Shown here: in pieces, positions 1 through 64,000 of the stretch
Position numbering within the stretch: the first letter of the stretch is position 1
How the letters are laid out: every line of letters begins with the position of its first letter
Source of the DNA: an uncultured Anaerolineae bacterium
Lineage (GTDB): Bacteria > Chloroflexota > Anaerolineae > VGOG01
Assembly: GCA_964390805.1 (NCBI GenBank)
Contig: CAYMKL010000019.1
Location: 9,352-73,351 of the forward strand
Length of the DNA: 64,000 bases
Direction of reading: 5' to 3'
Notes under the pieces: model-generated
The model's database searches: none
Told to the model about the DNA's origin: nothing
Seen by the model: only the letters and a program-made list of their open reading frames with translations
Position numbers and translations under genes: made by a program

Positions 1-290
1 TGGAGGACAAAACCATGGTGGATGCCCTCCACCCCGCCGTGGAGGCCCTCAAGAAGGCCGTTGCCGATGGCAAGAGTACCGTGGAGGCCCTTCACCTGAT
101 GACGGATGCCGCCTACGAGGGGATGAAAGCCACTATCCCCATGCTGGCCAGGAAGGGCCGCGCCAGTTACGTGGGGGAGCGCAGCATTGGCCACCAGGAC
201 CCAGGGGCGACTTCTTCCTACTTGCTTCTGAAGACGTTGACCGAGACTGTCGAGGCCGAAGGCCAAACTTCGTTTGGCACATCAGCCTAG
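1..290 (+). CDS. dhaL: Dihydroxyacetone kinase ADP-binding subunit DhaL, 3' partial (starts upstream of window)
   Basis: C-terminal motif [23 protein letters not shown] is typical of DhaL/Dak2; ORF runs in frame from the window edge. Confidence 0.7.
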
Positions 291-446
291 CTAGTCCGAG
301 TTGCCCTCTACATTGCGATACTGATAACAGAGCTTTTTGTGCTAGGGACTTCGAGAGGAGGTGATAAGAAAGAGAGAAGACACAAGACACACCATTCCGT
401 AACCAAAGTATCACAAAATAAACACAAGACAAAGGAGTAAGTGTAA

Positions 447-1958
447 ATGGGAAAGAAATACGCAGCAGCAGTAGACCAGGGTACGACCAGTACCCGCTTC
501 ATGATCTTTGACCACGCAGGGCAGGTGGCCGGCGTGGATCAGATGGAGCATGAGCAGATTTACCCGCAGGCTGGCTGGGTCGAGCACGATCCGATGGAAA
601 TCTGGGCCCGCACCCAGGACGTGGTCAAGGGCGGGTTGGAGAAGTCGGGAGTCAAGGCTGAGGAGATTTCGGCTATTGGCGTGACCAACCAGCGCGAGAC
701 CACCGTCGTGTGGGACAAGAACACCGGCAAGCCCTACTACAACGCCATCGTGTGGCAGTGCACCCGCACCAAGGACATCTGCGACGAGCTGGCCGAGATT
801 GGCGGCCAAGATATGTTCCGCCCCCAGGTCGGGTTGCCCTTGGCTACCTACTTCTCCGGCCCCAAGATCTCGTGGATCCTGGACAACGTGGCTGGCGTTC
901 GCGCAGCGGCCGATAAGGGCGATGCCATCTTCGGCAACATTGACACCTTCGAGATCTGGTGGCTGACCGGCGGCCCCAACGGTGGTGCGCACGTCACCGA
1001 CGTCAGCAATGCCAGCCGCACCATGCTCATGAACCTGAAGACCCTGGACTGGGATGAGGAGATCCTGGACATCATGCGGATTCCGCGCCAGATGTTGCCG
1101 GAGGTCCGCCCCTCGAGCGATCCCAACGTCTGGGGCTACACGCCCGCGGATGGCCCGTTTGGTGCAGCCATCCCGGTGTGCGGTGACCTGGGCGACCAGC
1201 AGGCCGCTCTCGTAGGCCAGACCTGCTACAGCCCTGGTGAGGCCAAGAACACCTACGGCACCGGCTGCTTCATGTTGCTGAACACCGGTACCAAGCCCGT
1301 GCCCAGCGAGAGTGGCCTGCTGACCACGTTGGGCTACAAGTTTGGCGACGCGCCAGCCGTGTACTGCCTGGAAGGCTCTATCGCCATCACCGGCGCGCTG
1401 GTGCAGTGGCTGCGAGACAACCTCAACTTCTTCGAGAAGTCGTCGGAAGTCGAAGCTCTGGCCAATACGGTTGAGGACAACGGCGGCATCTACTTCGTGC
1501 CCGCCTTCTCTGGCCTCTTCGCGCCCTACTGGAAGAGCGACGCCCGAGGCGTGGTCGTCGGCTTGACCCGCTTCGTCAACAAGGGCCACTTCGCCCGCGC
1601 CGCGCTGGAGGCCACCGCCTACCAGACCCGCGAGGTGCTGGACGCGATGAACATCGACTCCGGCGTGGACCTCACGGCCCTCAAGGTGGACGGCGGCATG
1701 GTCTTCAACGAGACCCTGATGCAGTTCCAGGCCGACATCCTGGGCGTGCCCGTCATTCGCCCGACGGTGGCCGAGACCACCGCGCTGGGTGCGTCCTACG
1801 CCGCTGGTCTGGCCGTCGGCTTCTGGAACAACACCGACGAGCTGCGCGAGAACTGGGGTGTGGACAAGACCTGGGAGCCCAAGATGGACGCGGACACCCG
1901 CGCCAAGCTCCACGAAGGGTGGCTCAAGGCCGTCACCCGCACCTTCGATTGGGTGTAG
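447..1958 (+). CDS. glpK: Glycerol kinase
   Basis: 503 aa; N-terminus [24 protein letters not shown]-type sugar kinase motifs, full-length similarity to GlpK. Confidence 0.95.
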
Positions 1959-1989
1959 TAGGAACGCCTACGCCTGAGCATGTTCCCCA

Positions 1990-2160
1990 CTGACGAATAA
2001 GGGGAAAGGGGGGAATTGGGAGAGCAGCACAGCCTCCCAATTCCCCCTTTGCTGGATTGTAGGTGAGTGTTCACCTCCACCCCAACCCTCCCCCTGCAAA
2101 GGGAGAGGGCGTGAACGATTCCCCCCTCCCTCCCAGGGAGGGGATGGGGGAGGGTATGAA
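1990..2160. repeat. Cluster of GC-rich inverted repeats downstream of glpK (probable terminator/REP-like structure)
   Basis: ggggaattgggag...ctcccaattcccc 13-bp stem, followed by ccctcccc..gggagaggg and ccctccctcc..ggaggggatgggg palindromes. Confidence 0.4.
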
Positions 2161-2183
2161 TACGAACAAGGGCAGGGAGAAAA

Positions 2184-2975
2184 GTGCATATCATAGTTTG
2201 CCTTAAACAGATCATTGACCCAGAAATCGCCCCTAGCGAGTTCCAGATTGACCTGGTCCGCAAGGAGCAAATTCGGGGGAAGCACGCTCTGGTTATCAGT
2301 ATCTTTGACGAGAACGCCCTCGAGGTAGCCGTGCAGGTCAAGGAGAAAACGGGCGGAAAGGTGACGGCTGTGACCATCGCTGGCGAGGAAGGAGGCGAAG
2401 CCCTACATTCAGCCCTGGCTATTGGGGCGGACGAAACTGTTCTCCTGTCCGATCCCGCCTTCTCTGACCTAGACTCCTTTGGGAAAGCTCGCGTCCTGGC
2501 AGCAGCCCTGCGAAAGCTCGGCGAGTTCGATGCGGTGCTTTGCGGCAGGCAGGCGGGGGATGTAGAGCTGGGTGTCACCGGGCCGTTCCTGGCGGAAGAG
2601 CTCGGTCTTCCCAGTATCGCTTTGGTGGCCAACATTGAGCCCGATAGTGATAAGGTACGCCTGAGACGACCAGTGGAGAGTGGGTGCGAAATCCTGGAAG
2701 CTCCTGTGCCTTTCCTGGCTACTGTTACCAACGATGAAAGCAACGTGCCGCGCCTCCCCACTGTCAGGGCCATCAGGAAAGCGGTGAGGACACCGGTTCC
2801 TGTGTGGACGGCTGAGGATATCGGGATGGAGGCCGAGCCGGAGGCAGCCAAAATCGAGCTACACGAGCTATTCATCCCAAAGCGAGAGGTGCGATGCGAA
2901 TTCATTGAGGGTGAGTCCGGTCCGGAGAAGGGGGAAGGCTTGGCTCTGCGGCTTAGGGAACTGACGCTCATCTAG
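2184..2975 (+). CDS. etfB: Electron transfer flavoprotein beta subunit (EtfB/FixA-like); GTG start
   Basis: 263 aa; MHIIVCLKQIIDPEI N-terminus typical of EtfB; AGGGAGA RBS. Confidence 0.9.
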   Translation: MHIIVCLKQIIDPEIAPSEFQIDLVRKEQIRGKHALVISIFDENALEVAVQVKEKTGGKVTAVTIAGEEGGEALHSALAIGADETVLLSDPAFSDLDSFGKARVLAAALRKLGEFDAVLCGRQAGDVELGVTGPFLAEELGLPSIALVANIEPDSDKVRLRRPVESGCEILEAPVPFLATVTNDESNVPRLPTVRAIRKAVRTPVPVWTAEDIGMEAEPEAAKIELHELFIPKREVRCEFIEGESGPEKGEGLALRLRELTLI

Positions 2976-3044
2976 TTGGAGATTAGAGATTGAGGGTTGG
3001 AGGTTGGTCTTCTAACTTCCAACATCCAACTTCTAACTTCTAAC

Positions 3045-3165
3045 GTGACTACTCAGCCTACCCTCCCGCAGGTTGCTCTTGGCGGTCTGGGTATCCGAGC
3101 ATTTGCCTGCAGTGAGCGTTTTGCCCTATACTGCCAACCAAACCTGCGGGAGGGTGAGTAGTCAC
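3045..3165. mobile_element. MITE/REP-like palindromic intergenic element, copy 1 (about 121 bp)
   Basis: Terminal inverted repeats gtgactactca..ccctcccgcaggtt / aacctgcgggagggtgagtagtcac; flanked by direct repeats cttctaacttctaa on both sides; a near-identical second copy lies at 36242-36361. Confidence 0.5.
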
Positions 3166-3188
3166 CTTCTAACTTCTAAGGAGATAGG

Positions 3189-4181
3189 ATGACAGGGATA
3201 TTGGTATTTTCTTTGGCCTCGGCTGAGGGGCTTCCTGGCTCAAGCCTGGAGCTTGTGGCGGCGGCTGGACAGTTGAGGGAGAAGTTGGGGGATGGGATCG
3301 TCCAGGTCACGCTCTTGGGGCCAGATGCGGAAAGCTACGCCGAGACGCTGATCCACCACGGGGCTGATGAGGTCTTCGTTGCCAGCAGCCCCGAGTTGCA
3401 AGGCTATAGGACAGAGCCCATACTGGCGGCGTTAGAAGCAGCTATCAGGCAGGTATCTCCTGGTGTGATCCTCTTCCCAACCGATACGGTAGGAGGGGTA
3501 GTCGCTCCCCAGCTCGCCTACCGGCTAGGGGCTGGGATCGTCACCGATTGCGTGGGGTTTGAGGTGGATGCCGAGTCTGGGCAAATCCGCTGGCTTCGCC
3601 CTGTGTACGGCGGCAAGGCTATGGCCTACATGGTGGCTAAAGGCCCGGTGCAGATAGCGACGTTTCGGCAGCGGGCGTTTGAGCCTTTGCCAGAAGATAC
3701 TTCACGCCAGGGGAAGATACAGGCTTTGGACCTTGAACTGGAGCCGGCCATGGCTCGAGTGTCGCTGGTGGAGGAGGTGCGGGAGGAAGTCGAGGGGATC
3801 AGCCTGGACGAGGCCGAGGTCGTTATCGGGGGGGGGAGGGGCATTGGAAATCTGGAGGCGTTCTCTGAGTTGGAGACTCTGGCGGAGATCCTGCAAGGCG
3901 CCGTGGGAGTTTCGCGCCCCCCTGCGGATTCGGGCTGGGTAGCCCACGGTAAGCTCATCGGCCAGACGGGGAAGATCGTGAGCCCCAACCTGTACATCGC
4001 CATCGGCATCTCCGGCGCTCCTCAGCACATGGCGGGCATCTCTGCGGCCAAGACCATCGTGGCCATCAACAAGGACGAGGATGCACCTATCTTTAAGGTA
4101 GCCCACCTGGGCGTGGTGGATGACTGGCGACAGGTCGTGCCGGCGCTGATCCGGGCCTGTCGCGAGTTGGTGGGTGAATGA
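3189..4181 (+). CDS. etfA: Electron transfer flavoprotein alpha subunit (EtfA/FixB-like)
   Basis: 330 aa; C-terminal FAD-binding motif GISGAPQHMAGISAAKTIVAINKDEDAPIF; AAGGAG RBS. Confidence 0.9.
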   Translation: MTGILVFSLASAEGLPGSSLELVAAAGQLREKLGDGIVQVTLLGPDAESYAETLIHHGADEVFVASSPELQGYRTEPILAALEAAIRQVSPGVILFPTDTVGGVVAPQLAYRLGAGIVTDCVGFEVDAESGQIRWLRPVYGGKAMAYMVAKGPVQIATFRQRAFEPLPEDTSRQGKIQALDLELEPAMARVSLVEEVREEVEGISLDEAEVVIGGGRGIGNLEAFSELETLAEILQGAVGVSRPPADSGWVAHGKLIGQTGKIVSPNLYIAIGISGAPQHMAGISAAKTIVAINKDEDAPIFKVAHLGVVDDWRQVVPALIRACRELVGE

Positions 4182-4203
4182 ACAAACAGACAGGAGGAAA
4201 ACG

Positions 4204-5370
4204 ATGAACCTGGAGACACAAGTGGTGGTGATCGGCGGAGGAGCGACCGGCACGGCTGTGCTGCGCGACCTGACGATGCGGGGCTTCAAAGCCATGCTGT
4301 TCGAGCGGGGCAACCTCTCCGAAGGCACAACGGGCAACTTCCACGGCCTGCTACACAGCGGTGGTCGCTACGCGGTGAAAGACAAGCCCGCGGCGGTGGA
4401 GTGCATTGAAGAGAACGAGATCCTGCGTCGCATCGTCCCGCAGGCGATTGAGGACACAGGTGGGTTCTTCATCACTCTCGATGACGACGACGAGGCATTT
4501 CTACCCATTTTCCTGGACGGCTGCGCTGAGGTGGGCATCCCGACCGAGGTGATCTCTGGCGAAGAGGCTCGCCGCCTGGAGCCAGCCCTTTCGCCTGAGG
4601 TGCGGCAAGCGGCAACCGTGCCCGACGGTAGCATTGATGGCTGGGACCTGTGCACAGGCGCTGTGGCTTCGGCCAAAGAGTACGGCGCGCGAACCTTCCT
4701 CTATACCCCAGTGGTGGACATCCTGCGCGAGGGCGACCGGGTGGTTGGCCTAAAGGCGGTAGACCATAGCACCGGCGACGAGTACATCGTGCACGCCGAT
4801 TACGTGGTTAGCGCCACCGGCCCCTGGGCGGGCAAGGTGGCGAGGCTGGCTGGCATTGAGGTCCCAATGGTCCCTAACAAGGGCACCATGGTCGTCCTGG
4901 ATAGCCGCCCCGTGAAGCGGGTCATTAACCGCTGTCGCAAGCCTGCCAATGGCGACATCATCGTCCCCGTGGGTACCACTATCGTGCTCGGCACTACCTC
5001 CGTGGATATCGAGGACCCCGACGAGTACTCCATCGAGGAATGGGAAGTGGACCTGATGCTGGATGAAGGTATCAAGATGGTGCCTATGATTGAGGACATG
5101 CGCCTACAACGTAGCTTCGTTGCCGTGCGTCCCCTGTACGAGCCTCCTACAGAGGCAGAGGAGGAAGCAGAGGAAGGAAGGGAAGTCAGCCGGGCGTTCT
5201 ACGTCCTCGACCACGAGCAACTGGACGGTGTGGGTGGTTTCATCACCATCACCGGCGGCAAGCTGACTACCTGCCGCTTGATGGCCGAGAAGGTAGTTGA
5301 TCTGGTCTGTGCCAAGGCGGGGATTGACGCGCCCTGCCGCACCCCCCTGGAGCCACTGCCCACAGGGTAG
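4204..5370 (+). CDS. glpA: Anaerobic glycerol-3-phosphate dehydrogenase subunit A, short form lacking the C-terminal BFD-like domain
   Basis: Collinear with E. coli GlpA: VIGGGATG, GLLHSGGRYAV, INRCRKP, GFITITGGKLTTCRLMAE; GGAGG RBS 8 nt upstream of ATG 4204. Confidence 0.85.
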   Translation: MNLETQVVVIGGGATGTAVLRDLTMRGFKAMLFERGNLSEGTTGNFHGLLHSGGRYAVKDKPAAVECIEENEILRRIVPQAIEDTGGFFITLDDDDEAFLPIFLDGCAEVGIPTEVISGEEARRLEPALSPEVRQAATVPDGSIDGWDLCTGAVASAKEYGARTFLYTPVVDILREGDRVVGLKAVDHSTGDEYIVHADYVVSATGPWAGKVARLAGIEVPMVPNKGTMVVLDSRPVKRVINRCRKPANGDIIVPVGTTIVLGTTSVDIEDPDEYSIEEWEVDLMLDEGIKMVPMIEDMRLQRSFVAVRPLYEPPTEAEEEAEEGREVSRAFYVLDHEQLDGVGGFITITGGKLTTCRLMAEKVVDLVCAKAGIDAPCRTPLEPLPTG

Positions 5371-5384
5371 CTATACCGTTTGGG

Positions 5385-5475
5385 TAGCTGTTCAGCCTAT
5401 GCTCCCGCAGCTTGCTCTTGTCGGTCTGGAAGTTCGACCATTTGCCCGGAATCTGCATCATTGGCGCGGAGGGCC
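5385..5475. repeat. Degenerate copy of the MITE/REP-like element
   Basis: cagcctatgctcccgcagcttgctcttgtcggtctgg... aligns with the interior of copy 1 (cagcctaccctcccgcaggttgctcttggcggtctgg); right arm ggcgcggagggc. Confidence 0.35.
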
Positions 5476-5523
5476 GCTTCACGCTAACTTTGTGGCCCTC
5501 TGTGCACAGATTGGGAAGTGATA

Positions 5524-7035
5524 ATGATGAATGAAATGTACGACGTGATCATCATCGGGGCTGGCGTGGTAGGATGTATGATCGCCCGCTTTCTCTCTCG
5601 ATACGAGCTCGACGTTTTGTTGATCGAGAAGGAAGCGGACGTTGGCATGGGGGCCAGTTCGGCCAACACAGCCATTGTCCATGCCGGTTACGACCCAGTA
5701 CCAGGCAGTCTCAAAGCCGTGATGAACGTTGCCGGTAACAAGATGTGGGACACGCTGGCTGGTGAGTTGGATTTTCCATTTGAACGCCGAGGTGACTACG
5801 TCGTAGCTATCGGCGAGGAGGAGCTGCCCAAGCTGGACGAGCTGTGGGAGGCTGGGGTGAAGAACGGCGTACCTGGGATGCGGATGATCTCCGGCGATGA
5901 GGTTCGCCGCCGCGAGCCCAACATCAACCCCGATGTCAGCGGCGCGCTGTGGGCCTCTACAGGCGGGATTTGCGATCCCTTTGCCGTGGTTGTCGCAGCG
6001 GCCGAGAACGCGGTGATGAACGGTGTGACCCTGATGCTGGAGACTGCCTTCGAGGACTTTGCGATTGAGGGCAACGGATCTTCGGCAAGCTCAGGACGGC
6101 GCATCGTGGGCGTGAAGACGAACCGTGGCACCTTTGGCTGTCGCTGGGCCGTCAACAGTGCGGGGCTGTACTCCGACGTGGTGATGCATAAGGCTGGCCT
6201 GCGCCCTGAGTTTAAGATCACCCCACGCAGGGGCGAGTACTACATCTTCGACCGAGCCGAAATCACCGTTAATAACGTTCTGTTCCCGGTGCCTACACCT
6301 GTCAGCAAAGGCATCCTGGTCACGACTACCGTCCATGGCAACACCATCATCGGGCCCAATGCCCAGAATATCGAGGATAAGGAAGACCGCGCGGTGACCC
6401 GCGATGGCTTGGATGAAGTCTCGCAGGGGGCGCTCAAGTTGGTGCCCAAGCTGCACCTGCGGCATGCGATTGCCGTCTTCGCCGGGTTGCGCCCCGGTGG
6501 CAATGCGCCTTGCAAGACCCCCGGGGTGAACTATACGGGCGACTTCATTATCGAGATACCAGAGGAGGTGCTTGGCTTCGTCAACCTGGGCGGCATCGAG
6601 TCACCGGGCCTGGTTTCCTCGCCGGCCATCGCCCAGCGAGTAGTGGAGATGCTCAAGGACGCTGGGGAGAAGCTGGAGGGAAAGCGGGACTGGGATCCCA
6701 TCCGCCCGGCGAGACCTCGTTTCCGTGATATGTCCCCCGAGGAGCAGAAAATCCTGATCCGTAACGACCCCCGCTACGGACGCATCGTCTGCCGCTGTGA
6801 GAGTGTGACTGAGGGGGAAATCGTGGCCGAGATACACGCCCCGATTCCAGCCCGCAACTACGACGCCATTAAGCGCCGCACCTGGTTGGGCACTGGACGC
6901 TGCCAGGGAGGCTTCGATACTCCGCGCGTGGTGGAGATCCTGGCCCGCGAGTTGGGCGTCTCACCGCTCGAGGTGACTAAGAAGGGGCCCGGCTCAGAGT
7001 TCCTCTTCCGACCCACCAAGGACGTGGAGGGGTAG
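5524..7035 (+). CDS. FAD-dependent oxidoreductase, GlpA-like glycerol-3-phosphate dehydrogenase with C-terminal BFD-like [2Fe-2S] domain
   Basis: DVIIIGAGVVGCMIA Rossmann motif; C-terminal CRCESVTEGEIVAEIH...GRCQGGF BFD-like Cys cluster; GGAAG RBS before ATG 5524 (ORF track starts at GTG 5518). Confidence 0.8.
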   Translation: MMNEMYDVIIIGAGVVGCMIARFLSRYELDVLLIEKEADVGMGASSANTAIVHAGYDPVPGSLKAVMNVAGNKMWDTLAGELDFPFERRGDYVVAIGEEELPKLDELWEAGVKNGVPGMRMISGDEVRRREPNINPDVSGALWASTGGICDPFAVVVAAAENAVMNGVTLMLETAFEDFAIEGNGSSASSGRRIVGVKTNRGTFGCRWAVNSAGLYSDVVMHKAGLRPEFKITPRRGEYYIFDRAEITVNNVLFPVPTPVSKGILVTTTVHGNTIIGPNAQNIEDKEDRAVTRDGLDEVSQGALKLVPKLHLRHAIAVFAGLRPGGNAPCKTPGVNYTGDFIIEIPEEVLGFVNLGGIESPGLVSSPAIAQRVVEMLKDAGEKLEGKRDWDPIRPARPRFRDMSPEEQKILIRNDPRYGRIVCRCESVTEGEIVAEIHAPIPARNYDAIKRRTWLGTGRCQGGFDTPRVVEILARELGVSPLEVTKKGPGSEFLFRPTKDVEG

Positions 7036-7037
7036 AG

Positions 7038-8312
7038 ATGTTGAAGCAGAAATACGACGTGATAGTCATCGGCAGCGGCCCGGCAGGTCTGGCCGCAGCC
7101 ATCGAAGCAAAGAAGACGGGCGCTGAAGATGTGTTGATCATAGAACGGGCGAAGGAACTGGGCGGCATCCTTCAGCAGTGCATACACAACGGGTTCGGGT
7201 TGGAGATTCTCAAAGAAGACCTTCCTGGCCCTGCCTATGCCCAACGTTACATTGATGAGGTCGAACAACTGGGTGTGGAGACCCTTCTCGACGCCATGGT
7301 GCTGGACGTTTCCCCCAACCGACACGTCTATGCCATCAGCAAGTGGTCGGGGTTTGCAGAACTGGACGCGCGAGCCATCGTGTTGGCCATGGGCTGTCGC
7401 GAGCGCACCCGCGCTCAGATTCGCCTCCCCGGCACCCGGCCAGCAGGCGTGTACACGGCTGGCACCGCTCAGCGCTTCGTGAACATCGAGGGCTACATGC
7501 CCGGCAGTCGCTTCGTCATCCTGGGCTCCGGCGACATCGGGATGATCATGGCCCGCCGCCTGACCTTTGAGGGAGCCAAAGTGGAGCGCGTGCTGGAGAT
7601 CATGCCCTTCCTCACTGGGCTGACGCGCAATTACGTGCAGTGCCTGCTCGACTTTGACATCCCCCTACAACTGCGCCACACTGTCAGCCGCATCCTGGGC
7701 AACAGTCGCGTGGAGGCGGTGGAGGCGGTTCAGGTAGATGACGATTGGCAGCCCATCCCTGGCACGGAGGAGATCATCCCCTGCGATACACTGCTCCTTT
7801 CCGTGGGCCTGATTCCGGAGAACGAGCTTTCCCGCCAGGCGGGGGTGGTCCTGGATCCGGTGACGGGCGGGCCCTTCGTGGATGAGGGCATGCAGACCAA
7901 TGTGCCGGGCATCTTCGCCGCCGGCAACGTCGTTCATGTGTACGATCTGGTGGACTGGGTGACCGAGGCCGGTTTCGTGGCCGGGCGCAGCGCCGCCGAG
8001 TTCGCCATCGCCGAGCGAAAGCGTTTTGCTCACCAAGTCAAGCTACAACCAGGAGACAACATCCGCTACATCGTGCCGCACGTGATGGACAAGGAGAGCC
8101 TGGCGGAGTCGGATCAGCGGCTGCAGATGCGCGTAATCCAGCCCATTGAGGAAAAAGTGTGGGTGGAGGTGCTGGATGGCGAAGACCGGGTGACCCGCAA
8201 AGGAGAGCGCTACGTCCGTCCGGGAGAGATGGTCACTGTGAAGATTCCGCAGAAGGCCTACGATGCAGTGCAGAGGGCCGATACCCTCATCGTGCGAGTG
8301 GTGAGGCGTTGA
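7038..8312 (+). CDS. NAD(P)/FAD-dependent pyridine nucleotide-disulfide family oxidoreductase (partner of the GlpA-like enzyme)
   Basis: DVIVIGSGPAGLAAA and second Rossmann motif VILGSGDIGMIMA; conserved gene trio with the upstream FAD oxidoreductase and downstream DUF1667 gene. Confidence 0.8.
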   Translation: MLKQKYDVIVIGSGPAGLAAAIEAKKTGAEDVLIIERAKELGGILQQCIHNGFGLEILKEDLPGPAYAQRYIDEVEQLGVETLLDAMVLDVSPNRHVYAISKWSGFAELDARAIVLAMGCRERTRAQIRLPGTRPAGVYTAGTAQRFVNIEGYMPGSRFVILGSGDIGMIMARRLTFEGAKVERVLEIMPFLTGLTRNYVQCLLDFDIPLQLRHTVSRILGNSRVEAVEAVQVDDDWQPIPGTEEIIPCDTLLLSVGLIPENELSRQAGVVLDPVTGGPFVDEGMQTNVPGIFAAGNVVHVYDLVDWVTEAGFVAGRSAAEFAIAERKRFAHQVKLQPGDNIRYIVPHVMDKESLAESDQRLQMRVIQPIEEKVWVEVLDGEDRVTRKGERYVRPGEMVTVKIPQKAYDAVQRADTLIVRVVRR

Positions 8313-8325
8313 AAGGGAATGTACC

Positions 8326-8697
8326 ATGGCTGAAGAAACCACGAAGATGATCTGCATCACCTGCCCCGTGGGCTGCGCACTGGAGGTCACCCACGAGGGG
8401 GAGACCATCATCGGTGTAAAAGGCGATACTTGTAAGAGAGGGATAGATTACGCCGAGTCTGAGCTCACGGATCCGCGGCGGATGGTCACCAGCACAGCAA
8501 AGGTGCGAGCCGGTGTGCACCCCCTGGTGCCTGTATACACTGCTGCTCCTATCCCGAAACCATTGATCTTTGACTTGTTGGCCGAGTTGCGCAAAGTGGA
8601 ACTACAGGCCCCCGTTGAGATGGGACAGGTCGTGTTGAAGAATGTCCTGGACACCGACATAGACGTACTGGCTAGTCGAAATCTGCCGGCTAAGTAG
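8326..8697 (+). CDS. DUF1667 domain protein (third member of the G3P-dehydrogenase-like trio)
   Basis: 123 aa; ICITCPVGCALEV...GDTCKRG Cys motif typical of DUF1667. Confidence 0.7.
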   Translation: MAEETTKMICITCPVGCALEVTHEGETIIGVKGDTCKRGIDYAESELTDPRRMVTSTAKVRAGVHPLVPVYTAAPIPKPLIFDLLAELRKVELQAPVEMGQVVLKNVLDTDIDVLASRNLPAK

Positions 8698-8748
8698 GGG
8701 AAGGAGCTGTGGGATGGAGGGAGGACTTCATAGACTCTGGATGGAACC

Positions 8749-9036
8749 ATGACCAAAAGCAAGAAACGACGCAAGAAAAGGCAGCCTTCCAAGCAGGGTC
8801 AACAAGCCACGCCCAGCGCCAAGGATCAGGAACAACGGATCCGTGCATTTGACCGGATTCCGCTCTGGGGTTGGGTCTTGGTCTTCCTCGTGCCTTTGAT
8901 CCTTAGCGAGTTCATGTTCTACCAGGCGGGCCGAACGGCCAGCATGGTCATCTTCCCGCTGGCCTGGATTGGCTTCTGGGCTGCCATGATGCAGCGGTCT
9001 GGGTGGTCGATCCTGAAGAAGCGGGAGGACAAGTGA
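8749..9036 (+). CDS. Small basic membrane protein, hypothetical
   Basis: 95 aa; Lys/Arg-rich N-terminus followed by two hydrophobic helices. Confidence 0.4.
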   Translation: MTKSKKRRKKRQPSKQGQQATPSAKDQEQRIRAFDRIPLWGWVLVFLVPLILSEFMFYQAGRTASMVIFPLAWIGFWAAMMQRSGWSILKKREDK

Positions 9037-9096
9037 TAGGCCAACTTCGTTGGCACGTCGCTTGTCGCTTCTTGTGTCAATGTGCCTCGAATCAAG

Positions 9097-9131
9097 GCTG
9101 GGAGTCAATGGCGCTCCCAGCTTTTGTGTTT
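9097..9131 (+). terminator. Rho-independent terminator candidate
   Basis: gctgggag-tcaatggcg-ctcccagc stem-loop followed by ttttgtgttt. Confidence 0.55.
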
Positions 9132-9150
9132 CATGGTGGAGAAGATGCGC

Positions 9151-9179
9151 TTGACTTCTCCGCCGATAGCGGGTAGAAT
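9151..9179 (+). promoter_or_regulatory. Sigma70-like promoter candidate for the phd/vapC operon
   Basis: TTGACT - 17 nt - TAGAAT about 45 nt upstream of the antitoxin start. Confidence 0.45.
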
Positions 9180-9221
9180 TGTATTGAGTAATGAATTGAT
9201 TGATGAACAGGGAGGTAGGAG

Positions 9222-9533
9222 ATGGAACGAGTGGTAAGTGCTACTGAGGCTCGCATCCGCTTTGGCGAGTTGATGCGGTGGGCCGTGGAGAGCCAGCAGC
9301 CCGTCGTTGTGGAGCGGGGTGGAAGACCCCACGTTGTCGTGCTCTCCGTGGCCCAATACGAACGGCTGAAGACAGACAGGCAGGGCGAGGGCTGGCGGGA
9401 GGCATTGGCGCAAGCCGCCCGCGTACGAGCCAGGATAGCGGCTCGGCTAGATGGTCAGCCCCTGCCGCCATCCGAGGAGATCATCCGCCAGATGCGGGAG
9501 GAGCGAGATGAGCAGCTTCTCGATTTGCATTGA
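9222..9533 (+). CDS. Phd/YefM-family antitoxin
   Basis: 103 aa; VSATEARIRFGELMRWAVESQQPVVVERGGRPHVVVLSVAQYERL typical Phd/YefM fold; overlaps the downstream toxin gene. Confidence 0.75.
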   Translation: MERVVSATEARIRFGELMRWAVESQQPVVVERGGRPHVVVLSVAQYERLKTDRQGEGWREALAQAARVRARIAARLDGQPLPPSEEIIRQMREERDEQLLDLH

Positions 9534-9939
9534 TGCCAGTGTCGTTGTGCAGTTGGTGACCGGCGGCGCCTACGTGGCATTGATCACTGATCTGTGGACG
9601 GCGTGGCGTGAGACTCGGTGTGTGCTGATGGCGCCCACACTGTTGTACTGCGAGGTGACCAACGCCCTACATCGCTATGTCGTCCAAGGGTACCTATTGC
9701 CCGAGGAGGCAGCCGAGGCTTTGGATGCAGCTCTGGGATTAGACATAACTCTCCATGGTGATGCTGAGTTGTATCGACATGCCCTGCGCCTGGCTGAGCG
9801 CTTCTCGCTCCCGGCCACTTACGATGCTCACTACCTGGCTTTGGCAGAGCAACTGGGGGCTGAGTTCTGGACCGCTGACGGCAAGCTTGCCCGTGCGGTG
9901 CAGGCTGCCCTGCCGTGGGTGCGTCTGGTAGGGGAGTAA
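9508..9939 (+). CDS. vapC: PIN-domain toxin (VapC-like)
   Basis: ATG 9508 overlaps the antitoxin stop; MSSFSICIDASVVVQLV (D in first strand), later acidic residues typical of PIN; the ORF track's longer 9451 start is unlikely. Confidence 0.7.
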   Translation: MSSFSICIDASVVVQLVTGGAYVALITDLWTAWRETRCVLMAPTLLYCEVTNALHRYVVQGYLLPEEAAEALDAALGLDITLHGDAELYRHALRLAERFSLPATYDAHYLALAEQLGAEFWTADGKLARAVQAALPWVRLVGE

Positions 9940-9970
9940 GCCTGGCGACCAGGGGAAAGGATCTCGTCGC

Positions 9971-10732
9971 ATGATGAAGCACGAATTGAGATTCCTTTTC
10001 GGCGGATTGGCAGGTGCTTTGATCGCCACAGGGTGGTGGTTGTACGATGGCCGCCCGCGTGGACGCACCCCAAGCCTCGAAAGTCTCGATGATCCAAAAG
10101 TCGCACGAGCCTACGGGTGGGTGGCGACGTCGCCGCCCATGAGAGTGCTGCGCTGGTTCGTGGCAGACCGCGCCGTCGCCATGACCAGGCGTGGAGCAGC
10201 AGCGGACCTGGGATGCGGCCCAGGCCAGTTGGTCATCGAGTTGGCACGGCGGGCCCCCGACCTGCACGTGACGGGCATTGACCTGTCGGACGAGATGATA
10301 GCCCGAGGCCAGAAAAAAGCCCGTCGCGCTGGCGTGGCGGATCGGGTCTCGTTTCGCCGGGGGAATGCGCAGCAGATTCCGTTCCCGGACGCTTCCCTGG
10401 ACCTGGTCGTCAGCACCTTGTCGCTACACCACTGGAGCAATCCGGTGGCCGTGTTGGACGAAATCGCCCGCGTCTTGCGTCCTGGCGGCTCCTTCTTGGT
10501 CTTCGATCTGCGCCGTGACATGATTGCACCATGCTGGCTACTGTTGTGGTTTGCCACTCACGTTATAGTGCCAGCCGCATTGCGCCGGGCGAACGAACCG
10601 TTGAGTAGCCGCAACGCGGCCTACACCCCACAGGAAGCGGCGCGACTGGCTGAACAGTCGCGCTTGAGTGGTTGGCGTGTCACTCGTGGACCGATGTGGC
10701 TGAGCATTGAAGGGACAATTATGGGAGCATGA
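9971..10732 (+). CDS. Class I SAM-dependent methyltransferase
   Basis: DLGCGPGQLVIELA motif I, LDLVVSTLSLHHW, Methyltransf_11-like. Confidence 0.8.
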   Translation: MMKHELRFLFGGLAGALIATGWWLYDGRPRGRTPSLESLDDPKVARAYGWVATSPPMRVLRWFVADRAVAMTRRGAAADLGCGPGQLVIELARRAPDLHVTGIDLSDEMIARGQKKARRAGVADRVSFRRGNAQQIPFPDASLDLVVSTLSLHHWSNPVAVLDEIARVLRPGGSFLVFDLRRDMIAPCWLLLWFATHVIVPAALRRANEPLSSRNAAYTPQEAARLAEQSRLSGWRVTRGPMWLSIEGTIMGA

Positions 10733-10759
10733 TCATAGACCAAAGAATGGGAGGGTATT

Positions 10760-13700
10760 ATGGCGATTGTTGAACTCTCAATGGTAATTGGCGCCATCGT
10801 TGAGATGGGCGTCGAGGGGATTTGGGAGAAGGCCAAGCGCCGCGAGGCAGTCATTAGGGCGCTGAAGAAGTTGGGGTTGCAGCCAGATGCGCCGCCATCT
10901 GATTTCGACGGTGTGTACGCTTACACGCTGGTCGAGTATGGCGTAGGCAAGCCCAAGCCAATCCTCGACTTCTTCCGCCACGAGTTCATCCGTGACGCCT
11001 TCCGCCAATCGTTTGAAAAACGGGATGCTTCGATTCTGAGCGAAGAGGCAGAGAGCCTGATCGAATGGCACAAGATCGGTGACGACCTACGACGGTTGGA
11101 TGTAGACCCGCGGCAGGAGTTCGCTCGCTTCACCGCTGTGTTCAATGAGATCGTTGACCGCACGCGCACACCGGCTGAGGTCAAGCGAGACCAGAAGCTG
11201 GATGATATCTACGGTGACTTGCATCAAAAGACAAGTGATATCATCGAACGCCTGGAAAAACTCGACGAACTGGGCGAGATTCGGGCAGAGCTCAGACGGC
11301 TGGCACAGAGTTATCGGGCGCGCCAGTTCATCGTCGCACCGACTGGCGAGAAGCTCAAGGTATTCATCAGTTCCAAGATGATGGAATTACGCGACGTACG
11401 TGAGATTGTCGCCAAGGCCCTCGATGACAGAGGGATTGATGCCTGGGTGTACGAAGCTCATGCTGGCGCGAGGCCGGAAGGCGTGGTGGAGACCTCATTC
11501 AGTGAGGTAGAGGCTGCCGATATCTACGTGGGGCTGTTCTGGCAGAAGTACGGTGAGGTGACGGTGCAAGAGTATCGCCGTGCCCGCGCCCTAGACAAGC
11601 CGTGCTTTGTCTACATCCGCGACAAAGACCTCCAGCGTGAAGAGGAATTGGAGGATTTTCTGCGGGACGAGGTCTACGACTTGCGAAAGGGTGTCACCTA
11701 CGACTACTTCGACAGCGCCGTAGAATTGGGCGAGCAAGCTGCCGGTGACATTATGGCCTGGTTGGTGCGGCGGCACCGCGAGATGACGGCTGAGATTCAG
11801 GAAGCTCGCGTGTCTGTGGACGAGGTCGCCCGTCTACAAGGCGAGGTCGATCGCCTTCAGGCTGCCAGTCGCGAACCTCTGCCACAGGGCACTGCTGTAG
11901 ACTATCTAGCCCAGCAGATGCGGACCTGGTTTGAGACCTTAGGTTACCGCTTTGAGAGTCACGACGTCCGGGCCAAAGACTACTTCGAGTGGGTCATCAA
12001 TGTCCCAGCGCGGCGGGGGTATGACCGCATCTTTGTACTTGGCGTCGAGGGCGAGGCCGAACTTGCCCACATTGCTGCCCTACGCCACGCCGTGGACGAG
12101 CAGGGGACCGATGAGGGATGGCTAGTGGCTGCACGGCGTAAAAGCCAGGCTGTCTGCGAAGAAGTTGAAAGAACAGAGAACCGCGATCTCTTCTGCTACA
12201 CCTTCGACGAACTGCTGGACGAGGATGCTGACTTCAGCGGCTACCTCGACTGGCTAGAGGTCGAGGTCAAGCGCCGGGGTATTGACACCACGTATGTTCC
12301 CTTGGCGTGCACCAAGGAGGAGGTCGATCCGGATACCGGGCAAAAGATAGGAGAAAGTCGCTACGACGAGCACAACGGCTGGATTGACGGCTACATTGAC
12401 CGGTGGGTAGATGATCCGTCCAAGGAGCACATCTCCATCCTGGGCGAGTTTGGCACTAGTAAGACTTGGTTCGCGCTACACTACGCCTGGAATGCCCTAC
12501 AGCGCTATCGCGAGGCCAAAGAACGGGGCGTCGAGCGCCCTCGCCTGCCCCTGGTCATCCCCCTGCGCGACTATGCCAAGGCAGTCAGCGTCGAGTCCCT
12601 CTTCTCCGAGTTCTTCTTCCGCAAACATGAGATACCTTTGCCCGGTTACTCCGCCTTTGAACAACTCAACCGTATGGGCAAGCTGGTGCTCATCTTCGAC
12701 GGCTTTGATGAGATGGCCGCTAAGGTGGATCGCCAGAAGATGATTAACAACTTCTGGGAGTTGGCCCGGGTAGCGGTGCCGGGGGCCAAGGCCATACTCA
12801 CCTGCCGTACCGAGCACTTTCCCGAGGCCCAAGAAGGCCGCGCCTTGCTAAGCGCTGAATTGCAGGCCTCCACTGCTAAGCTGACCGGCGAGCCGCCTCA
12901 GTTCGAAGTGTTGGAACTGGAGAAATTTGATGACGCCCAAATCCGCCAGGTGTTGTCGCTCCGGGCTGAGCCCGCCACTGTGGAACAGGTGATGGGCAAT
13001 CCCCAACTCCTTGACTTGGCCCGCCGGCCAGTGATGACCGAGTTCATCCTGGAGGCTTTGCCCGATATTGAGGCGGGCAAGCGAGTGGATCTGTCGCGCA
13101 TCTACCTCTACGCCGTGTGGCGGAAAATGGAACGGGACATCAAAGCGGAGCGAACTTTCACCTCTCTGGCGGACAAGCTCTATTTCCTGTGCGAGCTGTC
13201 GTGGGAGATGCTCTCTACCGATGAAATGAGCCTCAACTACCGGCTCTTTCCTGACCGGATTCGCCGCTTATTTGGCCCCGCCGTGCAGGAGCAAAAGGAC
13301 CTGGACCACTGGCACTACGACATGATGGGCAAGACCATGCTTGTCCGCAATGCCGATGGTGATTACACTCCGGCTCATCGTTCCCTGCTCGAATTCTTCG
13401 TCGCCTTCAAATTCACGGCAGAACTAGGCCTCCTGGCCCCCGACTTTACCGTCCTTGCTCAAGCTCAGTCCAACCTGGATGATTCACTCGCGGCCCAAAA
13501 ACACACCTGGTCCGACTACTTTCGGCGGTGGGGGGACAAGGACGGGCAAATCGTGAGAATTGCGCCACTCTCGCAGTTTGAGATGGAGCCAACTGAGAAT
13601 TTGAGAGAAACGGTAGGGAAGCAGAGGTTTGCACCTGCAATCCTGGATTTGATGAGAGGTATGTTGGAGGAAAGTGAGCTGTGGAAGAGATTCGAGGTTA

Positions 13701-15163
13701 CACGATCAATACATATAGATTATGAAAACTACCTAGGTGGTAATTGCTTATCGCTATTGAGTTGGGCAGGTGAGGATATGCGACAACGCAAATTGGACGG
13801 CCTCAACCTACGAGGGGCGGTATTGTTTTCGGATGTAAGCGGTACTAGCTTCTCAAATTCCAACCTGAGTGAGGCCACGTTTCTTGACCCAGTCTTGAGA
13901 GATGTGTCGTTCTTAGATGCTCAAATGGAAGGTGTGACTTTCCAAGAGTCTCCGAACGTTGAGCGAGTCTACAGCCTATCAAGCCAACATAAGTACCTGC
14001 TCGTGGGCCGGGAGAATTTGGCGAGTGTAATCTCGACAGATACGGGACAATCACATGCACACTTTGCGTTGCGACGAGATTACTCGTTTATCTTTGCTTA
14101 CCACGACGGAAGAGGACTAGCTGTTGGTAATAGAAGAAACGGGCGAGTTGAATTCTGGGACTTGAAGACGAACTCCTTTAGTAGGTGTAGTGATGAGGCG
14201 GACTCTCCAGTAGTGCAGGTGTCGCCTAATGAAAGTCTGGGTGTCATGGCGGTAATGAGAGCCAACGGTAGGATTGATTACTTGGATTCGAACTCGCTGG
14301 AGACCTTGTCATCCTGGAAGCCGTACACGATTGGCGGATTGCTCAACTGGACATACGACGGTGAAATGCTTATTACCCAAGGTAGAGATGACGAAGGAGA
14401 CAATATCAAAGCGTGGTGCGGTGATGGTGATCTTCTGTATACACTGCGGACACCCAAACAGCGGTATATTGAAGGCTATCTAGAGAAGTATCTCTTCTTG
14501 AGAAAGCTTGTGCTGGACCAAGAGCAAAATCGGGCATATGAAGTTCACGAATTAGCTAATGGAGACTTTGTCTCCAGAATTGTATTAGGTCCAAATGCAG
14601 CATCGGCTGTAGTCGACCAGCCTGAACCAGTTATCTGTTTTACTCAGGGGCCCAACATACTAATCGAGAATTTCGTGACACATGACAAACTCATGACCAT
14701 ACCGGGAGATGATAGGATATATGGGTTGTGGATGCATCGCTCTCCAGAACATGTGTTGCGGCTAGTCATTGACTATGAAAGAGCTTTAGTGGTTGGGCTT
14801 ATTGATTTGACTAGTCAACAATACTTGGAGGAGCGAGTGCTTGTGAAGGAATTGACAGATCCGAGCTACGATATCGTTCTTGATCCAGAGCAAGGCTTGC
14901 TGTTAAGTGGCGGTTCGGGTGGTGCAGTATGTATGTGGAACTGGGACGATGATGATGATCTACTTAGTATCATTAGGATCACGACGGACTGTTTTGGGAC
15001 ACAGATAGAAGGTGCCATCCTCAATGACTCCGAATTCGAGTGGTTGAAGGAGCGCGGAGCCATCGGAACGCCAAGAGAGATAAAGCCGCGTGATCATTAT
15101 AGGGCTACAACTATGGTTGACTCGAGAATTGCATTTTCGAGTAATGGTATTCTTCAGATATAG
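10760..15163 (+). CDS. NLR-like STAND NTPase (1467 aa): DUF4062-like N-terminal domain, central NACHT P-loop NTPase, pentapeptide repeats and WD40-like C-terminal region
   Basis: KVFISSKMMELRDVREIV = DUF4062 signature; Walker A GEFGTSKT, Walker B LVLIFDGFDEM, ILTCRTEHF (NACHT motif III); LRGAVLFSDVSGTSFSNSNLSEATFLDPVLRDVSF pentapeptide repeats; FWDLKTN / VCMWNWDD WD-like strands. Confidence 0.8.
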   Translation: MAIVELSMVIGAIVEMGVEGIWEKAKRREAVIRALKKLGLQPDAPPSDFDGVYAYTLVEYGVGKPKPILDFFRHEFIRDAFRQSFEKRDASILSEEAESLIEWHKIGDDLRRLDVDPRQEFARFTAVFNEIVDRTRTPAEVKRDQKLDDIYGDLHQKTSDIIERLEKLDELGEIRAELRRLAQSYRARQFIVAPTGEKLKVFISSKMMELRDVREIVAKALDDRGIDAWVYEAHAGARPEGVVETSFSEVEAADIYVGLFWQKYGEVTVQEYRRARALDKPCFVYIRDKDLQREEELEDFLRDEVYDLRKGVTYDYFDSAVELGEQAAGDIMAWLVRRHREMTAEIQEARVSVDEVARLQGEVDRLQAASREPLPQGTAVDYLAQQMRTWFETLGYRFESHDVRAKDYFEWVINVPARRGYDRIFVLGVEGEAELAHIAALRHAVDEQGTDEGWLVAARRKSQAVCEEVERTENRDLFCYTFDELLDEDADFSGYLDWLEVEVKRRGIDTTYVPLACTKEEVDPDTGQKIGESRYDEHNGWIDGYIDRWVDDPSKEHISILGEFGTSKTWFALHYAWNALQRYREAKERGVERPRLPLVIPLRDYAKAVSVESLFSEFFFRKHEIPLPGYSAFEQLNRMGKLVLIFDGFDEMAAKVDRQKMINNFWELARVAVPGAKAILTCRTEHFPEAQEGRALLSAELQASTAKLTGEPPQFEVLELEKFDDAQIRQVLSLRAEPATVEQVMGNPQLLDLARRPVMTEFILEALPDIEAGKRVDLSRIYLYAVWRKMERDIKAERTFTSLADKLYFLCELSWEMLSTDEMSLNYRLFPDRIRRLFGPAVQEQKDLDHWHYDMMGKTMLVRNADGDYTPAHRSLLEFFVAFKFTAELGLLAPDFTVLAQAQSNLDDSLAAQKHTWSDYFRRWGDKDGQIVRIAPLSQFEMEPTENLRETVGKQRFAPAILDLMRGMLEESELWKRFEVTRSIHIDYENYLGGNCLSLLSWAGEDMRQRKLDGLNLRGAVLFSDVSGTSFSNSNLSEATFLDPVLRDVSFLDAQMEGVTFQESPNVERVYSLSSQHKYLLVGRENLASVISTDTGQSHAHFALRRDYSFIFAYHDGRGLAVGNRRNGRVEFWDLKTNSFSRCSDEADSPVVQVSPNESLGVMAVMRANGRIDYLDSNSLETLSSWKPYTIGGLLNWTYDGEMLITQGRDDEGDNIKAWCGDGDLLYTLRTPKQRYIEGYLEKYLFLRKLVLDQEQNRAYEVHELANGDFVSRIVLGPNAASAVVDQPEPVICFTQGPNILIENFVTHDKLMTIPGDDRIYGLWMHRSPEHVLRLVIDYERALVVGLIDLTSQQYLEERVLVKELTDPSYDIVLDPEQGLLLSGGSGGAVCMWNWDDDDDLLSIIRITTDCFGTQIEGAILNDSEFEWLKERGAIGTPREIKPRDHYRATTMVDSRIAFSSNGILQI

Positions 15164-15428
15164 TAACGTATCCGATCACTGCTGACCGTGGGCAGAGGTG
15201 CACTCACTTGGTCGCGTGGTGAACTGTACATCCCATCGGGCAGAAGCTCAATTGCCAGGAGCTGTGATTGGCTGGGACCTAAGGGCCGGATGCCCCTGCT
15301 CCCAGCGGTGAGGGTACCCTCGGCGAATGGCTGGCGGAATGAGGGGTGGTTTTGGAGTAGGGGGAGGTAATCACTCGAACTGGTTTTGTGTAGTAGGCCA
15401 GGGCGAGGAGAATTGGGAAGGAAGTGTC

Positions 15429-16451
15429 ATGAAAACACAACCAGGATTCGTAGGCAAAGCGCTGACCGCAGCGCAACTGGAGGAGACGGTTGACTTCTTT
15501 CGAACTCGCCTGGTGGGACAATCCGAGGTCGTCGAAGTCCTGTCCAATGTCTTGACGCGGCAGAACGCTCTTTTGAGGTATGGTCTGGAGCACAAGGAGG
15601 AAAAGGCGGGCATCCCGGCGGACCCCATGGTGTTGTTGTTCGTCGGTGGCTCCTGGGGCAAGAGCCTGGCTGCCCGGCTCATTCCCATGGCCCTGAGTCG
15701 GTACGGACTGAGCTCCCTCACCACCCTGACCGCTCTTCCTCAGGACCCGGAGGGCAGTATCTACCTCGATCCTCGGATCGTGGCTGTGCCTTTCGCCGTG
15801 GTGCTGGTCGAACACATCGAGGCCGCTTATGCCATGAACGCCCGCTTCGTGGGCAATCTGGCGTATGTGATCAACGCGGGGCTCGTTCCCTTGCCCGACG
15901 AGATACGCGGGATGGTGAGGCCAATTCCTTTGGGACTGGCCACTTTCGTCTTCACCACCGGCGTGGGGGAGGAGGAGATCAGACGCGCCCTATACCCGGG
16001 CAGCGAGTCTGGCCTCTTGAAACGCCGTGACCTGTCGGCAGAGGAAGCCTACCAGAAGGTGCAGACGATTTGCCACCAGGCATTGCGAGACTTGCCCCAG
16101 GAAATCCTGCGAGAGGTGGATGAGACCGTCATCTTCAGACCCCTGAGAGAGGATGATCTACGGAAGGTGTTCGACCTAGAGATCGAATACTATGAGCAGG
16201 GGATCTTCCCGGGGCGGAGAATCGGTGTTGCCTTTGAGCCAGATGCCAAAGAGCGAGCTTTCTCCGAGGCCCTGGCCTTGTTGGACGTATACGGCATCCA
16301 CGTCCTGCGCCGCAAGTTGCAGCGTCACATTGACCCCGTGGTCTACAAAGCCTACATTGAGGGAGCCCTGACGGAGGAGAACATCAAAGAGGCCCGAGTT
16401 CTCGTCACTCTGGAAGGCGAGCAACTGAAGGTCAAGCTGTACTGGGGATGA
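15429..16451 (+). CDS. Degenerate ClpA/B-type AAA+ (AAA_2) domain protein, hypothetical
   Basis: LVGQSEVVEVLSNVLTRQNALL...PMVLLFVGGSWGKSLAARLIP parallels the ClpB D2 sensor-1/Walker A region; ETVIFRPLREDDLRKVFDLEI resembles ClpB D2-small; GGAAGGAAG RBS before ATG 15429. Confidence 0.55.
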   Translation: MKTQPGFVGKALTAAQLEETVDFFRTRLVGQSEVVEVLSNVLTRQNALLRYGLEHKEEKAGIPADPMVLLFVGGSWGKSLAARLIPMALSRYGLSSLTTLTALPQDPEGSIYLDPRIVAVPFAVVLVEHIEAAYAMNARFVGNLAYVINAGLVPLPDEIRGMVRPIPLGLATFVFTTGVGEEEIRRALYPGSESGLLKRRDLSAEEAYQKVQTICHQALRDLPQEILREVDETVIFRPLREDDLRKVFDLEIEYYEQGIFPGRRIGVAFEPDAKERAFSEALALLDVYGIHVLRRKLQRHIDPVVYKAYIEGALTEENIKEARVLVTLEGEQLKVKLYWG

Positions 16452-16489
16452 GATAGCGAAGACCGAGCTAGGGAAGAAAGGGGTGAGGG

Positions 16490-16723
16490 ATGGAAGGAGA
16501 ATCTCCTGAGAAGCGCCCTCGGACCGAGGCCGGGGAGGAAAACGGTCCTCAGGCGGAGGAAGAGCTTGCTCAGGCTGAGGCTGAAGAGGAAATGCAGCCT
16601 CAAGTGGAGGAAGAGGCGCTTCAGACTGAGGCTGAGAAGCGAGAGAAATCTCGCTGGGAGGCTCTCTTGCTAGAGGCTGAGGTGATTGCTGCCAATCTGA
16701 AAGAGAGCGGCACCCGACGCTAA
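16490..16723 (+). CDS. Small acidic Glu/Ala-rich protein, hypothetical
   Basis: 77 aa low-complexity ORF; coding status uncertain. Confidence 0.25.
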   Translation: MEGESPEKRPRTEAGEENGPQAEEELAQAEAEEEMQPQVEEEALQTEAEKREKSRWEALLLEAEVIAANLKESGTRR

Positions 16724-16820
16724 GACAGTTCAGCCGGGCGGGTCGATGGCCCAGCATGATCATCTTCTCGCTAGTGGGTAAAATGATACTGAATCAAGAG
16801 GCGGGGAGAGGAGTGAAGTC

Positions 16821-17375
16821 ATGTATCTGATCCCGTTTTACGTTGTTGATCCAGAACTGGCTGTGCGTGAAACGCGCGTCATCCATTTGCTTGTCGAGCA
16901 AGACGGTCTGGCGGTGGGGAGCTATGGTTTGCTAGAGTTCTATTGTTCCGATCCGACCTGCGACTGCCGGCGGGTAATGCTCAACGTCGCAGAGGAGCAG
17001 AACCCTGATCACTTCCTGGCGTCCATCAGCTATGGGTTTGATCGAGACGAGGAAATGGCCGGCCCACTTCTCGACCCATTGAACCCGCAGAGCGAGCACG
17101 CCGAAGTGCTGCTGCGGTTGGTGAAGAAGACCGTGCTGAGCGATCCCCGCTACCTGGCGCGATTGGAGCGGCATTATCGGCTGGTCAAGCAGGCGGCTTC
17201 CGATTCCCAACATCCTGCCTATATCAGTTTGCAACAGGTGCTGGCGAAGGAGTCCCGAGACTTCCCCCTGCCCACACCTTCGAAGAAGCGGGTGGGGCGT
17301 AATGACCCGTGTCCGTGTGGGAGCGGCAAGAAGTACAAGCACTGCTGTAGAAGAGGCATTGGAATGCCTGGATAG
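16821..17375 (+). CDS. SEC-C motif (metal-binding) domain protein, hypothetical
   Basis: C-terminal [22 protein letters not shown] motif; GGAG RBS. Confidence 0.6.
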
Positions 17376-17405
17376 TGGAGAGACGATTTCTGGCCAGGGA
17401 ACGGA

Positions 17406-18083
17406 ATGTTGAACATGGTGATGCGTCGTTTGGAAGCTGATACCGAGGAGAATCGAGCCCAATTCCAAGAAGGGTTCGATGCCTTCGCGGCTCGCCACGA
17501 GCTAACGGACTGGGAGGGCTGGTTCAGCCCCTACGACGAGGAGACGTACGACCTCGTCTTGCAGAACATCGGCCAAGACGACGTAGTCATGGAGATTGGC
17601 GCTGGCGATCTGCGCCTGGCCCTGCGGCTGGCGGAGCGGGCGCGAAGGGTTTACGCTGTGGAGGTCAATCCTATCCTGGTCAGCGCGGCACTGCAGGCTA
17701 TCGGCTTTCACCTACCACGCAGTCTGCTGGTCATCTGTGCCAACGCTTTGGACATCGCCTTCCCCAACGACATCACCATGGCCGTGCTTCTCATGCGCCA
17801 CTGCCAGCACTTTGGGCGATACGTGGACAAGCTGCGAGCCGTTGGCTGCCAGCGGTTGCTGACCAACGCCCGCTGGAAGAGCGGGGTCGAGAGCATTGAT
17901 CTCACCCATCCTGGCGTCCCCTTTGGGGAGGTGAGTGAGGGCTGGTACGCCTGCCGCTGTGGGGCGGTGGGCTACGTGGGCCCTTCGACGGCGCTCAGGA
18001 CAGGCCAGGGCGAGCAGTCGGATACCCCGTCTGTGGAGGTCGTTGGCTGTCCTGCCTGTGGGTCTGTGAAAAAAGACAGTTAG
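17406..18083 (+). CDS. Rossmann/methyltransferase-fold protein with C-terminal Cys4 zinc ribbon, hypothetical
   Basis: VMEIGAGDLRLALRLA glycine-rich motif; CRCG...CPACG. Confidence 0.45.
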   Translation: MLNMVMRRLEADTEENRAQFQEGFDAFAARHELTDWEGWFSPYDEETYDLVLQNIGQDDVVMEIGAGDLRLALRLAERARRVYAVEVNPILVSAALQAIGFHLPRSLLVICANALDIAFPNDITMAVLLMRHCQHFGRYVDKLRAVGCQRLLTNARWKSGVESIDLTHPGVPFGEVSEGWYACRCGAVGYVGPSTALRTGQGEQSDTPSVEVVGCPACGSVKKDS

Positions 18084-18293
18084 CGCGAACAAGGGACTAG
18101 CGCCGGCTGAGCGTTGCCCTGAGTGGCGGAGCGTACCGAAGGGTAGGAGCGGAGCGACGTATCGAAGCCAAGCGGGTCTACCCCTAGACCCGCTCGCTGG
18201 TCTCGATACGCTGGTTTCGATACGCCTTCGGCTACTCAACCCAGGTCGCTACTCGACCGACGCTCGCTAAACACAAGAGAGGAGCTAACAGAA

Positions 18294-18821
18294 ATGAGAC
18301 TAAAAGACAAGAAAATCGCTGTTCTAGTGGAAGAGGGCTTCGAGGACCTGGAGTTCTGGGTGCCTTTGATGCGCTTGCAGGAGGAGGGAGCCGAGGTGAC
18401 GGTGGTGGGGACAGGCCGCCAGCCCAGGTTCATCGGCAAGCATTGCCTGGAGGCTACCCCCGACGTAACTGCGGACGAGGTCACGCCACAGGACTTCGAC
18501 GCCCTGGTCGTCCCCGGCGGGTGGGCGCCGGACAAGCTGCGCCGCTACGACTCGGTGATCGAGCTGGTGCGGGGGATGCACGAGCGAGGCAAGATCATCG
18601 GCATCATCTGTCATGGCGGCCTGGTGCCCATCTCGGCGGGCATCGTCCGGGGGCGCAGGGCGACGGGCTCCACCGGCATCAAAGATGACCTGATCAACGC
18701 CGGGGCGGAGTGGGTGGGCGACGAGGCCGCCTTCAGGCAGGGCAATCTGGTTTGGGGGCGGGTGGTGGCGGACATCCCCGCTTTCTGCCGCGAGTTGGTG
18801 GCGGCCATCGAAACAGGTTAG
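18294..18821 (+). CDS. DJ-1/PfpI family protein (glyoxalase III / class I glutamine amidotransferase-like)
   Basis: 175 aa; KIAVLVEEGFEDLEF..., nucleophile elbow IICHGG. Confidence 0.85.
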   Translation: MRLKDKKIAVLVEEGFEDLEFWVPLMRLQEEGAEVTVVGTGRQPRFIGKHCLEATPDVTADEVTPQDFDALVVPGGWAPDKLRRYDSVIELVRGMHERGKIIGIICHGGLVPISAGIVRGRRATGSTGIKDDLINAGAEWVGDEAAFRQGNLVWGRVVADIPAFCRELVAAIETG

Positions 18822-18829
18822 GAGGAGTT

Positions 18830-21406
18830 ATGGTAGGAATCGTCATCGTCGCCCATAGTGCGAAACTGGCCGAGGGCGTGAAGGATCTGGCCGAGCAGAT
18901 GGGGCAGGGGCGGGTGCCCATCGCCGCAGCCGGCGGGCTGGACGACACGACCATCGGCACGAACATGGAGCGCATCCTCGAGGCCATTGAGACTGTCTAC
19001 CAGCCAGGCGGAGTGCTGGTGCTGATGGATCTGGGAAGCGCGGTGATGAGCACTGAGATGGCCGTTGAGATGCTACCACCCGAACGTCGGTCCGAGGTGC
19101 TGCTGAGCGAAGCACCGTTGGTGGAGGGCGCTATCGCGGCCACGGTGGAGGCTTCCATCGGCAAATCTCTGGCCGAGGTTGGCGCCGCAGCCCGCGCCGT
19201 CGTGCGCACGCCCAAGGTCGCCGGAGCCGCTCCGCTCACCGAACCGAGGCCCGCTGCCGTCGCGGTGGAGGAAGAGGTATCTCCATCCAATGAGATAACC
19301 CTAACCATCGTCAACGAGGTCGGACTGCACGCCCGGCCCGCAGCCCTGTTCGTTCAGACCGCCGGCAGCTTCCAGTCGGCCGTCACGGTGCGCAATCTGA
19401 CCCGAGATACCCCTGCTGTTGACGCCAAGAGCATGTTCGGCGTGCTGAGCATCGGCGCTCAACTGAACCACCAGATCGCCGTCGCAGCCGAGGGGCCTGA
19501 TGCACAAGAGGCCCTGGCGACCATCGGCGAATTGGTGGAGAGCGGGTTCGGGGAGATGGAAGGAGTCCCGATTCCGGCGGTGGTTCCCGCCAAGGAGGTG
19601 GTTGCGCCACCGCCCCGGCTGGAGGAAGCAGAGCTCCAGCCCATCATCTTGCCCTCTGACGTTGGGGAGATGAGGCATCTTCAGGGCATCACCGCTTCGA
19701 CCGGCATCGCCATCGGGCCGGCGTATGTTTACCGTCCGGAGGTGTTGACCGTCGAACGATGGACGGTGGATGACCCGGAGGCCGAGTGGGCCCGCTTCAC
19801 TCAGGCGGTCGTGCAGGCTAAAGCCGAGATAGGCGACATCCGATCCCAGGCTGCCGCCGAAGTGGGCGAGGCTGAGGCGGAGATCTTCACAGCCCACCAG
19901 TTATTCCTGGAGGACCCTGCCCTGCTGGATCGGGTGCGGGGGCAGATTGAGGGAGAGGGTTCCAACGCCGAGACAGCCCTGGCCGAAGCGGTGGCGGACT
20001 ACGCCGAGCTACTGCGGGGCATGGAGGGCGAGGTCTTCCGCCAGCGAGCGGCCGACGTCGAGGACGTGGGGCGGCGGGTGCTGCGCATCCTGCTGGGCGT
20101 GAGCGAGACCTCCCTGGCCGAGCTGCCGAAGCCGGTGGTCGTGGTGGCTCACGACCTCACTCCTTCCGACACGGCCCAACTGGACAAAGAGCGAGCGCTG
20201 GGCTTCTGCACCGCCATCGGGGGCACGATCTCTCACACCGCCATCCTGGCCCGCAGCCTGGGCTTGCCGGCCGTGGTTGGCCTGGGGGAGGGCGCGCTGA
20301 GCATCCCCGACGGGGCACCTTTGATCATTGATGGGGACAGGGGCGTCGTGATCGTCAACCCGGATGAGAGCACCCTCGCTGAGCACCGCTCCCGCCAGGA
20401 GGCGCTGCTGGCCCAACAGGTGGCCGCCAGGCGCGCCGCTCAACGCCCAGCTCAGACCCTCGATGGGCAACGGGTGGAGGTGGTGGCCAACGTCGGCGAC
20501 GTGGCCTCAGCGCGGATTGCCCTGGAGCACGGCGCCGAGGGGGTGGGGCTGCTGCGCACCGAGTTTCTCTACCTGGATCGCGCCACCATGCCCGACGAGG
20601 AGGAGCAGTACGCTGCCTATCGCGCCATCGCCGACTTGATGGGGAAACGCCCCCTCATCGTCCGCACCTTTGACATCGGGGGCGACAAGCAGTTGCCTTA
20701 TCTCGACATAAGCGATGAGCTCAATCCGTTCCTGGGATGGCGGGCTATCAGGCTCTCGTTGGATTACGTTGATCTGTTCAGAGCACAGCTTAGAGCGATT
20801 TTGCGAGCAGGCTACGAGCGCAACGTCAAGATCATGTTCCCCATGATCGCCGATGTGGGCGAGTTACGCCGGGCCAAGGATGTCCTGGCCGAGGTGAGGT
20901 CCGAACTGGAGGCCGAGAGCGTTCCCAGCGCTTCCGGAGTCGAGGTGGGGATCATGGTGGAGGTGCCGGCCGCGGCTTTGGCAGCCGATGTACTGGCCGA
21001 AGAGGTGGACTTTTTCAGCATCGGCACCAATGACTTGGTCCAGTACACCATGGCCTGTGACCGCACCAACGAGAGAGTCGCTTATCTCTACCAGCCGTTG
21101 CACCCGGCCATTCTGCGGTTGGTCAAGCGGGTGATCGAGGCCGCTCATGCGGCTGGCAAATGGGTGGGCATGTGCGGAGAGATGGCTGGCCAGCCCGAAG
21201 CCATCCCCATCCTATTGGGCTTGGGGCTGGACGAGTTCAGCATGAGTGCTGCCGCCATCCCCAGGGCCAAGGCTCTGATGGCGGCGATGACCCTTGAGCA
21301 GGCGCGAGAAGTGGCTGTCGAGGTGCTTGCGATGTCTACCGCAGACCAGGTACGGAGCTACGCTCAGGAGGTCGTGAACTCGTTGGCTGATTTGCCAAAT
21401 TCATAG
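18830..21406 (+). CDS. dhaM: DhaM-type multiphosphoryl transfer protein: EIIA(Man)-like DhaM domain + HPr + full Enzyme I (PEP-utilizing)
   Basis: [16 protein letters not shown] (EIIA-Man/DhaM), [20 protein letters not shown] (HPr His), [21 protein letters not shown] and C-terminal PEP-utilizing TIM barrel (EI); GGAGGAG RBS before ATG 18830. Confidence 0.8.
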
Positions 21407-21428
21407 GTATTTGCTATAATTACCCTGA

Positions 21429-21505
21429 CGGGGCGTAGCGCAGCCAGGTAGCGCACTTGAATGGGGTTCAAGTGGCCGCCGGTTCAAATCCGGCCGCCCC
21501 GACCA
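21429..21505 (+). tRNA. tRNA-Pro (anticodon GGG)
   Basis: Hand-folded cloverleaf: acceptor CGGGGCG/CGCCCCG, D arm GCGC-AGCCAGGTA-GCGC, anticodon stem CTTGA/TCAAG with loop ATGGGGT, T arm GCCGG-TTCAAAT-CCGGC, discriminator A + CCA. Confidence 0.85.
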
Positions 21506-21597
21506 TAAGCCATAGGCTACTAGCCACAAGCAATTGCATGGCCGATTGACTCTACGCTGTCGGCCATTGCTTGTATTAGCTTCAAAGTCGAGCTGTC

Positions 21598-23100
21598 ATG
21601 GACGATGTGGTCTACAGATGCGGTGGCCTGATTGAGGAGGACATCGCATTCCTGCAGAAGATAGAAAACGATATGCCCATCGTGGCCGATATTAGCCGCG
21701 CCGACCTGTTGATCTATTGCTCGGTCTCCCCCGACCGCGCAGCGGTAGTGGCTCAGGCTAAACCTCACTCCATCGCCCCCATTCATCCAGAGCTCGTTGT
21801 CGGGCGGACGATTTCGGCAGTTGAGGAGCCTCTGATCTGCCAGGTCTTCGGTGGGGGGCGCACGTTACGCGGCAACAGGACGCTGATTCCCGATGGCGCT
21901 CCAGTGCTGCAGGAGGTTCGCCCCATCCGCAACGAGGAAGGGAAGGTGTTGGGGGTTCTAAGCATCGAGACCAACCTCATTGAGCACGAGCGGCATCGTC
22001 GGCGCAGTAAGGTCTTCCAGCAGGCATTGAGGCAGTTGCAGGAGATGCTGCTGCGAGGGGAGCTCGAGGGCGTGGAGCACCTTTCTCATTTCGGCGAGCA
22101 CGACGGCATTTTAGTCGTGGATAGCCAGGGATGGATCCGATATGCCAGCGGCATAGCTACCGGCCTCTATCGCAAGCTGGGTTATCTGGATAGCCTCTTG
22201 GGAAAACGCACCTCCGATCTGGAGACAGAGGACGAGGCCCTGGTGGTCAGGGCTTTGCGGGAAAAGCGTTGTCTCGAAGAGGAGACCCGAGAGGGCCGTC
22301 GCGTCTGGATCAAGAAAGCAATCCCTCTGATCTCTCACGAGGAGCGGTTGGGGGGGGTACGCCGTTTTCTGGGCTCGCCTCTCCCCCAGCCCCACCTGGT
22401 AGGAGCGCTGCTGACGGTTTACGATGGGACCGAGGTGCGGCGTAAGGAACGGGAGCTTAAGGTCAAGTCGGCCATGATCCAGGAGATTCATCACCGGGTG
22501 AAGAACAACCTGCAAATCATCGCTGGCTTGTTGCGCATGCAAAGTAGGCGCAGCGAGTCGGAGGAGGTCAAGCGAGCCCTGAGCGATAGCGTGGCGCGTA
22601 TCCTCAGCGTGGCCGTCGTGCATGAGTTCTTCGCGCAGCAGGAAGCGAGGATTATTAACATCAAGGACGTGAGCCAGCGCATCGTGAACCACACGCGGCA
22701 GGGGATTCTGCAGCCTGATAAGCGGATTCGCTTGACCTTACTTGGGCCTAATATCTATTTGCCCGCTCAACAAGCGACGACTTGCGCCCTGATCATCAAC
22801 GAGTTGCTGCAGAACGCGGTGGAGCACGGGTACGAACGCAAGCCCGGAGGCACCATCTCAGTCAATCTCCGGGACGATGGCGATAGGGTGGTTATCGCCG
22901 TAGCGGACGATGGGCAGGGATTGCCGGAGGATTTCAGCCTGGAGCAGGCCGATAGTCTGGGCTTGCAGATAGTTCAAACCCTGGTCCAGGACGATCTCAA
23001 AGGGCAATTCGAACTGAGGGAGGGGGATGGGGTGTCGGCCATTGTTACCTTCCCCAAACAAACACTGGGAGGTGAGGAAGCGTGGAACGAACGAGAGTGA
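21598..23100 (+). CDS. Sensor histidine kinase, HisKA_2/HWE-like dimerization domain + HATPase_c, PAS-like N-terminus (EutW-like)
   Basis: IQEIHHRVKNNLQIIAGLL H-box; N/G boxes INELLQNAVEHG, DDGQGLPED, GLGLQIV. Confidence 0.75.
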   Translation: MDDVVYRCGGLIEEDIAFLQKIENDMPIVADISRADLLIYCSVSPDRAAVVAQAKPHSIAPIHPELVVGRTISAVEEPLICQVFGGGRTLRGNRTLIPDGAPVLQEVRPIRNEEGKVLGVLSIETNLIEHERHRRRSKVFQQALRQLQEMLLRGELEGVEHLSHFGEHDGILVVDSQGWIRYASGIATGLYRKLGYLDSLLGKRTSDLETEDEALVVRALREKRCLEEETREGRRVWIKKAIPLISHEERLGGVRRFLGSPLPQPHLVGALLTVYDGTEVRRKERELKVKSAMIQEIHHRVKNNLQIIAGLLRMQSRRSESEEVKRALSDSVARILSVAVVHEFFAQQEARIINIKDVSQRIVNHTRQGILQPDKRIRLTLLGPNIYLPAQQATTCALIINELLQNAVEHGYERKPGGTISVNLRDDGDRVVIAVADDGQGLPEDFSLEQADSLGLQIVQTLVQDDLKGQFELREGDGVSAIVTFPKQTLGGEEAWNERE

Positions 23101-23675
23101 TCATCGCCGATGATGAATCCATTATCCGCATGGATCTCAGGGAGATGTTGACTAACCTGGGTTATCTCGTCATCGGCGAGGTGGGTGATGGACGGAGCGC
23201 GGTGAATTTGGCTCGGGAGCTGAGGCCCGATGTGGTGGTTATGGACATCAAGATGCCAGACATGGATGGCATTGATGCCGCCAAGGTCTTGACCGAGGAG
23301 AGGATCTCTCCTGTCTTGTTGCTCACTGCCTATAGCCAACAGGAGCTCATCGAGCGGGCCAAGGAAGCGGGCGTGGTAGGCTACATCGTTAAGCCCTTCC
23401 GAGAGTCTGATCTGTCGCCGGCTATCGAGGTGGCTGTGGCCCGCTTTGCCGAGTTCCGCTCCCTGGAGAAAGAAGTTGGCGACCTCAAGTTGGCCCTGGA
23501 GACCAGGAAACTGGTTGATCGGGCCAAGGGCATCTTGATGGATAGTCAGGACATGACCGAGGCCGAGGCCTTCCGCAAGATCCAGAAGATGAGCATGAAC
23601 ACCCGCAAGCCTATGAAAGAGGTCGCGGAGGCGATCATCCTGGCACAACAGGCATCGGTGGGCAGTAATCAGTGA
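23082..23675 (+). CDS. Response regulator with REC + ANTAR RNA-binding antiterminator domain (AmiR/NasT/EutV-like); GTG start
   Basis: VIIADDESIIRMDL, VVMDIKMPDMDG (phospho-Asp), C-terminal ANTAR LETRKLVDRAKGILMDSQDMTEAEAFRKIQKMSMNTRKPMKEVAEAII; GGGAGG RBS. Confidence 0.85.
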   Translation: MERTRVIIADDESIIRMDLREMLTNLGYLVIGEVGDGRSAVNLARELRPDVVVMDIKMPDMDGIDAAKVLTEERISPVLLLTAYSQQELIERAKEAGVVGYIVKPFRESDLSPAIEVAVARFAEFRSLEKEVGDLKLALETRKLVDRAKGILMDSQDMTEAEAFRKIQKMSMNTRKPMKEVAEAIILAQQASVGSNQ

Positions 23676-23696
23676 TCAGTAATCGGTGGGAGGAAG

Positions 23697-24440
23697 ATGA
23701 GAACCGCTGAGCGGATCAGTACCTGGATCAGGGAGAGGGTTGAGGAGGCAGGAGCCGGGGGCCTCGTGCTGGGTATGAGCGGGGGGATTGATTCGTCCGT
23801 GACGGCTGTCCTGGCCAAGATGGGACTGGGCGATGGGGTGTTGGGTGTGATGATGCCCTGCCACAACGGCCCAACTGGCGAGCAGCACGCCCGACTGCTG
23901 GCTGCCAAATTCGGCATTGATACCGAACACGTGGACTTGACTCCCGTCTTCGACCGCCTCTTGGAGGCTCTGCCCTCTGGTGACAGGCTAGCGGTGGGCA
24001 ATCTGAAGCCCCGATTGCGCATGGCTACTCTCTACCACTACGCCAACAGCCGCAATTACCTCGTTGCTGGCACAGGAAATAAGAGTGAGTTGGCTGTTGG
24101 CTACTTCACGAAGCACGGCGATGGCGGCGCCGATATCTTGCCCCTGGGGAGCCTGCTCAAAGGACAGGTGCGGGAGTTAGCCCGCGAGCTGGGCATTCCT
24201 GAGGAGATCATCGTCAAGCCCCCCAGCGCGGGTTTGTGGGAGGGGCAGACGGACGAGGGGGAGATGGGGATCAGCTATGATGAGTTGGACAGGGTTCTCG
24301 TAGCCATCGAGTCTGGTGATACTTGTACTGAGCTCAGTCGAAGTGCTGCTGAGTGCGATCAGGAGGCGTTGGCCCGCGTGAGGGCCATGATTGCTGCTTC
24401 TCAGCACAAGAGGGACCCGATACCGATTTGTGAACTTTGA
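23697..24440 (+). CDS. nadE: NH3-dependent NAD+ synthetase
   Basis: LVLGMSGGIDSSVTAVLA PP-loop, NKSELAVGYFTKHGDGG. Confidence 0.9.
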   Translation: MRTAERISTWIRERVEEAGAGGLVLGMSGGIDSSVTAVLAKMGLGDGVLGVMMPCHNGPTGEQHARLLAAKFGIDTEHVDLTPVFDRLLEALPSGDRLAVGNLKPRLRMATLYHYANSRNYLVAGTGNKSELAVGYFTKHGDGGADILPLGSLLKGQVRELARELGIPEEIIVKPPSAGLWEGQTDEGEMGISYDELDRVLVAIESGDTCTELSRSAAECDQEALARVRAMIAASQHKRDPIPICEL

Positions 24441-24446
24441 GAGAAG

Positions 24447-24485
24447 CCAGACCTGACAGGTTTTGGTAAACCTGTCAGGTCTTGG
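24447..24485 (+). other. Long near-perfect hairpin immediately after the nadE stop (attenuator/terminator element)
   Basis: ccagacctgacaggtt-ttggta-aacctgtcaggtcttgg. Confidence 0.5.
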
Positions 24486-24507
24486 CCGCGAGAGAGAGCA
24501 ATGAGCC

Positions 24508-24540
24508 GAGGCCGCCTCATTGAGGCGGCCTCTTTCCGTT
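24508..24540 (+). terminator. Rho-independent terminator-like hairpin in the nadE-glnA intergenic region
   Basis: gaggccgcctc-att-gaggcggcctc followed by tttccgtt. Confidence 0.5.
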
Positions 24541-24593
24541 GAAATCTCTCTGTTCGCTGCGTGAATAAGATTGAATTCTGAAGGGAGGACAAG

Positions 24594-25937
24594 ATGCTCG
24601 TAGGTAAGCAGGAGATTCTGCAGAGGGTCAAAGCAGACAATGTGAGGTTCGTCAGTTTACAGTTCACTGACATCGTGGGCACGATCAAGAATGTGGCCAT
24701 CCCTGTGGGCCGGCTGGAGGAGGTCATTGAGAAGGGGGTCTGGTTCGACGGCTCCTCCGTCGAGGGTTTTGCTCGAATCTACGAGAGCGATATGGTTTTG
24801 AGGCCCGATGTCAACACCTATCGCCTTCTTCCCTGGGAACCCCAGGCCAGAAAGGTCGCCCGCATCATCTGCGATGTCCATCGGCCCAATGGCGAGCCTT
24901 TTGAAGGCGACCCGCGCTGCATCCTCAAACGGGCCATCAGTGCGGCGGAGGAGAGAGGCTATCTTTACAACGTGGGCCCTGAGCTGGAGTTCTTCTTGTT
25001 CAAGATGAACGCTGAACCCAGGATAAGGCCCGTTCCCCACGATGTGGGCGGTTATTTCGATTTCTCGCCTCGGGACCTGGCTTCTCAGGTGCGAGGGGAT
25101 ATCGCTGTGACCTTGGAAAGCCTGGGGATGGAGGTGGAGATGGCGCATCACGAGGTGGCGACGGGCCAGCACGAGATTGACATCCGCTATGCCGATGCCT
25201 TGACCAGTGCTGATAACGTCATGACCCTGCGCTACACCGTTAAGGCCGTCTCGCAGACCTTTGGTCTATATGCTACCTTTATGCCCAAGCCCATCTTCGG
25301 CATCAACGGTTCGGGCATGCACACCAATCAAAGCCTCTACAATACGTCGGATGGAGAAAACGCCTTCTTTGACCCGAACGATGAGTACAAGCTCTCTAGG
25401 ACGGCCTATGCTTTCATGGCTGGGCAGATAGAGCATGCCAGAGCTCTGGCCGCCATCGCAGCGCCGACTGTCAACTCCTACAAGCGCCTGACGCCTGGCT
25501 ATGAGGCCCCGGTCTACGTCTGCTGGGGGCAGATCAACCGCTCCGCGCTGATTCGCATTCCCAGATACTCCCCTGGCCGGGAGCAGTCCACTCGCCTTGA
25601 GCTACGCTGCCCTGATCCGAGCTGCAACCCTTACCTGGCCTTCGCCACCATGCTCTGGGCAGGCTTGGATGGCATCGAGCGGGAGTTGGAGCCGCCTCCT
25701 CCGGTCGAGGAGAATGTATACCATTTTGACGATGCCAAATTGCGGGAGCTTCACATCGCCACTTTGCCCGGCACTCTGAGGGAAGCCATTGATGAACTGG
25801 AGAAAGACGAGGTCTTGCAGCAGGCGCTAGGGGAGCACGCCTATCATGCTTTTGTGCGGGCCAAGAAGGCGGAGTGGGACGAGTACCGCATCCAGGTGAC
25901 AGATTGGGAACTCAGTCGCTATCTGGAGACGCTGTGA
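24594..25937 (+). CDS. glnA: Glutamine synthetase type I
   Basis: 447 aa; FTDIVGTIKNVAIP beta-grasp N-domain, GSGMHTNQSL, adenylylation-region and C-terminal GS-I signatures; GGGAGG RBS. Confidence 0.92.
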   Translation: MLVGKQEILQRVKADNVRFVSLQFTDIVGTIKNVAIPVGRLEEVIEKGVWFDGSSVEGFARIYESDMVLRPDVNTYRLLPWEPQARKVARIICDVHRPNGEPFEGDPRCILKRAISAAEERGYLYNVGPELEFFLFKMNAEPRIRPVPHDVGGYFDFSPRDLASQVRGDIAVTLESLGMEVEMAHHEVATGQHEIDIRYADALTSADNVMTLRYTVKAVSQTFGLYATFMPKPIFGINGSGMHTNQSLYNTSDGENAFFDPNDEYKLSRTAYAFMAGQIEHARALAAIAAPTVNSYKRLTPGYEAPVYVCWGQINRSALIRIPRYSPGREQSTRLELRCPDPSCNPYLAFATMLWAGLDGIERELEPPPPVEENVYHFDDAKLRELHIATLPGTLREAIDELEKDEVLQQALGEHAYHAFVRAKKAEWDEYRIQVTDWELSRYLETL

Positions 25938-26203
25938 ATGAGGCAATCAGGTAATGAGTAACGAGGAAATGAGTGTTGTAGTGCTTGGGCCAATGTAACA
26001 ATTGTCAAGATGCGGAAGGCGTGGGAAACCTCCACGAAATCGCCCGCTGGCCATAGCGAGGCGATCTCTTTTTAAGCTCTGAGCCCCGTCCCTTCGGCAG
26101 CCCTTCGACAAGCTCAGGATGACAGCTCAGGACAGGCCCCGGGGCGGTCCGGGGACGGGCCTTTGAGCCTCGTAGACGCCGGGCAGTCTCTCTGGTATTT
26201 TCC

Positions 26204-28654
26204 TCACGCCCGCTTGCCTCGAGCCGGCGCCGGCAGCAGGGCTATCTTCAACACTTCCCCCATCCGTTCCACGAACACGAACTCCATGTCCCGCTTGACC
26301 TTGTTGGGGATTTCGATCATGTCCTTCTGATTTCTCTTCGGCAGGATGACGGTTTTTAGCCCCGCACGGTGGGCGGACAGCACCTTCTCCTTGAAGCCTC
26401 CGATGGGCAGCACCCGACCCCGCAGGGTGATCTCGCCCGTCATGCCCACATCGTGGCGGACGGGACGACTGGCCAGGGCCGAGACGAGGGCCGTGGACAT
26501 GGTTATCCCCGCCGAGGGGCCGTCCTTGGGGATGGCCCCCTCCGGCACGTGGATGTGGATGTCCAGCTTGTCGAAGTCCCGCCCCTTGATGCCCAATTCC
26601 TTGGCGTGGGAACGAGCATAGGAGAGGGCGGCCTGAGCTGATTCCTGCATCACCTCGCCCAATTGGCCCGTGAGCATGAGGCTGCCCTTGCCCTCCATCA
26701 AGGTCACTTCCACGGGCATGATGTCGCCACCAGCTTCCGTCCAGGCGATGCCCATGGCCACCCCGATTTCGTCCTCCTTCTCGGCCAGGCCGTAGGTGAA
26801 CTGTGGCGGCCCCAGGTACTTGACCAACGACTGGGCGGTGATGCGATGAGGGGCTTGTTTGTCATCAGCCACTCGCCGGGCCACCTTGCGACAGACGTTG
26901 GCAATCTCTCGCTCCAGATTGCGCACCCCGGCTTCGTAGGTGTACTCGCGGATGATATGGCGCAAAGCTTCGTCTGAGAAGCGGAGCTTTGTATTATTGT
27001 CCAGGCCATTTTCCGTCAACTGCCGAGGCACCAGAAACCGCCTGGCGATCTCCAGTTTTTCCTCCTCGATGTAGCCGGGGAACTCGATGACCTCCATGCG
27101 GTCGCGCAGAGCTGGCGGGACGGGGTCGAGGATGTTGGCCGTGGTGATGAACATCACCTTTGACAGGTCATAGGACACGTCCAGGTAGTGATCGGAGAAA
27201 GCGTGATTCTGCTCGGGGTCCAACACCTCCAGCAGCGCGGCCGAAGGGTCGCCTCGGAAGTCAAGGCCCACTTTGTCTATCTCGTCCAGCATGAAGAGGG
27301 GGTTGATGGTCTCGGCGCGACGCATGGTCTGGATGATGCGGCCCGGCAGCGATCCCACGTAGGTCCGACGATGACCCCGTATCTCGGCCTCATCGCGGAT
27401 GCCGCCCAGGCTCACCCGCACGAACTTCCTCCCCAACGCCTGGGCAATGGCTTTGCCCAGGGAGGTCTTGCCTGTCCCTGGCGGCCCCACGAAGCACAGG
27501 ATAGGGCTGCGCATCTTATCGGCGGCCAGCTTGCGGACGGCCATGTATTCCAGGATGCGCTCCTTGGCCTTGTTCAGGCCGTAGTGACTGTCGTCCAACA
27601 CCTTGTCCGCGGCTGAAATGTCTATGTTGTCCTCAGTGGCATTGCTCCAGGGCAATTCGATCAACCAGTCGAGATAGGTACGAATGACGCTCACCTCAGG
27701 AGAGGCGACGGGCATGGAAGAGAGCCGCTCAAGCTCCTTCTCCGCCTTCTCGCGCACCTCCTCCGGCATCTCGACGGCAGCTATCTTTTCCTTCAGTTCG
27801 CTGACCTCTTGGAACTGGCCATCTATCTCGCCCAGCTCGGTCTGGATGGCCTTCATCTGCTGCCGCAAGAAATACTCGCGCTGGGACTTGTCAACCTCCT
27901 CCTGCACCTGAGCGTGGATCCGATCCTCCAACTCCAGAACGTCTAGTTCCTGAGCCAGAAGGATGCTCAATTTCTGCAGGCGGACACCCGGGTGAACGGT
28001 CTCCAGGATCTCCTGGCGCTTTTCGATATCTATGTTGAGGGCAGAAGCCACCAGATCCGCCAGCCACCCCGGCTCGTTAATGTTCATGGCAATCACATAA
28101 GCGTCCTCAGGGAGGTTGCGGTCCAATTGCACACACTTTTCAAACAGAGCCAGCACCGCACGTATCAGCGCTTGAGTGGAGGGATCCCTCTCTGTGGGCT
28201 CTAATATGTTCCTGACTCTTACCTTGACATAAGGATCAACGTGCATGAAGTCGAGGATTTCAACCCTTCGTATCCCTCGCCCCCAGATGTTAGTCGTGCC
28301 GTCCGGCAGGTGCCACATGCGGGCAATCGTCATCTCGGTGCCGATGGTGTAGATGTCATCGGAGCCCGGCTCTTCTACTTCGTCATCCTTCTGGGCCGCA
28401 ACGATGATAGTGCCCTCGGTGGCCATTGCCGCCTCCACAGCCTTCAGAGAGCGATCGCGGCCCACAAAGAGAGGAGTGACCATGTGGGGGAAGATGACTG
28501 TATCGCGCAGGGGAAGCAAGGGATACTCGCCAGTCTCGTTGGGTTGCCCAAAAATCACATCTTCTATATCTTGGGGGATTCTTTCGGCTCGCCGGCCACT
28601 GATGGCCAGGAAGCCCCCTTCTTCAAGAAGTTTATCCATATCGTTGTCCGACAT
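26204..28654 (-). CDS. lon: ATP-dependent Lon protease
   Basis: 816 aa; LON N-domain, AAA+ [15 protein letters not shown], protease domain [17 protein letters not shown] with Ser-Lys dyad. Confidence 0.95.
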
Positions 28655-28675
28655 CTAGTTACGCCTCCATGTTTT

Positions 28676-28900
28676 GGTCTAGTGGTCTTTGGTCAGGTGG
28701 TCAGATGGTCCTTGGTCAGGTGCTCAGATGGTCCTTGGTCAGATGGTCATTGATCAGATGGTCCTTGGTCAGATGGTCCTTGGTCAGATGGTCCTTGGTC
28801 AGGTGCTCAGATGGTCCTTGGTCAGATGATCATTGATCAGGTGGTCAGATGGTCCTTGGTCAGATGGTCATTGGTCCTTGGTTATTGGTGGTTTTTGGTG
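28676..28900. repeat. Tandem array of about 14 copies of a 15-bp unit (GGTCCTTGGTCAGAT and variants) filling the region upstream of lon
   Basis: Read directly: ggtccttggtcagat repeated with variants ggtcattgatcagat and ggtcaggtgctcagat; begins about 22 nt upstream of the lon ATG and ends at the stop codon of the upstream gene. Confidence 0.85.
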
Positions 28901-30513
28901 AGTAGTGGCAGGAGAATGAGGTGAGGGGCTCCTGAGAGATAGGTGTCTGACCATTCTTGGGTCAGCTCGAGGTACGTAAAACCGTGCTGTTCGCTAGGCT
29001 CGATGTGGGTATGCTCCCACCACTCGTTGAAGCTGGTGATGACGATCCAATCGGCCTGGGACTGAATAGCCGCCTGGAAGGTGAAGCCATAAGCATCGCC
29101 GCCGGCCCGATCGAGGTACCAGGAGCCAGGGCGGCCCAGGAGGTCATCATCGTAACCCGGCATGACCGCTGGCGCCCAGATCTTCCTCTCAGCGTTTGGG
29201 TCTTGCAGAAATTGATAAGTTCTCACCTGGCCTGAAACCGAAGAGTATACTTCGGCCATGTCTGGGGCGTAGAAGCCGTAGGCATGCAGGCCATCGAACA
29301 CCTCCAGATAGCTCGGGTCGAAGGTCTGGCCGAGCCACACCGCGTCGTAGCCATCGGCCCGGATCTGATCGAGTATGGCCTGCCAGGTCTGGAGAGGGGT
29401 CTGGCCGGGGTTTCTGGCTACGTGTTCAACGGCGTAGAGAAAAACCACCGGCCTACCGCGATAGCGCAGGAAGTTGGGGTGATCGCTGTAGGAATCCAAA
29501 ACATACTCCAACTGATGAGTGACATCTTGAGCTGTCCGGAAACGCTCACCGAGGGTCTCGAAGTAGATGGTCGCTCTAAAATCGCTGCCCTCCGCGGCCG
29601 TGAGCAGTTTGGCGAAATTGGCATCCCGGTAGTTGCCCGAACCCCACCAGGAGGAGATGAAGCCGTGAATACCATACTGCTGCGCCCAGTTGACGTGCCT
29701 GCTGATGGCCTCCGTGTCGCCCGAGCTGTCAGGAAAAAGTGGGTGATCTTCGAGAACAGGGCTCGACCAGGAATCAAGATCATACCAGGGGTAATAGAAG
29801 GCCAAGACCAATCTGGGAAAGACATGAGACTGGGGCAGCGGGCCACCTATTGTGAGGTGGGAGTCAGCTATGGAGAAAGAGAAGGGATTAGACGGATCAC
29901 CTGGCTGGTTCAGGAGATTGGTCCAGGAGGCGATGGGGGCAGCAGACGATGAGTTGTAGTTATAGAACGCCGTCGTCGTAACGCCCAGATCGCCTTTCTC
30001 ATTCTGGAAGAAGATGTGTGTGTCATCATCCAGGCCCGTCATCACCAAATCGTACTGAACCTTGACCGTTTGAGCCAGCGCATCGTCCAGAGGCTGCTCC
30101 AGGTAGAGCCCGTCACTGTCCCACTCAACTCGAGCGGTTGCAGCGTTGCCCTGCAGGATGGTAGTTGTGGCATTGAGGATTCGCTCCTCGCTGCGGACGT
30201 AGAGCCGCGTCCAATCGGAGGAAGTGCCGAGCACTATCCTGGCCCTGTACAGCGCGGGAAGTCCTCCTCCCGAATTGCTGCTCGCCCCCTCTCTTTCCCC
30301 TCCAGATTGGGGAGGAAGAAGGGGGGGAGTGGGCGACCCCGCCACATTCAGTGCTTGGGAGAACACCAGCACCCCCAAGCTAATCAGCAAGCCTGCCAAA
30401 ACAATCCGGCACCTCAAAACTGCTCTAAGGGGATTGCGTGCAACCGCGGTTGCCTCCCGCCTTTGCCCTGGATCGCCAGATCCAGGGCGAGCAAAACTGG
30501 ATCTACCTTCCAA
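28882..30513 (-). CDS. Secreted/membrane-anchored glycoside hydrolase, GH99-like (endo-alpha-mannosidase-like); TTG start
   Basis: N-terminal TM/signal anchor; LAFYYPWYDLD and ITSFNEWWEHTHIEPSE resemble GH99 catalytic-domain motifs; GGAGG RBS. Confidence 0.5.
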   Translation of the reverse strand: MEGRSSFARPGSGDPGQRREATAVARNPLRAVLRCRIVLAGLLISLGVLVFSQALNVAGSPTPPLLPPQSGGEREGASSNSGGGLPALYRARIVLGTSSDWTRLYVRSEERILNATTTILQGNAATARVEWDSDGLYLEQPLDDALAQTVKVQYDLVMTGLDDDTHIFFQNEKGDLGVTTTAFYNYNSSSAAPIASWTNLLNQPGDPSNPFSFSIADSHLTIGGPLPQSHVFPRLVLAFYYPWYDLDSWSSPVLEDHPLFPDSSGDTEAISRHVNWAQQYGIHGFISSWWGSGNYRDANFAKLLTAAEGSDFRATIYFETLGERFRTAQDVTHQLEYVLDSYSDHPNFLRYRGRPVVFLYAVEHVARNPGQTPLQTWQAILDQIRADGYDAVWLGQTFDPSYLEVFDGLHAYGFYAPDMAEVYSSVSGQVRTYQFLQDPNAERKIWAPAVMPGYDDDLLGRPGSWYLDRAGGDAYGFTFQAAIQSQADWIVITSFNEWWEHTHIEPSEQHGFTYLELTQEWSDTYLSGAPHLILLPLLTKNHQ

Positions 30514-30530
30514 CCTCCAACCTCCAACCT

Positions 30531-31919
30531 CTAACCATCGCGCTCCGGTATCTCCGCTCCTTGCTTCCTGACCCAGGCCATGCGGGCTTCGGCTACCACA
30601 GAGAGAGACCCAGTCGCACAGATAAGGTCGCCAGGATTGGCCAGGACCAGCGCCCGCTCCATTGCTTCGGCCACCGTTTCGGTCGTCTCCGCCTGTCGGT
30701 GGCGGACATGTACCTGCTGGAGCAAATCCAATGTACCCACGGCTCTGATGCGATTGGCGCGGGTGAGGATGACCTCATCTGACGCTGGCAGGAGGGCCTC
30801 CAGCATATCGGGCACGCTGTGGCCCATCAGGGCGCCGAAGACCAGGATCAGCCTGCGATGGGGAAACAGCTCCTTAATCGCCACAACCAGCTTCCTGGCG
30901 GAGTCGCCGTTGTGCGCCCCATCCACTACCACCCACGGCTCTCGACCCAGTATCTCCAGCCGCCCCGGCCAGCGAACCCGCCGCAGCCCCTCCTCGACAC
31001 TGGCTTCAGGGATGTTTACTCCCTGTTGACGCAGTTTCTCCATAGCAGCGACAACGACTGTGGCGTTAACCAGTTGATGCCTGCCCAGTAAAGGGATCCA
31101 CAAGTCGTGATTCGTGATTCGTGATTCGTGATTTGTGATTCGGAACCGTTGCCCCTCCGGGTTCGCCTCCTTCGCCCCCCAAGTCCAGTCGCGGCCAACC
31201 ACCGTTAGCTTGGCTTGCTTCTCCCTGCAAACCTCCTCGATAACAGCCATCGCCGACGGGGCCTGGGGAGCGCTGACCACACAAGCCTTGTGTTTGATAA
31301 TGCCCGCCTTCTCCTGCGCGATCTGGGGCAGGGTCTCACCCAAGATGGGGATGTGATCATAGCTGAGAGAGGTGATGATAGCCACCAGGGGGTTGACGAC
31401 GTTGGTGGCGTCCAGCCGCCCGCCCATGCCCACTTCCAAAACGGCGAACTCTACCCCCTGCTCAGCAAAATAGAGGAAGCCCAAGGCAGTGATGATCTCG
31501 AAGGTGGTGATACCCTCGATGCGGCTCACCAGGGGTTGCAATCGTTCGGTGAGAGAGGCCAGCGTTTCCTCAGGGAACAACTGGCCGTTCACTTGAATCC
31601 TCTCCCTGAAAGTATGCAAGTGCGGCGAGGTGTAGAGACCCGTCCGGTAGCCAGCGGCCCGCAGGACAGATTCGCACATCGCCGCCACCGAACCCTTGCC
31701 CTTAGTCCCGGCAATATGGATGGACTCAAAGTGCAGGTGAGGGTTATCGAGCAAGGCCAACAGCTTTTCCACGCGGGCCAGGTCAAAGTGCTCAGGCGAG
31801 TACAGGTAGGAGATTCTCTTCTCGTAATCGGTGAAACCGTAGATGTAGTCTAGCGCGTCTTTGTAGGTTAACATGCCTTGTTCGTCAGCCCCATGAGCGG
31901 CATTGGATTTGTTCCTCAT
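30531..31919 (-). CDS. folC: Bifunctional folylpolyglutamate synthase / dihydrofolate synthase
   Basis: Mur-ligase P-loop HIAGTKGKGSVAAMCESVL, LEVGMGGRLDATNVV, C-terminal Mur ligase domain; start could alternatively be ATG 31874. Confidence 0.85.
   Translation of the reverse strand: MRNKSNAAHGADEQGMLTYKDALDYIYGFTDYEKRISYLYSPEHFDLARVEKLLALLDNPHLHFESIHIAGTKGKGSVAAMCESVLRAAGYRTGLYTSPHLHTFRERIQVNGQLFPEETLASLTERLQPLVSRIEGITTFEIITALGFLYFAEQGVEFAVLEVGMGGRLDATNVVNPLVAIITSLSYDHIPILGETLPQIAQEKAGIIKHKACVVSAPQAPSAMAVIEEVCREKQAKLTVVGRDWTWGAKEANPEGQRFRITNHESRITNHDLWIPLLGRHQLVNATVVVAAMEKLRQQGVNIPEASVEEGLRRVRWPGRLEILGREPWVVVDGAHNGDSARKLVVAIKELFPHRRLILVFGALMGHSVPDMLEALLPASDEVILTRANRIRAVGTLDLLQQVHVRHRQAETTETVAEAMERALVLANPGDLICATGSLSVVAEARMAWVRKQGAEIPERDG
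31107..31141. repeat. Five tandem copies of heptamer GTGATTC (one GTGATTT) inside the folC coding region
   Basis: gtgattcgtgattcgtgattcgtgatttgtgattc; on the coding strand encodes RITNHESRITNHD. Confidence 0.85.
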
Positions 31920-31975
31920 AAGGTCGGCGCTTATTGTATATCAACTGGGAGAAAAAGTAAAATACGAGAATGTTC

Positions 31976-32004
31976 TTGACTATTCGCCCACAATCTGGTA
32001 AACT
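31976..32004 (+). promoter_or_regulatory. Sigma70-like promoter candidate upstream of a structured 350-nt leader/possible ncRNA
   Basis: TTGACT - 17 nt - TAAACT. Confidence 0.3.
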
Positions 32005-32358
32005 TCAGGTCGGCAAAGCCACGTAGTATCTGTTCAACTTGTGCTCGCGGCGGACCCTTCGGCTGGCTCAGGACAAGCCCTGGTCCGCCACCCTGAGTTC
32101 GCAGTCGAGCGCCGAAAACTGCTGGACCTGCTTGGTTAGAGTCACAAAGGGCCGCCGATGCCGATGGACCAGGGTCCAGCGGGAGCATTGGTATCATTGC
32201 GAGGAGCGTTTTTTGCGACGAAGCAATCTCCTTGCTGAACAAAGGTGGGGATTGCGGCAATCCAAGGGATTGCTTCGCAAAAAGCGCCTGCAATGACATC
32301 GTCTCGGGAAGTTACTCTTTAACGAACCCTAAGCAAAGCACCGGGAGGTACTGCTAAT

Positions 32359-33648
32359 TTGAAACACGTCTCCTTAGCATTAGTGATTGTACTGACCCTG
32401 GCAGGACTGAACATGATAGGATGCTCAGCCCGCCCCCTGCTCTATGACGTAGAGTTCTATCCCACTGTGATCTCACCTAACGCCGACGGGTACGACGATG
32501 CGGCCAACGTCCTCTACAAACTCTCCCGCAACGCCAGCTTGTCCATCTACTTCATTGGCGAAAACGGCGAGTCGCACTACCATCGAAACAGAGAGCGACG
32601 TTCAGCTCAAACGGAGCCCTACTGGACGCTCTTCAGCGGGGTGGTGGATGTAGACGAGGCGGGTGCAGTCAAGAGGCGCATGTTGCCCGATGGGCAGTAC
32701 ACCTGGGTCATCGAAGCGACAGATGACAATGGCCACACCGAGAAGGCAGAGGGCAGCTTGACCATCGTTGACGCTGATACGATCCTCCCTGAGCTGCGGG
32801 GCTTCTCCGTCTCCCCCCAGGTTTTCAGCCCCAACCGCGACGGCGTTGACGACCACGTGACCATCAACTACTTCCTCCCCAAGCCAGCCACGGTGCGGGT
32901 CTATCTCCTCAACGAGGCGGGCGAGAAGTTCTTCCTCCCTGAGACGGTATCGCAGAAAATCGAGCCGGGAGAGGTGGGCCTGCATCAGTACGACTACGAG
33001 GGGGGTGTTGATCACGGGACCACCCCTCCGCCCGATGGCACCTACACCGTGGCGGCCATCGCCGATGACCTGGTGGGTCAGCGAGTAGAGGAGCAGGGCA
33101 CCTTGACCATCCAGCACGGTGGGGTGCCCCGGGCCGACATCATCAACGCTGCGGTGGAGTATTCTACTGACGAGGGCCTGCGGGGAGATTTCACTTCTCT
33201 CACCATTCCTTTGGGGGGGACACTGTATTTCACGGCCACGGTGGAGAACTACGGCGATACCCCCGTTCGCACCACCGGCCCGGAGCCAGGGACCACCTAC
33301 ACCAGCGATCAGAACTCTAGCACCCTGGAGTGGTATCAATCGGACGGGGCTTGGCGTTTCGGGCTGGATTTCGAGGAGAATCCTGGCTCTCCCTATCCCT
33401 TCCGTTGGTCCCTGGGCCAGCACGGTGATCTGGAGGCGGTGGTCAAGGGGGACGACGTGTTCTATTACCTCATGCCGGGCCAAAGGGTGACGCTCACTGG
33501 CGCCATCCAGATTCTGGACAAGCCACCGCGCAATCCCTTCTATCTTTGGGCGGGGCTGATCCATGAAGGAGTTGAAATCGTCCAGAATCGAATTGATCCC
33601 ATCCTCATCACCGTTGACGTACCCAGCCGGGGAGCTTGGAACCAATAG
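32359..33648 (+). CDS. Predicted lipoprotein with two FlgD-Ig-like (SPNxDGxDD) domains; TTG start
   Basis: Signal peptide ending LNMIGC; motifs ISPNADGYDDAANV and FSPNRDGVDDHVTINYF. Confidence 0.55.
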   Translation: MKHVSLALVIVLTLAGLNMIGCSARPLLYDVEFYPTVISPNADGYDDAANVLYKLSRNASLSIYFIGENGESHYHRNRERRSAQTEPYWTLFSGVVDVDEAGAVKRRMLPDGQYTWVIEATDDNGHTEKAEGSLTIVDADTILPELRGFSVSPQVFSPNRDGVDDHVTINYFLPKPATVRVYLLNEAGEKFFLPETVSQKIEPGEVGLHQYDYEGGVDHGTTPPPDGTYTVAAIADDLVGQRVEEQGTLTIQHGGVPRADIINAAVEYSTDEGLRGDFTSLTIPLGGTLYFTATVENYGDTPVRTTGPEPGTTYTSDQNSSTLEWYQSDGAWRFGLDFEENPGSPYPFRWSLGQHGDLEAVVKGDDVFYYLMPGQRVTLTGAIQILDKPPRNPFYLWAGLIHEGVEIVQNRIDPILITVDVPSRGAWNQ

Positions 33649-33931
33649 GTGGGTTCTCAAGGAATATCCATCGGGTTTTGGTCCACTTTGGACGAGACCT
33701 TTTCGCGGTTACAACTCGTATTTCTGGTGCTTTCAATGCACTTTCCTGTCTACGACACTTGCCAAAAACGGAAAGTTGTTGTATCATAGAAGCGGCTTAT
33801 CCAAAGAAGATCATTGATGTCGAGGCAAGCACAAGGAGGTGAGGCGTATAAGATCTCCGTTTTGTGTCTTATCCCCCATGATCCGCTTTAAGCGCGGATC
33901 GCCAAAAATCCCAAAACAAGGAGAGAATGCA

Positions 33932-36169
33932 ATGAAGAAGATATTTCTGATGCTGCTCATCGTGGCTCTGCTGCTGCCTTCTGGGCTGAGCGTGGCTTAC
34001 GCCTCCCCGCAGGCGCAAGAGCAGACCTACACCGTAAAGCTGGGCGACAACCTGTGGACCCTGGCGGAGAAGTACTTGGGTAACGGCCCAGCCTACTGGG
34101 CTATTGTTGACGCGACCAACGCCAAGCACGCAGAGGATTCGAGCTTCGCCTCGATCGAGAACCCTAGCCTGATCCACCCAGGGTGGAAGCTGGTGATTCC
34201 CGGACCGGGTTCGGGCATGGTCGTCGGCCAAGTGACGGACATGGGCGGCATTGACGACAAGAGCTTCAACCAGACCGCCTGGAAGGGCATCGAGGACGCT
34301 ATTGCAGACTTCGGCGTGGAGGGCAAGTACCTGGAGTCCCAGCAGCAAGCCGACTACGCCAAGAACCTCCAGCAGTTCCTGGCTGAAGACCTCGACCTGA
34401 TCATCACCGTGGGCTTCCTGTTGGGAGTGGACACCGCCATTACCGCTAAGGAGAATCCCGACACGAGCTTCGCCATTGTGGACTACGCCTATCCCGACTG
34501 CTGGCCTGGGGCGGTGCCTGGCAAGGACTGCGGTTCCGATGTGGAAATACCCAACGTCCTGGGCCTGACCTTCGCCACCGACGAGGCGGCGTTCCTGGCT
34601 GGCTACCTGGCGGCTGGGATGACCAAGACGGGCAAGGTGGGCACCTTCGGCGGCATCAATATCCCCACGGTGACCATCTTCATGAAGGGTCTCGAGGCCG
34701 GCGTCAAGTACTACAACCAGGAGTACGGGACCAGCGTGGAGGTACTGGGTTGGGACACTGCCTCGGATGAGGGTCTGTTCACTGGCAACTTCGAGTCCAC
34801 CGACGATGGACGCAGTTTCGCCGAGTCTCTGATTGACGAGGGCGCGGACATCATCCTGCCGGTGGCAGGGCCTGTGGGCCTGGGCTCTGCTGCGGCCTGC
34901 CAGGAGCGAGGAGCAATGCTCATTGGTGTGGACACCGACTGGTACGTGTCGGCCCCTGAGTTCAAAGAAGTGTATCTGACCAGCATCCTCAAGAACATTG
35001 ACGTGGCAGTGTACGACGCCACCGCCGCGGTGGTGGACGGCACCTTCAAAGGTGGGGGGGTGTACGTCGGAACGCTGGCCAATGATGGTGTGGGGATCTC
35101 CTCATTCCACGAGTTCGAGGATGATGTGCCTGCAGAGCTTGAGGCTGAGATCACACAGGCTAAAGAAGCTCTTATTGCTGGTGTGATCAGCGTAGACGGC
35201 GTCCTGGCGGGTCAGTTCGGTCCCGCTGCGGGAGACCTCGGAAGCCCCGAACGACCGATCCAGGTGCTGTTCGTGCCCTCGGTGGACGTGGGCGAGATCG
35301 TCTCCGGCGGCGAGGTCATGGCCAAGGCACTGACCGATGCCACCGGCCTGGAGTTCGAGGTGAGTGTGCCCACCAGCTACGCGGCCACCATTGAGGCCAT
35401 GTGTGCCTCACCTGAGGACACCATGGGCTTCATCCCGGCCTTGGGCTACACTCTCGCCAGTCAGAAGTGTGGCGTCGAAGTCGCCGCGGCCGCGGTGCGC
35501 TACGGCTGGTCCGTCTACTGGGCGCAGTTCCTCGTGGCGCGCGACAGCGACTACCAGACCCTGGAAGACCTGGCCGGCAAGAAGTGGGCCGTCCCCGATC
35601 TGGGCTCCACCTCTGGCTACCTGTTCCCCTCAGTCATGTTCCAGGAAGCCGGGATTGAGACTGGTGAGGTCATCGAAGCGGGTGGACACCCCCAGGCAGC
35701 TCTGGCGGTGTACAACGGCGAGGTTGACTTTGGCACCACCTACTTCAGCCCGCCACTCACCGATCCCCGCTGGCAGCCCGGCGACTCCCCCGAGCCGTAT
35801 GATCCCTTTGAAGTCGCCTTGAATGAGGCGGGCAGGACCTTCGCCGGCGACGTGCGCGTGCTCGACGCCCGCACCGCCGTGATTGAAACCGCTCCCGACA
35901 TCTTCCAGAAGGTCCGCATCATGATGCTGACCGACGCCATCCCCAATGACACTATGAGCTTCGGGCCCGATTTCCCGGACGCGCTCAAAGGTCTGATCGT
36001 TGCTGCGTTGGCCGAATTCATGGAGACTGACGCCTGCGAGGAGTCAATCTGCTCCGACCAGTTCTACAACTGGACCGGCCTGGATCCGATTGATGACGCC
36101 GCCTACGATGTCATTCGTAGGCTGATCCAAGGTCTGGGCTACACGGAGGAAGACATCTTCGGCGGATAG
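33932..36169 (+). CDS. Fused periplasmic binding protein: signal peptide + LysM + BMP-family (basic membrane lipoprotein) SBP + PhnD/SsuA-like phosphonate-type SBP
   Basis: YTVKLGDNLWTLAEKY (LysM); DMGGIDDKSFNQTAWKGI (BMP/PnrA-like); C-terminal GFIPALGYTLA...WAVPDLGSTSGYLFP (PhnD-like); AAGGAGAG RBS before ATG 33932. Confidence 0.7.
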   Translation: MKKIFLMLLIVALLLPSGLSVAYASPQAQEQTYTVKLGDNLWTLAEKYLGNGPAYWAIVDATNAKHAEDSSFASIENPSLIHPGWKLVIPGPGSGMVVGQVTDMGGIDDKSFNQTAWKGIEDAIADFGVEGKYLESQQQADYAKNLQQFLAEDLDLIITVGFLLGVDTAITAKENPDTSFAIVDYAYPDCWPGAVPGKDCGSDVEIPNVLGLTFATDEAAFLAGYLAAGMTKTGKVGTFGGINIPTVTIFMKGLEAGVKYYNQEYGTSVEVLGWDTASDEGLFTGNFESTDDGRSFAESLIDEGADIILPVAGPVGLGSAAACQERGAMLIGVDTDWYVSAPEFKEVYLTSILKNIDVAVYDATAAVVDGTFKGGGVYVGTLANDGVGISSFHEFEDDVPAELEAEITQAKEALIAGVISVDGVLAGQFGPAAGDLGSPERPIQVLFVPSVDVGEIVSGGEVMAKALTDATGLEFEVSVPTSYAATIEAMCASPEDTMGFIPALGYTLASQKCGVEVAAAAVRYGWSVYWAQFLVARDSDYQTLEDLAGKKWAVPDLGSTSGYLFPSVMFQEAGIETGEVIEAGGHPQAALAVYNGEVDFGTTYFSPPLTDPRWQPGDSPEPYDPFEVALNEAGRTFAGDVRVLDARTAVIETAPDIFQKVRIMMLTDAIPNDTMSFGPDFPDALKGLIVAALAEFMETDACEESICSDQFYNWTGLDPIDDAAYDVIRRLIQGLGYTEEDIFGG

Positions 36170-36241
36170 TTCCTCAACATAGCAGCAAAGCTACGAATTG
36201 GGCGGGGAGAGCATCCCCGCCCAATCTTCAAAATGTGCTTC

Positions 36242-36361
36242 GTGACTACTCACCCTCCCGCAGGTTTAGCCCTCTTTGGGTCGAAACTCGCTAATCCAGT
36301 TCTTGACTCAGGGGCAAAGCATCACCAATCGCAACCTGCGGGAGGGTGGCTAGGTAGTGAC
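36242..36361. mobile_element. MITE/REP-like palindromic element, copy 2
   Basis: gtgactactcaccctcccgcaggtt ... aacctgcgggagggtggctaggtagtgac; flanked by imperfect direct repeats aatcttcaaaatgtgcttcg / aatcttcagaaagcgcttcg. Confidence 0.5.
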
Positions 36362-36577
36362 GCCTAATCTTCAGAAAGCGCTTCGCACAGGGCAATCAGA
36401 AACCAGGCTTCGTCCTGAGGCCTGTCCTGAGAGTAGCCTAAGGGCTCAGCCCGAAGGGTTTTTCGCTTGATAGGGCATTGTGGGTGCTCCAGAACGTGGT
36501 AAGCTCCGCGACGTAGTCACTAGCTTGGCTCAGACGACGAAAAACCCGGTTTCTCTATGTACGTCTAGGAGGGCAAC

Positions 36578-37330
36578 TTGCTTGAGGTCAAGAATCTAAC
36601 CAAGATCTACGACAACGAAGTGCTCGCGCTGGATGATGTGAGCTTCAGTGCGCTGAAGGGCAAGTTCACGGCAGTGATTGGGTTGAGCGGTTCCGGCAAG
36701 AGCACGCTGTTGCGATGCATCAACCGCCTGGTTGAACCGACAGCCGGCCAGGTGATCTGGGACGGCACGGACATCACGGCTGCTGCACAGGAGGATTTGC
36801 GTTTGATCCGCCGCCGGATTGGCATGATCTTCCAGCAGTTCAACCTGGTGACGCGCTCCAGTGTCCTGACCAATGTCCTTTCGGGACGTTTGGGCTACGT
36901 CAATCCCCTATGGAGTCTCTTCAACTACTTTCCCAAAGAAGACATCAGCAAGGCGATGGCCAGCCTGGAGCGAGTGGACATTGCCGACAAGGCCCATAAT
37001 CGAGCCGACGAGCTGAGCGGCGGGCAGCAGCAACGGGTGGGCGTCGCCCGAGCCTTGATGCAGGACCCCGAGCTCTTGCTGGCCGACGAACCAGTGGCCA
37101 GCCTGGACCCCGTGCTGGCTCACAGCATCATGAGAATTCTGAAACGGCTCAACGAGGAAGACGGAATCACCGTGATTTGCAGCCTGCACTTCTTGGACCT
37201 GGTGCAGCAATACGCTGACAGAGCCATTGCCCTGAACGATGGCCAGCTGGTCTTCGATGGCTTGCCTCACGAGATTGACGATGAGCGGTTCAAAGAGATC
37301 TACGGCCAAGAAGCCGAACGCATAGGATAG
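36578..37330 (+). CDS. phnC: Phosphonate/phosphite ABC transporter ATP-binding protein; TTG start
   Basis: GLSGSGKSTLLRCINRLVEPTAGQV, LSGGQQQRVGVARALMQ; GGAGG RBS. Confidence 0.85.
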   Translation: MLEVKNLTKIYDNEVLALDDVSFSALKGKFTAVIGLSGSGKSTLLRCINRLVEPTAGQVIWDGTDITAAAQEDLRLIRRRIGMIFQQFNLVTRSSVLTNVLSGRLGYVNPLWSLFNYFPKEDISKAMASLERVDIADKAHNRADELSGGQQQRVGVARALMQDPELLLADEPVASLDPVLAHSIMRILKRLNEEDGITVICSLHFLDLVQQYADRAIALNDGQLVFDGLPHEIDDERFKEIYGQEAERIG

Positions 37331-37335
37331 CAATC

Positions 37336-39204
37336 ATGACCCAAGATCAAAATTCAAGACCACCCCTTCGACCGCGCTCAGGGCAAGGCTCAGGACAGGT
37401 CTGGCGTTCTCTTGCTACTTTTCTCGCCGTGGTAGTTATCGTTGTTGTCTATGCCTACGGTTTTCAAGTCACCAAGGTTGACCTGGAAAAACCCAGAGAA
37501 GAGCGACGCCAGACCCAGTTGACCAACATTATCCGTGGCCTGGTACGACCTCGCCTGGTTGAATACGAAGAGGAGCGCCTGGAAATAGACGCGCCGGTCA
37601 TGATGCCCTGTGACGATCAGGTGCCATTGCCGCCGGTGGACACGTCCGGGCGCTACATCGAGCTGACCCCCAATTGTGTGGAGCTGGGGGGAGAAGTGAC
37701 GGTCAGTGGCTACAACTATGAGCCGGGTGAAACGGTGTTTCTGTACTTTGTCCCTGAGGCGGCCAGTATCCACGACCAGGTAGAATTGCGCCTGGCCCAG
37801 GATGCCATTAAAACTGACTCGCAGGGGCAGTTCACCTACGTGGCTGAGATGAGAAAAGACCGGCCATCTGATGAGCCACAGATCGTGCGGGCGGTGACTA
37901 AGATTCGCTCGGGCCTGCCCAAACCCAGCAATACACTGAAGGACACGATTGACAAAATCATCGAAACCGTTTTCCTGGCTCTCATTGCTACTACAATAGG
38001 CACGGCCCTGGCTATTCCCATCAGCTTCTTGGCTGCTCGTAATCTAATGAGCACCATGGTCAGCCCTTTTGGTAGTGTTATGGCTGGCATACTGATCGCG
38101 CCTTTGGGTGGGGCGCTGGGCTTAAGACTGTTTGGCTGGTTGACGGGCTTGGCGGACGACCTGACACAGAATTTAGCCCTGGGCGTGGCCTTGCTAGTAG
38201 CCAGTATAGTTGTTGTGTGGCTGCTCATCAGGTTGCTCTCTCGCGATTATCATGGGCGGTTTGCTGCCTGGCGACGAGGAGGATTGGGCCTGCTGGCCGT
38301 GTCTCTCGTCGCTCTTGCGCTGGGCTTGCTGGCGACATTGGGCATGAAGCTGGGTGTGTGGTTGCAGGCGGAGTTGGGCCCGTTCGGTTTTCTCGGAAAT
38401 TTCGTCTTCATCCTCTCCGATTTGATCGTGACCTTTTTGCCGCTGCTGGGTGGGCTAATCGGGCTGTCCATCTCGAATTCATTGGCCTCTTCACTCTTTG
38501 GCCGCTTCCTGCGCACGGCCAAACCGCCTGTGGCCAAAGCGTTCACAGCAGTTGTCGCTACTTTGGCTGGCGCGTTGCTGGCGGCCACCGTGGTGGCCAT
38601 TGTTGCCTGGCTCTACAAGGTCGAGAACCTGGTCGGATTTGTCGGTGTGCCGGCCGTGGTGGTGGGCGCGTTCTTTCTTGTGATTAGCCTCATCATTGAC
38701 GTGCAGCGGCCTGTGCCCACCGGTACAGTCATCTACAATGTCACTCGCACCATTCTCAATACCTTGCGATCCATTGAGCCGTTGATCATGGTGGTGGCCT
38801 TCGCCGTGTGGGTGGGCATTGGTCCCTTTGCCGGCGTGCTGGCCCTGGCGTTGCACACCATCGCCGCCCTCGGCAAGCTCTATTCGGAGCAAGTGGAGAA
38901 CATCATGGTTGGCCCCATCGAAGCGGTGACGGCCACCGGCGCCAACCGCTTGCAGACCATCGCCTACGCCGTCATCCCCCAGATCGTACCCCCCTACATC
39001 GCCTTCACCATCTATCGTTGGGACATCAACGTGCGCATGTCCACCATCATCGGCTTCGGCGGTGGGGGAGGCATTGGCTTCCTGGTGCAGCAGAACCTGA
39101 ACCTGCTAAAATACCGCGACGCCAGCGTGCAGATGATCGCCATCGCCATCGTGGTGGCCACGCTGGACTTCGCCAGTGCTAAGGTGAGGGAGCGGATTAT
39201 CTAA
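37336..39204 (+). CDS. phnE: PhnE-type ABC permease, unusually long (622 aa) with an N-terminal ~220-aa extracytoplasmic extension and extra TM segments
   Basis: C-terminal YRWDINVRMSTIIGFGGGGGIGFLVQQNLNLLKYRDASVQMIAIAIVVATLDFASAKVRERII is canonical PhnE; total length 2-2.3x typical. Confidence 0.75.
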   Translation: MTQDQNSRPPLRPRSGQGSGQVWRSLATFLAVVVIVVVYAYGFQVTKVDLEKPREERRQTQLTNIIRGLVRPRLVEYEEERLEIDAPVMMPCDDQVPLPPVDTSGRYIELTPNCVELGGEVTVSGYNYEPGETVFLYFVPEAASIHDQVELRLAQDAIKTDSQGQFTYVAEMRKDRPSDEPQIVRAVTKIRSGLPKPSNTLKDTIDKIIETVFLALIATTIGTALAIPISFLAARNLMSTMVSPFGSVMAGILIAPLGGALGLRLFGWLTGLADDLTQNLALGVALLVASIVVVWLLIRLLSRDYHGRFAAWRRGGLGLLAVSLVALALGLLATLGMKLGVWLQAELGPFGFLGNFVFILSDLIVTFLPLLGGLIGLSISNSLASSLFGRFLRTAKPPVAKAFTAVVATLAGALLAATVVAIVAWLYKVENLVGFVGVPAVVVGAFFLVISLIIDVQRPVPTGTVIYNVTRTILNTLRSIEPLIMVVAFAVWVGIGPFAGVLALALHTIAALGKLYSEQVENIMVGPIEAVTATGANRLQTIAYAVIPQIVPPYIAFTIYRWDINVRMSTIIGFGGGGGIGFLVQQNLNLLKYRDASVQMIAIAIVVATLDFASAKVRERII

Positions 39205-39317
39205 GTGGGGTGGCTGGGTTGCCAAATGCTGATTCAAGAGAACGGGGCTGTCCCGGGTTTGGGACAGCCCCGTTTTTGCTTGCGACGTGTCATGCTCTGA
39301 TGGTAGCTCTAATTCGT

Positions 39318-40745
39318 CTAGGGGGGTGGCCGCTGCCATCCGCCTAAAGCACTCTCGATGTGTTGAGCCACCGCCAAAGCCACGTCCTCCCGCCAGGGAC
39401 CAGCCACCACCTGCACACCGATGGGCAGACCTTCGGCTGAACTTCCAGCGCGAACAGCCACGGAAGGCCAGCCAGCCATGCTGTAGGGCTTGGTGTAGGC
39501 GGTCACGCCCTGGGGCGGAAAATCATCGTGCATCGTGGCGCCGTGAGGCAGCGCCGGGTAGGGATCAACAGGGCAAAGGACAACATCATAACGTTCCAGG
39601 AACTCCAGCATCTCGCCCCGGCACAGATCCCACTTCCACGTCCAGGCCAGGAATTCGGAAGCTGACATAAAATCGCCAGGTTGCTCAACTTGGGCTTCCT
39701 GCAGCCAGAGACCGACATGGCGGTGGAGATCGTCAGGGAACATTGGCTTGTCTTCAAGAAACTCTCGGAACATCCCGCATTGCTCTGCCTCCCGATTGGC
39801 GCGCCAAAGAGCGTCTGCGATCTCCATCATCTTGGCGAGACCAGGCGGGCACTCCTCGACCACTGCTATCCCAAGATCAGACAGCACCTGGGCAGCGTTC
39901 CTGACCACCTCCACCGTTGCCGGTGTAGCAGGATAGATACCGTTATAGGTGTGAAATGCTACTCGCAGGCTCTGTAATTCTACCGTCTTGTAATCGCCCA
40001 GTGGCACCGGGACAACCGACGGGTCGAGCCCATCCGGGCCGGAGATGATCTGCAGGGACAAGGCCAGGTCTTCTACAAATCGGGCCATCGGGCCAATACG
40101 CGCAGTGTCGAAGGCGCCGCCGTAGGGTGGGATGTGACCTGTACGCGGCACGCGTCCCATGGTTGGATTCAGGCCAGCGATGCCACACAAATGGGCAGGG
40201 CCTCGGATGCTTCCCCCGAAATCGCTGCCCAAGCCCAAGGGTGACCCACCCGCAGCGATGATAGCCACTTCGCCACCGCTGCTGCCGCCCGTGGACCGAG
40301 TGAGATCATAAGGATTGTTCGTCCGTCCATGCACTTGATTGTCGGTATCGCCGCTCCCGCACAGCTCGGTGCAGTTGGTTTTGCCCAACAGGATAGCGCC
40401 GGCAGCGCGCATGCGCGCCACGGCCGTCGCATCTTGCTGTGGGATGAAATACTTTCGCCCGAGCGTGCCGGCGGTGGTGATCACGCCTTTCACGCACAGC
40501 GAGTCTTTGACCGTCATCGGCACACCATGCAGTGGCCCTTTGACCTCGCCACGGGCCAGCGCGGCATCGAGCTGGCGAGCTTCTGTCCGGGCCTCCTCAT
40601 CCCTCAGTAGCACGACGGCGTTCAGCTTTGGATTCACCTCTGCGATCCGGCGCAAGTGAGCATCCACTACCTCCAGCGAGGAAAGCTCTTTGGCACGGAT
40701 GGCTTCCGCTAACTTCTTTGCCGACCAGTAGAATATCTCATCCAT
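39318..40745 (-). CDS. Amidase signature (AS) family enzyme
   Basis: GGSSGGEVAIIAAGGSPLGLGSDFGGSIRGPA AS motif with Ser-cisSer-Lys triad; AAGGAGG RBS before ATG 40745. Confidence 0.85.
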   Translation of the reverse strand: MDEIFYWSAKKLAEAIRAKELSSLEVVDAHLRRIAEVNPKLNAVVLLRDEEARTEARQLDAALARGEVKGPLHGVPMTVKDSLCVKGVITTAGTLGRKYFIPQQDATAVARMRAAGAILLGKTNCTELCGSGDTDNQVHGRTNNPYDLTRSTGGSSGGEVAIIAAGGSPLGLGSDFGGSIRGPAHLCGIAGLNPTMGRVPRTGHIPPYGGAFDTARIGPMARFVEDLALSLQIISGPDGLDPSVVPVPLGDYKTVELQSLRVAFHTYNGIYPATPATVEVVRNAAQVLSDLGIAVVEECPPGLAKMMEIADALWRANREAEQCGMFREFLEDKPMFPDDLHRHVGLWLQEAQVEQPGDFMSASEFLAWTWKWDLCRGEMLEFLERYDVVLCPVDPYPALPHGATMHDDFPPQGVTAYTKPYSMAGWPSVAVRAGSSAEGLPIGVQVVAGPWREDVALAVAQHIESALGGWQRPPP

Positions 40746-40770
40746 GTACATTCCTCCTTGCCCTCGCTGC

Positions 40771-41619
40771 TCATAACCTCGATCTCGTATCCGACATGTC
40801 CTGCAATCCATCTCCCAGCAGGTTGAAGCCCAATACAGTCAGCACGATGGCCAGGCCGGGGAAGAGAACGATGTGCGGTGCAGCGAAGATTGCGCCGCGC
40901 CCCTGTCCAAGCATGGCTCCCCACTCCGGGGTCGGCGGCTGCGCTCCCAATCCCAGGAAGCTGAGCCCCGCCGCCTCCAGAATCGCGGTGCCAATCCCAA
41001 GCGTTGCCTGTACTTGCAGAGGGATCAAGCAACTGGGCAGGATGTGCCGCCACAACAGGCGACCGGGCGGGACGCCGATGGCTCGCGCTGCCACGATGTA
41101 GTCTCGCTCCTTGGCCGCCAACACGCCGACGCGCATCAGGCGGGCGTAGGTCGGAATGGCGGTGAAGGCCACCGCGTACAGCACGTTGGTCAGCCCGCGG
41201 CCCAGGATGACGATGATGGCAATGGCCAGCAGCAAGGTGGGAAATGCCTGCATCACGTCCATGAGGCTCATGATCAGACCGTCTGCCCAGCTACCCCGAT
41301 AACCGGCCATAGCCCCCAATAACCCGCCTGCGACCACGGCCAGCAAGACGGAGGTCACACCCACTCGCAAGGAGAGCCGAGCACCGCAAATGATCCTGCT
41401 CAGGTTGTCGCGCCCCAGCTCGTCTAGTCCCAGGAGATGCTGGGCGGACGGCGGCTGCCTTCGCTCCAGAAGATGTTGCTCCAAAGGGTCGTGCGGGGCC
41501 AGCTGGGGGGCGAACAGGGCGGTGAGAGAAACACAGGCCAGGATCGCCAGCCCAGCCACGGCTCGCCCATTCCGTAGAAACCAAGGCCAGCGCCCCTTCG
41601 TGTTCAACGTCTCATTCAT
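40771..41619 (-). CDS. ABC transporter permease, DppC/OppC/NikC type
   Basis: Binding-protein-dependent transport motif, 6 TM; overlaps the upstream permease by 8 nt. Confidence 0.85.
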   Translation of the reverse strand: MNETLNTKGRWPWFLRNGRAVAGLAILACVSLTALFAPQLAPHDPLEQHLLERRQPPSAQHLLGLDELGRDNLSRIICGARLSLRVGVTSVLLAVVAGGLLGAMAGYRGSWADGLIMSLMDVMQAFPTLLLAIAIIVILGRGLTNVLYAVAFTAIPTYARLMRVGVLAAKERDYIVAARAIGVPPGRLLWRHILPSCLIPLQVQATLGIGTAILEAAGLSFLGLGAQPPTPEWGAMLGQGRGAIFAAPHIVLFPGLAIVLTVLGFNLLGDGLQDMSDTRSRL

Positions 41620-42631
41620 AGCGGATGCGAGGGTCCAGATAGGCGTAGCAGACGTCGGTCGCCAGGTTGATCAGCACAAAGAGCAGGGCGGCGACCAGCA
41701 CCACGCCCTGGACCATCGGGTAGTCGCGGGCCAGCACCCGGTCCACGATGAGCTGGCCCATGCCAGGCCAGGAAAAGATGGTCTCGGTCAGGATGGCGCC
41801 GGAGAACAGGCTGCCCAGTTGCAGCCCGATCACGGTCAGGATCGGCGGCCAGGCGTTCCTCATGGCGTGACTCCCAAGCACGGCTCGCTCCGACAGGCCC
41901 TTGGCCCGCGCGGTGCGAACGTGGTCCTCAGCCAGTGCATCCAGCAGGCAGGAGCGAGTCATGCGGACGATGACCGCCAGGGGCACCGTGCTCAGCGTTA
42001 TCGCGGGCAGGGCTAGGTGCCGCAGCGCGTCGGCAAGGGCGGTGAGATTGGTGGTGAGAATACTGTCCAGGATGTAGAAGTGAGTGATTGGCTCTAGCTC
42101 GATCCCGATGGTCAGCCGACCGGAAGGGGGCAGCCAGCCCAGCCGGTAGCCAAAGAGATGGCCGAGCAGCAACCCGAGCCAGAACAAAGGCATGGACACC
42201 CCGATCAGCGTCCCCCCGCTGGCGAGCAGGTCAAGGAAGGAATGGCGACGGTAAGCGGCCAGGACGCCGAGAGGTATGCCCACCACACAGGCGATGACCA
42301 TGGCCGCCAAACCTAGCTCAATGGTGGCTGGAAGCCTTTGGGCGAGCTCAGTGATCACCGGCAGGTTGGTCTTGATCGCCTGCCCCCAGTCGCCGCGAAC
42401 AAGGCTCCCCACGTAGCGCAGGTATTGGGCGAGAAGCGGCTGATCCAGCCCCCTTTCCGTCCGGAACCGCTCCACTTGCGCTGCGGTGGCGTGCTCGCCC
42501 AGCATCACCTGCACCGGATCGCCGGGGATGAGCCGCAGCAGGGCGAAGGTGAAGAGCGAGAGGCCCAGCAGTGTGGGCAGTAGCAGGGCCATGCGTCGGG
42601 CGATGTGTCGCGTCACGCTCGATCTCCTCAT
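41612..42631 (-). CDS. ABC transporter permease, DppB/OppB/NikB type
   Basis: N-terminal IARRMALLLPTLLGLSLFTFALLRLIPGDP typical of DppB. Confidence 0.85.
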   Translation of the reverse strand: MRRSSVTRHIARRMALLLPTLLGLSLFTFALLRLIPGDPVQVMLGEHATAAQVERFRTERGLDQPLLAQYLRYVGSLVRGDWGQAIKTNLPVITELAQRLPATIELGLAAMVIACVVGIPLGVLAAYRRHSFLDLLASGGTLIGVSMPLFWLGLLLGHLFGYRLGWLPPSGRLTIGIELEPITHFYILDSILTTNLTALADALRHLALPAITLSTVPLAVIVRMTRSCLLDALAEDHVRTARAKGLSERAVLGSHAMRNAWPPILTVIGLQLGSLFSGAILTETIFSWPGMGQLIVDRVLARDYPMVQGVVLVAALLFVLINLATDVCYAYLDPRIRYE

Positions 42632-42691
42632 AACCCAAACGTGCGACGCGCCTCGGAGGTGCGTCGCACGCTGATCATCGTGCCAGACAAG

Positions 42692-44338
42692 CTATTCCCC
42701 CTTGAAGCCTCCAAAGTAATAGGTCCAGTGAACGAAGCTGCCCGTGTGGCCGACGTGATACGGGTTGTCCTTGTCCCACCAACGCTCGAAGTTAAAAGCC
42801 ACCGCCTCGGCGTCCAGGTCGGTGCCGTCGTGAAACTTGACTCCCTTGCGGAGATGGAAAGTCCACGTCAGCAGGTCATCTGATACCTCCCAGCTTTCCG
42901 CCAGAGCGGGGACGACGTTGGTGGTGCCAGGCTCGAAAGCCACCAGCGGCTCGAAGATCTGGGCGCAAACCATCAGCGACTCGAAGTCGCTCACGTCTAC
43001 GCAGTCCAGGCCCACCGAGTCGCCACTGCGACCGAAGATCAGGCCGTTCTTGCCTTCCACAGAAGCAGGGTAGAAAAACTCCTGGCTGAAGGGACTGGCC
43101 TTAATGCCTTTCACCGTCTTCCTGAAGGCGATGGCCGAGCTGTTGTGAACGATGGGCACGGCGGGGACGTGATCGTGCACAAACTGGTTTGCCTGGTCGT
43201 AGAGGGCCTGCCGCTGAGCCTTGTCAAGGGTCGAGCCGGCCTCCTGCAGCATCTGCACCAACTCAGGGAACTTGAGCCCCAGACTGTCGTCCGATCCAGC
43301 GCCGAAGAACGTGTCCAGGAAATTGATGGCATCGGGGTAATCGGCCATCCAGCCATTCAGGAAGAGATCGGCCTCGCCAGCATAGACCTTGTCCAGGTAA
43401 GTGCCCCAATCCAGAGTCACGATCTCCGCCTGGATGCCCACCGCCGCCAGGTCTGCCTGGAGCACCTCGCCGACCCGGTCGGGGTTGGGGAAATAGGGCC
43501 GCGAGATGGCCATGACCCACAGCGTGGTCTGAAATCCATCGGGGTAGCCAGCCTGGACCAGCAGTGCTCTGGCTTGGTCAGGATCGTAGGGCCAATCCTG
43601 CAATCCGTCAGTGTGGCCAAAGATGTGCGGCGGTACGAACTGGATGGCTGCCTCAGCCGTGGGCGGATAGAAGGCCTGGACGAGCTCTGCCTTGTTGATG
43701 GCCATGGCCACCGCCTGTCGCACCCGCTGGTCGTCGAATGGCTCGTGGGCGCGGTTGATGCCCAGGAAGCCGACGTTGAACGGTGGGCGGAGGTAGACCT
43801 CGATGTTGGGGTCAGCCTGGGCAGCGGGTATGTCGTCGGGGGACAGGTTGTCCACGCCGTCCACAGTGCCGGCCTGAAGCTCCAGGAAGCGGGCGGGGGC
43901 CTCTTTGATGGCGCGATAGGCGAGCGTCTCGAGTTCTGGTTTCTCTCCCCAGTAGTCGTCGTTGCGCTTGAGGGTGATGTGATCGTCCGGCACCCATTCC
44001 ACGAACTTGAAGGGTCCAGTGCCAGCGGGATTACGGATCAGGTCCCCGCCTCCGCCGTACTTCTTGATGTTGGCCGGGCTCTGGGGGCCAAAGGCGGGGA
44101 AGGCCATCTTCTGCAGGAAGGCGGCGTCGGGGCGGTTGAGGGTGAAGCGGATGGTTCGGGGGGCGATGGCTTCGATGGAGGCGAGGAGGCTTTGGGGTGC
44201 GGAGGGAGGTGTGGATGACATGGGTGGTGAGGGAGCAGGAGTTGTGACCGGGAGACAAGAGATGAAAAGAAGGGCCAGGACAAGAACAGCGACCACATTC
44301 CAGAGGTGGGGATTATGAAGACGAGAGAGCATCGTCAC
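42692..44338 (-). CDS. ABC transporter substrate-binding protein, family 5 (peptide/nickel/opine type), lipoprotein-like
   Basis: 548 aa, signal peptide + SBP_bac_5 signature around FHDGTDLDAEAVAFNFERW. Confidence 0.85.
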   Translation of the reverse strand: MTMLSRLHNPHLWNVVAVLVLALLFISCLPVTTPAPSPPMSSTPPSAPQSLLASIEAIAPRTIRFTLNRPDAAFLQKMAFPAFGPQSPANIKKYGGGGDLIRNPAGTGPFKFVEWVPDDHITLKRNDDYWGEKPELETLAYRAIKEAPARFLELQAGTVDGVDNLSPDDIPAAQADPNIEVYLRPPFNVGFLGINRAHEPFDDQRVRQAVAMAINKAELVQAFYPPTAEAAIQFVPPHIFGHTDGLQDWPYDPDQARALLVQAGYPDGFQTTLWVMAISRPYFPNPDRVGEVLQADLAAVGIQAEIVTLDWGTYLDKVYAGEADLFLNGWMADYPDAINFLDTFFGAGSDDSLGLKFPELVQMLQEAGSTLDKAQRQALYDQANQFVHDHVPAVPIVHNSSAIAFRKTVKGIKASPFSQEFFYPASVEGKNGLIFGRSGDSVGLDCVDVSDFESLMVCAQIFEPLVAFEPGTTNVVPALAESWEVSDDLLTWTFHLRKGVKFHDGTDLDAEAVAFNFERWWDKDNPYHVGHTGSFVHWTYYFGGFKGE

Positions 44339-44344
44339 TGCCTT

Positions 44345-45967
44345 TCAGCTGGAGTCGCTCAGTTCCACTGAGGAATCTGGAAAGAAACCTACGAGTTTCT
44401 CCAATAGTGCTTGTCGCTGATTGCGACTCAGCTTTCTCTTACTGGAGCAGTGAGCTACCTCAGAGACCTCGGTGATCAGTGCCTTTGGAGATAATCTAGA
44501 TTTATCAAAGAAATAGACAACACCAAATTCACGGATGGCCTTATCTACACCCTCTGGCGAAGGATAGCTTGTTACCACGATAATCGGAATTCCTTTTTCC
44601 ATCGCTACACGTGCCAGTTCCCACCCTTTCTTGAACTCGCCATCCAATTTCACGTCCAGCAGAAGAACAAAGGGGCTACATTCTTCCAGCTTTCCCAGCG
44701 CTTCCTCGAATGTTCCAGCCTGTTCACACTGATATCCTACCTCCGTTAATATGGAATCCAAGTGCTTTCGGTACCAAGGGTGATCTTCAACGATCAGGAC
44801 CGGTGCTGAAGGCAATGCCAGCGATTCAGATTCGAGTCCTCTAGACGCAGGCCCCTCCTCTGCACCTGTCGTTCTCTCTTCTTTCACTGCCCTGGCACGC
44901 AGTTCCAGGAAATCCAGAGCGTCGCTGCACGAAGTTTGCTCAATCTCCGTTGCAATCCTAGGGGGCAAATCTCGGCCGCCAACAAGCTCACGCTGTTCAG
45001 CAACCAACTTGAGGTCATTGGTACCTAGTGCGATGGCGAGCGCCGGTGGATATTCGCCGATGTCAAAACTCCATTTCTTGGCCTGTTTGACGTGCCTGTC
45101 AAAGAGTGGACGGAAGAAGTCCAGATATGGAACACCGTTCAACTGTTTTGTTGGCACAGCAAAGTACACAGTGCATTCCAGAACTAAGTTTCCGCCCCTA
45201 TTGGCCTTGACCACGAAAGGGTCTTGTACGAAGTAGTGCTTGATCCAATGGCCTAGTGAGACAGGGTTCTTCAGGAAAGTCACTGGCCTCTGTTTGAAGA
45301 TCTTTGCTGGTGCCCGGTTCTTATAGAAGTCCATAGCATCAACCAGGCGGAGTAGCGAGGCCAACAGGCCCACGCGGATCTCCTCTCCGTCATGCGGTAC
45401 CGTTCGGTAGCACCAGCAATCTCGCTCTCTCAAGTCGGCTTTGCCATGCCCTCGGCAAATCGCCATAAGATAGGGCCGGTCGTCATCTGTAATTCCATCA
45501 ATGGGAGTTGTCTCGTAGTGATATATCCAGTAAGCACTGAGGAGACTGTGGGTTTCCCGAATCTGCGCTCCGGTGTCCAGGCCAAAGAGCTGATAGTTCT
45601 CTATTGTATCGCATAGTCCTTGTGGACAAAGAGACAGACGAGCCACCAAATCGGGCAATATGTCTTCCTCAAACGCCTTTCCATCAAAAAACATCCCTAG
45701 ATCATGCAAGTAAGCTGAAGCAGCTAGAAGGAAGGCCTCGTTCGCGCTCAGTTCAAGTCCGAATTCCTTCTTCAGCCGGCCAAGGAGGCGGATGAGATTG
45801 TCAGAGTGCACTTGATTGTGCAGTGTGAATTCGGGCAGAAGAGGGGTGCCCAAACTTGCTATCTCTGCAAGACCCTCTCTTATCTTCTCAATGTCACCGA
45901 CTCGCTCTACACTAAGCCGAGTCAAGATCTTCTTTATCCTGGCCGGCATGTTCCCTGAAGGCGGCAT
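44345..45967 (-). CDS. HD-domain protein with C-terminal response-regulator receiver domain
   Basis: N-terminal H...HD motif (SAYLHDLGMF); C-terminal VLIVEDHPWYRKHLDSIL...VLLLDVKLDG...VVTSYP REC. Confidence 0.6.
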   Translation of the reverse strand: MPPSGNMPARIKKILTRLSVERVGDIEKIREGLAEIASLGTPLLPEFTLHNQVHSDNLIRLLGRLKKEFGLELSANEAFLLAASAYLHDLGMFFDGKAFEEDILPDLVARLSLCPQGLCDTIENYQLFGLDTGAQIRETHSLLSAYWIYHYETTPIDGITDDDRPYLMAICRGHGKADLRERDCWCYRTVPHDGEEIRVGLLASLLRLVDAMDFYKNRAPAKIFKQRPVTFLKNPVSLGHWIKHYFVQDPFVVKANRGGNLVLECTVYFAVPTKQLNGVPYLDFFRPLFDRHVKQAKKWSFDIGEYPPALAIALGTNDLKLVAEQRELVGGRDLPPRIATEIEQTSCSDALDFLELRARAVKEERTTGAEEGPASRGLESESLALPSAPVLIVEDHPWYRKHLDSILTEVGYQCEQAGTFEEALGKLEECSPFVLLLDVKLDGEFKKGWELARVAMEKGIPIIVVTSYPSPEGVDKAIREFGVVYFFDKSRLSPKALITEVSEVAHCSSKRKLSRNQRQALLEKLVGFFPDSSVELSDSS

Positions 45968-45997
45968 ATATGTCCTCCGTGTCCGAAGCTCGCGTGT

Positions 45998-46414
45998 TCA
46001 GACGTCTTTGAAATACTGTGGTGTACGGACAGCTATTGCTACCTCTTGTCTCAGTTCCTCAGCATCGAATTTGTCCTTTGGAATAACATCCCACACACCA
46101 TAGTCCCTAAAAGCCCTGCGCGTGCGTTCCTCCAAGTGGGCAAATGCGCTTAGAACGATAACCCTGTTGCCTGGTAGGATTTGTGCCTGTTGCAGGCCTT
46201 CTACTAGGCGAAAGCCTTCTTCGTCTTTACCTACTCCGGAGACAAGGTCAATGTCAACGATCACCAAGTCGAAGTCTGTATCCCCGAACAATGGTACAGC
46301 TTCGCGCAAGGATTTCGCGGCTTGAATCTCATAGTCCTCACCAAGGGCAAGTTTTACCTCTCTGATCCACTCAGCCTTGTCTTCCAAGTGAAGTATTTGT
46401 TTCCTCAGACTCAT
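45998..46414 (-). CDS. Single-domain response regulator (CheY-like REC)
   Basis: ILHLEDK, DLVIVDIDL (Asp), VLSAF, IPKDKF (Lys). Confidence 0.8.
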   Translation of the reverse strand: MSLRKQILHLEDKAEWIREVKLALGEDYEIQAAKSLREAVPLFGDTDFDLVIVDIDLVSGVGKDEEGFRLVEGLQQAQILPGNRVIVLSAFAHLEERTRRAFRDYGVWDVIPKDKFDAEELRQEVAIAVRTPQYFKDV

Positions 46415-46429
46415 TTGTCACCCTCCTGT

Positions 46430-46891
46430 CTAGTTGCGAGAGAGGATTCTCTCAAGTTCGCGAACACGTTGGTCCATCTGCTTTCGACCATATCGAGGTC
46501 TCTCTACACGATTCAGTCGCTCAGCCCTGGACAGTTCGTCCACCACCAACTGCAGCAATCCCTCGGGGTCATATGGTTTATCGGCACAATCATAAACCCC
46601 TGCCTTGAAGAGGAGGCGCAATTTCTCATTCTCTTGAAAGACAGGAAACATTATCACGAACCGCCATTGCTTGCCGAAAGATTCAATGGTGCTCAAATTG
46701 CTTGTGGCCAAATCCAAGCCGACAAAGATCAGGTCAAAGCCTTGTGACCACTCCTCTGGGAGACACCATTTTCTTACCTCCTCGAAGCTCGTTGCAGTGA
46801 ACACATCATATCGCTCCTGCAGAGCCTCCTGGGCGAATTGAAGCCACTCTAGATGGCGATCAATCAACAGAATGCGTTTCTGAGTAGCCAT
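46430..46891 (-). CDS. Divergent receiver (REC-like) domain protein
   Basis: ILLIDRH, DLIFVGLDL, CADKPY; start at ATG 46891 with GGAGGAGG RBS, 2 nt after the stop of the upstream kinase gene. Confidence 0.55.
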   Translation of the reverse strand: MATQKRILLIDRHLEWLQFAQEALQERYDVFTATSFEEVRKWCLPEEWSQGFDLIFVGLDLATSNLSTIESFGKQWRFVIMFPVFQENEKLRLLFKAGVYDCADKPYDPEGLLQLVVDELSRAERLNRVERPRYGRKQMDQRVRELERILSRN

Positions 46892-46895
46892 CTTC

Positions 46896-49800
46896 TTATT
46901 CCTCCTCCTGCTGTTGTTGAGCGGGGAGGCGGAGTAAGAAGATAGTTCTTTCTTCATTGCTCTCCAGGACAGAGACTTCACCGCCATGTTCCCGCATAGT
47001 GGTACGTGCACCCCACAGACCCAGTCCGTAGCTCTGTTCCTCTTGTGCTACTTCTTGACGAGCGGAGAATAGGTTAAAGATCTCCTCCCAGTGTTCGTGT
47101 GGAATTGGGGGGCCATGATTCATAAAGGCCAATTCGACAAAGCCATCCCCTGCAAGCTGGCCATCAACTCTTATCTCGTCTAGGTCGATTCCTTCCTCAC
47201 TCATACGTCTTCGAGTAAACTTGACAGCGTTGCTCAGCAACTCTACGATGTAGGTGATGATCTTTTGCACTTGAACGTTGACAGCCGGCAAGTCTGGAGC
47301 GAGATTAGCCTGAATGTCCATATCTGGCTGTTTGCCCAAAGCAGCTAGCGCTTCGTTCAACACCAGATTTATGCTAACTTTGGCTTTGGGTTCAGGCCGG
47401 AAAGGTTTGAACAAATCCTCGGCCGCCTTGTTGATGCCTTCACTATTGAGAAGGATATTGTCGAGATCCTCCTGCTGCTGTGGCGTCAAGTCCTGCAATT
47501 GCTGGATAAGCCGGAGGGCACAGGAACGGATGATACCTGACAGGTTCTTTGAGTGGTGAGCCATCTCTGCCGTAACTAGGCCAACGGCGGCATTCACCTC
47601 AGCAGCCAATGCCTTTTCCTGAGCTTCTCTTAGTTGCCGTGTCCGCTTCTCAACCCGTTGTTCCATTTCAGTGTACAGTCTGGCATTCTCAATCGCAACC
47701 GCTGCCTGGTTCGCCAGTAGATGAATCGTTTCTCGGTCCGATTTGGAAAAACCGCGAGATTCGAAGAAGTTCACATACAGAAGTCCAACAGTCCTCCCTC
47801 CAAATATCAAAGGAACTCCAGCAAATGACTTAACTCGCTTGTTCCTAATGAAAGTAGGTTTGACGCGCGGTTCCTTCCCTACATCTTCGGCAAAAACGGC
47901 TTCCTGTGTCCTTGCTATGTGAGCGCTAAAGCCAGTATGGCCCGGAATTGATGGGGCAACCTCAACTTTGCCTCTTCGTATCCCGCTCTCAAATTTATCT
48001 TGTTCAGGATCGTATAGGAATAGGGTGGAGAAGTCTGCGGATGTGGTCATATTGGCATTTTCGACAACTGAACCAAGTACCTCCCCTAATTCGAGCTGTG
48101 AAGTGATCTTCACACCTATCTCCTGAAGACCAGCTAGTTGCCGCGCCCTCCTGGTCTCTCGATCCAGTAGTCGTGCATTCTCAATCGCCACCGCCGCCTG
48201 GCTGGCCATCGTCTCGAGAACTCGTAAGTCATTCTCATCATAGGCATCTTCTTTCTCATAACTCTGAATGCTGATTAGCCCTATGACTTTTTCTGCTTGT
48301 TTCTCTCGATCCCAGACCCTCAGCGGAGTACCAATCCAAGACTTGGTAGCGATTGCCTCGGACAACTGAATACCACGTTCCTTTGCCCACTTCCACACAT
48401 TACCTCTCGAAATCTCGGCTTCTCCTTTATCTATCACATATTCAGTCAATCCATACCTGTACTCTCCTCGTCTACGTGGACGGAAATCTTTGTGATCAGC
48501 TTCAACCTTTTTGCCGGCATCATAAGCAAGCGGAAAACTCACCCCATCTTTATCCTCATCGTAAAAAGCGATTTGGATGTTTCGGACATCCATGAGCTTT
48601 CCAGCCTGGGTGTGGATTTCTTCCAATATCTCATCAATGCCCAGACTACTCACTGTCCGGCCGATCTCGGTCAAGACCTCAAGTTCCCTAATCCTACGTT
48701 CAAGATTCTGATAGAGCCTGGCGTTCTCGATGGCGATGGCTGCCTGATCCGCAAAAAGCTCCAAGAGCAGCTTGTCATTATCAGAGAAATGATGAGGAAC
48801 GGTCAGGTTTACATACAATACGCCCACAACGTCTCCCCCACTAATAAGCGGCAGATAGGCAACCGATTTCATACCCAGGGCCGAGATGTCTTCACGGACT
48901 GCGGGGCCTCCATCAGAGGGTGTGGCCACGTCATTTCCTTCTAGATAGCGAGGGAGCTTGGTCCGAACTACATAGCAACTTGTGCCGTCGGGACGCGGAA
49001 GACGATCTATCCATTCTTCCATCACCCCGGTAGCTATCTGAGGTCTAAACTGATCTGTCGTCGAATCGTACAGCCTGATCGCGCAAGAGGCCTTGTGGAA
49101 GATATCACTGAGGCTCTTTACGATCAGATGCGAGACCCTCTCAAGATTGGATGGTTCAGCAGAGATAGCAGTTGTGACTGTCTGAAGCTGTTCGAGCTGT
49201 GTCGCCCTCTCATCCAGCTCTTGGAAAAGCTGGGCGTGCTCAATAGCAACAGCAGCCTGATCTGCAAGTGCGCGCAGTAAGGCAAGTTCTTCCTCAGTGA
49301 ACTGACGTACGATGATATCATTCAAATAAAGTACACCGGCCGCCCTCTCACCTGCCGACTTGAGGGGAGTACCTACAAAAGACCTGACCCCCTTCTCCAC
49401 AACCTCGGGGTTTGCTCTTGTGTCCACGTGGGTGTCTGGCACAACCCTCTGCTCGCCCTTCTCAATGATAAGGCGAGTGTACCCTTGTTCAGAAATACGT
49501 GGCGCGGGATGCCTGAATTCCTCAGGATATGCATAACTACCAACAATCCTCTCCCCCGAACTGTCAATGACATGCACTACTCCCGACTTTGTCTTTGTCA
49601 GACGCATAGCACCCTCAACAAGTGAGGGCAGAATCTTATCGAGTTTCAAGGCCGCGCTGATCTGGGCACTAATCTGTTGCAGGAGGCTCACCTCATCCGC
49701 ACGATCTCTCAACCCCTGAACTAGTCGTGCATTGTTGATGGCAATAGCTCCCTGGTTGGCAAGAACCTCGATCCTCTCCCGCAGTTCGAGGTCGGTGTCA

Positions 49801-51809
49801 AAGTCGCACCTCTGCCGATAGCCCACGAACATAACCCCTAGAACTTCCTCGCCGACCTTCATGGAAACTGCTGCTGAAGAAATGACCCTCTCCCGTACAA
49901 CGAAGCGTTCTTGGGGCAGCTCCTCGCGAGGGAAATCCCAATCACCAGCCAACACCGCGTGCTTTTGCGCATCAGAAGCGTATACCTTCCCCCCAGTATG
50001 CGCAATCTGGAAGACGACATCGTCCGGGAAGACTTGCGTGGGTATGAGATGAGGAAATCTTCGGTCGCCCACCATAATGGGCGGAAGGGCAAAATCCTCT
50101 CTATCGGCCTGATATTGATACAAATCAACGACGTCAGCCCCCAGTACCTGAATAGCTGTATTGGCGATTTGCTCGAGTGTTTCCTGAAGCACCTCAGGCG
50201 ATTCTTGCAGAGTAGCCAACGATTGCCCCACCTTGTTCAGCCGTTGGATCGTCTGGAGCCGTTCGGAATTCTGTATGGCCACACCAGCCTGGCTGGCAAA
50301 GGTGCCGAGGAGATCAATCTCCCAGGGAGTAAATTCTTCCCTCTTGGTCATACTGTAAACACTCAAGGTTCCCACAGCGCGTTCTGGCCCAGCCAACAAG
50401 GGAACAGCCAACATGGACTGCCATCCCTCCCTCGTCGCCTCCTCCTTTTTCTGAAAACCAGGATTTGCCTGGATATCCAGAACCTGAATAATCCTCCGCT
50501 CGCGAATAGCCTTGCCGGTTACGCTGTGGCCCAGATCTAACCTGGCCTCCTGAGCGTACTCGATACTTATCCCCCGGGAAGCGATGATTCTTGCCTGATC
50601 CCCCGGCTCGTCCACCCGCCACATCGACACTGGGCAACGAGTGAGCCGATGCACAGCATCCACAATATACTGATAGAGGTCCACGGCACCGCCAAGGGTC
50701 TTCTCGCCAATCTTCTTCAAACTTTCCAGTAACTCAGCCCGTTCGATGGCCACTGCCACCTGGTCTGCCAGGGCTATCAACAATTCCACGTCGGCCGCAG
50801 AAAAACAGTTAGGCTCTAGACTGTCTACGTTGATCACACCCAGAGCTGTGCCGTGCGACATGATCGGCACCGATACCAACGAGCGAATGGGAACACCACC
50901 GGCGATAATATCAACGAAATGTGTATCCGTCTTTGTGTCCCGACAAACGTAGGGTTCGCGATTCCGCGCCACCCAACCCGCAATCCCTTCGTCCGGTGCG
51001 CCAGGCGTGAAGGTACGCTCCGCCTTATCCACTGGTACGAGCCCGCCGACACGGGCACGGAAGTGCAATCTGCCATCCTCTTCCATTAGCATCAGAGACC
51101 CATCTCTGGCTCCGACCAAATCTACTGCTCGTTGGAGAATCCTGTCCAGCACCTCTTGTAAGTCAACAGCAGCATCCACATCCTTCTGGATATGTTGAAG
51201 CAATTCGGAATACCCCAGCGCTCTCTCCGCCGTCTGGTATTTCCTGATGCTTTCCACCAAGTAGCGGAAGATAGCTGTAAGCACAAGCAGAACAGCCAGA
51301 TTGGTAAACAGCGAAACAGGGTTGATCAAAGCGAGCCCAGCAGCCTCTGACAGCGATGCGAGAAAGTATAAAACAACGACTTCGCCGTAGATCCCCCACA
51401 TCATGCCCCGAGGGAAGTAGAGGGCCGAGGCAAACAGCGGCCACAGGTAGATGAACCAGAAATAGCTCTCTGCACCACCAGTCATCCAAAGCAAGGCACT
51501 TCCAAGAAACACCACGATCTGAATCCGCACCATTCGAAACTGCGATGTTCCATACAACTCTCTCTTGGTCCGCGAGAATACTTCCCGCACAACAAGGTAT
51601 ACCAGGCAGGACAATAGCCACCCAAGAACCCAGGGGCCTCTCGCTCTCACCTCTGACGAGACGAGATAAGCCGCGTAGACAAATAGCAACAGGAACCACC
51701 CTATGTAGGTCACCGAAAAGTGAACCAGCCTCCACTCTCTCCCCTCTTCTGCCGTACTGAGGGACTTTAGGAACACTTTCGGGCCGGTATTGAAACGATC
51801 ACTTGTCAT
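46896..51809 (-). CDS. Membrane-anchored multi-GAF sensor histidine kinase (1637 aa; about 6 N-terminal TM helices, about 8 GAF domains, HisKA + HATPase_c)
   Basis: Repeated GAF signatures (e.g. LANQAAVAIENARLY recurring 7-8 times); C-terminal H-box AEMAHHSKNLSGI and ATPase boxes LSNAVKFT, GLGLWGARTTMREHGG. Confidence 0.85.
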   Translation of the reverse strand: MTSDRFNTGPKVFLKSLSTAEEGREWRLVHFSVTYIGWFLLLFVYAAYLVSSEVRARGPWVLGWLLSCLVYLVVREVFSRTKRELYGTSQFRMVRIQIVVFLGSALLWMTGGAESYFWFIYLWPLFASALYFPRGMMWGIYGEVVVLYFLASLSEAAGLALINPVSLFTNLAVLLVLTAIFRYLVESIRKYQTAERALGYSELLQHIQKDVDAAVDLQEVLDRILQRAVDLVGARDGSLMLMEEDGRLHFRARVGGLVPVDKAERTFTPGAPDEGIAGWVARNREPYVCRDTKTDTHFVDIIAGGVPIRSLVSVPIMSHGTALGVINVDSLEPNCFSAADVELLIALADQVAVAIERAELLESLKKIGEKTLGGAVDLYQYIVDAVHRLTRCPVSMWRVDEPGDQARIIASRGISIEYAQEARLDLGHSVTGKAIRERRIIQVLDIQANPGFQKKEEATREGWQSMLAVPLLAGPERAVGTLSVYSMTKREEFTPWEIDLLGTFASQAGVAIQNSERLQTIQRLNKVGQSLATLQESPEVLQETLEQIANTAIQVLGADVVDLYQYQADREDFALPPIMVGDRRFPHLIPTQVFPDDVVFQIAHTGGKVYASDAQKHAVLAGDWDFPREELPQERFVVRERVISSAAVSMKVGEEVLGVMFVGYRQRCDFDTDLELRERIEVLANQGAIAINNARLVQGLRDRADEVSLLQQISAQISAALKLDKILPSLVEGAMRLTKTKSGVVHVIDSSGERIVGSYAYPEEFRHPAPRISEQGYTRLIIEKGEQRVVPDTHVDTRANPEVVEKGVRSFVGTPLKSAGERAAGVLYLNDIIVRQFTEEELALLRALADQAAVAIEHAQLFQELDERATQLEQLQTVTTAISAEPSNLERVSHLIVKSLSDIFHKASCAIRLYDSTTDQFRPQIATGVMEEWIDRLPRPDGTSCYVVRTKLPRYLEGNDVATPSDGGPAVREDISALGMKSVAYLPLISGGDVVGVLYVNLTVPHHFSDNDKLLLELFADQAAIAIENARLYQNLERRIRELEVLTEIGRTVSSLGIDEILEEIHTQAGKLMDVRNIQIAFYDEDKDGVSFPLAYDAGKKVEADHKDFRPRRRGEYRYGLTEYVIDKGEAEISRGNVWKWAKERGIQLSEAIATKSWIGTPLRVWDREKQAEKVIGLISIQSYEKEDAYDENDLRVLETMASQAAVAIENARLLDRETRRARQLAGLQEIGVKITSQLELGEVLGSVVENANMTTSADFSTLFLYDPEQDKFESGIRRGKVEVAPSIPGHTGFSAHIARTQEAVFAEDVGKEPRVKPTFIRNKRVKSFAGVPLIFGGRTVGLLYVNFFESRGFSKSDRETIHLLANQAAVAIENARLYTEMEQRVEKRTRQLREAQEKALAAEVNAAVGLVTAEMAHHSKNLSGIIRSCALRLIQQLQDLTPQQQEDLDNILLNSEGINKAAEDLFKPFRPEPKAKVSINLVLNEALAALGKQPDMDIQANLAPDLPAVNVQVQKIITYIVELLSNAVKFTRRRMSEEGIDLDEIRVDGQLAGDGFVELAFMNHGPPIPHEHWEEIFNLFSARQEVAQEEQSYGLGLWGARTTMREHGGEVSVLESNEERTIFLLRLPAQQQQEEE

Positions 51810-51980
51810 TGCTGCACCCTCCGCGTTGACTTACATATCTACCAGTGCTGTGCCATGTCTCATGCATTCAACTATCCCTCTCCACAAGCAACATGCCGCA
51901 CTGCATATTCTCCCCTTCATCACCTAAGAGAGGGAGAGTCTGACCACCCCGAAGCCGAGTTCAAGCAACAGCTTTCCTCA

Positions 51981-52844
51981 CTACTCCTTCTTCCTCACCA
52001 ACGGCAACGTCGCACACCGAAACGCCCCACCCCGTTTCGTCGTCTCGCTATACCCCAACTCGAAAACCTGGATGCCACGGTCACGCAGCAAGGCATTGAC
52101 CCGGCTATTGCGCCTATCGGAAACGACCTTCTCTGGGGAGAGAGCAAGGACGTTGGTGCAAAGGATTCCCTGCTCTTCTTCAGTGATCTCAACAACGGAA
52201 TACCGTTCCCTGAGCAAAGTCAAAGGCGGATCAACGAAGGCGGGGGGGTAAATCACAGCGATATCAGGCGGAGCGAGGTTGAAGACAGCATCAAGGTGCA
52301 CGAAAGGCTCACGCAGACGCATGGAGACGATCTGCCGCGATGGATTGAAGTTCTGGCGGATGAACTCAACTCCCAGTGTGTCCGTCCTCTGGCTCACGCC
52401 TGCGAAAATGACGTCATTATCGAGGATGACGTCGCCCCCCTCCAGGAACCCACCTTCGAAACCTTTCTTTGCCACCACGATGCGGCTATTCAATCGAGCC
52501 AGAATTTGCTCAATCCCTGCGGCCTCGTTCTTGCGAATCTCCTTCTTCAAGTTAGCCAGCACGAAAGTGTCGCCTATAACGACGCCGATATCTCGACACG
52601 CCGATTGAAATGGACAATCTGGCAAAGTGTGCGCCCAGTGGATACGCACATCGTTCTGCTCCAACACCTGCACCAATTTCTGCTCTTCCTGCAGTTGCAA
52701 ATCCAAGCGAGGGGGATCCTGGGCGTAGGTGGTTTCCTGGGTAGTGTTTATAGGCTCGGCCAGGCGGAAGTTGCTTACCGAGGCCATGATGACGTCTGTG
52801 AGGACATCTGTTTCAGATGTGGCATGGATGTGGATACTGGGCAT
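51981..52844 (-). CDS. Amidinotransferase-superfamily enzyme (dimethylarginine dimethylaminohydrolase/arginine deiminase-like)
   Basis: C-terminal GGAFRCATLPL with catalytic Cys typical of the DDAH/ADI superfamily; GAGGAAA RBS before ATG 52844 (ORF track begins at TTG 52856). The overlapping plus-strand 350-aa ORF is judged spurious. Confidence 0.65.
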   Translation of the reverse strand: MPSIHIHATSETDVLTDVIMASVSNFRLAEPINTTQETTYAQDPPRLDLQLQEEQKLVQVLEQNDVRIHWAHTLPDCPFQSACRDIGVVIGDTFVLANLKKEIRKNEAAGIEQILARLNSRIVVAKKGFEGGFLEGGDVILDNDVIFAGVSQRTDTLGVEFIRQNFNPSRQIVSMRLREPFVHLDAVFNLAPPDIAVIYPPAFVDPPLTLLRERYSVVEITEEEQGILCTNVLALSPEKVVSDRRNSRVNALLRDRGIQVFELGYSETTKRGGAFRCATLPLVRKKE

Positions 52845-53360
52845 CGTTTTCCTCAACGTCGTTGCAGTTCAGCCTCGAAAAACAAAAGTGCCCGAAGGAC
52901 AGCATGACACCTTCGCGCACTCTTTTCTGGTTCAACCGTATTTCGCCGTAGTTCCCCAGAGCCACCGGTGTGTCGTTCATTCGCGTGATATTTTGGGATC
53001 CCAAGACGACACGTTGCCTTTTTAGGAAACAGCCTATACACAAGGGAGATAACTATGGAAGAGCACGTTATCGCCCTGTGCGGCCAGTCCGTCTCGGAAT
53101 AGGTCCGCCTTGCAGCATATCGGTGGGCTTTGACAGAGATGGTCATTGAAAGCCGCTCCGTAGCCTGGAAGAGAACACTGTCCCACAGAGAGAATCAGAA
53201 CATGCGTTCTGCTTATGTTGACATACCCCCTCACAATTATACACAAAACTCCCATATATGCAAATCGAATCAGTGGCTTTCTCCCCCTTTGTAAGGCGTG
53301 AGGCTGAGCCGTGACAAATCAAGCGCGTTCTAAACCCTCTTGAGTTAGAGAATCGCCAAT

Positions 53361-53540
53361 GGATTAAGGGTTTCCTTTATTATACCCCCTACAGATTAAG
53401 GATTTTCGGAAGCTCGACTAAGGATTTCCCTTATTGTATCGCGTTCAGATTAAGGATTTTCGGAAGTCCAGACTAAGGATTTCCCTTAATGTTTCTCACT
53501 CAGATTAAGGATATTCGTAACCCAAATTCAGGATTTTGCC
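53361..53540 (+). repeat. AT-rich array of direct repeats (motif GAYTAAGGATTT about 7 times; 54-55-bp super-unit about 3 times) upstream of a promoter
   Basis: gattaaggattttcggaag(c/t)c..gactaaggatttccctta repeated; spacing alternates about 22-23 and 32 bp; local GC far below the window average. Confidence 0.75.
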
Positions 53541-53542
53541 CA

Positions 53543-53570
53543 TTGAATATTCGCAATATTATGTTATAAT
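53543..53570 (+). promoter_or_regulatory. Sigma70 promoter with extended -10 (TTGAAT - 16 nt - TGtTATAAT)
   Basis: Read directly; lies about 70 nt upstream of the lipoprotein ATG 53640. Confidence 0.5.
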
Positions 53571-53639
53571 ATAGTAATGGGAGACACAGTGCTTGATCCA
53601 TCTTTGCCTGATGAGTCATCCGGAAGGACAAGTGGACCA

Positions 53640-54386
53640 ATGACAAAGATTGTCTCTTTGCTTCTGTCTTGCTTCCTTTCGCTGGCCGTCATTGCTTGCA
53701 ATAGGTCAACACCGACGCCCCCAGCACAATCGCCGAAATCTGACGTTGAGTCCATCAGGGAGTACGCTTGTGAGTTAGTCAACTACATCAAGGAATTCCA
53801 GTCTGATGTAGACCAAGTTGCAGCGACAGATAGTAGGAGTGAAGCGGCAGATACCTGTCGGGACATCGAACTAGACTATTGCAGGCTGAAGGAGGAGCAA
53901 TTCCCCTCTGAACTCAAACCCGCTCAGGAATACGCGGTAGGGGAGATCAACCAGTACCTTCATGATGATGACGGGGCTTGGATCTGGGCGGCTATCGAAG
54001 AGAAGGACGACGAATTCAGGAAGCAGCTCAAGAAGGGTATCGCCGACGATGTGTGGAAAATCAGAGACAAGGCTGAGGAGTTGGTCGAGTTCATTGACAG
54101 GCTTTATGAATTCGTTACCGCCTTTGAAGAAATGTCTCAATGGGACGCGGAGTTGGTTAGTGATGAGGAGTGTGACTATCACGAATTCCAAGATATGTCC
54201 TGTCCATCCCGACTTCAGGGGGCAAAGGACTACGTGCTAGGAGGAGCACGTGAGTATTTGGATAAGGTTTGGGATTATTGCAGAGCCAGCGAGACAGGGG
54301 ACGAGGTAAGAGCGCGATTCAAGGAGGATGTCTTCGGATGGGATGGAATGCCGTCACCTAAATGTACAGTTACCCCTACTCCTTGA
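53640..54386 (+). CDS. Predicted lipoprotein, hypothetical (acidic, Cys-containing, low-GC gene)
   Basis: MTKIVSLLLSCFLSLAVIACN signal peptide + lipobox; the ORF-track start 53577 falls inside the promoter, so ATG 53640 is preferred. Confidence 0.5.
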   Translation: MTKIVSLLLSCFLSLAVIACNRSTPTPPAQSPKSDVESIREYACELVNYIKEFQSDVDQVAATDSRSEAADTCRDIELDYCRLKEEQFPSELKPAQEYAVGEINQYLHDDDGAWIWAAIEEKDDEFRKQLKKGIADDVWKIRDKAEELVEFIDRLYEFVTAFEEMSQWDAELVSDEECDYHEFQDMSCPSRLQGAKDYVLGGAREYLDKVWDYCRASETGDEVRARFKEDVFGWDGMPSPKCTVTPTP

Positions 54387-54391
54387 ACGAT

Positions 54392-54566
54392 GCGATGGGA
54401 CATCAACGTGCGCATGAGCACCGTCATCGGCTTCATCTCTCCAGCAGTGGATCAACCTGCTGCAGTACCGCCAGGCCGGTGTGGCCGTGCTGGCCATCGC
54501 CATTGTGGTAGCCACTCTGGACTATGTTAGCGCACGGGTGCGGGAGAAGATTGTGTCGGAGACCTG
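54392..54566 (+). pseudogene. Frameshifted 3' remnant of a phnE-like permease gene
   Basis: WDINVRMSTVIGF then a frame shift to ...WINLLQYRQAGVAVLAIAIVVATLDYVSARVREKIVSET*; nucleotide similarity to the 3' end of phnE (38990-39204). Confidence 0.65.
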
Positions 54567-54602
54567 ATTTGCCGAAAATGGGGAGTAGAAGAGAGCGAGC
54601 GC

Positions 54603-54631
54603 TTGACATATGAGCTTTTTGCCAGTATAAT
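54603..54631 (+). promoter_or_regulatory. Perfect-consensus sigma70 promoter (TTGACA - 17 nt - TATAAT) about 285 nt upstream of the SIR2-STAND gene
   Basis: cTTGACAtatgagctttttgccagTATAATag read directly. Confidence 0.55.
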
Positions 54632-54917
54632 AGCTTAGCGCGACAGGAATGATCCATCCATTTACCCAGAAATAGAGAAGCGTGATGAACATTCGCGAAG
54701 ACCCTTTCGAAGCTCCTAAGGTGTACTGCGAAAGTCAGCAGAGTCAACTTGGTTGGCTTTTGTGGCTTTCTAACGGGCACCGCTGTTCGCCTAGTGCAGG
54801 CGATGGCTGGTGCCCGATTGTCTTTGGCGAGTTAGCGAGGGGTTAGGCTCGATTAGATAAGCAAGAGGAACTTCGAGTATCCTGACGACCTTGCTATTGT
54901 CCCAGAGAGGATATATT

Positions 54918-57032
54918 ATGGCTCTCAGAGATGAAGTAAAGCAACTGATAACCGATGAATTGCTGCCCCGGATTCGTGCGGATCGCTGTATTCTCTTTGC
55001 AGGGGCTGGATTGTCCTACGAGGCTGGTTTGCCAGGTGCGAGCGATCTGGCAAAGAGACTATGGCAAGCGTTGCCGGAACAGGAGAGACCAGACCTATAT
55101 ACTCTGAGCGAGGTGGCCGAGATATACCTGAAGCACCACACCAAACAGGAACTCGTGGATTTCGTAAAGGAGACCTTGCAGCCCATTAGAGGGCAGGTTT
55201 TGGATACCACTACCTTTCGCCTGATCGCTCACATCGCACACCTCAATAGAATCATCATTACCACCAATTGGGATACCTTGTTGGAGGAAGCCATTCAAGG
55301 GGTAACGAAAGTACCTCCAGCGGTTGTCGTGAGGGATATTGACATGGGGAAAGTAGCTGGTGCCCAACACATCATCTACAAAATCCACGGCTCCTGGGAT
55401 GCACCTGGAACTTTCGTGCTAACCGAGAGGGACTATCGGCTCAGATACATGGAGCTGTTTGATCCCAAGTCGCTGATTATGGCTCAGGTACGCACTCTTG
55501 TTGCCGGCAGAGTTATCATCTATGTGGGGTATAGTCTGCGGGACGAGTATTTTGACGAACTGCTGCGGCAAATCAGATTTGCTTTAACCGATCCGCGAAC
55601 AGGAGAGTTCTTAGGCCGGACAAGTTACTTAGTCGTGCCTGAAGAGCCCGAAGAGGAAGCGAGAAGGCGCTTACGGGGGCTACGCATCAAGTGGGTCAAT
55701 GCTTCAGCGAGAGACTTCTTCCAGTTCACCTTCACCGAAACCTCCGAATTTGTCAACCGGCAGAAAGAGCTTGGGATAATACGATCACTAAAAGAACCTT
55801 ATACCGAGATATGCGGCGGTGCGGGCATTGGTAAAACGAGGCTCTTACGTGAATTGGCCTATGAGTATAAAAAAGATAACTGGTTCAATGTGTTCTACAT
55901 AGATTTGAGAAAGGGGACTTCCTTTGATCTTATCAAGGAGCAAAGCAAAGTAGGAGATATGAATGAGCTATCTCAAAGGGGTGGTCTGTTCATTGCAATG
56001 GATTCCCTCGATAGAGCAGGGGAATTTGACGATGTGAAAGAATTCATTCTGAGGGTGCACAGGCCGGAGATCTCTACTCAGCGCATCGTCTGGGCAACCA
56101 GATTTAGTATCCTTGATCAATTGTCGCCACCTGTGAAATTCCGCGCTTCTACGTATCCTCTGAGCCCTATGCTTACATCTTACGTGGCGGAGATGGTCAA
56201 AAACCATGTAGAGCTCATCGGAGGTGAGGTATGGACTCAGGCCAGATATGAGAGACTGGCCAATGAGATCATCACACTGACCGGGACCGGGCATCCGGGA
56301 CTGGTCGTGGAGGTGCTTCGCATTCTGGGCAAGGCAACGCCCCCCTTTGAGGTGGCTTATTTACAGGCAAAGCGTCCGGAAATTCTTTACGCCCTCAGGA
56401 GCAACCTTCGAAGAGAGGTTTTTGGAGAGGAGAATCCGGAAATAGAGGAGGAGTTGAAGCCAGTTACCAGGCTGATGGAGAACATTTTCTGTGCGGTGCG
56501 TGGAGTGACCCAAGGTATGATTGCCGGACTGTTCAAGGATGGTAAAGTGGCGACAGTGGATTTCCAAGATGCCGAGGGCATTTTCAAGGCATTATTGAAC
56601 ACTCACTTGTTGGACAGAGGGGCCTATCCGCTTCACAGCATTGATGCAACCGTTCGATACGTCCTGGCTTTATGCCTGCAAGAAGATAATCGCCAGCGAT
56701 TTGAAGAGATAAATGATTGGTGCATTGGCTACTTTTGGGAGGCAGTACAAAGTAGCAGGGAAGATGTGCAGCGCGCCTATGTCCGGGAGTGGCTCTTCCA
56801 TCACATGACGCGACTAGATGCGGAGACGAGCGCACAAGCAAGATTGGACTTGCTGAAGGATGATTTAAGGCAGATTACGCTACGAAGCGCAATGGGAGAG
56901 AGAGCAAAGGAGACGCTCATCAGAGAGACGACTGGTGATGAGGAACTAAAGAGTTTACTAGTGAAGCACCTGGAAGTCGAACTACTCTCGCTATTACTCC
57001 AGGAGCTTACCAAGCTTACGGTACAGGGCTAG
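54918..57032 (+). CDS. SIR2-like (SIR2_2 family) N-terminal domain fused to a STAND/AAA-type P-loop NTPase
   Basis: SIR2_2 motifs CILFAGAGLSYEAGLPGASDL, IIITTNWDTLLEEA, IYKIHGSWDAPGTFVLTERDY, VIIYVGYSLRDEYF; Walker A ICGGAGIGKTRLL, Walker B GLFIAMDSLDRAGE. Confidence 0.8.
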   Translation: MALRDEVKQLITDELLPRIRADRCILFAGAGLSYEAGLPGASDLAKRLWQALPEQERPDLYTLSEVAEIYLKHHTKQELVDFVKETLQPIRGQVLDTTTFRLIAHIAHLNRIIITTNWDTLLEEAIQGVTKVPPAVVVRDIDMGKVAGAQHIIYKIHGSWDAPGTFVLTERDYRLRYMELFDPKSLIMAQVRTLVAGRVIIYVGYSLRDEYFDELLRQIRFALTDPRTGEFLGRTSYLVVPEEPEEEARRRLRGLRIKWVNASARDFFQFTFTETSEFVNRQKELGIIRSLKEPYTEICGGAGIGKTRLLRELAYEYKKDNWFNVFYIDLRKGTSFDLIKEQSKVGDMNELSQRGGLFIAMDSLDRAGEFDDVKEFILRVHRPEISTQRIVWATRFSILDQLSPPVKFRASTYPLSPMLTSYVAEMVKNHVELIGGEVWTQARYERLANEIITLTGTGHPGLVVEVLRILGKATPPFEVAYLQAKRPEILYALRSNLRREVFGEENPEIEEELKPVTRLMENIFCAVRGVTQGMIAGLFKDGKVATVDFQDAEGIFKALLNTHLLDRGAYPLHSIDATVRYVLALCLQEDNRQRFEEINDWCIGYFWEAVQSSREDVQRAYVREWLFHHMTRLDAETSAQARLDLLKDDLRQITLRSAMGERAKETLIRETTGDEELKSLLVKHLEVELLSLLLQELTKLTVQG

Positions 57033-57043
57033 GAGGGAGAACC

Positions 57044-64000: not shown

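Follow-up and report, generated by a model that had tools for sequence, protein, structure and literature searches.

Seven direct GAYTAAGGATTT units were found at 53362..53536 on the + strand of the window (the whole 64-kb stretch of DNA that was analysed), directly upstream of a promoter, a lipoprotein gene and a decayed 3' fragment of the transporter gene phnE. Comparison with relatives supports the view that, judged from its sequence, the array is a cis-element under selection. Taking the parts together, we favour, as the somewhat probable explanation, a regulatory array and an old phnE fragment lying side by side in a region where blocks of genes are exchanged. Every sequence feature listed in an original prediction for this locus was present on re-analysis.

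Anatomy and conservation of the repeat array

The units start at 53362, 53394, 53416, 53448, 53471, 53503 and 53525, with start-to-start spacings of 32/22/32/23/32/22 bp, in agreement with the roughly seven copies at alternating 22/32 bp proposed originally; Tandem Repeats Finder reported a period of 55 bp with 2.8 copies. Two types of unit were distinguished, both on the + strand: B-type units of 32 bp, consisting of GAYTAAGGATTTCCCTTAWTGT and a variable tail (starts 53362, 53416, 53471 and 53525), and A-type units of 22-23 bp, GATTAAGGATTTTCGGAAG (starts 53394, 53448 and 53503). The unit consensus was gaTTAAGGaTTTTCGgAAG, or AyT[A/C]AGGrTTT, and across 14 units compared the first 20 or so nucleotides were conserved and the tails variable. 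The clustering is not due to chance, since the 12-mer, with up to two mismatches allowed, matched only once outside the cluster in the 64 kb of the window. Neither the window nor about 150 kb of the relatives' loci contained a further cluster of the motif, and no inverted partner array was found within the window. The array is followed by a sigma-70-type promoter with an extended -10, TTGAAT-16-TGtTATAAT (53543..53570, + strand), located between the repeats and the lipoprotein gene as predicted. The gap between the end of the proximal repeat and the -35 hexamer is 6 bp, and 32 of 34 nt of the promoter are identical in L069, an Anaerolineae relative.

Over the stretch that begins with the proximal A unit and ends with the leader, the window and L069 can be aligned free of gaps with 126 of 139 nt identical (91%), the leader alone contributing 58 of 63. 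This identity of the proximal repeats, promoter and leader is higher than that of the coding sequence (85%) and far above the level predicted from the dS of 0.42. The L069 array has six units in an A-A-B/A-A-B' arrangement with spacings of 23/23/31/23/23 bp. Because its units use a different super-unit, the two arrays appear to have been duplicated separately, and both are multi-site. Another relative, L070, retained the proximal unit alone.

The variation in copy number and super-unit (seven units in the window, six in L069, one in L070) could also be explained if only the proximal site or sites were functional and the distal units were neutral copies of a 55-bp segment, made by slipped-strand replication or unequal crossover. 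In line with this, the B-type units can still be recognised as copies of a segment made up of the proximal unit and the -35 region. Moreover, a second, unrelated intergenic tandem array at 28673-28882 is expanded in the window and nearly absent in L069, so that repeat expansion may be a neutral habit of this genome. However, both array-bearing lineages keep six to seven units, and the differences between copies fall in the spacers and not in the cores: super-units 1 and 2 differ at 5 of 12 spacer positions and at 3 of 39 elsewhere, as counted by eye. Two A-type copies of the window are identical at 19 of 19 positions and nearly identical in L069 despite the dS of 0.42. In view of these observations we regard neutrality of the distal units as an unlikely, though not a far-fetched, explanation.

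On the favoured reading of a multi-site regulatory array, each 12-bp core (ATT[A/C]AGGnTTT) would be the docking site for one subunit of a DNA-binding protein, a putative sequence-specific binder encoded elsewhere in the genome. The subunits would be arranged head-to-tail at about two and three helical turns, although this helical phasing is not strictly kept in L069. A protein bound at the proximal site, 6 bp from the -35 hexamer, could touch RNA polymerase, and the distal sites would raise its occupancy through cooperativity. The array itself may have grown by tandem duplication of a two-site segment, of 55 bp in the window and 77 bp in the relative. Since the core promoter has a perfect extended -10, an activator may be unneeded and the regulation could be of either sign. 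The original prediction had put forward a response regulator or xenogeneic silencer as the candidate binder; a Pfam scan of the 38 large ORFs of the window revealed REC-only, HD-CE/REC and ANTAR regulators, and no DNA-binding regulator domain such as LytTR.

No related sequence was recovered when public collections were searched for the motif. With the two-site pattern, the genome contig collection yielded 61 single matches of a chance-like kind, from AT-rich taxa, and the metagenome contig collection one chance match, in a coding region. The A-unit pattern gave seven single matches in the viral contig collection, and the plasmid (72,556 records) and phage collections contained no match to the array. 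Given that the motif turned up nowhere else, either in about 150 kb of related sequence or in three public collections, the operator reading is not backed by a regulon. Plasmid iterons such as those of R6K and RK2, and parC sites, also consist of repeats at multiples of about 22 bp, and the seven units could be viewed as iterons or a centromere brought in by a plasmid or another replicon that integrated. The chance of this is virtually negligible, as no Rep or Par genes lie nearby, there is no similarity to the plasmid records, and the L069 array, flanked by phnE and the lipoprotein gene, is part of a syntenic chromosomal region.

A function of the repeats in RNA was likewise weighed. The units carry seven ANGGA motifs 22-32 nt apart, a spacing that resembles the motif density of CsrB/RsmZ, and their AAGGA/CAGGA motifs might be CsrA-type sites in a sponge RNA or a long 5' leader. 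Against this, no promoter-like site was present upstream of the array in the window, nor by eye after the phnE terminator in L069; no terminator follows the array, and the strong promoter lies downstream of it. The folding of the array was no better than that of shuffled sequences on either strand (z = +1.1 and +0.5), and Rfam at E<=1 gave no family, the lone match being a meaningless snoRNA (E = 0.94). An RNA-level function is thus scarcely credible.

The lipoprotein gene and the phnE 3' fragment

The ORF downstream of the promoter extends over 53577..54386 (+ strand). Its probable start is ATG 53640, preceded by the SD-like sequence GGAAGGA and giving the product of 248 aa that is on record. 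Since an alternative in-frame ATG at 53577 lies only 6 nt past the -10 hexamer, a leaderless form of 269 aa is possible. The product of 53640-54386 is predicted to be a signal peptidase II-type lipoprotein: its N-terminal MTKIVSLLLSCFLSLAVIAC ends in a lipobox (...LAVIAC) that fits the pattern [LVI][ASTVI][GAS]C and, on pattern reading, is conserved in four lineages. The protein is 79% identical between the window and L069, with a dN/dS of 0.17-0.29 and conservation of the lipobox and cysteines. A profile search of 1.84 billion representatives recovered four proteins in four clusters; this is a lineage-restricted, very small family. No Pfam or PADLOC family was assigned. The AlphaFold model is all-helical (pLDDT 75), and Foldseek found no PDB structure that matched it at E<=0.001.

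Six nucleotides past the lipoprotein stop codon begins a fragment corresponding to the last 62 or so codons of phnE (54392..54566, + strand). The intact resident phnE is located at 37336-39204 on the same strand, and its 3' end (39016..39204) is the homologous part. Alignment of 54393-54552 with 39016-39198 gave a gapped nucleotide identity of 67% (E = 3e-12), which bears out the predicted homology, and the frameshift that had been noted was traced to a 23-nt deletion. A PhnE permease has a full-length BPD_transp_1 domain in an intact frame, and the fragment has neither. The copies in the window, L069 and L066 share 69-77% identity and differ by independent indels, while the 5' breakpoint is common to all three lineages. 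From its sequence the fragment is an old, neutrally decaying pseudogene, present before the three lineages split. With this age and this divergence of its copies, it does not derive from a recent duplication of the resident gene, as the idea of a partial duplication would have it. An intact phnE paralog at this position, the case named in the original prediction as speaking against an insertion, was found in no relative compared. Placement of the fragment in one subgroup of PhnE was attempted and failed: it is equidistant from the family, with amino-acid identities of 60-69% to all of 120 homologs. Homology past its stop codon, as a tandem-duplication model would have it, gave a suggestive signal that was inseparable from the coding part. 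We suppose that in an ancestral rearrangement a phnE copy, from about codon 560 on, became attached to the end of the lipoprotein gene, and that the fragment now marks the stretch 3' of phnE in which gene blocks are gained, lost and replaced.

The arrangement of an intact gene, intervening DNA and a 3' fragment could be the scar of an integrative element that entered at the 3' end of phnE and supplied a surrogate end. A 21-nt stretch, TGGGACATCAACGTGCGCATG, at 54396..54416 (+ strand) is identical to 39019-39039 in the resident gene, on the 5' border of the homologous part, the remainder of which is 67% identical, and both copies are identical in L069 as well; on this model the two stretches would be the attL and attR cores. 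The stretch is missing from the L066 locus, whose fragment is altered at this point by a substitution and an insertion of 2 nt. The identity sits in a strongly conserved coding stretch, and gene conversion could have produced it. A surrogate end would be expected to diverge from its relatives, but the resident 3' end shares 92-96% identity with those of L069, L080 and L082, and is therefore orthologous and not foreign. Its identity to L080 and L082, both of which are devoid of the module, is 92-94%, above the gene average of 88%. Because the resident end is native, the surrogate-end model fails. In addition, no integrase or recombinase domain was detected in the ORFs scanned, whether located between 39204 and 54392 or outside that interval, and the element in L069 would be just 1.3 kb in length. 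We consider integration of this kind highly improbable.

Block differences around the array

The array (38.7% GC) and the promoter and leader (39.2%) are indeed lower in GC than the lipoprotein gene (50.2%) and the phnE fragment (60.6%, with about 50% in its flanks), so the local drop reported originally is real. The main compositional break, however, is elsewhere, at about 44.34 kb, where GC falls from 59.3% before to 51.4% after. For this reason the repeat locus lies inside a lower-GC block of at least 20 kb and not at its edge.

In the L069 locus the intact phnE terminator is followed at once by the array, the lipoprotein gene and the phnE fragment. The terminator hairpin region of the window (39205..39275, + strand; 62 of 70 nt identical to L069 9632-9701) is the last stretch collinear with L069 before a 14-kb difference, and the homology to L080-L084 ends at the phnE stop codon. 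The alignment with L069 jumps from 39275-39297 to about 53325 of the window, and the intervening block (approximately 39298..53324, about 14 kb) is without a counterpart there. Its genes, all on the - strand and annotated with Pfam, encode an amidase, OppC/B/A-like ABC transporter parts, an HD-CE/REC protein, two REC proteins, a 7xGAF histidine kinase and a DDAH/ADI-like enzyme, and the block also includes the non-coding region upstream. The amidase-to-opp genes have 62.4% GC and the two-component genes 51.4%. A promoter-like TTTGCA-17-TATAAT (53236..53264, - strand), identified by consensus match only, points toward the DDAH-like gene and diverges from the lipoprotein promoter. A palindrome, CAGAACATGCGTTCTG, is present at 53196-53211, and no Pfam family was assigned to the small ORFs in 52853-53322. 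The junctions of the 14-kb difference were located to 20-40 bp at best, and no clear target-site duplication was seen at them.

Downstream of the fragment, the perfect TTGACA-17-TATAAT promoter of the original description was found at 54603..54631 (+ strand). It precedes a 53-aa ORF (54685-54846, no Pfam family) and then SIR2-STAND, TPR-STAND and radical-SAM genes; L066 has another strong, non-homologous promoter at the equivalent position. In L086 the segment 52949-61142 is missing and the DDAH-like gene is joined to the leader of the SPFH gene. The L064-L066 loci carry an IS at the position of 53648 together with different STAND genes, and the homology to L070 is bounded at 53522, 3 nt ahead of the last repeat unit, a position that marks the edge of the minimal lipoprotein cassette. 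Because L069 and L086 lack different blocks, the region is best described as a block-swapping mosaic. The module does not border an island as had been thought but sits between two lower-GC blocks, each missing from a different relative. The proposed recombination junction at a phn locus is supported, in that the module directly adjoins the phnE terminator in L069; a clean island border was not found.

Three independent breakpoints (the right edge of the 14-kb block at about 53325, the L070 edge at 53522 and the IS at 53648) are no more than about 330 bp away from the array. Several repeats on one strand are also reminiscent of the end sites of Tn7 and Mu or of arm-type sites, and the array might be a recombination platform to which a transposase, the arm-binding domain of an integrase or a protein that targets block insertion to its vicinity would bind. 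This is improbable: the window ORFs scanned include no integrase, transposase or tnsABC-like gene, no inverted partner array accompanies the repeats in the window, and nothing in the plasmid and phage collections matched. The array is also not part of the 14-kb block, as L069 has the array without the block. In a variant of the favoured regulatory reading, to which we attach little probability, the array would in addition anchor a hotspot of cassette exchange, its multi-site protein-DNA complex directing or stimulating nearby recombination. This would explain both the closely spaced breakpoints and the constant presence of variable STAND-type defence genes downstream of the lipoprotein gene.

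Significance and comparison with known systems

Should the array prove to be a genuine multi-site operator, it would give clean experimental access to the control of transcription among uncultured Anaerolineae (Chloroflexota), for which, to our knowledge, almost no regulator-site pairs have been described. Natural variants with seven, six, one and no sites before the same gene exist in relatives. The decaying phnE fragment and the block differences provide a small worked example of how a defence-rich region is assembled beside a conserved transporter operon. Both the array and the fragment are tidy but ordinary, and current understanding is not overturned by them.

Among known arrangements, the locus is similar to the gene-end fragments of genomic islands, with an intact gene, inserted DNA, a decayed 3' copy and variable defence-type cargo beyond. 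It differs from these by its native resident end, the lack of an integrase, a fragment that predates the divergence of three lineages, and blocks that are exchanged independently. A sponge RNA of the CsrB/RsmZ type has its own promoter and terminator and displays GGA in hairpins, which the array does not. In plasmid iterons and parC-type centromeres, 5-10 direct repeats recur at intervals that are multiples of roughly 11 or 22 bp and in some cases flank a promoter; the window, in contrast, has a chromosomal context, no Rep, ParR or ParM, and no plasmid match, and genes for integrases, recombinases, transposases, Rep and Par proteins were all missing among its scanned ORFs. The OmpR/PhoB family, SARP arrays and ComK boxes likewise have head-to-tail sites at whole helical turns, using 10-11-bp tandem half-sites or AT-boxes. 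The sites of the window resemble them in being head-to-tail, roughly on one face of the DNA and abutting a promoter; they differ in that no such regulator was found here and that the phasing is not kept in L069.

The LytTR repeat consensus, reportedly given by Nikolskaya and Galperin in 2002, is [TA][AC][CA]GTTN[AG][TG]. The window core, ATTAAGGATTT, is without GTT and does not agree with it; furthermore, there are seven sites at alternating 22/32-bp steps instead of one pair, and no LytTR domain was detected by Pfam among the 38 large ORFs. The layout is nevertheless similar. LytTR-type activator sites consist of two direct repeats of 9-10 bp with 11-13 bp between them, about 21-22 bp from start to start and just upstream of the -35 (PMC2766830). 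The A-to-B steps in the window are 22, 23 and 22 bp, which corresponds to three such pairs and one extra unit. As in the sites of AgrA, VirR, SilA and ComE, same-strand repeats of about 9-12 bp follow each other in steps of about 21-23 bp, with the proximal repeat near the -35.

Lipoprotein gene and genomic setting

All sequence features of the original prediction, which described an insertion scar with a repeat array, a lipoprotein gene and a phnE remnant bordering an island, were present in the window, but its interpretation was supported only in part and the position at an island border was not confirmed. The main compositional step lies at ~44.34 kb (59.3% GC before, 51.4% after) and is sharpest (~62% to 51%) at 44338-44345, the 6-bp gap between an Opp-like binding-protein gene and an HD-CE/REC gene; these two genes share a strand and have the appearance of a single operon. 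The module, comprising the array, its promoter, the lipoprotein gene (53640-54386) and the phnE fragment (54392-54566), therefore lies within a lower-GC block of at least 20 kb and not at its border. Within the module, the array has 38.7% GC, against 50.2% for the lipoprotein gene and 60.6% for the fragment.

To the left is a phosphonate-type ABC operon encoding a fused Bmp/phosphonate-binding protein, an ATPase and PhnE (622 aa; end at 39204). It is followed by a co-directional cluster on the - strand: an amidase, Opp-like permeases and binding protein, HD-CE/REC, two REC proteins, a 1637-aa kinase with seven GAF domains and a DDAH/ADI-like enzyme ending at 52844. The fusion gene (33839-36169) joins a phosphonate-binding protein to a Bmp/PnrA-like domain (776 aa); the Anaerolineae relative L069 is without ~1 kb of it (34203-35230) and has a 408-aa protein, and L080 and L082 have the fusion plus Bmp-type ABC genes downstream of phnE. 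A domain has thus been gained or lost inside the operon. Three elements lie on the - strand ahead of the DDAH-like gene: TTTGCA-17-TATAAT (53264-53236) resembles a promoter, CAGAAC-ATGC-GTTCTG (53196-53211) is a perfect palindrome, and a hairpin with a U-run (52901-52889), ~45 nt before the start codon, resembles a terminator. The stretch 52885-53264 could be a regulated leader of ~385 nt, an attenuator or a small RNA; it gave no Rfam match.

On the right, the expected perfect promoter, TTGACA-17-TATAAT, was located at 54603-54631, with genes for a SIR2-STAND protein (ThsA-like N-terminus), an AAA/TPR STAND protein, a radical-SAM/SPASM enzyme, SPFH and a TPR-S24 peptidase on this side of the module. 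Elsewhere in the window (10760-15163) a 1467-aa STAND protein has NNH5, DUF4062 and NACHT-associated inactive restriction endonuclease domains, and the GC content of its gene falls to 45-48% in the 3' half (13.5-15 kb). In the window ORFs that were scanned, no integrase, transposase, Rep protein or regulator of the direct-repeat-binding type turned up. The sources named for PhnE homologs assign the organism to the Anaerolineae.

An extended -10 promoter directly after the array and a lipoprotein gene had also been claimed, and both were identified: TTGAAT-16-TATAAT with a TG extension at 53543-53570, and an ORF with GGAAGGA ahead of ATG 53640, whose product begins MTKIVSLLLSCFLSLAVIAC, a signal peptide and lipobox. 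The TATAAT ends 6 nt ahead of an in-frame ATG (53577), which is kept in the window, L069 and L070, and the next 63 nt have no indels in the three lineages, so a leaderless mRNA giving a 269-aa form with a 21-residue N-terminal extension is possible beside the Shine-Dalgarno-led 248-aa form. The gene is real: its dN/dS lies at 0.17-0.29, with conservation of the lipobox and cysteines. The family is tiny: four clusters in a search of 5.8 billion clustered proteins, and four members when 1.84 billion representatives were searched with a profile. AlphaFold modelled the protein as all-helical (pLDDT 75, pTM 0.73), two repeats of ~95 aa are apparent by eye, and searches gave no PDB match at E<=0.001, no Pfam family and no PADLOC family.

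The phnE fragment

The fragment starts 6 bases past the lipoprotein stop codon. As had been claimed, it is a frameshifted 3' end of phnE: a gapped alignment of 54393-54552 to the last 190 bases of the resident gene (39016-39198) has 67% identity (E = 3e-12), and the frame of the fragment is broken by a 23-nt deletion. The copies in the window, L069 and L066 have a common 5' breakpoint and several common derived substitutions, and their pairwise identity is only 69-77%, with lesions that arose independently. L069 has a 25-nt deletion at a site different from that of the window, and L066 a 2-nt insertion and a 3' truncation. Since this divergence matches the synonymous divergence of the adjoining lipoprotein gene (dS 0.24-0.54), the fragment is a neutrally decaying pseudogene, older than the split of the three lineages. 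At the protein level it is 60-69% identical to all 120 family members, the resident copy being no closer. A 21-nt stretch at its 5' edge (54396-54416) is identical to 39019-39039 in resident phnE; the corresponding pair in L069 (9446-9466 and 10754-10774) has the same identity despite ~30% divergence elsewhere, and it is not kept in L066. Gene conversion, a constrained codon run or chance would be the simplest explanations.

The fragment resembles the displaced gene ends found at island integration sites, but the tests for a surrogate end and for an integrase failed. Resident phnE has a 3' end with 92-96% identity to its counterparts in relatives, those without the module among them, and this end is native; the textbook model, in which an element integrates with a surrogate gene end, is therefore rejected. 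Of the proposed junction, where foreign DNA recombined into or duplicated part of a phn locus, the phnE-derived fragment is real; its readings as a recent duplicate or as surrogate-end integration are contradicted by the age of the fragment and the native resident end.

Exchange of blocks among relatives

The genomic contexts of the lipoprotein family members were the most informative evidence. L069 (GCA_964525665.1) aligns collinearly with window 28104-39275 (87-89% identity), and directly after the equivalent of 39275 it has the array, the lipoprotein gene with this same promoter, and the phnE fragment; window ~39298-53324 is therefore missing. In L086, which has the DDAH-like gene at 90% identity, homology ends at 52948 and, after ~560 unrelated bases, resumes for 151 bases matching window 61143-61298 (the SPFH leader), and therefore the whole block 52949-61142 is missing. 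The window thus has the layout phnE / Y / X / SPFH, with block Y (14 kb) absent from L069 and block X (8 kb, module first) absent from L086; a window-like ancestral order with two independent losses or replacements would be slightly more parsimonious than insertion. In the other PhnE relatives, L080-L084, the stop codon of phnE marks the exact end of homology, and both the module and a second phnE are missing.

In L064-L066 the array is gone, because the 3' end of a DDE transposase gene directly adjoins the position that corresponds to window 53648. In L066 (1-326) and at the L064 and L065 contig starts, this end adjoins codon 3 of the lipoprotein gene, replacing array and promoter; the transposase has a YREK-type motif (Pfam DDE_Tnp_1, E = 7e-4), and contigs from several samples break at this junction. 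The phnE fragment of L064-L066 is more complete than that of the window and is followed by a different strong promoter, different STAND genes and then homologous radical-SAM and SPFH genes. L070 and L071 have in common with the window only 53522-54393 (last repeat unit, promoter region and lipoprotein gene); the fragment is absent, and an ORC/CDC6-like ATPase gene lies downstream. Upstream, L070 and L071 have a different operator-like set, formed by the palindrome TGTAGGAAAATTCCTACA in ~2.5 copies. In L070 (JGI 3300057013; 370-480) this set immediately precedes a TGgTATAAT promoter and only one GAYTAAGGATTT-type unit is kept, which indicates that the regulatory input of the gene has been swapped.

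In three different contexts the lipoprotein gene is immediately upstream of variable STAND NTPase genes. Window 54891-63992 is a candidate defence-type cluster, whose radical-SAM/SPASM enzyme has weak viperin-like matches; in L064-L066, AAA_22 and further STAND proteins take the place of its first genes, and SPFH is followed by a TIR-PNP protein. It is a variable island with its left edge within the phnE fragment (54524-54546). Overall, the comparisons describe a repeat-array promoter, a small-family lipoprotein gene and an old phnE pseudogene fragment within a block-swapping variable region of an Anaerolineae genome.

The repeat array

The predicted ~7 copies with alternating 22/32-bp spacing and 54-55-bp super-units were borne out: GAYTAAGGATTT occurs seven times on the + strand (53362, 53394, 53416, 53448, 53471, 53503 and 53525; steps 32/22/32/23/32/22 bp), and Tandem Repeats Finder gave a period of 55 bp with 2.8 copies. 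With up to two mismatches, the 12-mer has a single further occurrence outside the array in the 64-kb window, and the array motif had no other occurrence in the sequence data searched. A-type units (gaTTAAGGaTTTTCGgAAGt, 22-23 bp) alternate in the window with B-type units (AyT[A/C]AGGrTTTyCCyT-AtTGtAT plus a variable 8-9-nt tail, 31-32 bp). The B units are copies of the promoter-proximal unit plus the -35 region, and the array therefore grew by tandem duplication; the duplicated segment was A+B (55 bp) in the window and A+A+B (77 bp) in L069 (unit steps 23/23/31/23/23).

Such growth may be neutral. A second intergenic array, at 28673-28882 between the stop of a GH99 gene and the start of lon (both - strand), consists of ~14 TGGTCAGATGGTCC-like units, in which periods of 15, 23, 38 and 53 bp are nested. 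Its L069 counterpart is a short degenerate version within a 52-bp spacer, so it expanded in the window lineage, apparently recently, which raises the prior for neutral expansion of 53362-53536 in the same genome. Selection is favored by three observations: over the 139 positions that run from the proximal A unit up to the start codon, the window and L069 agree at 126, without gaps (the coding sequence is 85% identical, dS 0.42); the array copies differ mainly in the spacers (5/12 there against 3/39 elsewhere for super-units 1 and 2, counted by eye); and L070 keeps exactly the proximal unit. The repeat-array promoter is lineage-restricted and apparently under selection.

That the array acts as RNA is unlikely, as no promoter-like site lies upstream of it, the L069 array comes after the phnE terminator, folding energies are no better than those of shuffled sequence (z = +1.1 and +0.5), and Rfam gave no match. 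We infer binding by a candidate regulator: each 12-bp core would hold a single subunit of a sequence-specific protein, the subunits being arranged head to tail and ~2 or ~3 helical turns apart, with the distal units contributing cooperativity. The end of the proximal unit is 6 bp away from the -35 hexamer, at the position from which LytTR-type and similar activators touch RNA polymerase (PMC2766830). With a perfect extended -10 already in the core promoter, repression or anti-silencing would be no less possible than activation.

Iteron, att-arm site and sponge RNA were each rejected because their defining features failed. The array was likened to the upstream direct-repeat sites of LytTR-, OmpR- or SARP-type regulators, but the LytTR consensus is not matched, no such regulator is encoded nearby, and membership in none of the three is demonstrable.

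Follow-up and report, generated by a model that had tools for sequence, protein, structure and literature searches.

A SIR2-bearing and a TPR-bearing STAND NTPase encoded with a radical-SAM/SPASM enzyme in a widespread bacterial operon

To our knowledge, the characterised bacterial antiviral STANDs (Avs, bNACHT) are single chains, which carry out sensing and killing alone. In a 64,000-nucleotide stretch of DNA from an uncultured Anaerolineae bacterium (the window), two adjacent genes divide the corresponding domains between them: the first encodes an effector-type domain joined to an NTPase, and the second an NTPase joined to a repeat region. This raises the question of whether the pair is a split form of a canonical Avs protein (as proposed in a preliminary description of this DNA), a chance association of two unrelated receptors, or part of a different system.

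Domain composition of the two genes and the relationship of their cores

The two genes and their main parts are located as follows:

54918..57032, + strand: gene 1 ("A"), SIR2 effector and sensor-less STAND NTPase core, 704 aa
54945..55697, + strand: SIR2 domain of gene 1 (aa ~10-260), with the motifs TTNWD (N117) and KIHG (H157)
55725..56900, + strand: A-core, the NTPase, helical and winged-helix module of gene 1 (aa ~270-661)
57044..60022, + strand: gene 2 ("B"), STAND NTPase and putative TPR sensor, 992 aa
58601..60019, + strand: TPR solenoid of gene 2, the presumed ligand-binding part (aa ~520-992; from Pfam TPR matches and AF2 helix pairs)

Gene 1 starts with an ATG at position 54918, preceded by AGAGAGGA. 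Its N-terminal part matched the Pfam family SIR2_2 (PF13289; aa 112-258, E 3e-23), and the TTNWD and KIHG motifs, which are of the catalytic type, are kept in 11 of 12 SIR2-A homologs. The solved structures nearest to this domain are those of the defence NADases KomC (TM 0.80, rmsd 3.3 by structure comparison), ThsA and DSR2. The top Foldseek match of gene 1 was the SIR2-STAND protein EfAvs5 (9jap, E 2.6e-13; 9nc9 was also matched), for which a sequence search gave no match (phmmer E > 0.1). The SIR2 domain is predicted to have NADase activity.

The Walker A motif of gene 1, GGAGIGKT, occupies aa 300-307 (K306; nt 55815-55838), and D362 forms Walker B. The surroundings of the P-loop gave only sub-threshold matches to STAND families (ATPase_2, nSTAND3, nSTAND5 and NACHT), while a PDB profile search with the A-core retrieved NB-ARC, Apaf-1 and PH0952. 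The motifs are well conserved among A proteins: the Walker A lysine and the Walker B aspartate were each found in 62 of 63, the sensor-I arginine in 61 and the proline of GxP in 58. In a regular-expression search the P-loop had seemed to be missing from several A proteins, as expected of an inactive helper; this idea was dropped because HMM alignment located the lysine in all but one of the 63. A domain search detected no repeat domains in gene 1. The AF2 model is entirely helical beyond residue 418, and the match of the A-core HMM (built in this analysis) stops about 40 aa short of the C-terminus.

In gene 2 the NTPase stands at the very start of the protein (Walker A at aa 38-45) and gave weak matches to AAA_16, NACHT and NB-ARC. 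Pfam placed TPR_12, TPR_1 and TPR_10 at aa 639-709, the domain search detected no effector domain, and in the AF2 model (pLDDT 91.5) a long TPR solenoid extends from the NOD. The top structural match was the STAND-TPR protein PH0952 (6mfv; E 2.3e-13, 828 aligned columns). Residues K44, D143/E146, R191 and P254, and likewise the LHD-type motif FLHDEMY (372-378), are invariant in all 81 B relatives. The most variable part is the C-terminal third (34% mean pairwise identity versus 44-52% in the NOD), and some relatives have an added ligand domain of the periplasmic-binding-protein type. The preliminary description of gene 1 (SIR2, NTPase and a helical C-terminus without a repeat sensor) and of gene 2 (NTPase and TPRs without an effector) therefore agrees with both Pfam and AF2, and the Walker A motif GGAGIGKT is indeed common to the two proteins.

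This shared motif is by itself little proof of common origin, because the pairwise BLASTP alignment did not extend beyond 39 aa at the P-loop (E 0.005). Profile-profile comparison upheld the proposed paralogy of the NTPase cores (hhalign probability 99.5%, E 2.6e-22, 355 columns, 15% identity). In addition, the gene-1 core profile matched the gene-2-type half of a naturally fused protein, P0098 (E 5e-17). These profile matches indicate that the A and B cores are distant paralogs and not recent duplicates.

Linkage of A and B and the third conserved gene

The distribution of the two genes was surveyed by a metagenome scan and a representative-library search. The A-core HMM matched 77 of 77 upstream neighbours of gene-2 relatives, and a gene-1-type core lies directly upstream in all 67 relatives for which 1.3 kb or more of upstream sequence is available. 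The spacer in the window is 11 nt, as first reported; across the 77 loci the median gap is 8 nt, 64 have a gap of 20 nt or less, and in 36 the stop codon of A and the start codon of B overlap. The linkage persists across B identities down to 24%. It also holds in the opposite direction: each of nine informative loci seeded from A proteins with other N-terminal domains contains a B-family protein (E 0 to 3e-35), and relatives of gene 1 were thus not found alone. On a short contig, one more gene-1 relative (P0005, 38% identical) lacks a downstream B.

A search for fused homologs yielded one A-B fusion, P0098 (1574 aa), which carries a complete A core (aa 19-427, E 2e-62) ahead of B (aa 540-1561). 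This protein is without an effector, and its locus has the same radical-SAM gene as the other loci (see below). It was left out of the search profile, MAFFT having placed its B half onto the A core. The identity matrices of A and B are correlated (Mantel r 0.87, p 0.001), which speaks for co-evolution of the two proteins.

The A family comprises 533 clusters at 50% identity (E<=1e-10, representative-library search). In 128 of 150 representatives fewer than 90 aa follow the core, and these proteins are therefore without a sensor. At the N-terminus, the core is fused to SIR2, Trypsin_2, CHAT, caspase+SIR2, TIR, SEFIR/TIR, Metallophos or bDLD1, and such interchangeable effectors are typical of conflict systems. 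In one locus (L094) a bDLD1-A protein adjoins a bDLD1-trypsin protein, which corresponds to the adaptor-domain logic described in PMC8195603. In a more distant clade, A is without any effector domain and the operon adds NTPase-wHTH paralogs, a GNAT gene and the radical-SAM gene, which hints that the ancestral output may not have been an N-terminal toxin. NTPase proteins bearing an OmpR-type DNA-binding domain occur in the most distant operons.

The operon extends beyond the two NTPase genes:

54603..54631, + strand: sigma-70-type promoter TTGACA-17-TATAAT for the operon (12/12 matches)
54632..54917, + strand: 5' leader, non-coding and probably structured, conserved in loci L001 and L010
60026..61150, + strand: radical-SAM/SPASM enzyme, the third conserved gene, 374 aa, 3 nt after gene 2
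61304..63037, + strand: SPFH/Band-7 protein, possible accessory gene, 577 aa
63051..63992, + strand: TPR and Peptidase_S24 protein, possible accessory gene, with the start as called in locus L086

The third gene matched Radical_SAM (E 7e-16) and SPASM (E 8e-10) in Pfam, and none of the NCBIfam families reached its cut-off. Both CX3CX2C and the SPASM motif CX2CX5CX3C are present in all 44 relatives of the enzyme. The gene follows B in 36 of 48 loci, and in 9/9 of the A-based loci a family-specific homolog was found (E 1e-50 to 1e-129). The radical-SAM/SPASM enzyme belongs to the A-B unit. Most likely, it modifies A, B or a small-molecule ligand and does not serve a separate pathway. We know of no such partner for Avs, of no place for a radical-SAM/SPASM enzyme in any known STAND mechanism, and of no role for one in NLR-type systems.

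With respect to the starting question, the two-gene form is both ancestral and dominant in the family. The proposal of a split canonical Avs did not hold, since this form dominates a large family and the PADLOC-DB Avs models gave no real match (none to gene 2; for gene 1 the best was only Avs4, with 12 bits and E 0.005). The idea of a two-gene system stood in part: an effector/sensor pair is supported, but the unit comprises three genes or more, the radical-SAM/SPASM gene having been overlooked. Of the two findings that, according to the preliminary description, would refute its interpretation (unrelated NTPase cores, and gene-1 homologs routinely alone), neither was obtained.

In L010 and L013 the gene-1 homolog is preceded by the same promoter sequence. 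Within the operon, neither a strong internal promoter nor a strong terminator was detected. The leader has a predicted fold with z = -4.3 and matches no Rfam family; its covariation signal is weak because only 3 distinct sequences are available. A 53-aa ORF within it (54685-54846), seemingly conserved by tblastn, was considered as a precursor peptide for the radical-SAM enzyme and rejected: the homologous DNA carries 4-nt and 2-nt indels and, in L001, in-frame stops, and the ORF is therefore non-coding. A non-exhaustive search for other conserved small ORFs near the operon revealed none.

The Band-7 gene occupies the same position in L001, L007-L012, L016 and L017, even though gene 2 and B of the last two loci share only 38% identity. 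The TPR/Peptidase_S24 gene, whose frame ends at 63992, close to the end of the window, follows the Band-7 gene in about nine loci. GNAT, HAD and S24 peptidase genes recur near the operon in relatives. The flanks of the window consist of ordinary genes (a GAF histidine kinase, a DDAH/ADI-type enzyme). A scan of viral contigs gave no B relatives, and no link of A-B loci to phages or mobile elements was found. PADLOC analysis of 83 non-core neighbours returned scattered single matches, among them mad2/3/8, LmuA, BrxL and Avs1a, which are too weak for a defence island to be claimed.

Proposed mechanism and alternative explanations

We favour, as rather probable, the interpretation that the locus is a conflict operon (most likely anti-invader or programmed-cell-death) built on paired NLR-like STANDs, in which B nucleates A and NAD+ hydrolysis follows. 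Here B would be the sensor: its TPR solenoid would bind the trigger, and its NTPase switch (Walker A/B, sensor-I Arg, GRP and the LHD motif) would open on nucleotide exchange. A, with a complete NTPase switch, an N-terminal SIR2 NADase and no ligand-binding domain, would be the executor. Activated B would recruit or nucleate A through NOD-NOD contacts, and the resulting hetero-oligomer would gather the SIR2 domains and turn on NAD+ hydrolysis, so that the infected cell stops growing. It is known that the SIR2-NOD of EfAvs5 is switched on by oligomerisation (PMC11897194). The domain content, the paralogy, the obligate linkage and tight coupling of the genes, the fusion, the exchange of effectors and the conservation of motifs are direct results, whereas we infer the physical assembly of A with B, the direction of signalling, the NADase activity and the role in defence. 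The hetero-oligomerisation and sensing in trans suggested in the preliminary description are likewise predictions, an A-B contact being indirectly supported by the fusion, the gene spacing and the correlated identity matrices. The catalytic motifs are intact in both NTPases, and each could in principle oligomerise alone.

An extension of this interpretation, possible though clearly less probable, is a sensor/helper NLR pair with the radical-SAM/SPASM enzyme as an integral third part, needed for activation of the receptor or for its output. This enzyme might synthesise or degrade a small-molecule ligand that B reads, or A or B might be armed by a covalent modification that it introduces.

Three other explanations were weighed against the paired-receptor interpretation. 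B might control A without co-assembly, as a guard/inhibitor or as a chaperone/loader, with released A homo-oligomerising like Avs5. Such an arrangement would suit the complete NTPase switch kept in A and the homo-filaments that EfAvs5, the top structural match of A, forms through SIR2 and NOD contacts, and an inhibitor-target pair equally predicts tight linkage and fusion. However, a passive inhibitor would not need the catalytic and switch motifs that B keeps in 81/81 relatives, and paralogous NODs like those of A and B co-assemble in NAIP/NLRC4 and plant NLR pairs; we therefore regard control without co-assembly as unlikely. The two genes could also be independent neighbours, gene 1 being an Avs5-like defence protein, complete in itself, with a cryptic helical C-terminal sensor and gene 2 a MalT/PH0952-type signalling ATPase serving the radical-SAM enzyme. 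Their pairwise similarity is confined to the P-loop, and each resembles a single-chain STAND (EfAvs5 and PH0952, respectively). This reading is already disfavoured, and we consider it very improbable, given that every locus open to checking showed the linkage, in either direction and down to 24% B identity, that stop and start codons overlap in almost half of the loci, that a natural fusion exists, and that most A representatives end within 90 aa of the core.

The remaining explanation, which we rate as slightly less plausible than control without co-assembly, sees the operon as a peptide or natural-product maturation locus. The radical-SAM/SPASM protein would then be the catalyst and B a TPR scaffold or regulator, comparable to HaaT of cyclophane RiPPs; A would act in regulation or self-protection, and the downstream S24 peptidase would process the product. 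It is in keeping with this that all associated radical-SAM proteins have the SPASM auxiliary-cluster motif, typical of peptide-modifying maturases, that NCBIfam links the TPR region of B weakly to HaaT and AfsR, that GNAT, HAD and S24 peptidase genes are found nearby, and that the most distant operons encode the OmpR-type DNA-binding NTPase proteins. Yet the HaaT match reaches only 37 bits against a cut-off of 1125, and a non-exhaustive search for a precursor peptide found none, the sole conserved adjoining small ORF being broken in relatives. Nor is a PqqD/RRE domain, a transporter or a leader peptidase conserved across the family. Moreover, the SIR2, TIR, caspase, CHAT, trypsin and Death-like adaptor domains carried by A constitute a repertoire of cell suicide and conflict, not of biosynthesis.

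The paired STAND and radical-SAM operon is a bacterial system that is widespread and, as far as the literature could be searched, undescribed. It is absent from PADLOC-DB v2, and searches of the literature on STANDs with radical SAM, on paired bacterial NLRs and on SPASM with anti-phage functions gave no description of it; annotation pipelines therefore report only "ATP-binding protein" or "tetratricopeptide repeat protein". The placement of recognition and execution on two paralogous NODs is the layout that defines plant paired/helper NLRs and NAIP/NLRC4. If confirmed, the paired-receptor interpretation would provide a tractable bacterial model of a sensor NOD activating a helper NOD, and could reveal new radical-SAM chemistry in immunity. 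Should the radical-SAM enzyme be integral to such a pair, the operon would represent a new type of immune signalling, with radical chemistry coupled to NLR-like oligomerisation, and the sensor/helper division would have arisen in filamentous bacteria independently of, or earlier than, that of plant and animal NLRs.

Comparison with known systems

Membership of the operon in Avs, Avs5, nSTAND2 and RiPP clusters was rejected on their defining features. Avs proteins (Avs1-5) share with it the STAND-type switch (Walker A/B, sensor-I Arg and GxP; in B also the LHD-type His motif), but are single chains that run from an effector through the STAND NTPase to a C-terminal sensor, in contrast to the two-gene state of 77/77 related loci. 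Judged by sequence, the pair falls outside all catalogued Avs and PADLOC families. Avs5 has, like gene 1, an N-terminal SIR2 domain and a NOD, and the effector logic (NAD+ hydrolysis turned on by oligomerisation) is probably the same; however, Avs5 has its own C-terminal sensor, whereas gene 1 ends soon after the NOD and the sensor lies on a second, paralogous NTPase.

PH0952/MalT (6mfv) resembles gene 2 in domain order (NTPase, helical, winged-helix, TPR), but these are single-protein switches without an obligate paralogous partner, effector or radical-SAM enzyme. RiPP-type maturase clusters have the combination of radical SAM and SPASM in common with the A-B operon; a non-exhaustive search revealed no adjacent precursor peptide gene here.

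In plant NLR pairs (CHS3-CSA1, PMC11298796; reviewed in PMC10561179) and in animal NAIP/NLRC4, linked paralogous NODs divide recognition from signalling or death and form a hetero-complex. The likeness of A-B to these receptors is functional only, and any common ancestry would be no closer than that of the STAND superfamily as a whole. LRR sensors and CC, TIR or CARD outputs are employed by the eukaryotic pairs, whereas A-B is a co-directional, translationally coupled operon that includes a radical-SAM gene.

The nSTAND2 operon (Kaur et al. 2021, eLife, PMC8195603) likewise has two adjacent STAND NTPase genes. Their products are predicted to assemble as a hetero-multimer, and variable effectors are carried by one of the two proteins. 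These NTPases are nearer to CR-ATPases and DAP3, the NTP-binding motifs of the effector subunit are eroded, and most of its effectors are GT4 or HEPN domains (PMC8195603). In A-B, on the other hand, both NTPases are motif-intact and nearest to NB-ARC, Apaf-1 and PH0952, and the effectors are SIR2, TIR, caspase, CHAT, trypsin and Metallophos; a TPR sensor subunit and a radical-SAM partner are not part of the nSTAND2 description (PMC8195603). The nSTAND2 operon is the nearest precedent for the A-B operon, yet it is built on a different NTPase family.

Organization of the operon and relationship of its two NTPases

Gene 1, gene 2 and the three ORFs after them form a tight row on the + strand, with spacers of 11 nt between gene 1 and gene 2 (the separation previously reported, which agrees with the ORF coordinates) and of 3 nt between gene 2 and the third ORF.

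46896-51809, - strand: multi-GAF sensor histidine kinase (1637 aa), upstream of the operon
54603-54917, + strand: sigma-70 promoter (perfect TTGACA-17-TATAAT), then a leader of ~285 nt
54918-57032, + strand: gene 1 (704 aa), ATG start at 54918 with AGAGAGGA just before it
57044-60022, + strand: gene 2 (992 aa)
60026-61150, + strand: third ORF, radical-SAM/SPASM by its domain matches
61304-63037, + strand: SPFH/Band-7 protein, after the radical-SAM gene
~63051-63992, + strand: TPR-Peptidase_S24 protein, after the SPFH/Band-7 gene

The histidine kinase is probably unrelated to the operon, since it is missing from the gene maps of related loci, except for L086, a duplicate of the window DNA. The leader is conserved 5' of gene-1 homologs in four loci (L001, L007, L010 and L013; only 3 distinct sequences entered this comparison), with indels of lengths not divisible by three. 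Its predicted fold is stable (z = -4.3) and Rfam gave no match; the leader may represent a new cis-regulatory RNA of the operon.

A Pfam search of gene 1 identified a SIR2_2 domain (aa 112-258, E 3e-23) and no repeat domains; Walker A (GGAGIGKT) lies at aa 300-307, and all STAND matches near the P-loop were sub-threshold. In gene 2, an identical Walker A lies at aa 38-45; the protein further shows weak matches to AAA_16, NACHT and NB-ARC, and TPR repeats, with no effector domain in Pfam. The domain search thus bears out the preliminary description of a SIR2-NTPase protein devoid of a repeat sensor next to an NTPase-TPR protein devoid of an effector.

The common GGAGIGKT motif is by itself unconvincing as proof of the proposed paralogy, because BLASTP of gene 1 against gene 2 gave an alignment of just 39 residues, centred on the P-loop (E 0.005). 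We therefore compared profile alignments built from related loci, comprising 40 gene-1-type cores and 41 gene-2-type N-terminal regions. These matched with a probability of 99.5% (E 2.6e-22, 355 columns, 15% identity) across the NTPase, helical and winged-helix parts, and the gene-1-core profile also matched the gene-2-type half of P0098, a natural fusion protein (E 5e-17). The profile comparison indicates a genuine, though old, paralogy of the two NTPase cores.

The motifs suggest that both NTPases are competent for catalysis. Among the gene-1 relatives (hereafter A), the Walker A Lys and Walker B Asp are each kept in 62 of 63 proteins, the sensor-I Arg in 61 and the GxP proline in 58; among the gene-2 relatives (B), Walker A Lys, Walker B, sensor-I Arg and GxP proline are present in all 81. 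The winged-helix region of B contains an FLHDEMY motif, invariant in the 81 relatives, whose histidine we take to be of the LHD/MHD type.

The predicted structure of gene 2 is confident (pLDDT 91.5, pTM 0.89), and its top solved match is the STAND-TPR protein PH0952 (6mfv, E 2.3e-13). The gene 1 model is of moderate quality (pLDDT 74, with residues 485-574 low); the structures it matches best are EfAvs5 (9jap, E 2.6e-13), a SIR2-STAND protein, and the AVAST5 filament (9nc9). Next come DSR2, ThsA and KomC, the last with TM 0.80 and rmsd 3.3 over the SIR2 domain of gene 1. The same three defence NADases are nearest to the SIR2 domain by sequence, and its motifs TTNWD (N117) and KIHG (H157) are likewise kept in 11 of 12 homologs with a SIR2 N-terminus (SIR2-A).

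Conservation of the pair and exchange of effectors

Gene 2 has ~80 full-length relatives of >35% identity, and those with a source name come from Chloroflexota-type MAGs, e.g. Anaerolineae and Thermoflexia. Genome and metagenome scans for its relatives yielded 83 loci. A same-strand ORF upstream of B matched the A-core HMM, which was built on the C-terminal ~400 aa of gene 1, in 77 of the 77 loci having such an ORF (67/67 among loci with at least 1.3 kb upstream). The two genes are closely coupled, with a median gap of 8 nt, a gap of ≤20 nt in 64 of the 77 loci and overlapping genes in 36. Searching 1.84 billion representative proteins with the A-core profile gave 533 clusters (E≤1e-10). Contexts were checked for A proteins with trypsin, TIR, CHAT, metallophosphatase, bDLD1, caspase+SIR2, SEFIR/TIR or no N-terminal domain, and in all those looked up A was adjoined by a B-family protein (E from 0 to 3e-35 with the family HMM) and a radical-SAM gene (E 1e-50 to 1e-129).

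In these surveys, homologs of gene 1 do not routinely occur alone. The sole exception to the pairing is P0005, a 38%-identical gene-1 relative on a 4.2-kb contig (L002, 9-3428), whose N-terminus carries an additional AAA_35 ATPase and a TPR-like stretch ahead of SIR2-A, and after which a metallo-beta-lactamase-fold gene stands in the place of B; on this short contig, an alternative sensor fusion is possible. The survey for single fused homologs revealed one, P0098 (1574 aa), which joins an entire A core (aa 19-427, E 2e-62) to a C-terminal B part (aa 540-1561) and shares its locus with the same radical-SAM gene. The identity matrices of A and B correlate (Mantel r 0.87, p 0.001), which is supporting evidence only, because this is expected of co-inherited genes. 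Taken from surveys built on metagenomic contigs and our own ORF calls, these data make an obligate functional partnership between A and B very probable.

Fewer than 90 residues follow the core in 128 of 150 A representatives, which indicates that A is without a sensor. Its N-terminus is highly variable: SIR2 (~30/150), Trypsin_2, CHAT, caspase+SIR2, TIR, SEFIR/TIR, Metallophos, the Death-like adaptor bDLD1 or a further NTPase. In B, the NTPase lies right at the N-terminus and the TPR solenoid at the C-terminus; variability within the family is highest over the last third of the solenoid (34% vs 44-52% identity), and some relatives have an additional periplasmic-binding-protein-type (PBP) ligand domain. 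The layout of L094 is as follows.

L094, 3096-13936: bDLD1-A, B with a PBP insert, then the radical-SAM gene; upstream, bDLD1-trypsin and a second bDLD1 protein

Such an arrangement is the textbook form of adaptor-mediated effector recruitment and follows the adaptor logic described for conflict systems by Kaur et al. (PMC8195603). Effector exchange is seen among closely related loci, too. The B protein of L011 shares 67% identity with gene 2; its A partner lacks SIR2 and bears just a short N-terminal extension, and the gene upstream of that A groups, by sequence clustering, with the CHAT protein of L032.

Two A proteins (L032, 3181-5997; L039, 1700-4498) of ~935 aa contain two P-loops, from the A core and a NACHT-type NTPase, so that together with B these loci encode three NTPase switch (NOD) modules in two genes. 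Ahead of A, L032 encodes a CHAT-domain protein, with which the upstream gene of L039 clusters. In L014, L016, L017 and L021, a ~200-aa protein absent from the window is encoded directly upstream of SIR2-A; it has a sub-threshold match to the 8xMP octameric membrane protein (PF24838, 28.5 bits vs a cut-off of 30).

The radical-SAM gene and other neighbouring genes

The third ORF encodes a radical-SAM/SPASM enzyme (Pfam) with no NCBIfam match at cut-off (best AhbD, 114 bits vs 500). Of the 48 loci with enough sequence, 36 have a homolog at most 3 kb downstream of B, and one is present in 9/9 A-based loci. CX3CX2C and the SPASM motif CX2CX5CX3C occur in each of the 44 complete copies; a long form of the enzyme is extended N-terminally by ~130-230 aa with no Pfam match. 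No precursor peptide was found near the operon, and the one conserved small ORF, upstream of gene 1, was rejected as a candidate, being disrupted in relatives and part of the conserved non-coding leader. BlsE (a nucleoside-modifying decarboxylase), SkfB and PqqE are the nearest solved enzymes, a resemblance from which the substrate does not follow. The favoured, putative role would be to modify A, B or a ligand.

In the clade of the window, the SPFH/Band-7 and TPR-S24 peptidase genes follow the radical-SAM gene, and both recur at this position in ~9-11 related loci, among them L016 and L017 (B 38% identical); their products are possible accessory components in the SIR2 clade. A distant clade, with B 24-29% identical to gene 2, has A proteins without an N-terminal effector, 1-3 more NTPase-like paralogs preceding the operon (some with an OmpR-type DNA-binding domain), and GNAT and the long radical-SAM form after B.

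L067, 1-10900 (also L030, L036, L046, L054, L075, L097): a row of as many as five NTPase-like genes, first three weakly related 400-630-aa paralogs (some with OmpR-type wHTH), then A, then B, ending in a GNAT acetyltransferase (some loci) and a long radical-SAM/SPASM gene

In some sub-clades, enzymes acting on small molecules or nucleic acids recur next to the core. The A-B fusion locus L088 encodes a protein of the Exo_endo_phos (EEP) family after its radical-SAM gene (11526-12488), and a HAD-family hydrolase directly precedes A in six loci (L040-L042, L053, L065, L068).

Proposed mechanism and comparison with known systems

We propose that a trigger would be bound via the TPR of B or, in some relatives, its PBP domain. 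B would then swap its nucleotide and nucleate A through NOD-NOD contacts in a putative A-B complex, with the signal passing from B to A. Clustering of the SIR2 domains would switch on NAD+ hydrolysis, as in EfAvs5, for which filament formation has been proposed to activate the NADase (PMC11897194), and growth of the cell would stop. We regard this model as a whole as moderately probable. Of its elements, the linkage and coupling of the genes, the fusion, the paralogy, the conserved motifs and the exchange of effectors are directly observed; the A-B complex, the direction of signalling, the NADase activity and a role in defence are inferred. The defence-gene neighbourhood signal is weak (PADLOC scan of 83 non-core neighbours), and no phage or mobile-element association was seen, including in a viral-contig scan for B relatives.

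The observation in the preliminary description is confirmed; its interpretation as a split Avs-like protein is partly supported. Effector and sensor do reside on two paralogous NTPases, but the system falls outside Avs, and it is enlarged here to three genes, with the radical-SAM enzyme, of a large family. Avs proteins combine effector, NTPase and sensor in one chain, an architecture absent here, and no significant match to an Avs profile was found; the likeness to Avs5 is confined to the fold of gene 1. None of the A core, B and the extra NTPases is modelled in PADLOC-DB v2, and full-text searches of literature that includes few subscription journals turned up no account of paired STAND proteins accompanied by a radical-SAM enzyme. 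Nearest among published ideas is the nSTAND2 two-gene operon, for which a hetero-multimer of the two STAND proteins is predicted, the effector-bearing protein (with GT4 or HEPN) being described as catalytically dead (Kaur et al. 2021, PMC8195603); it differs in NTPase family and properties. We class the system among the STAND-based conflict systems, its closest functional analogues being the plant paired NLRs (PMC11298796) and NAIP/NLRC4.
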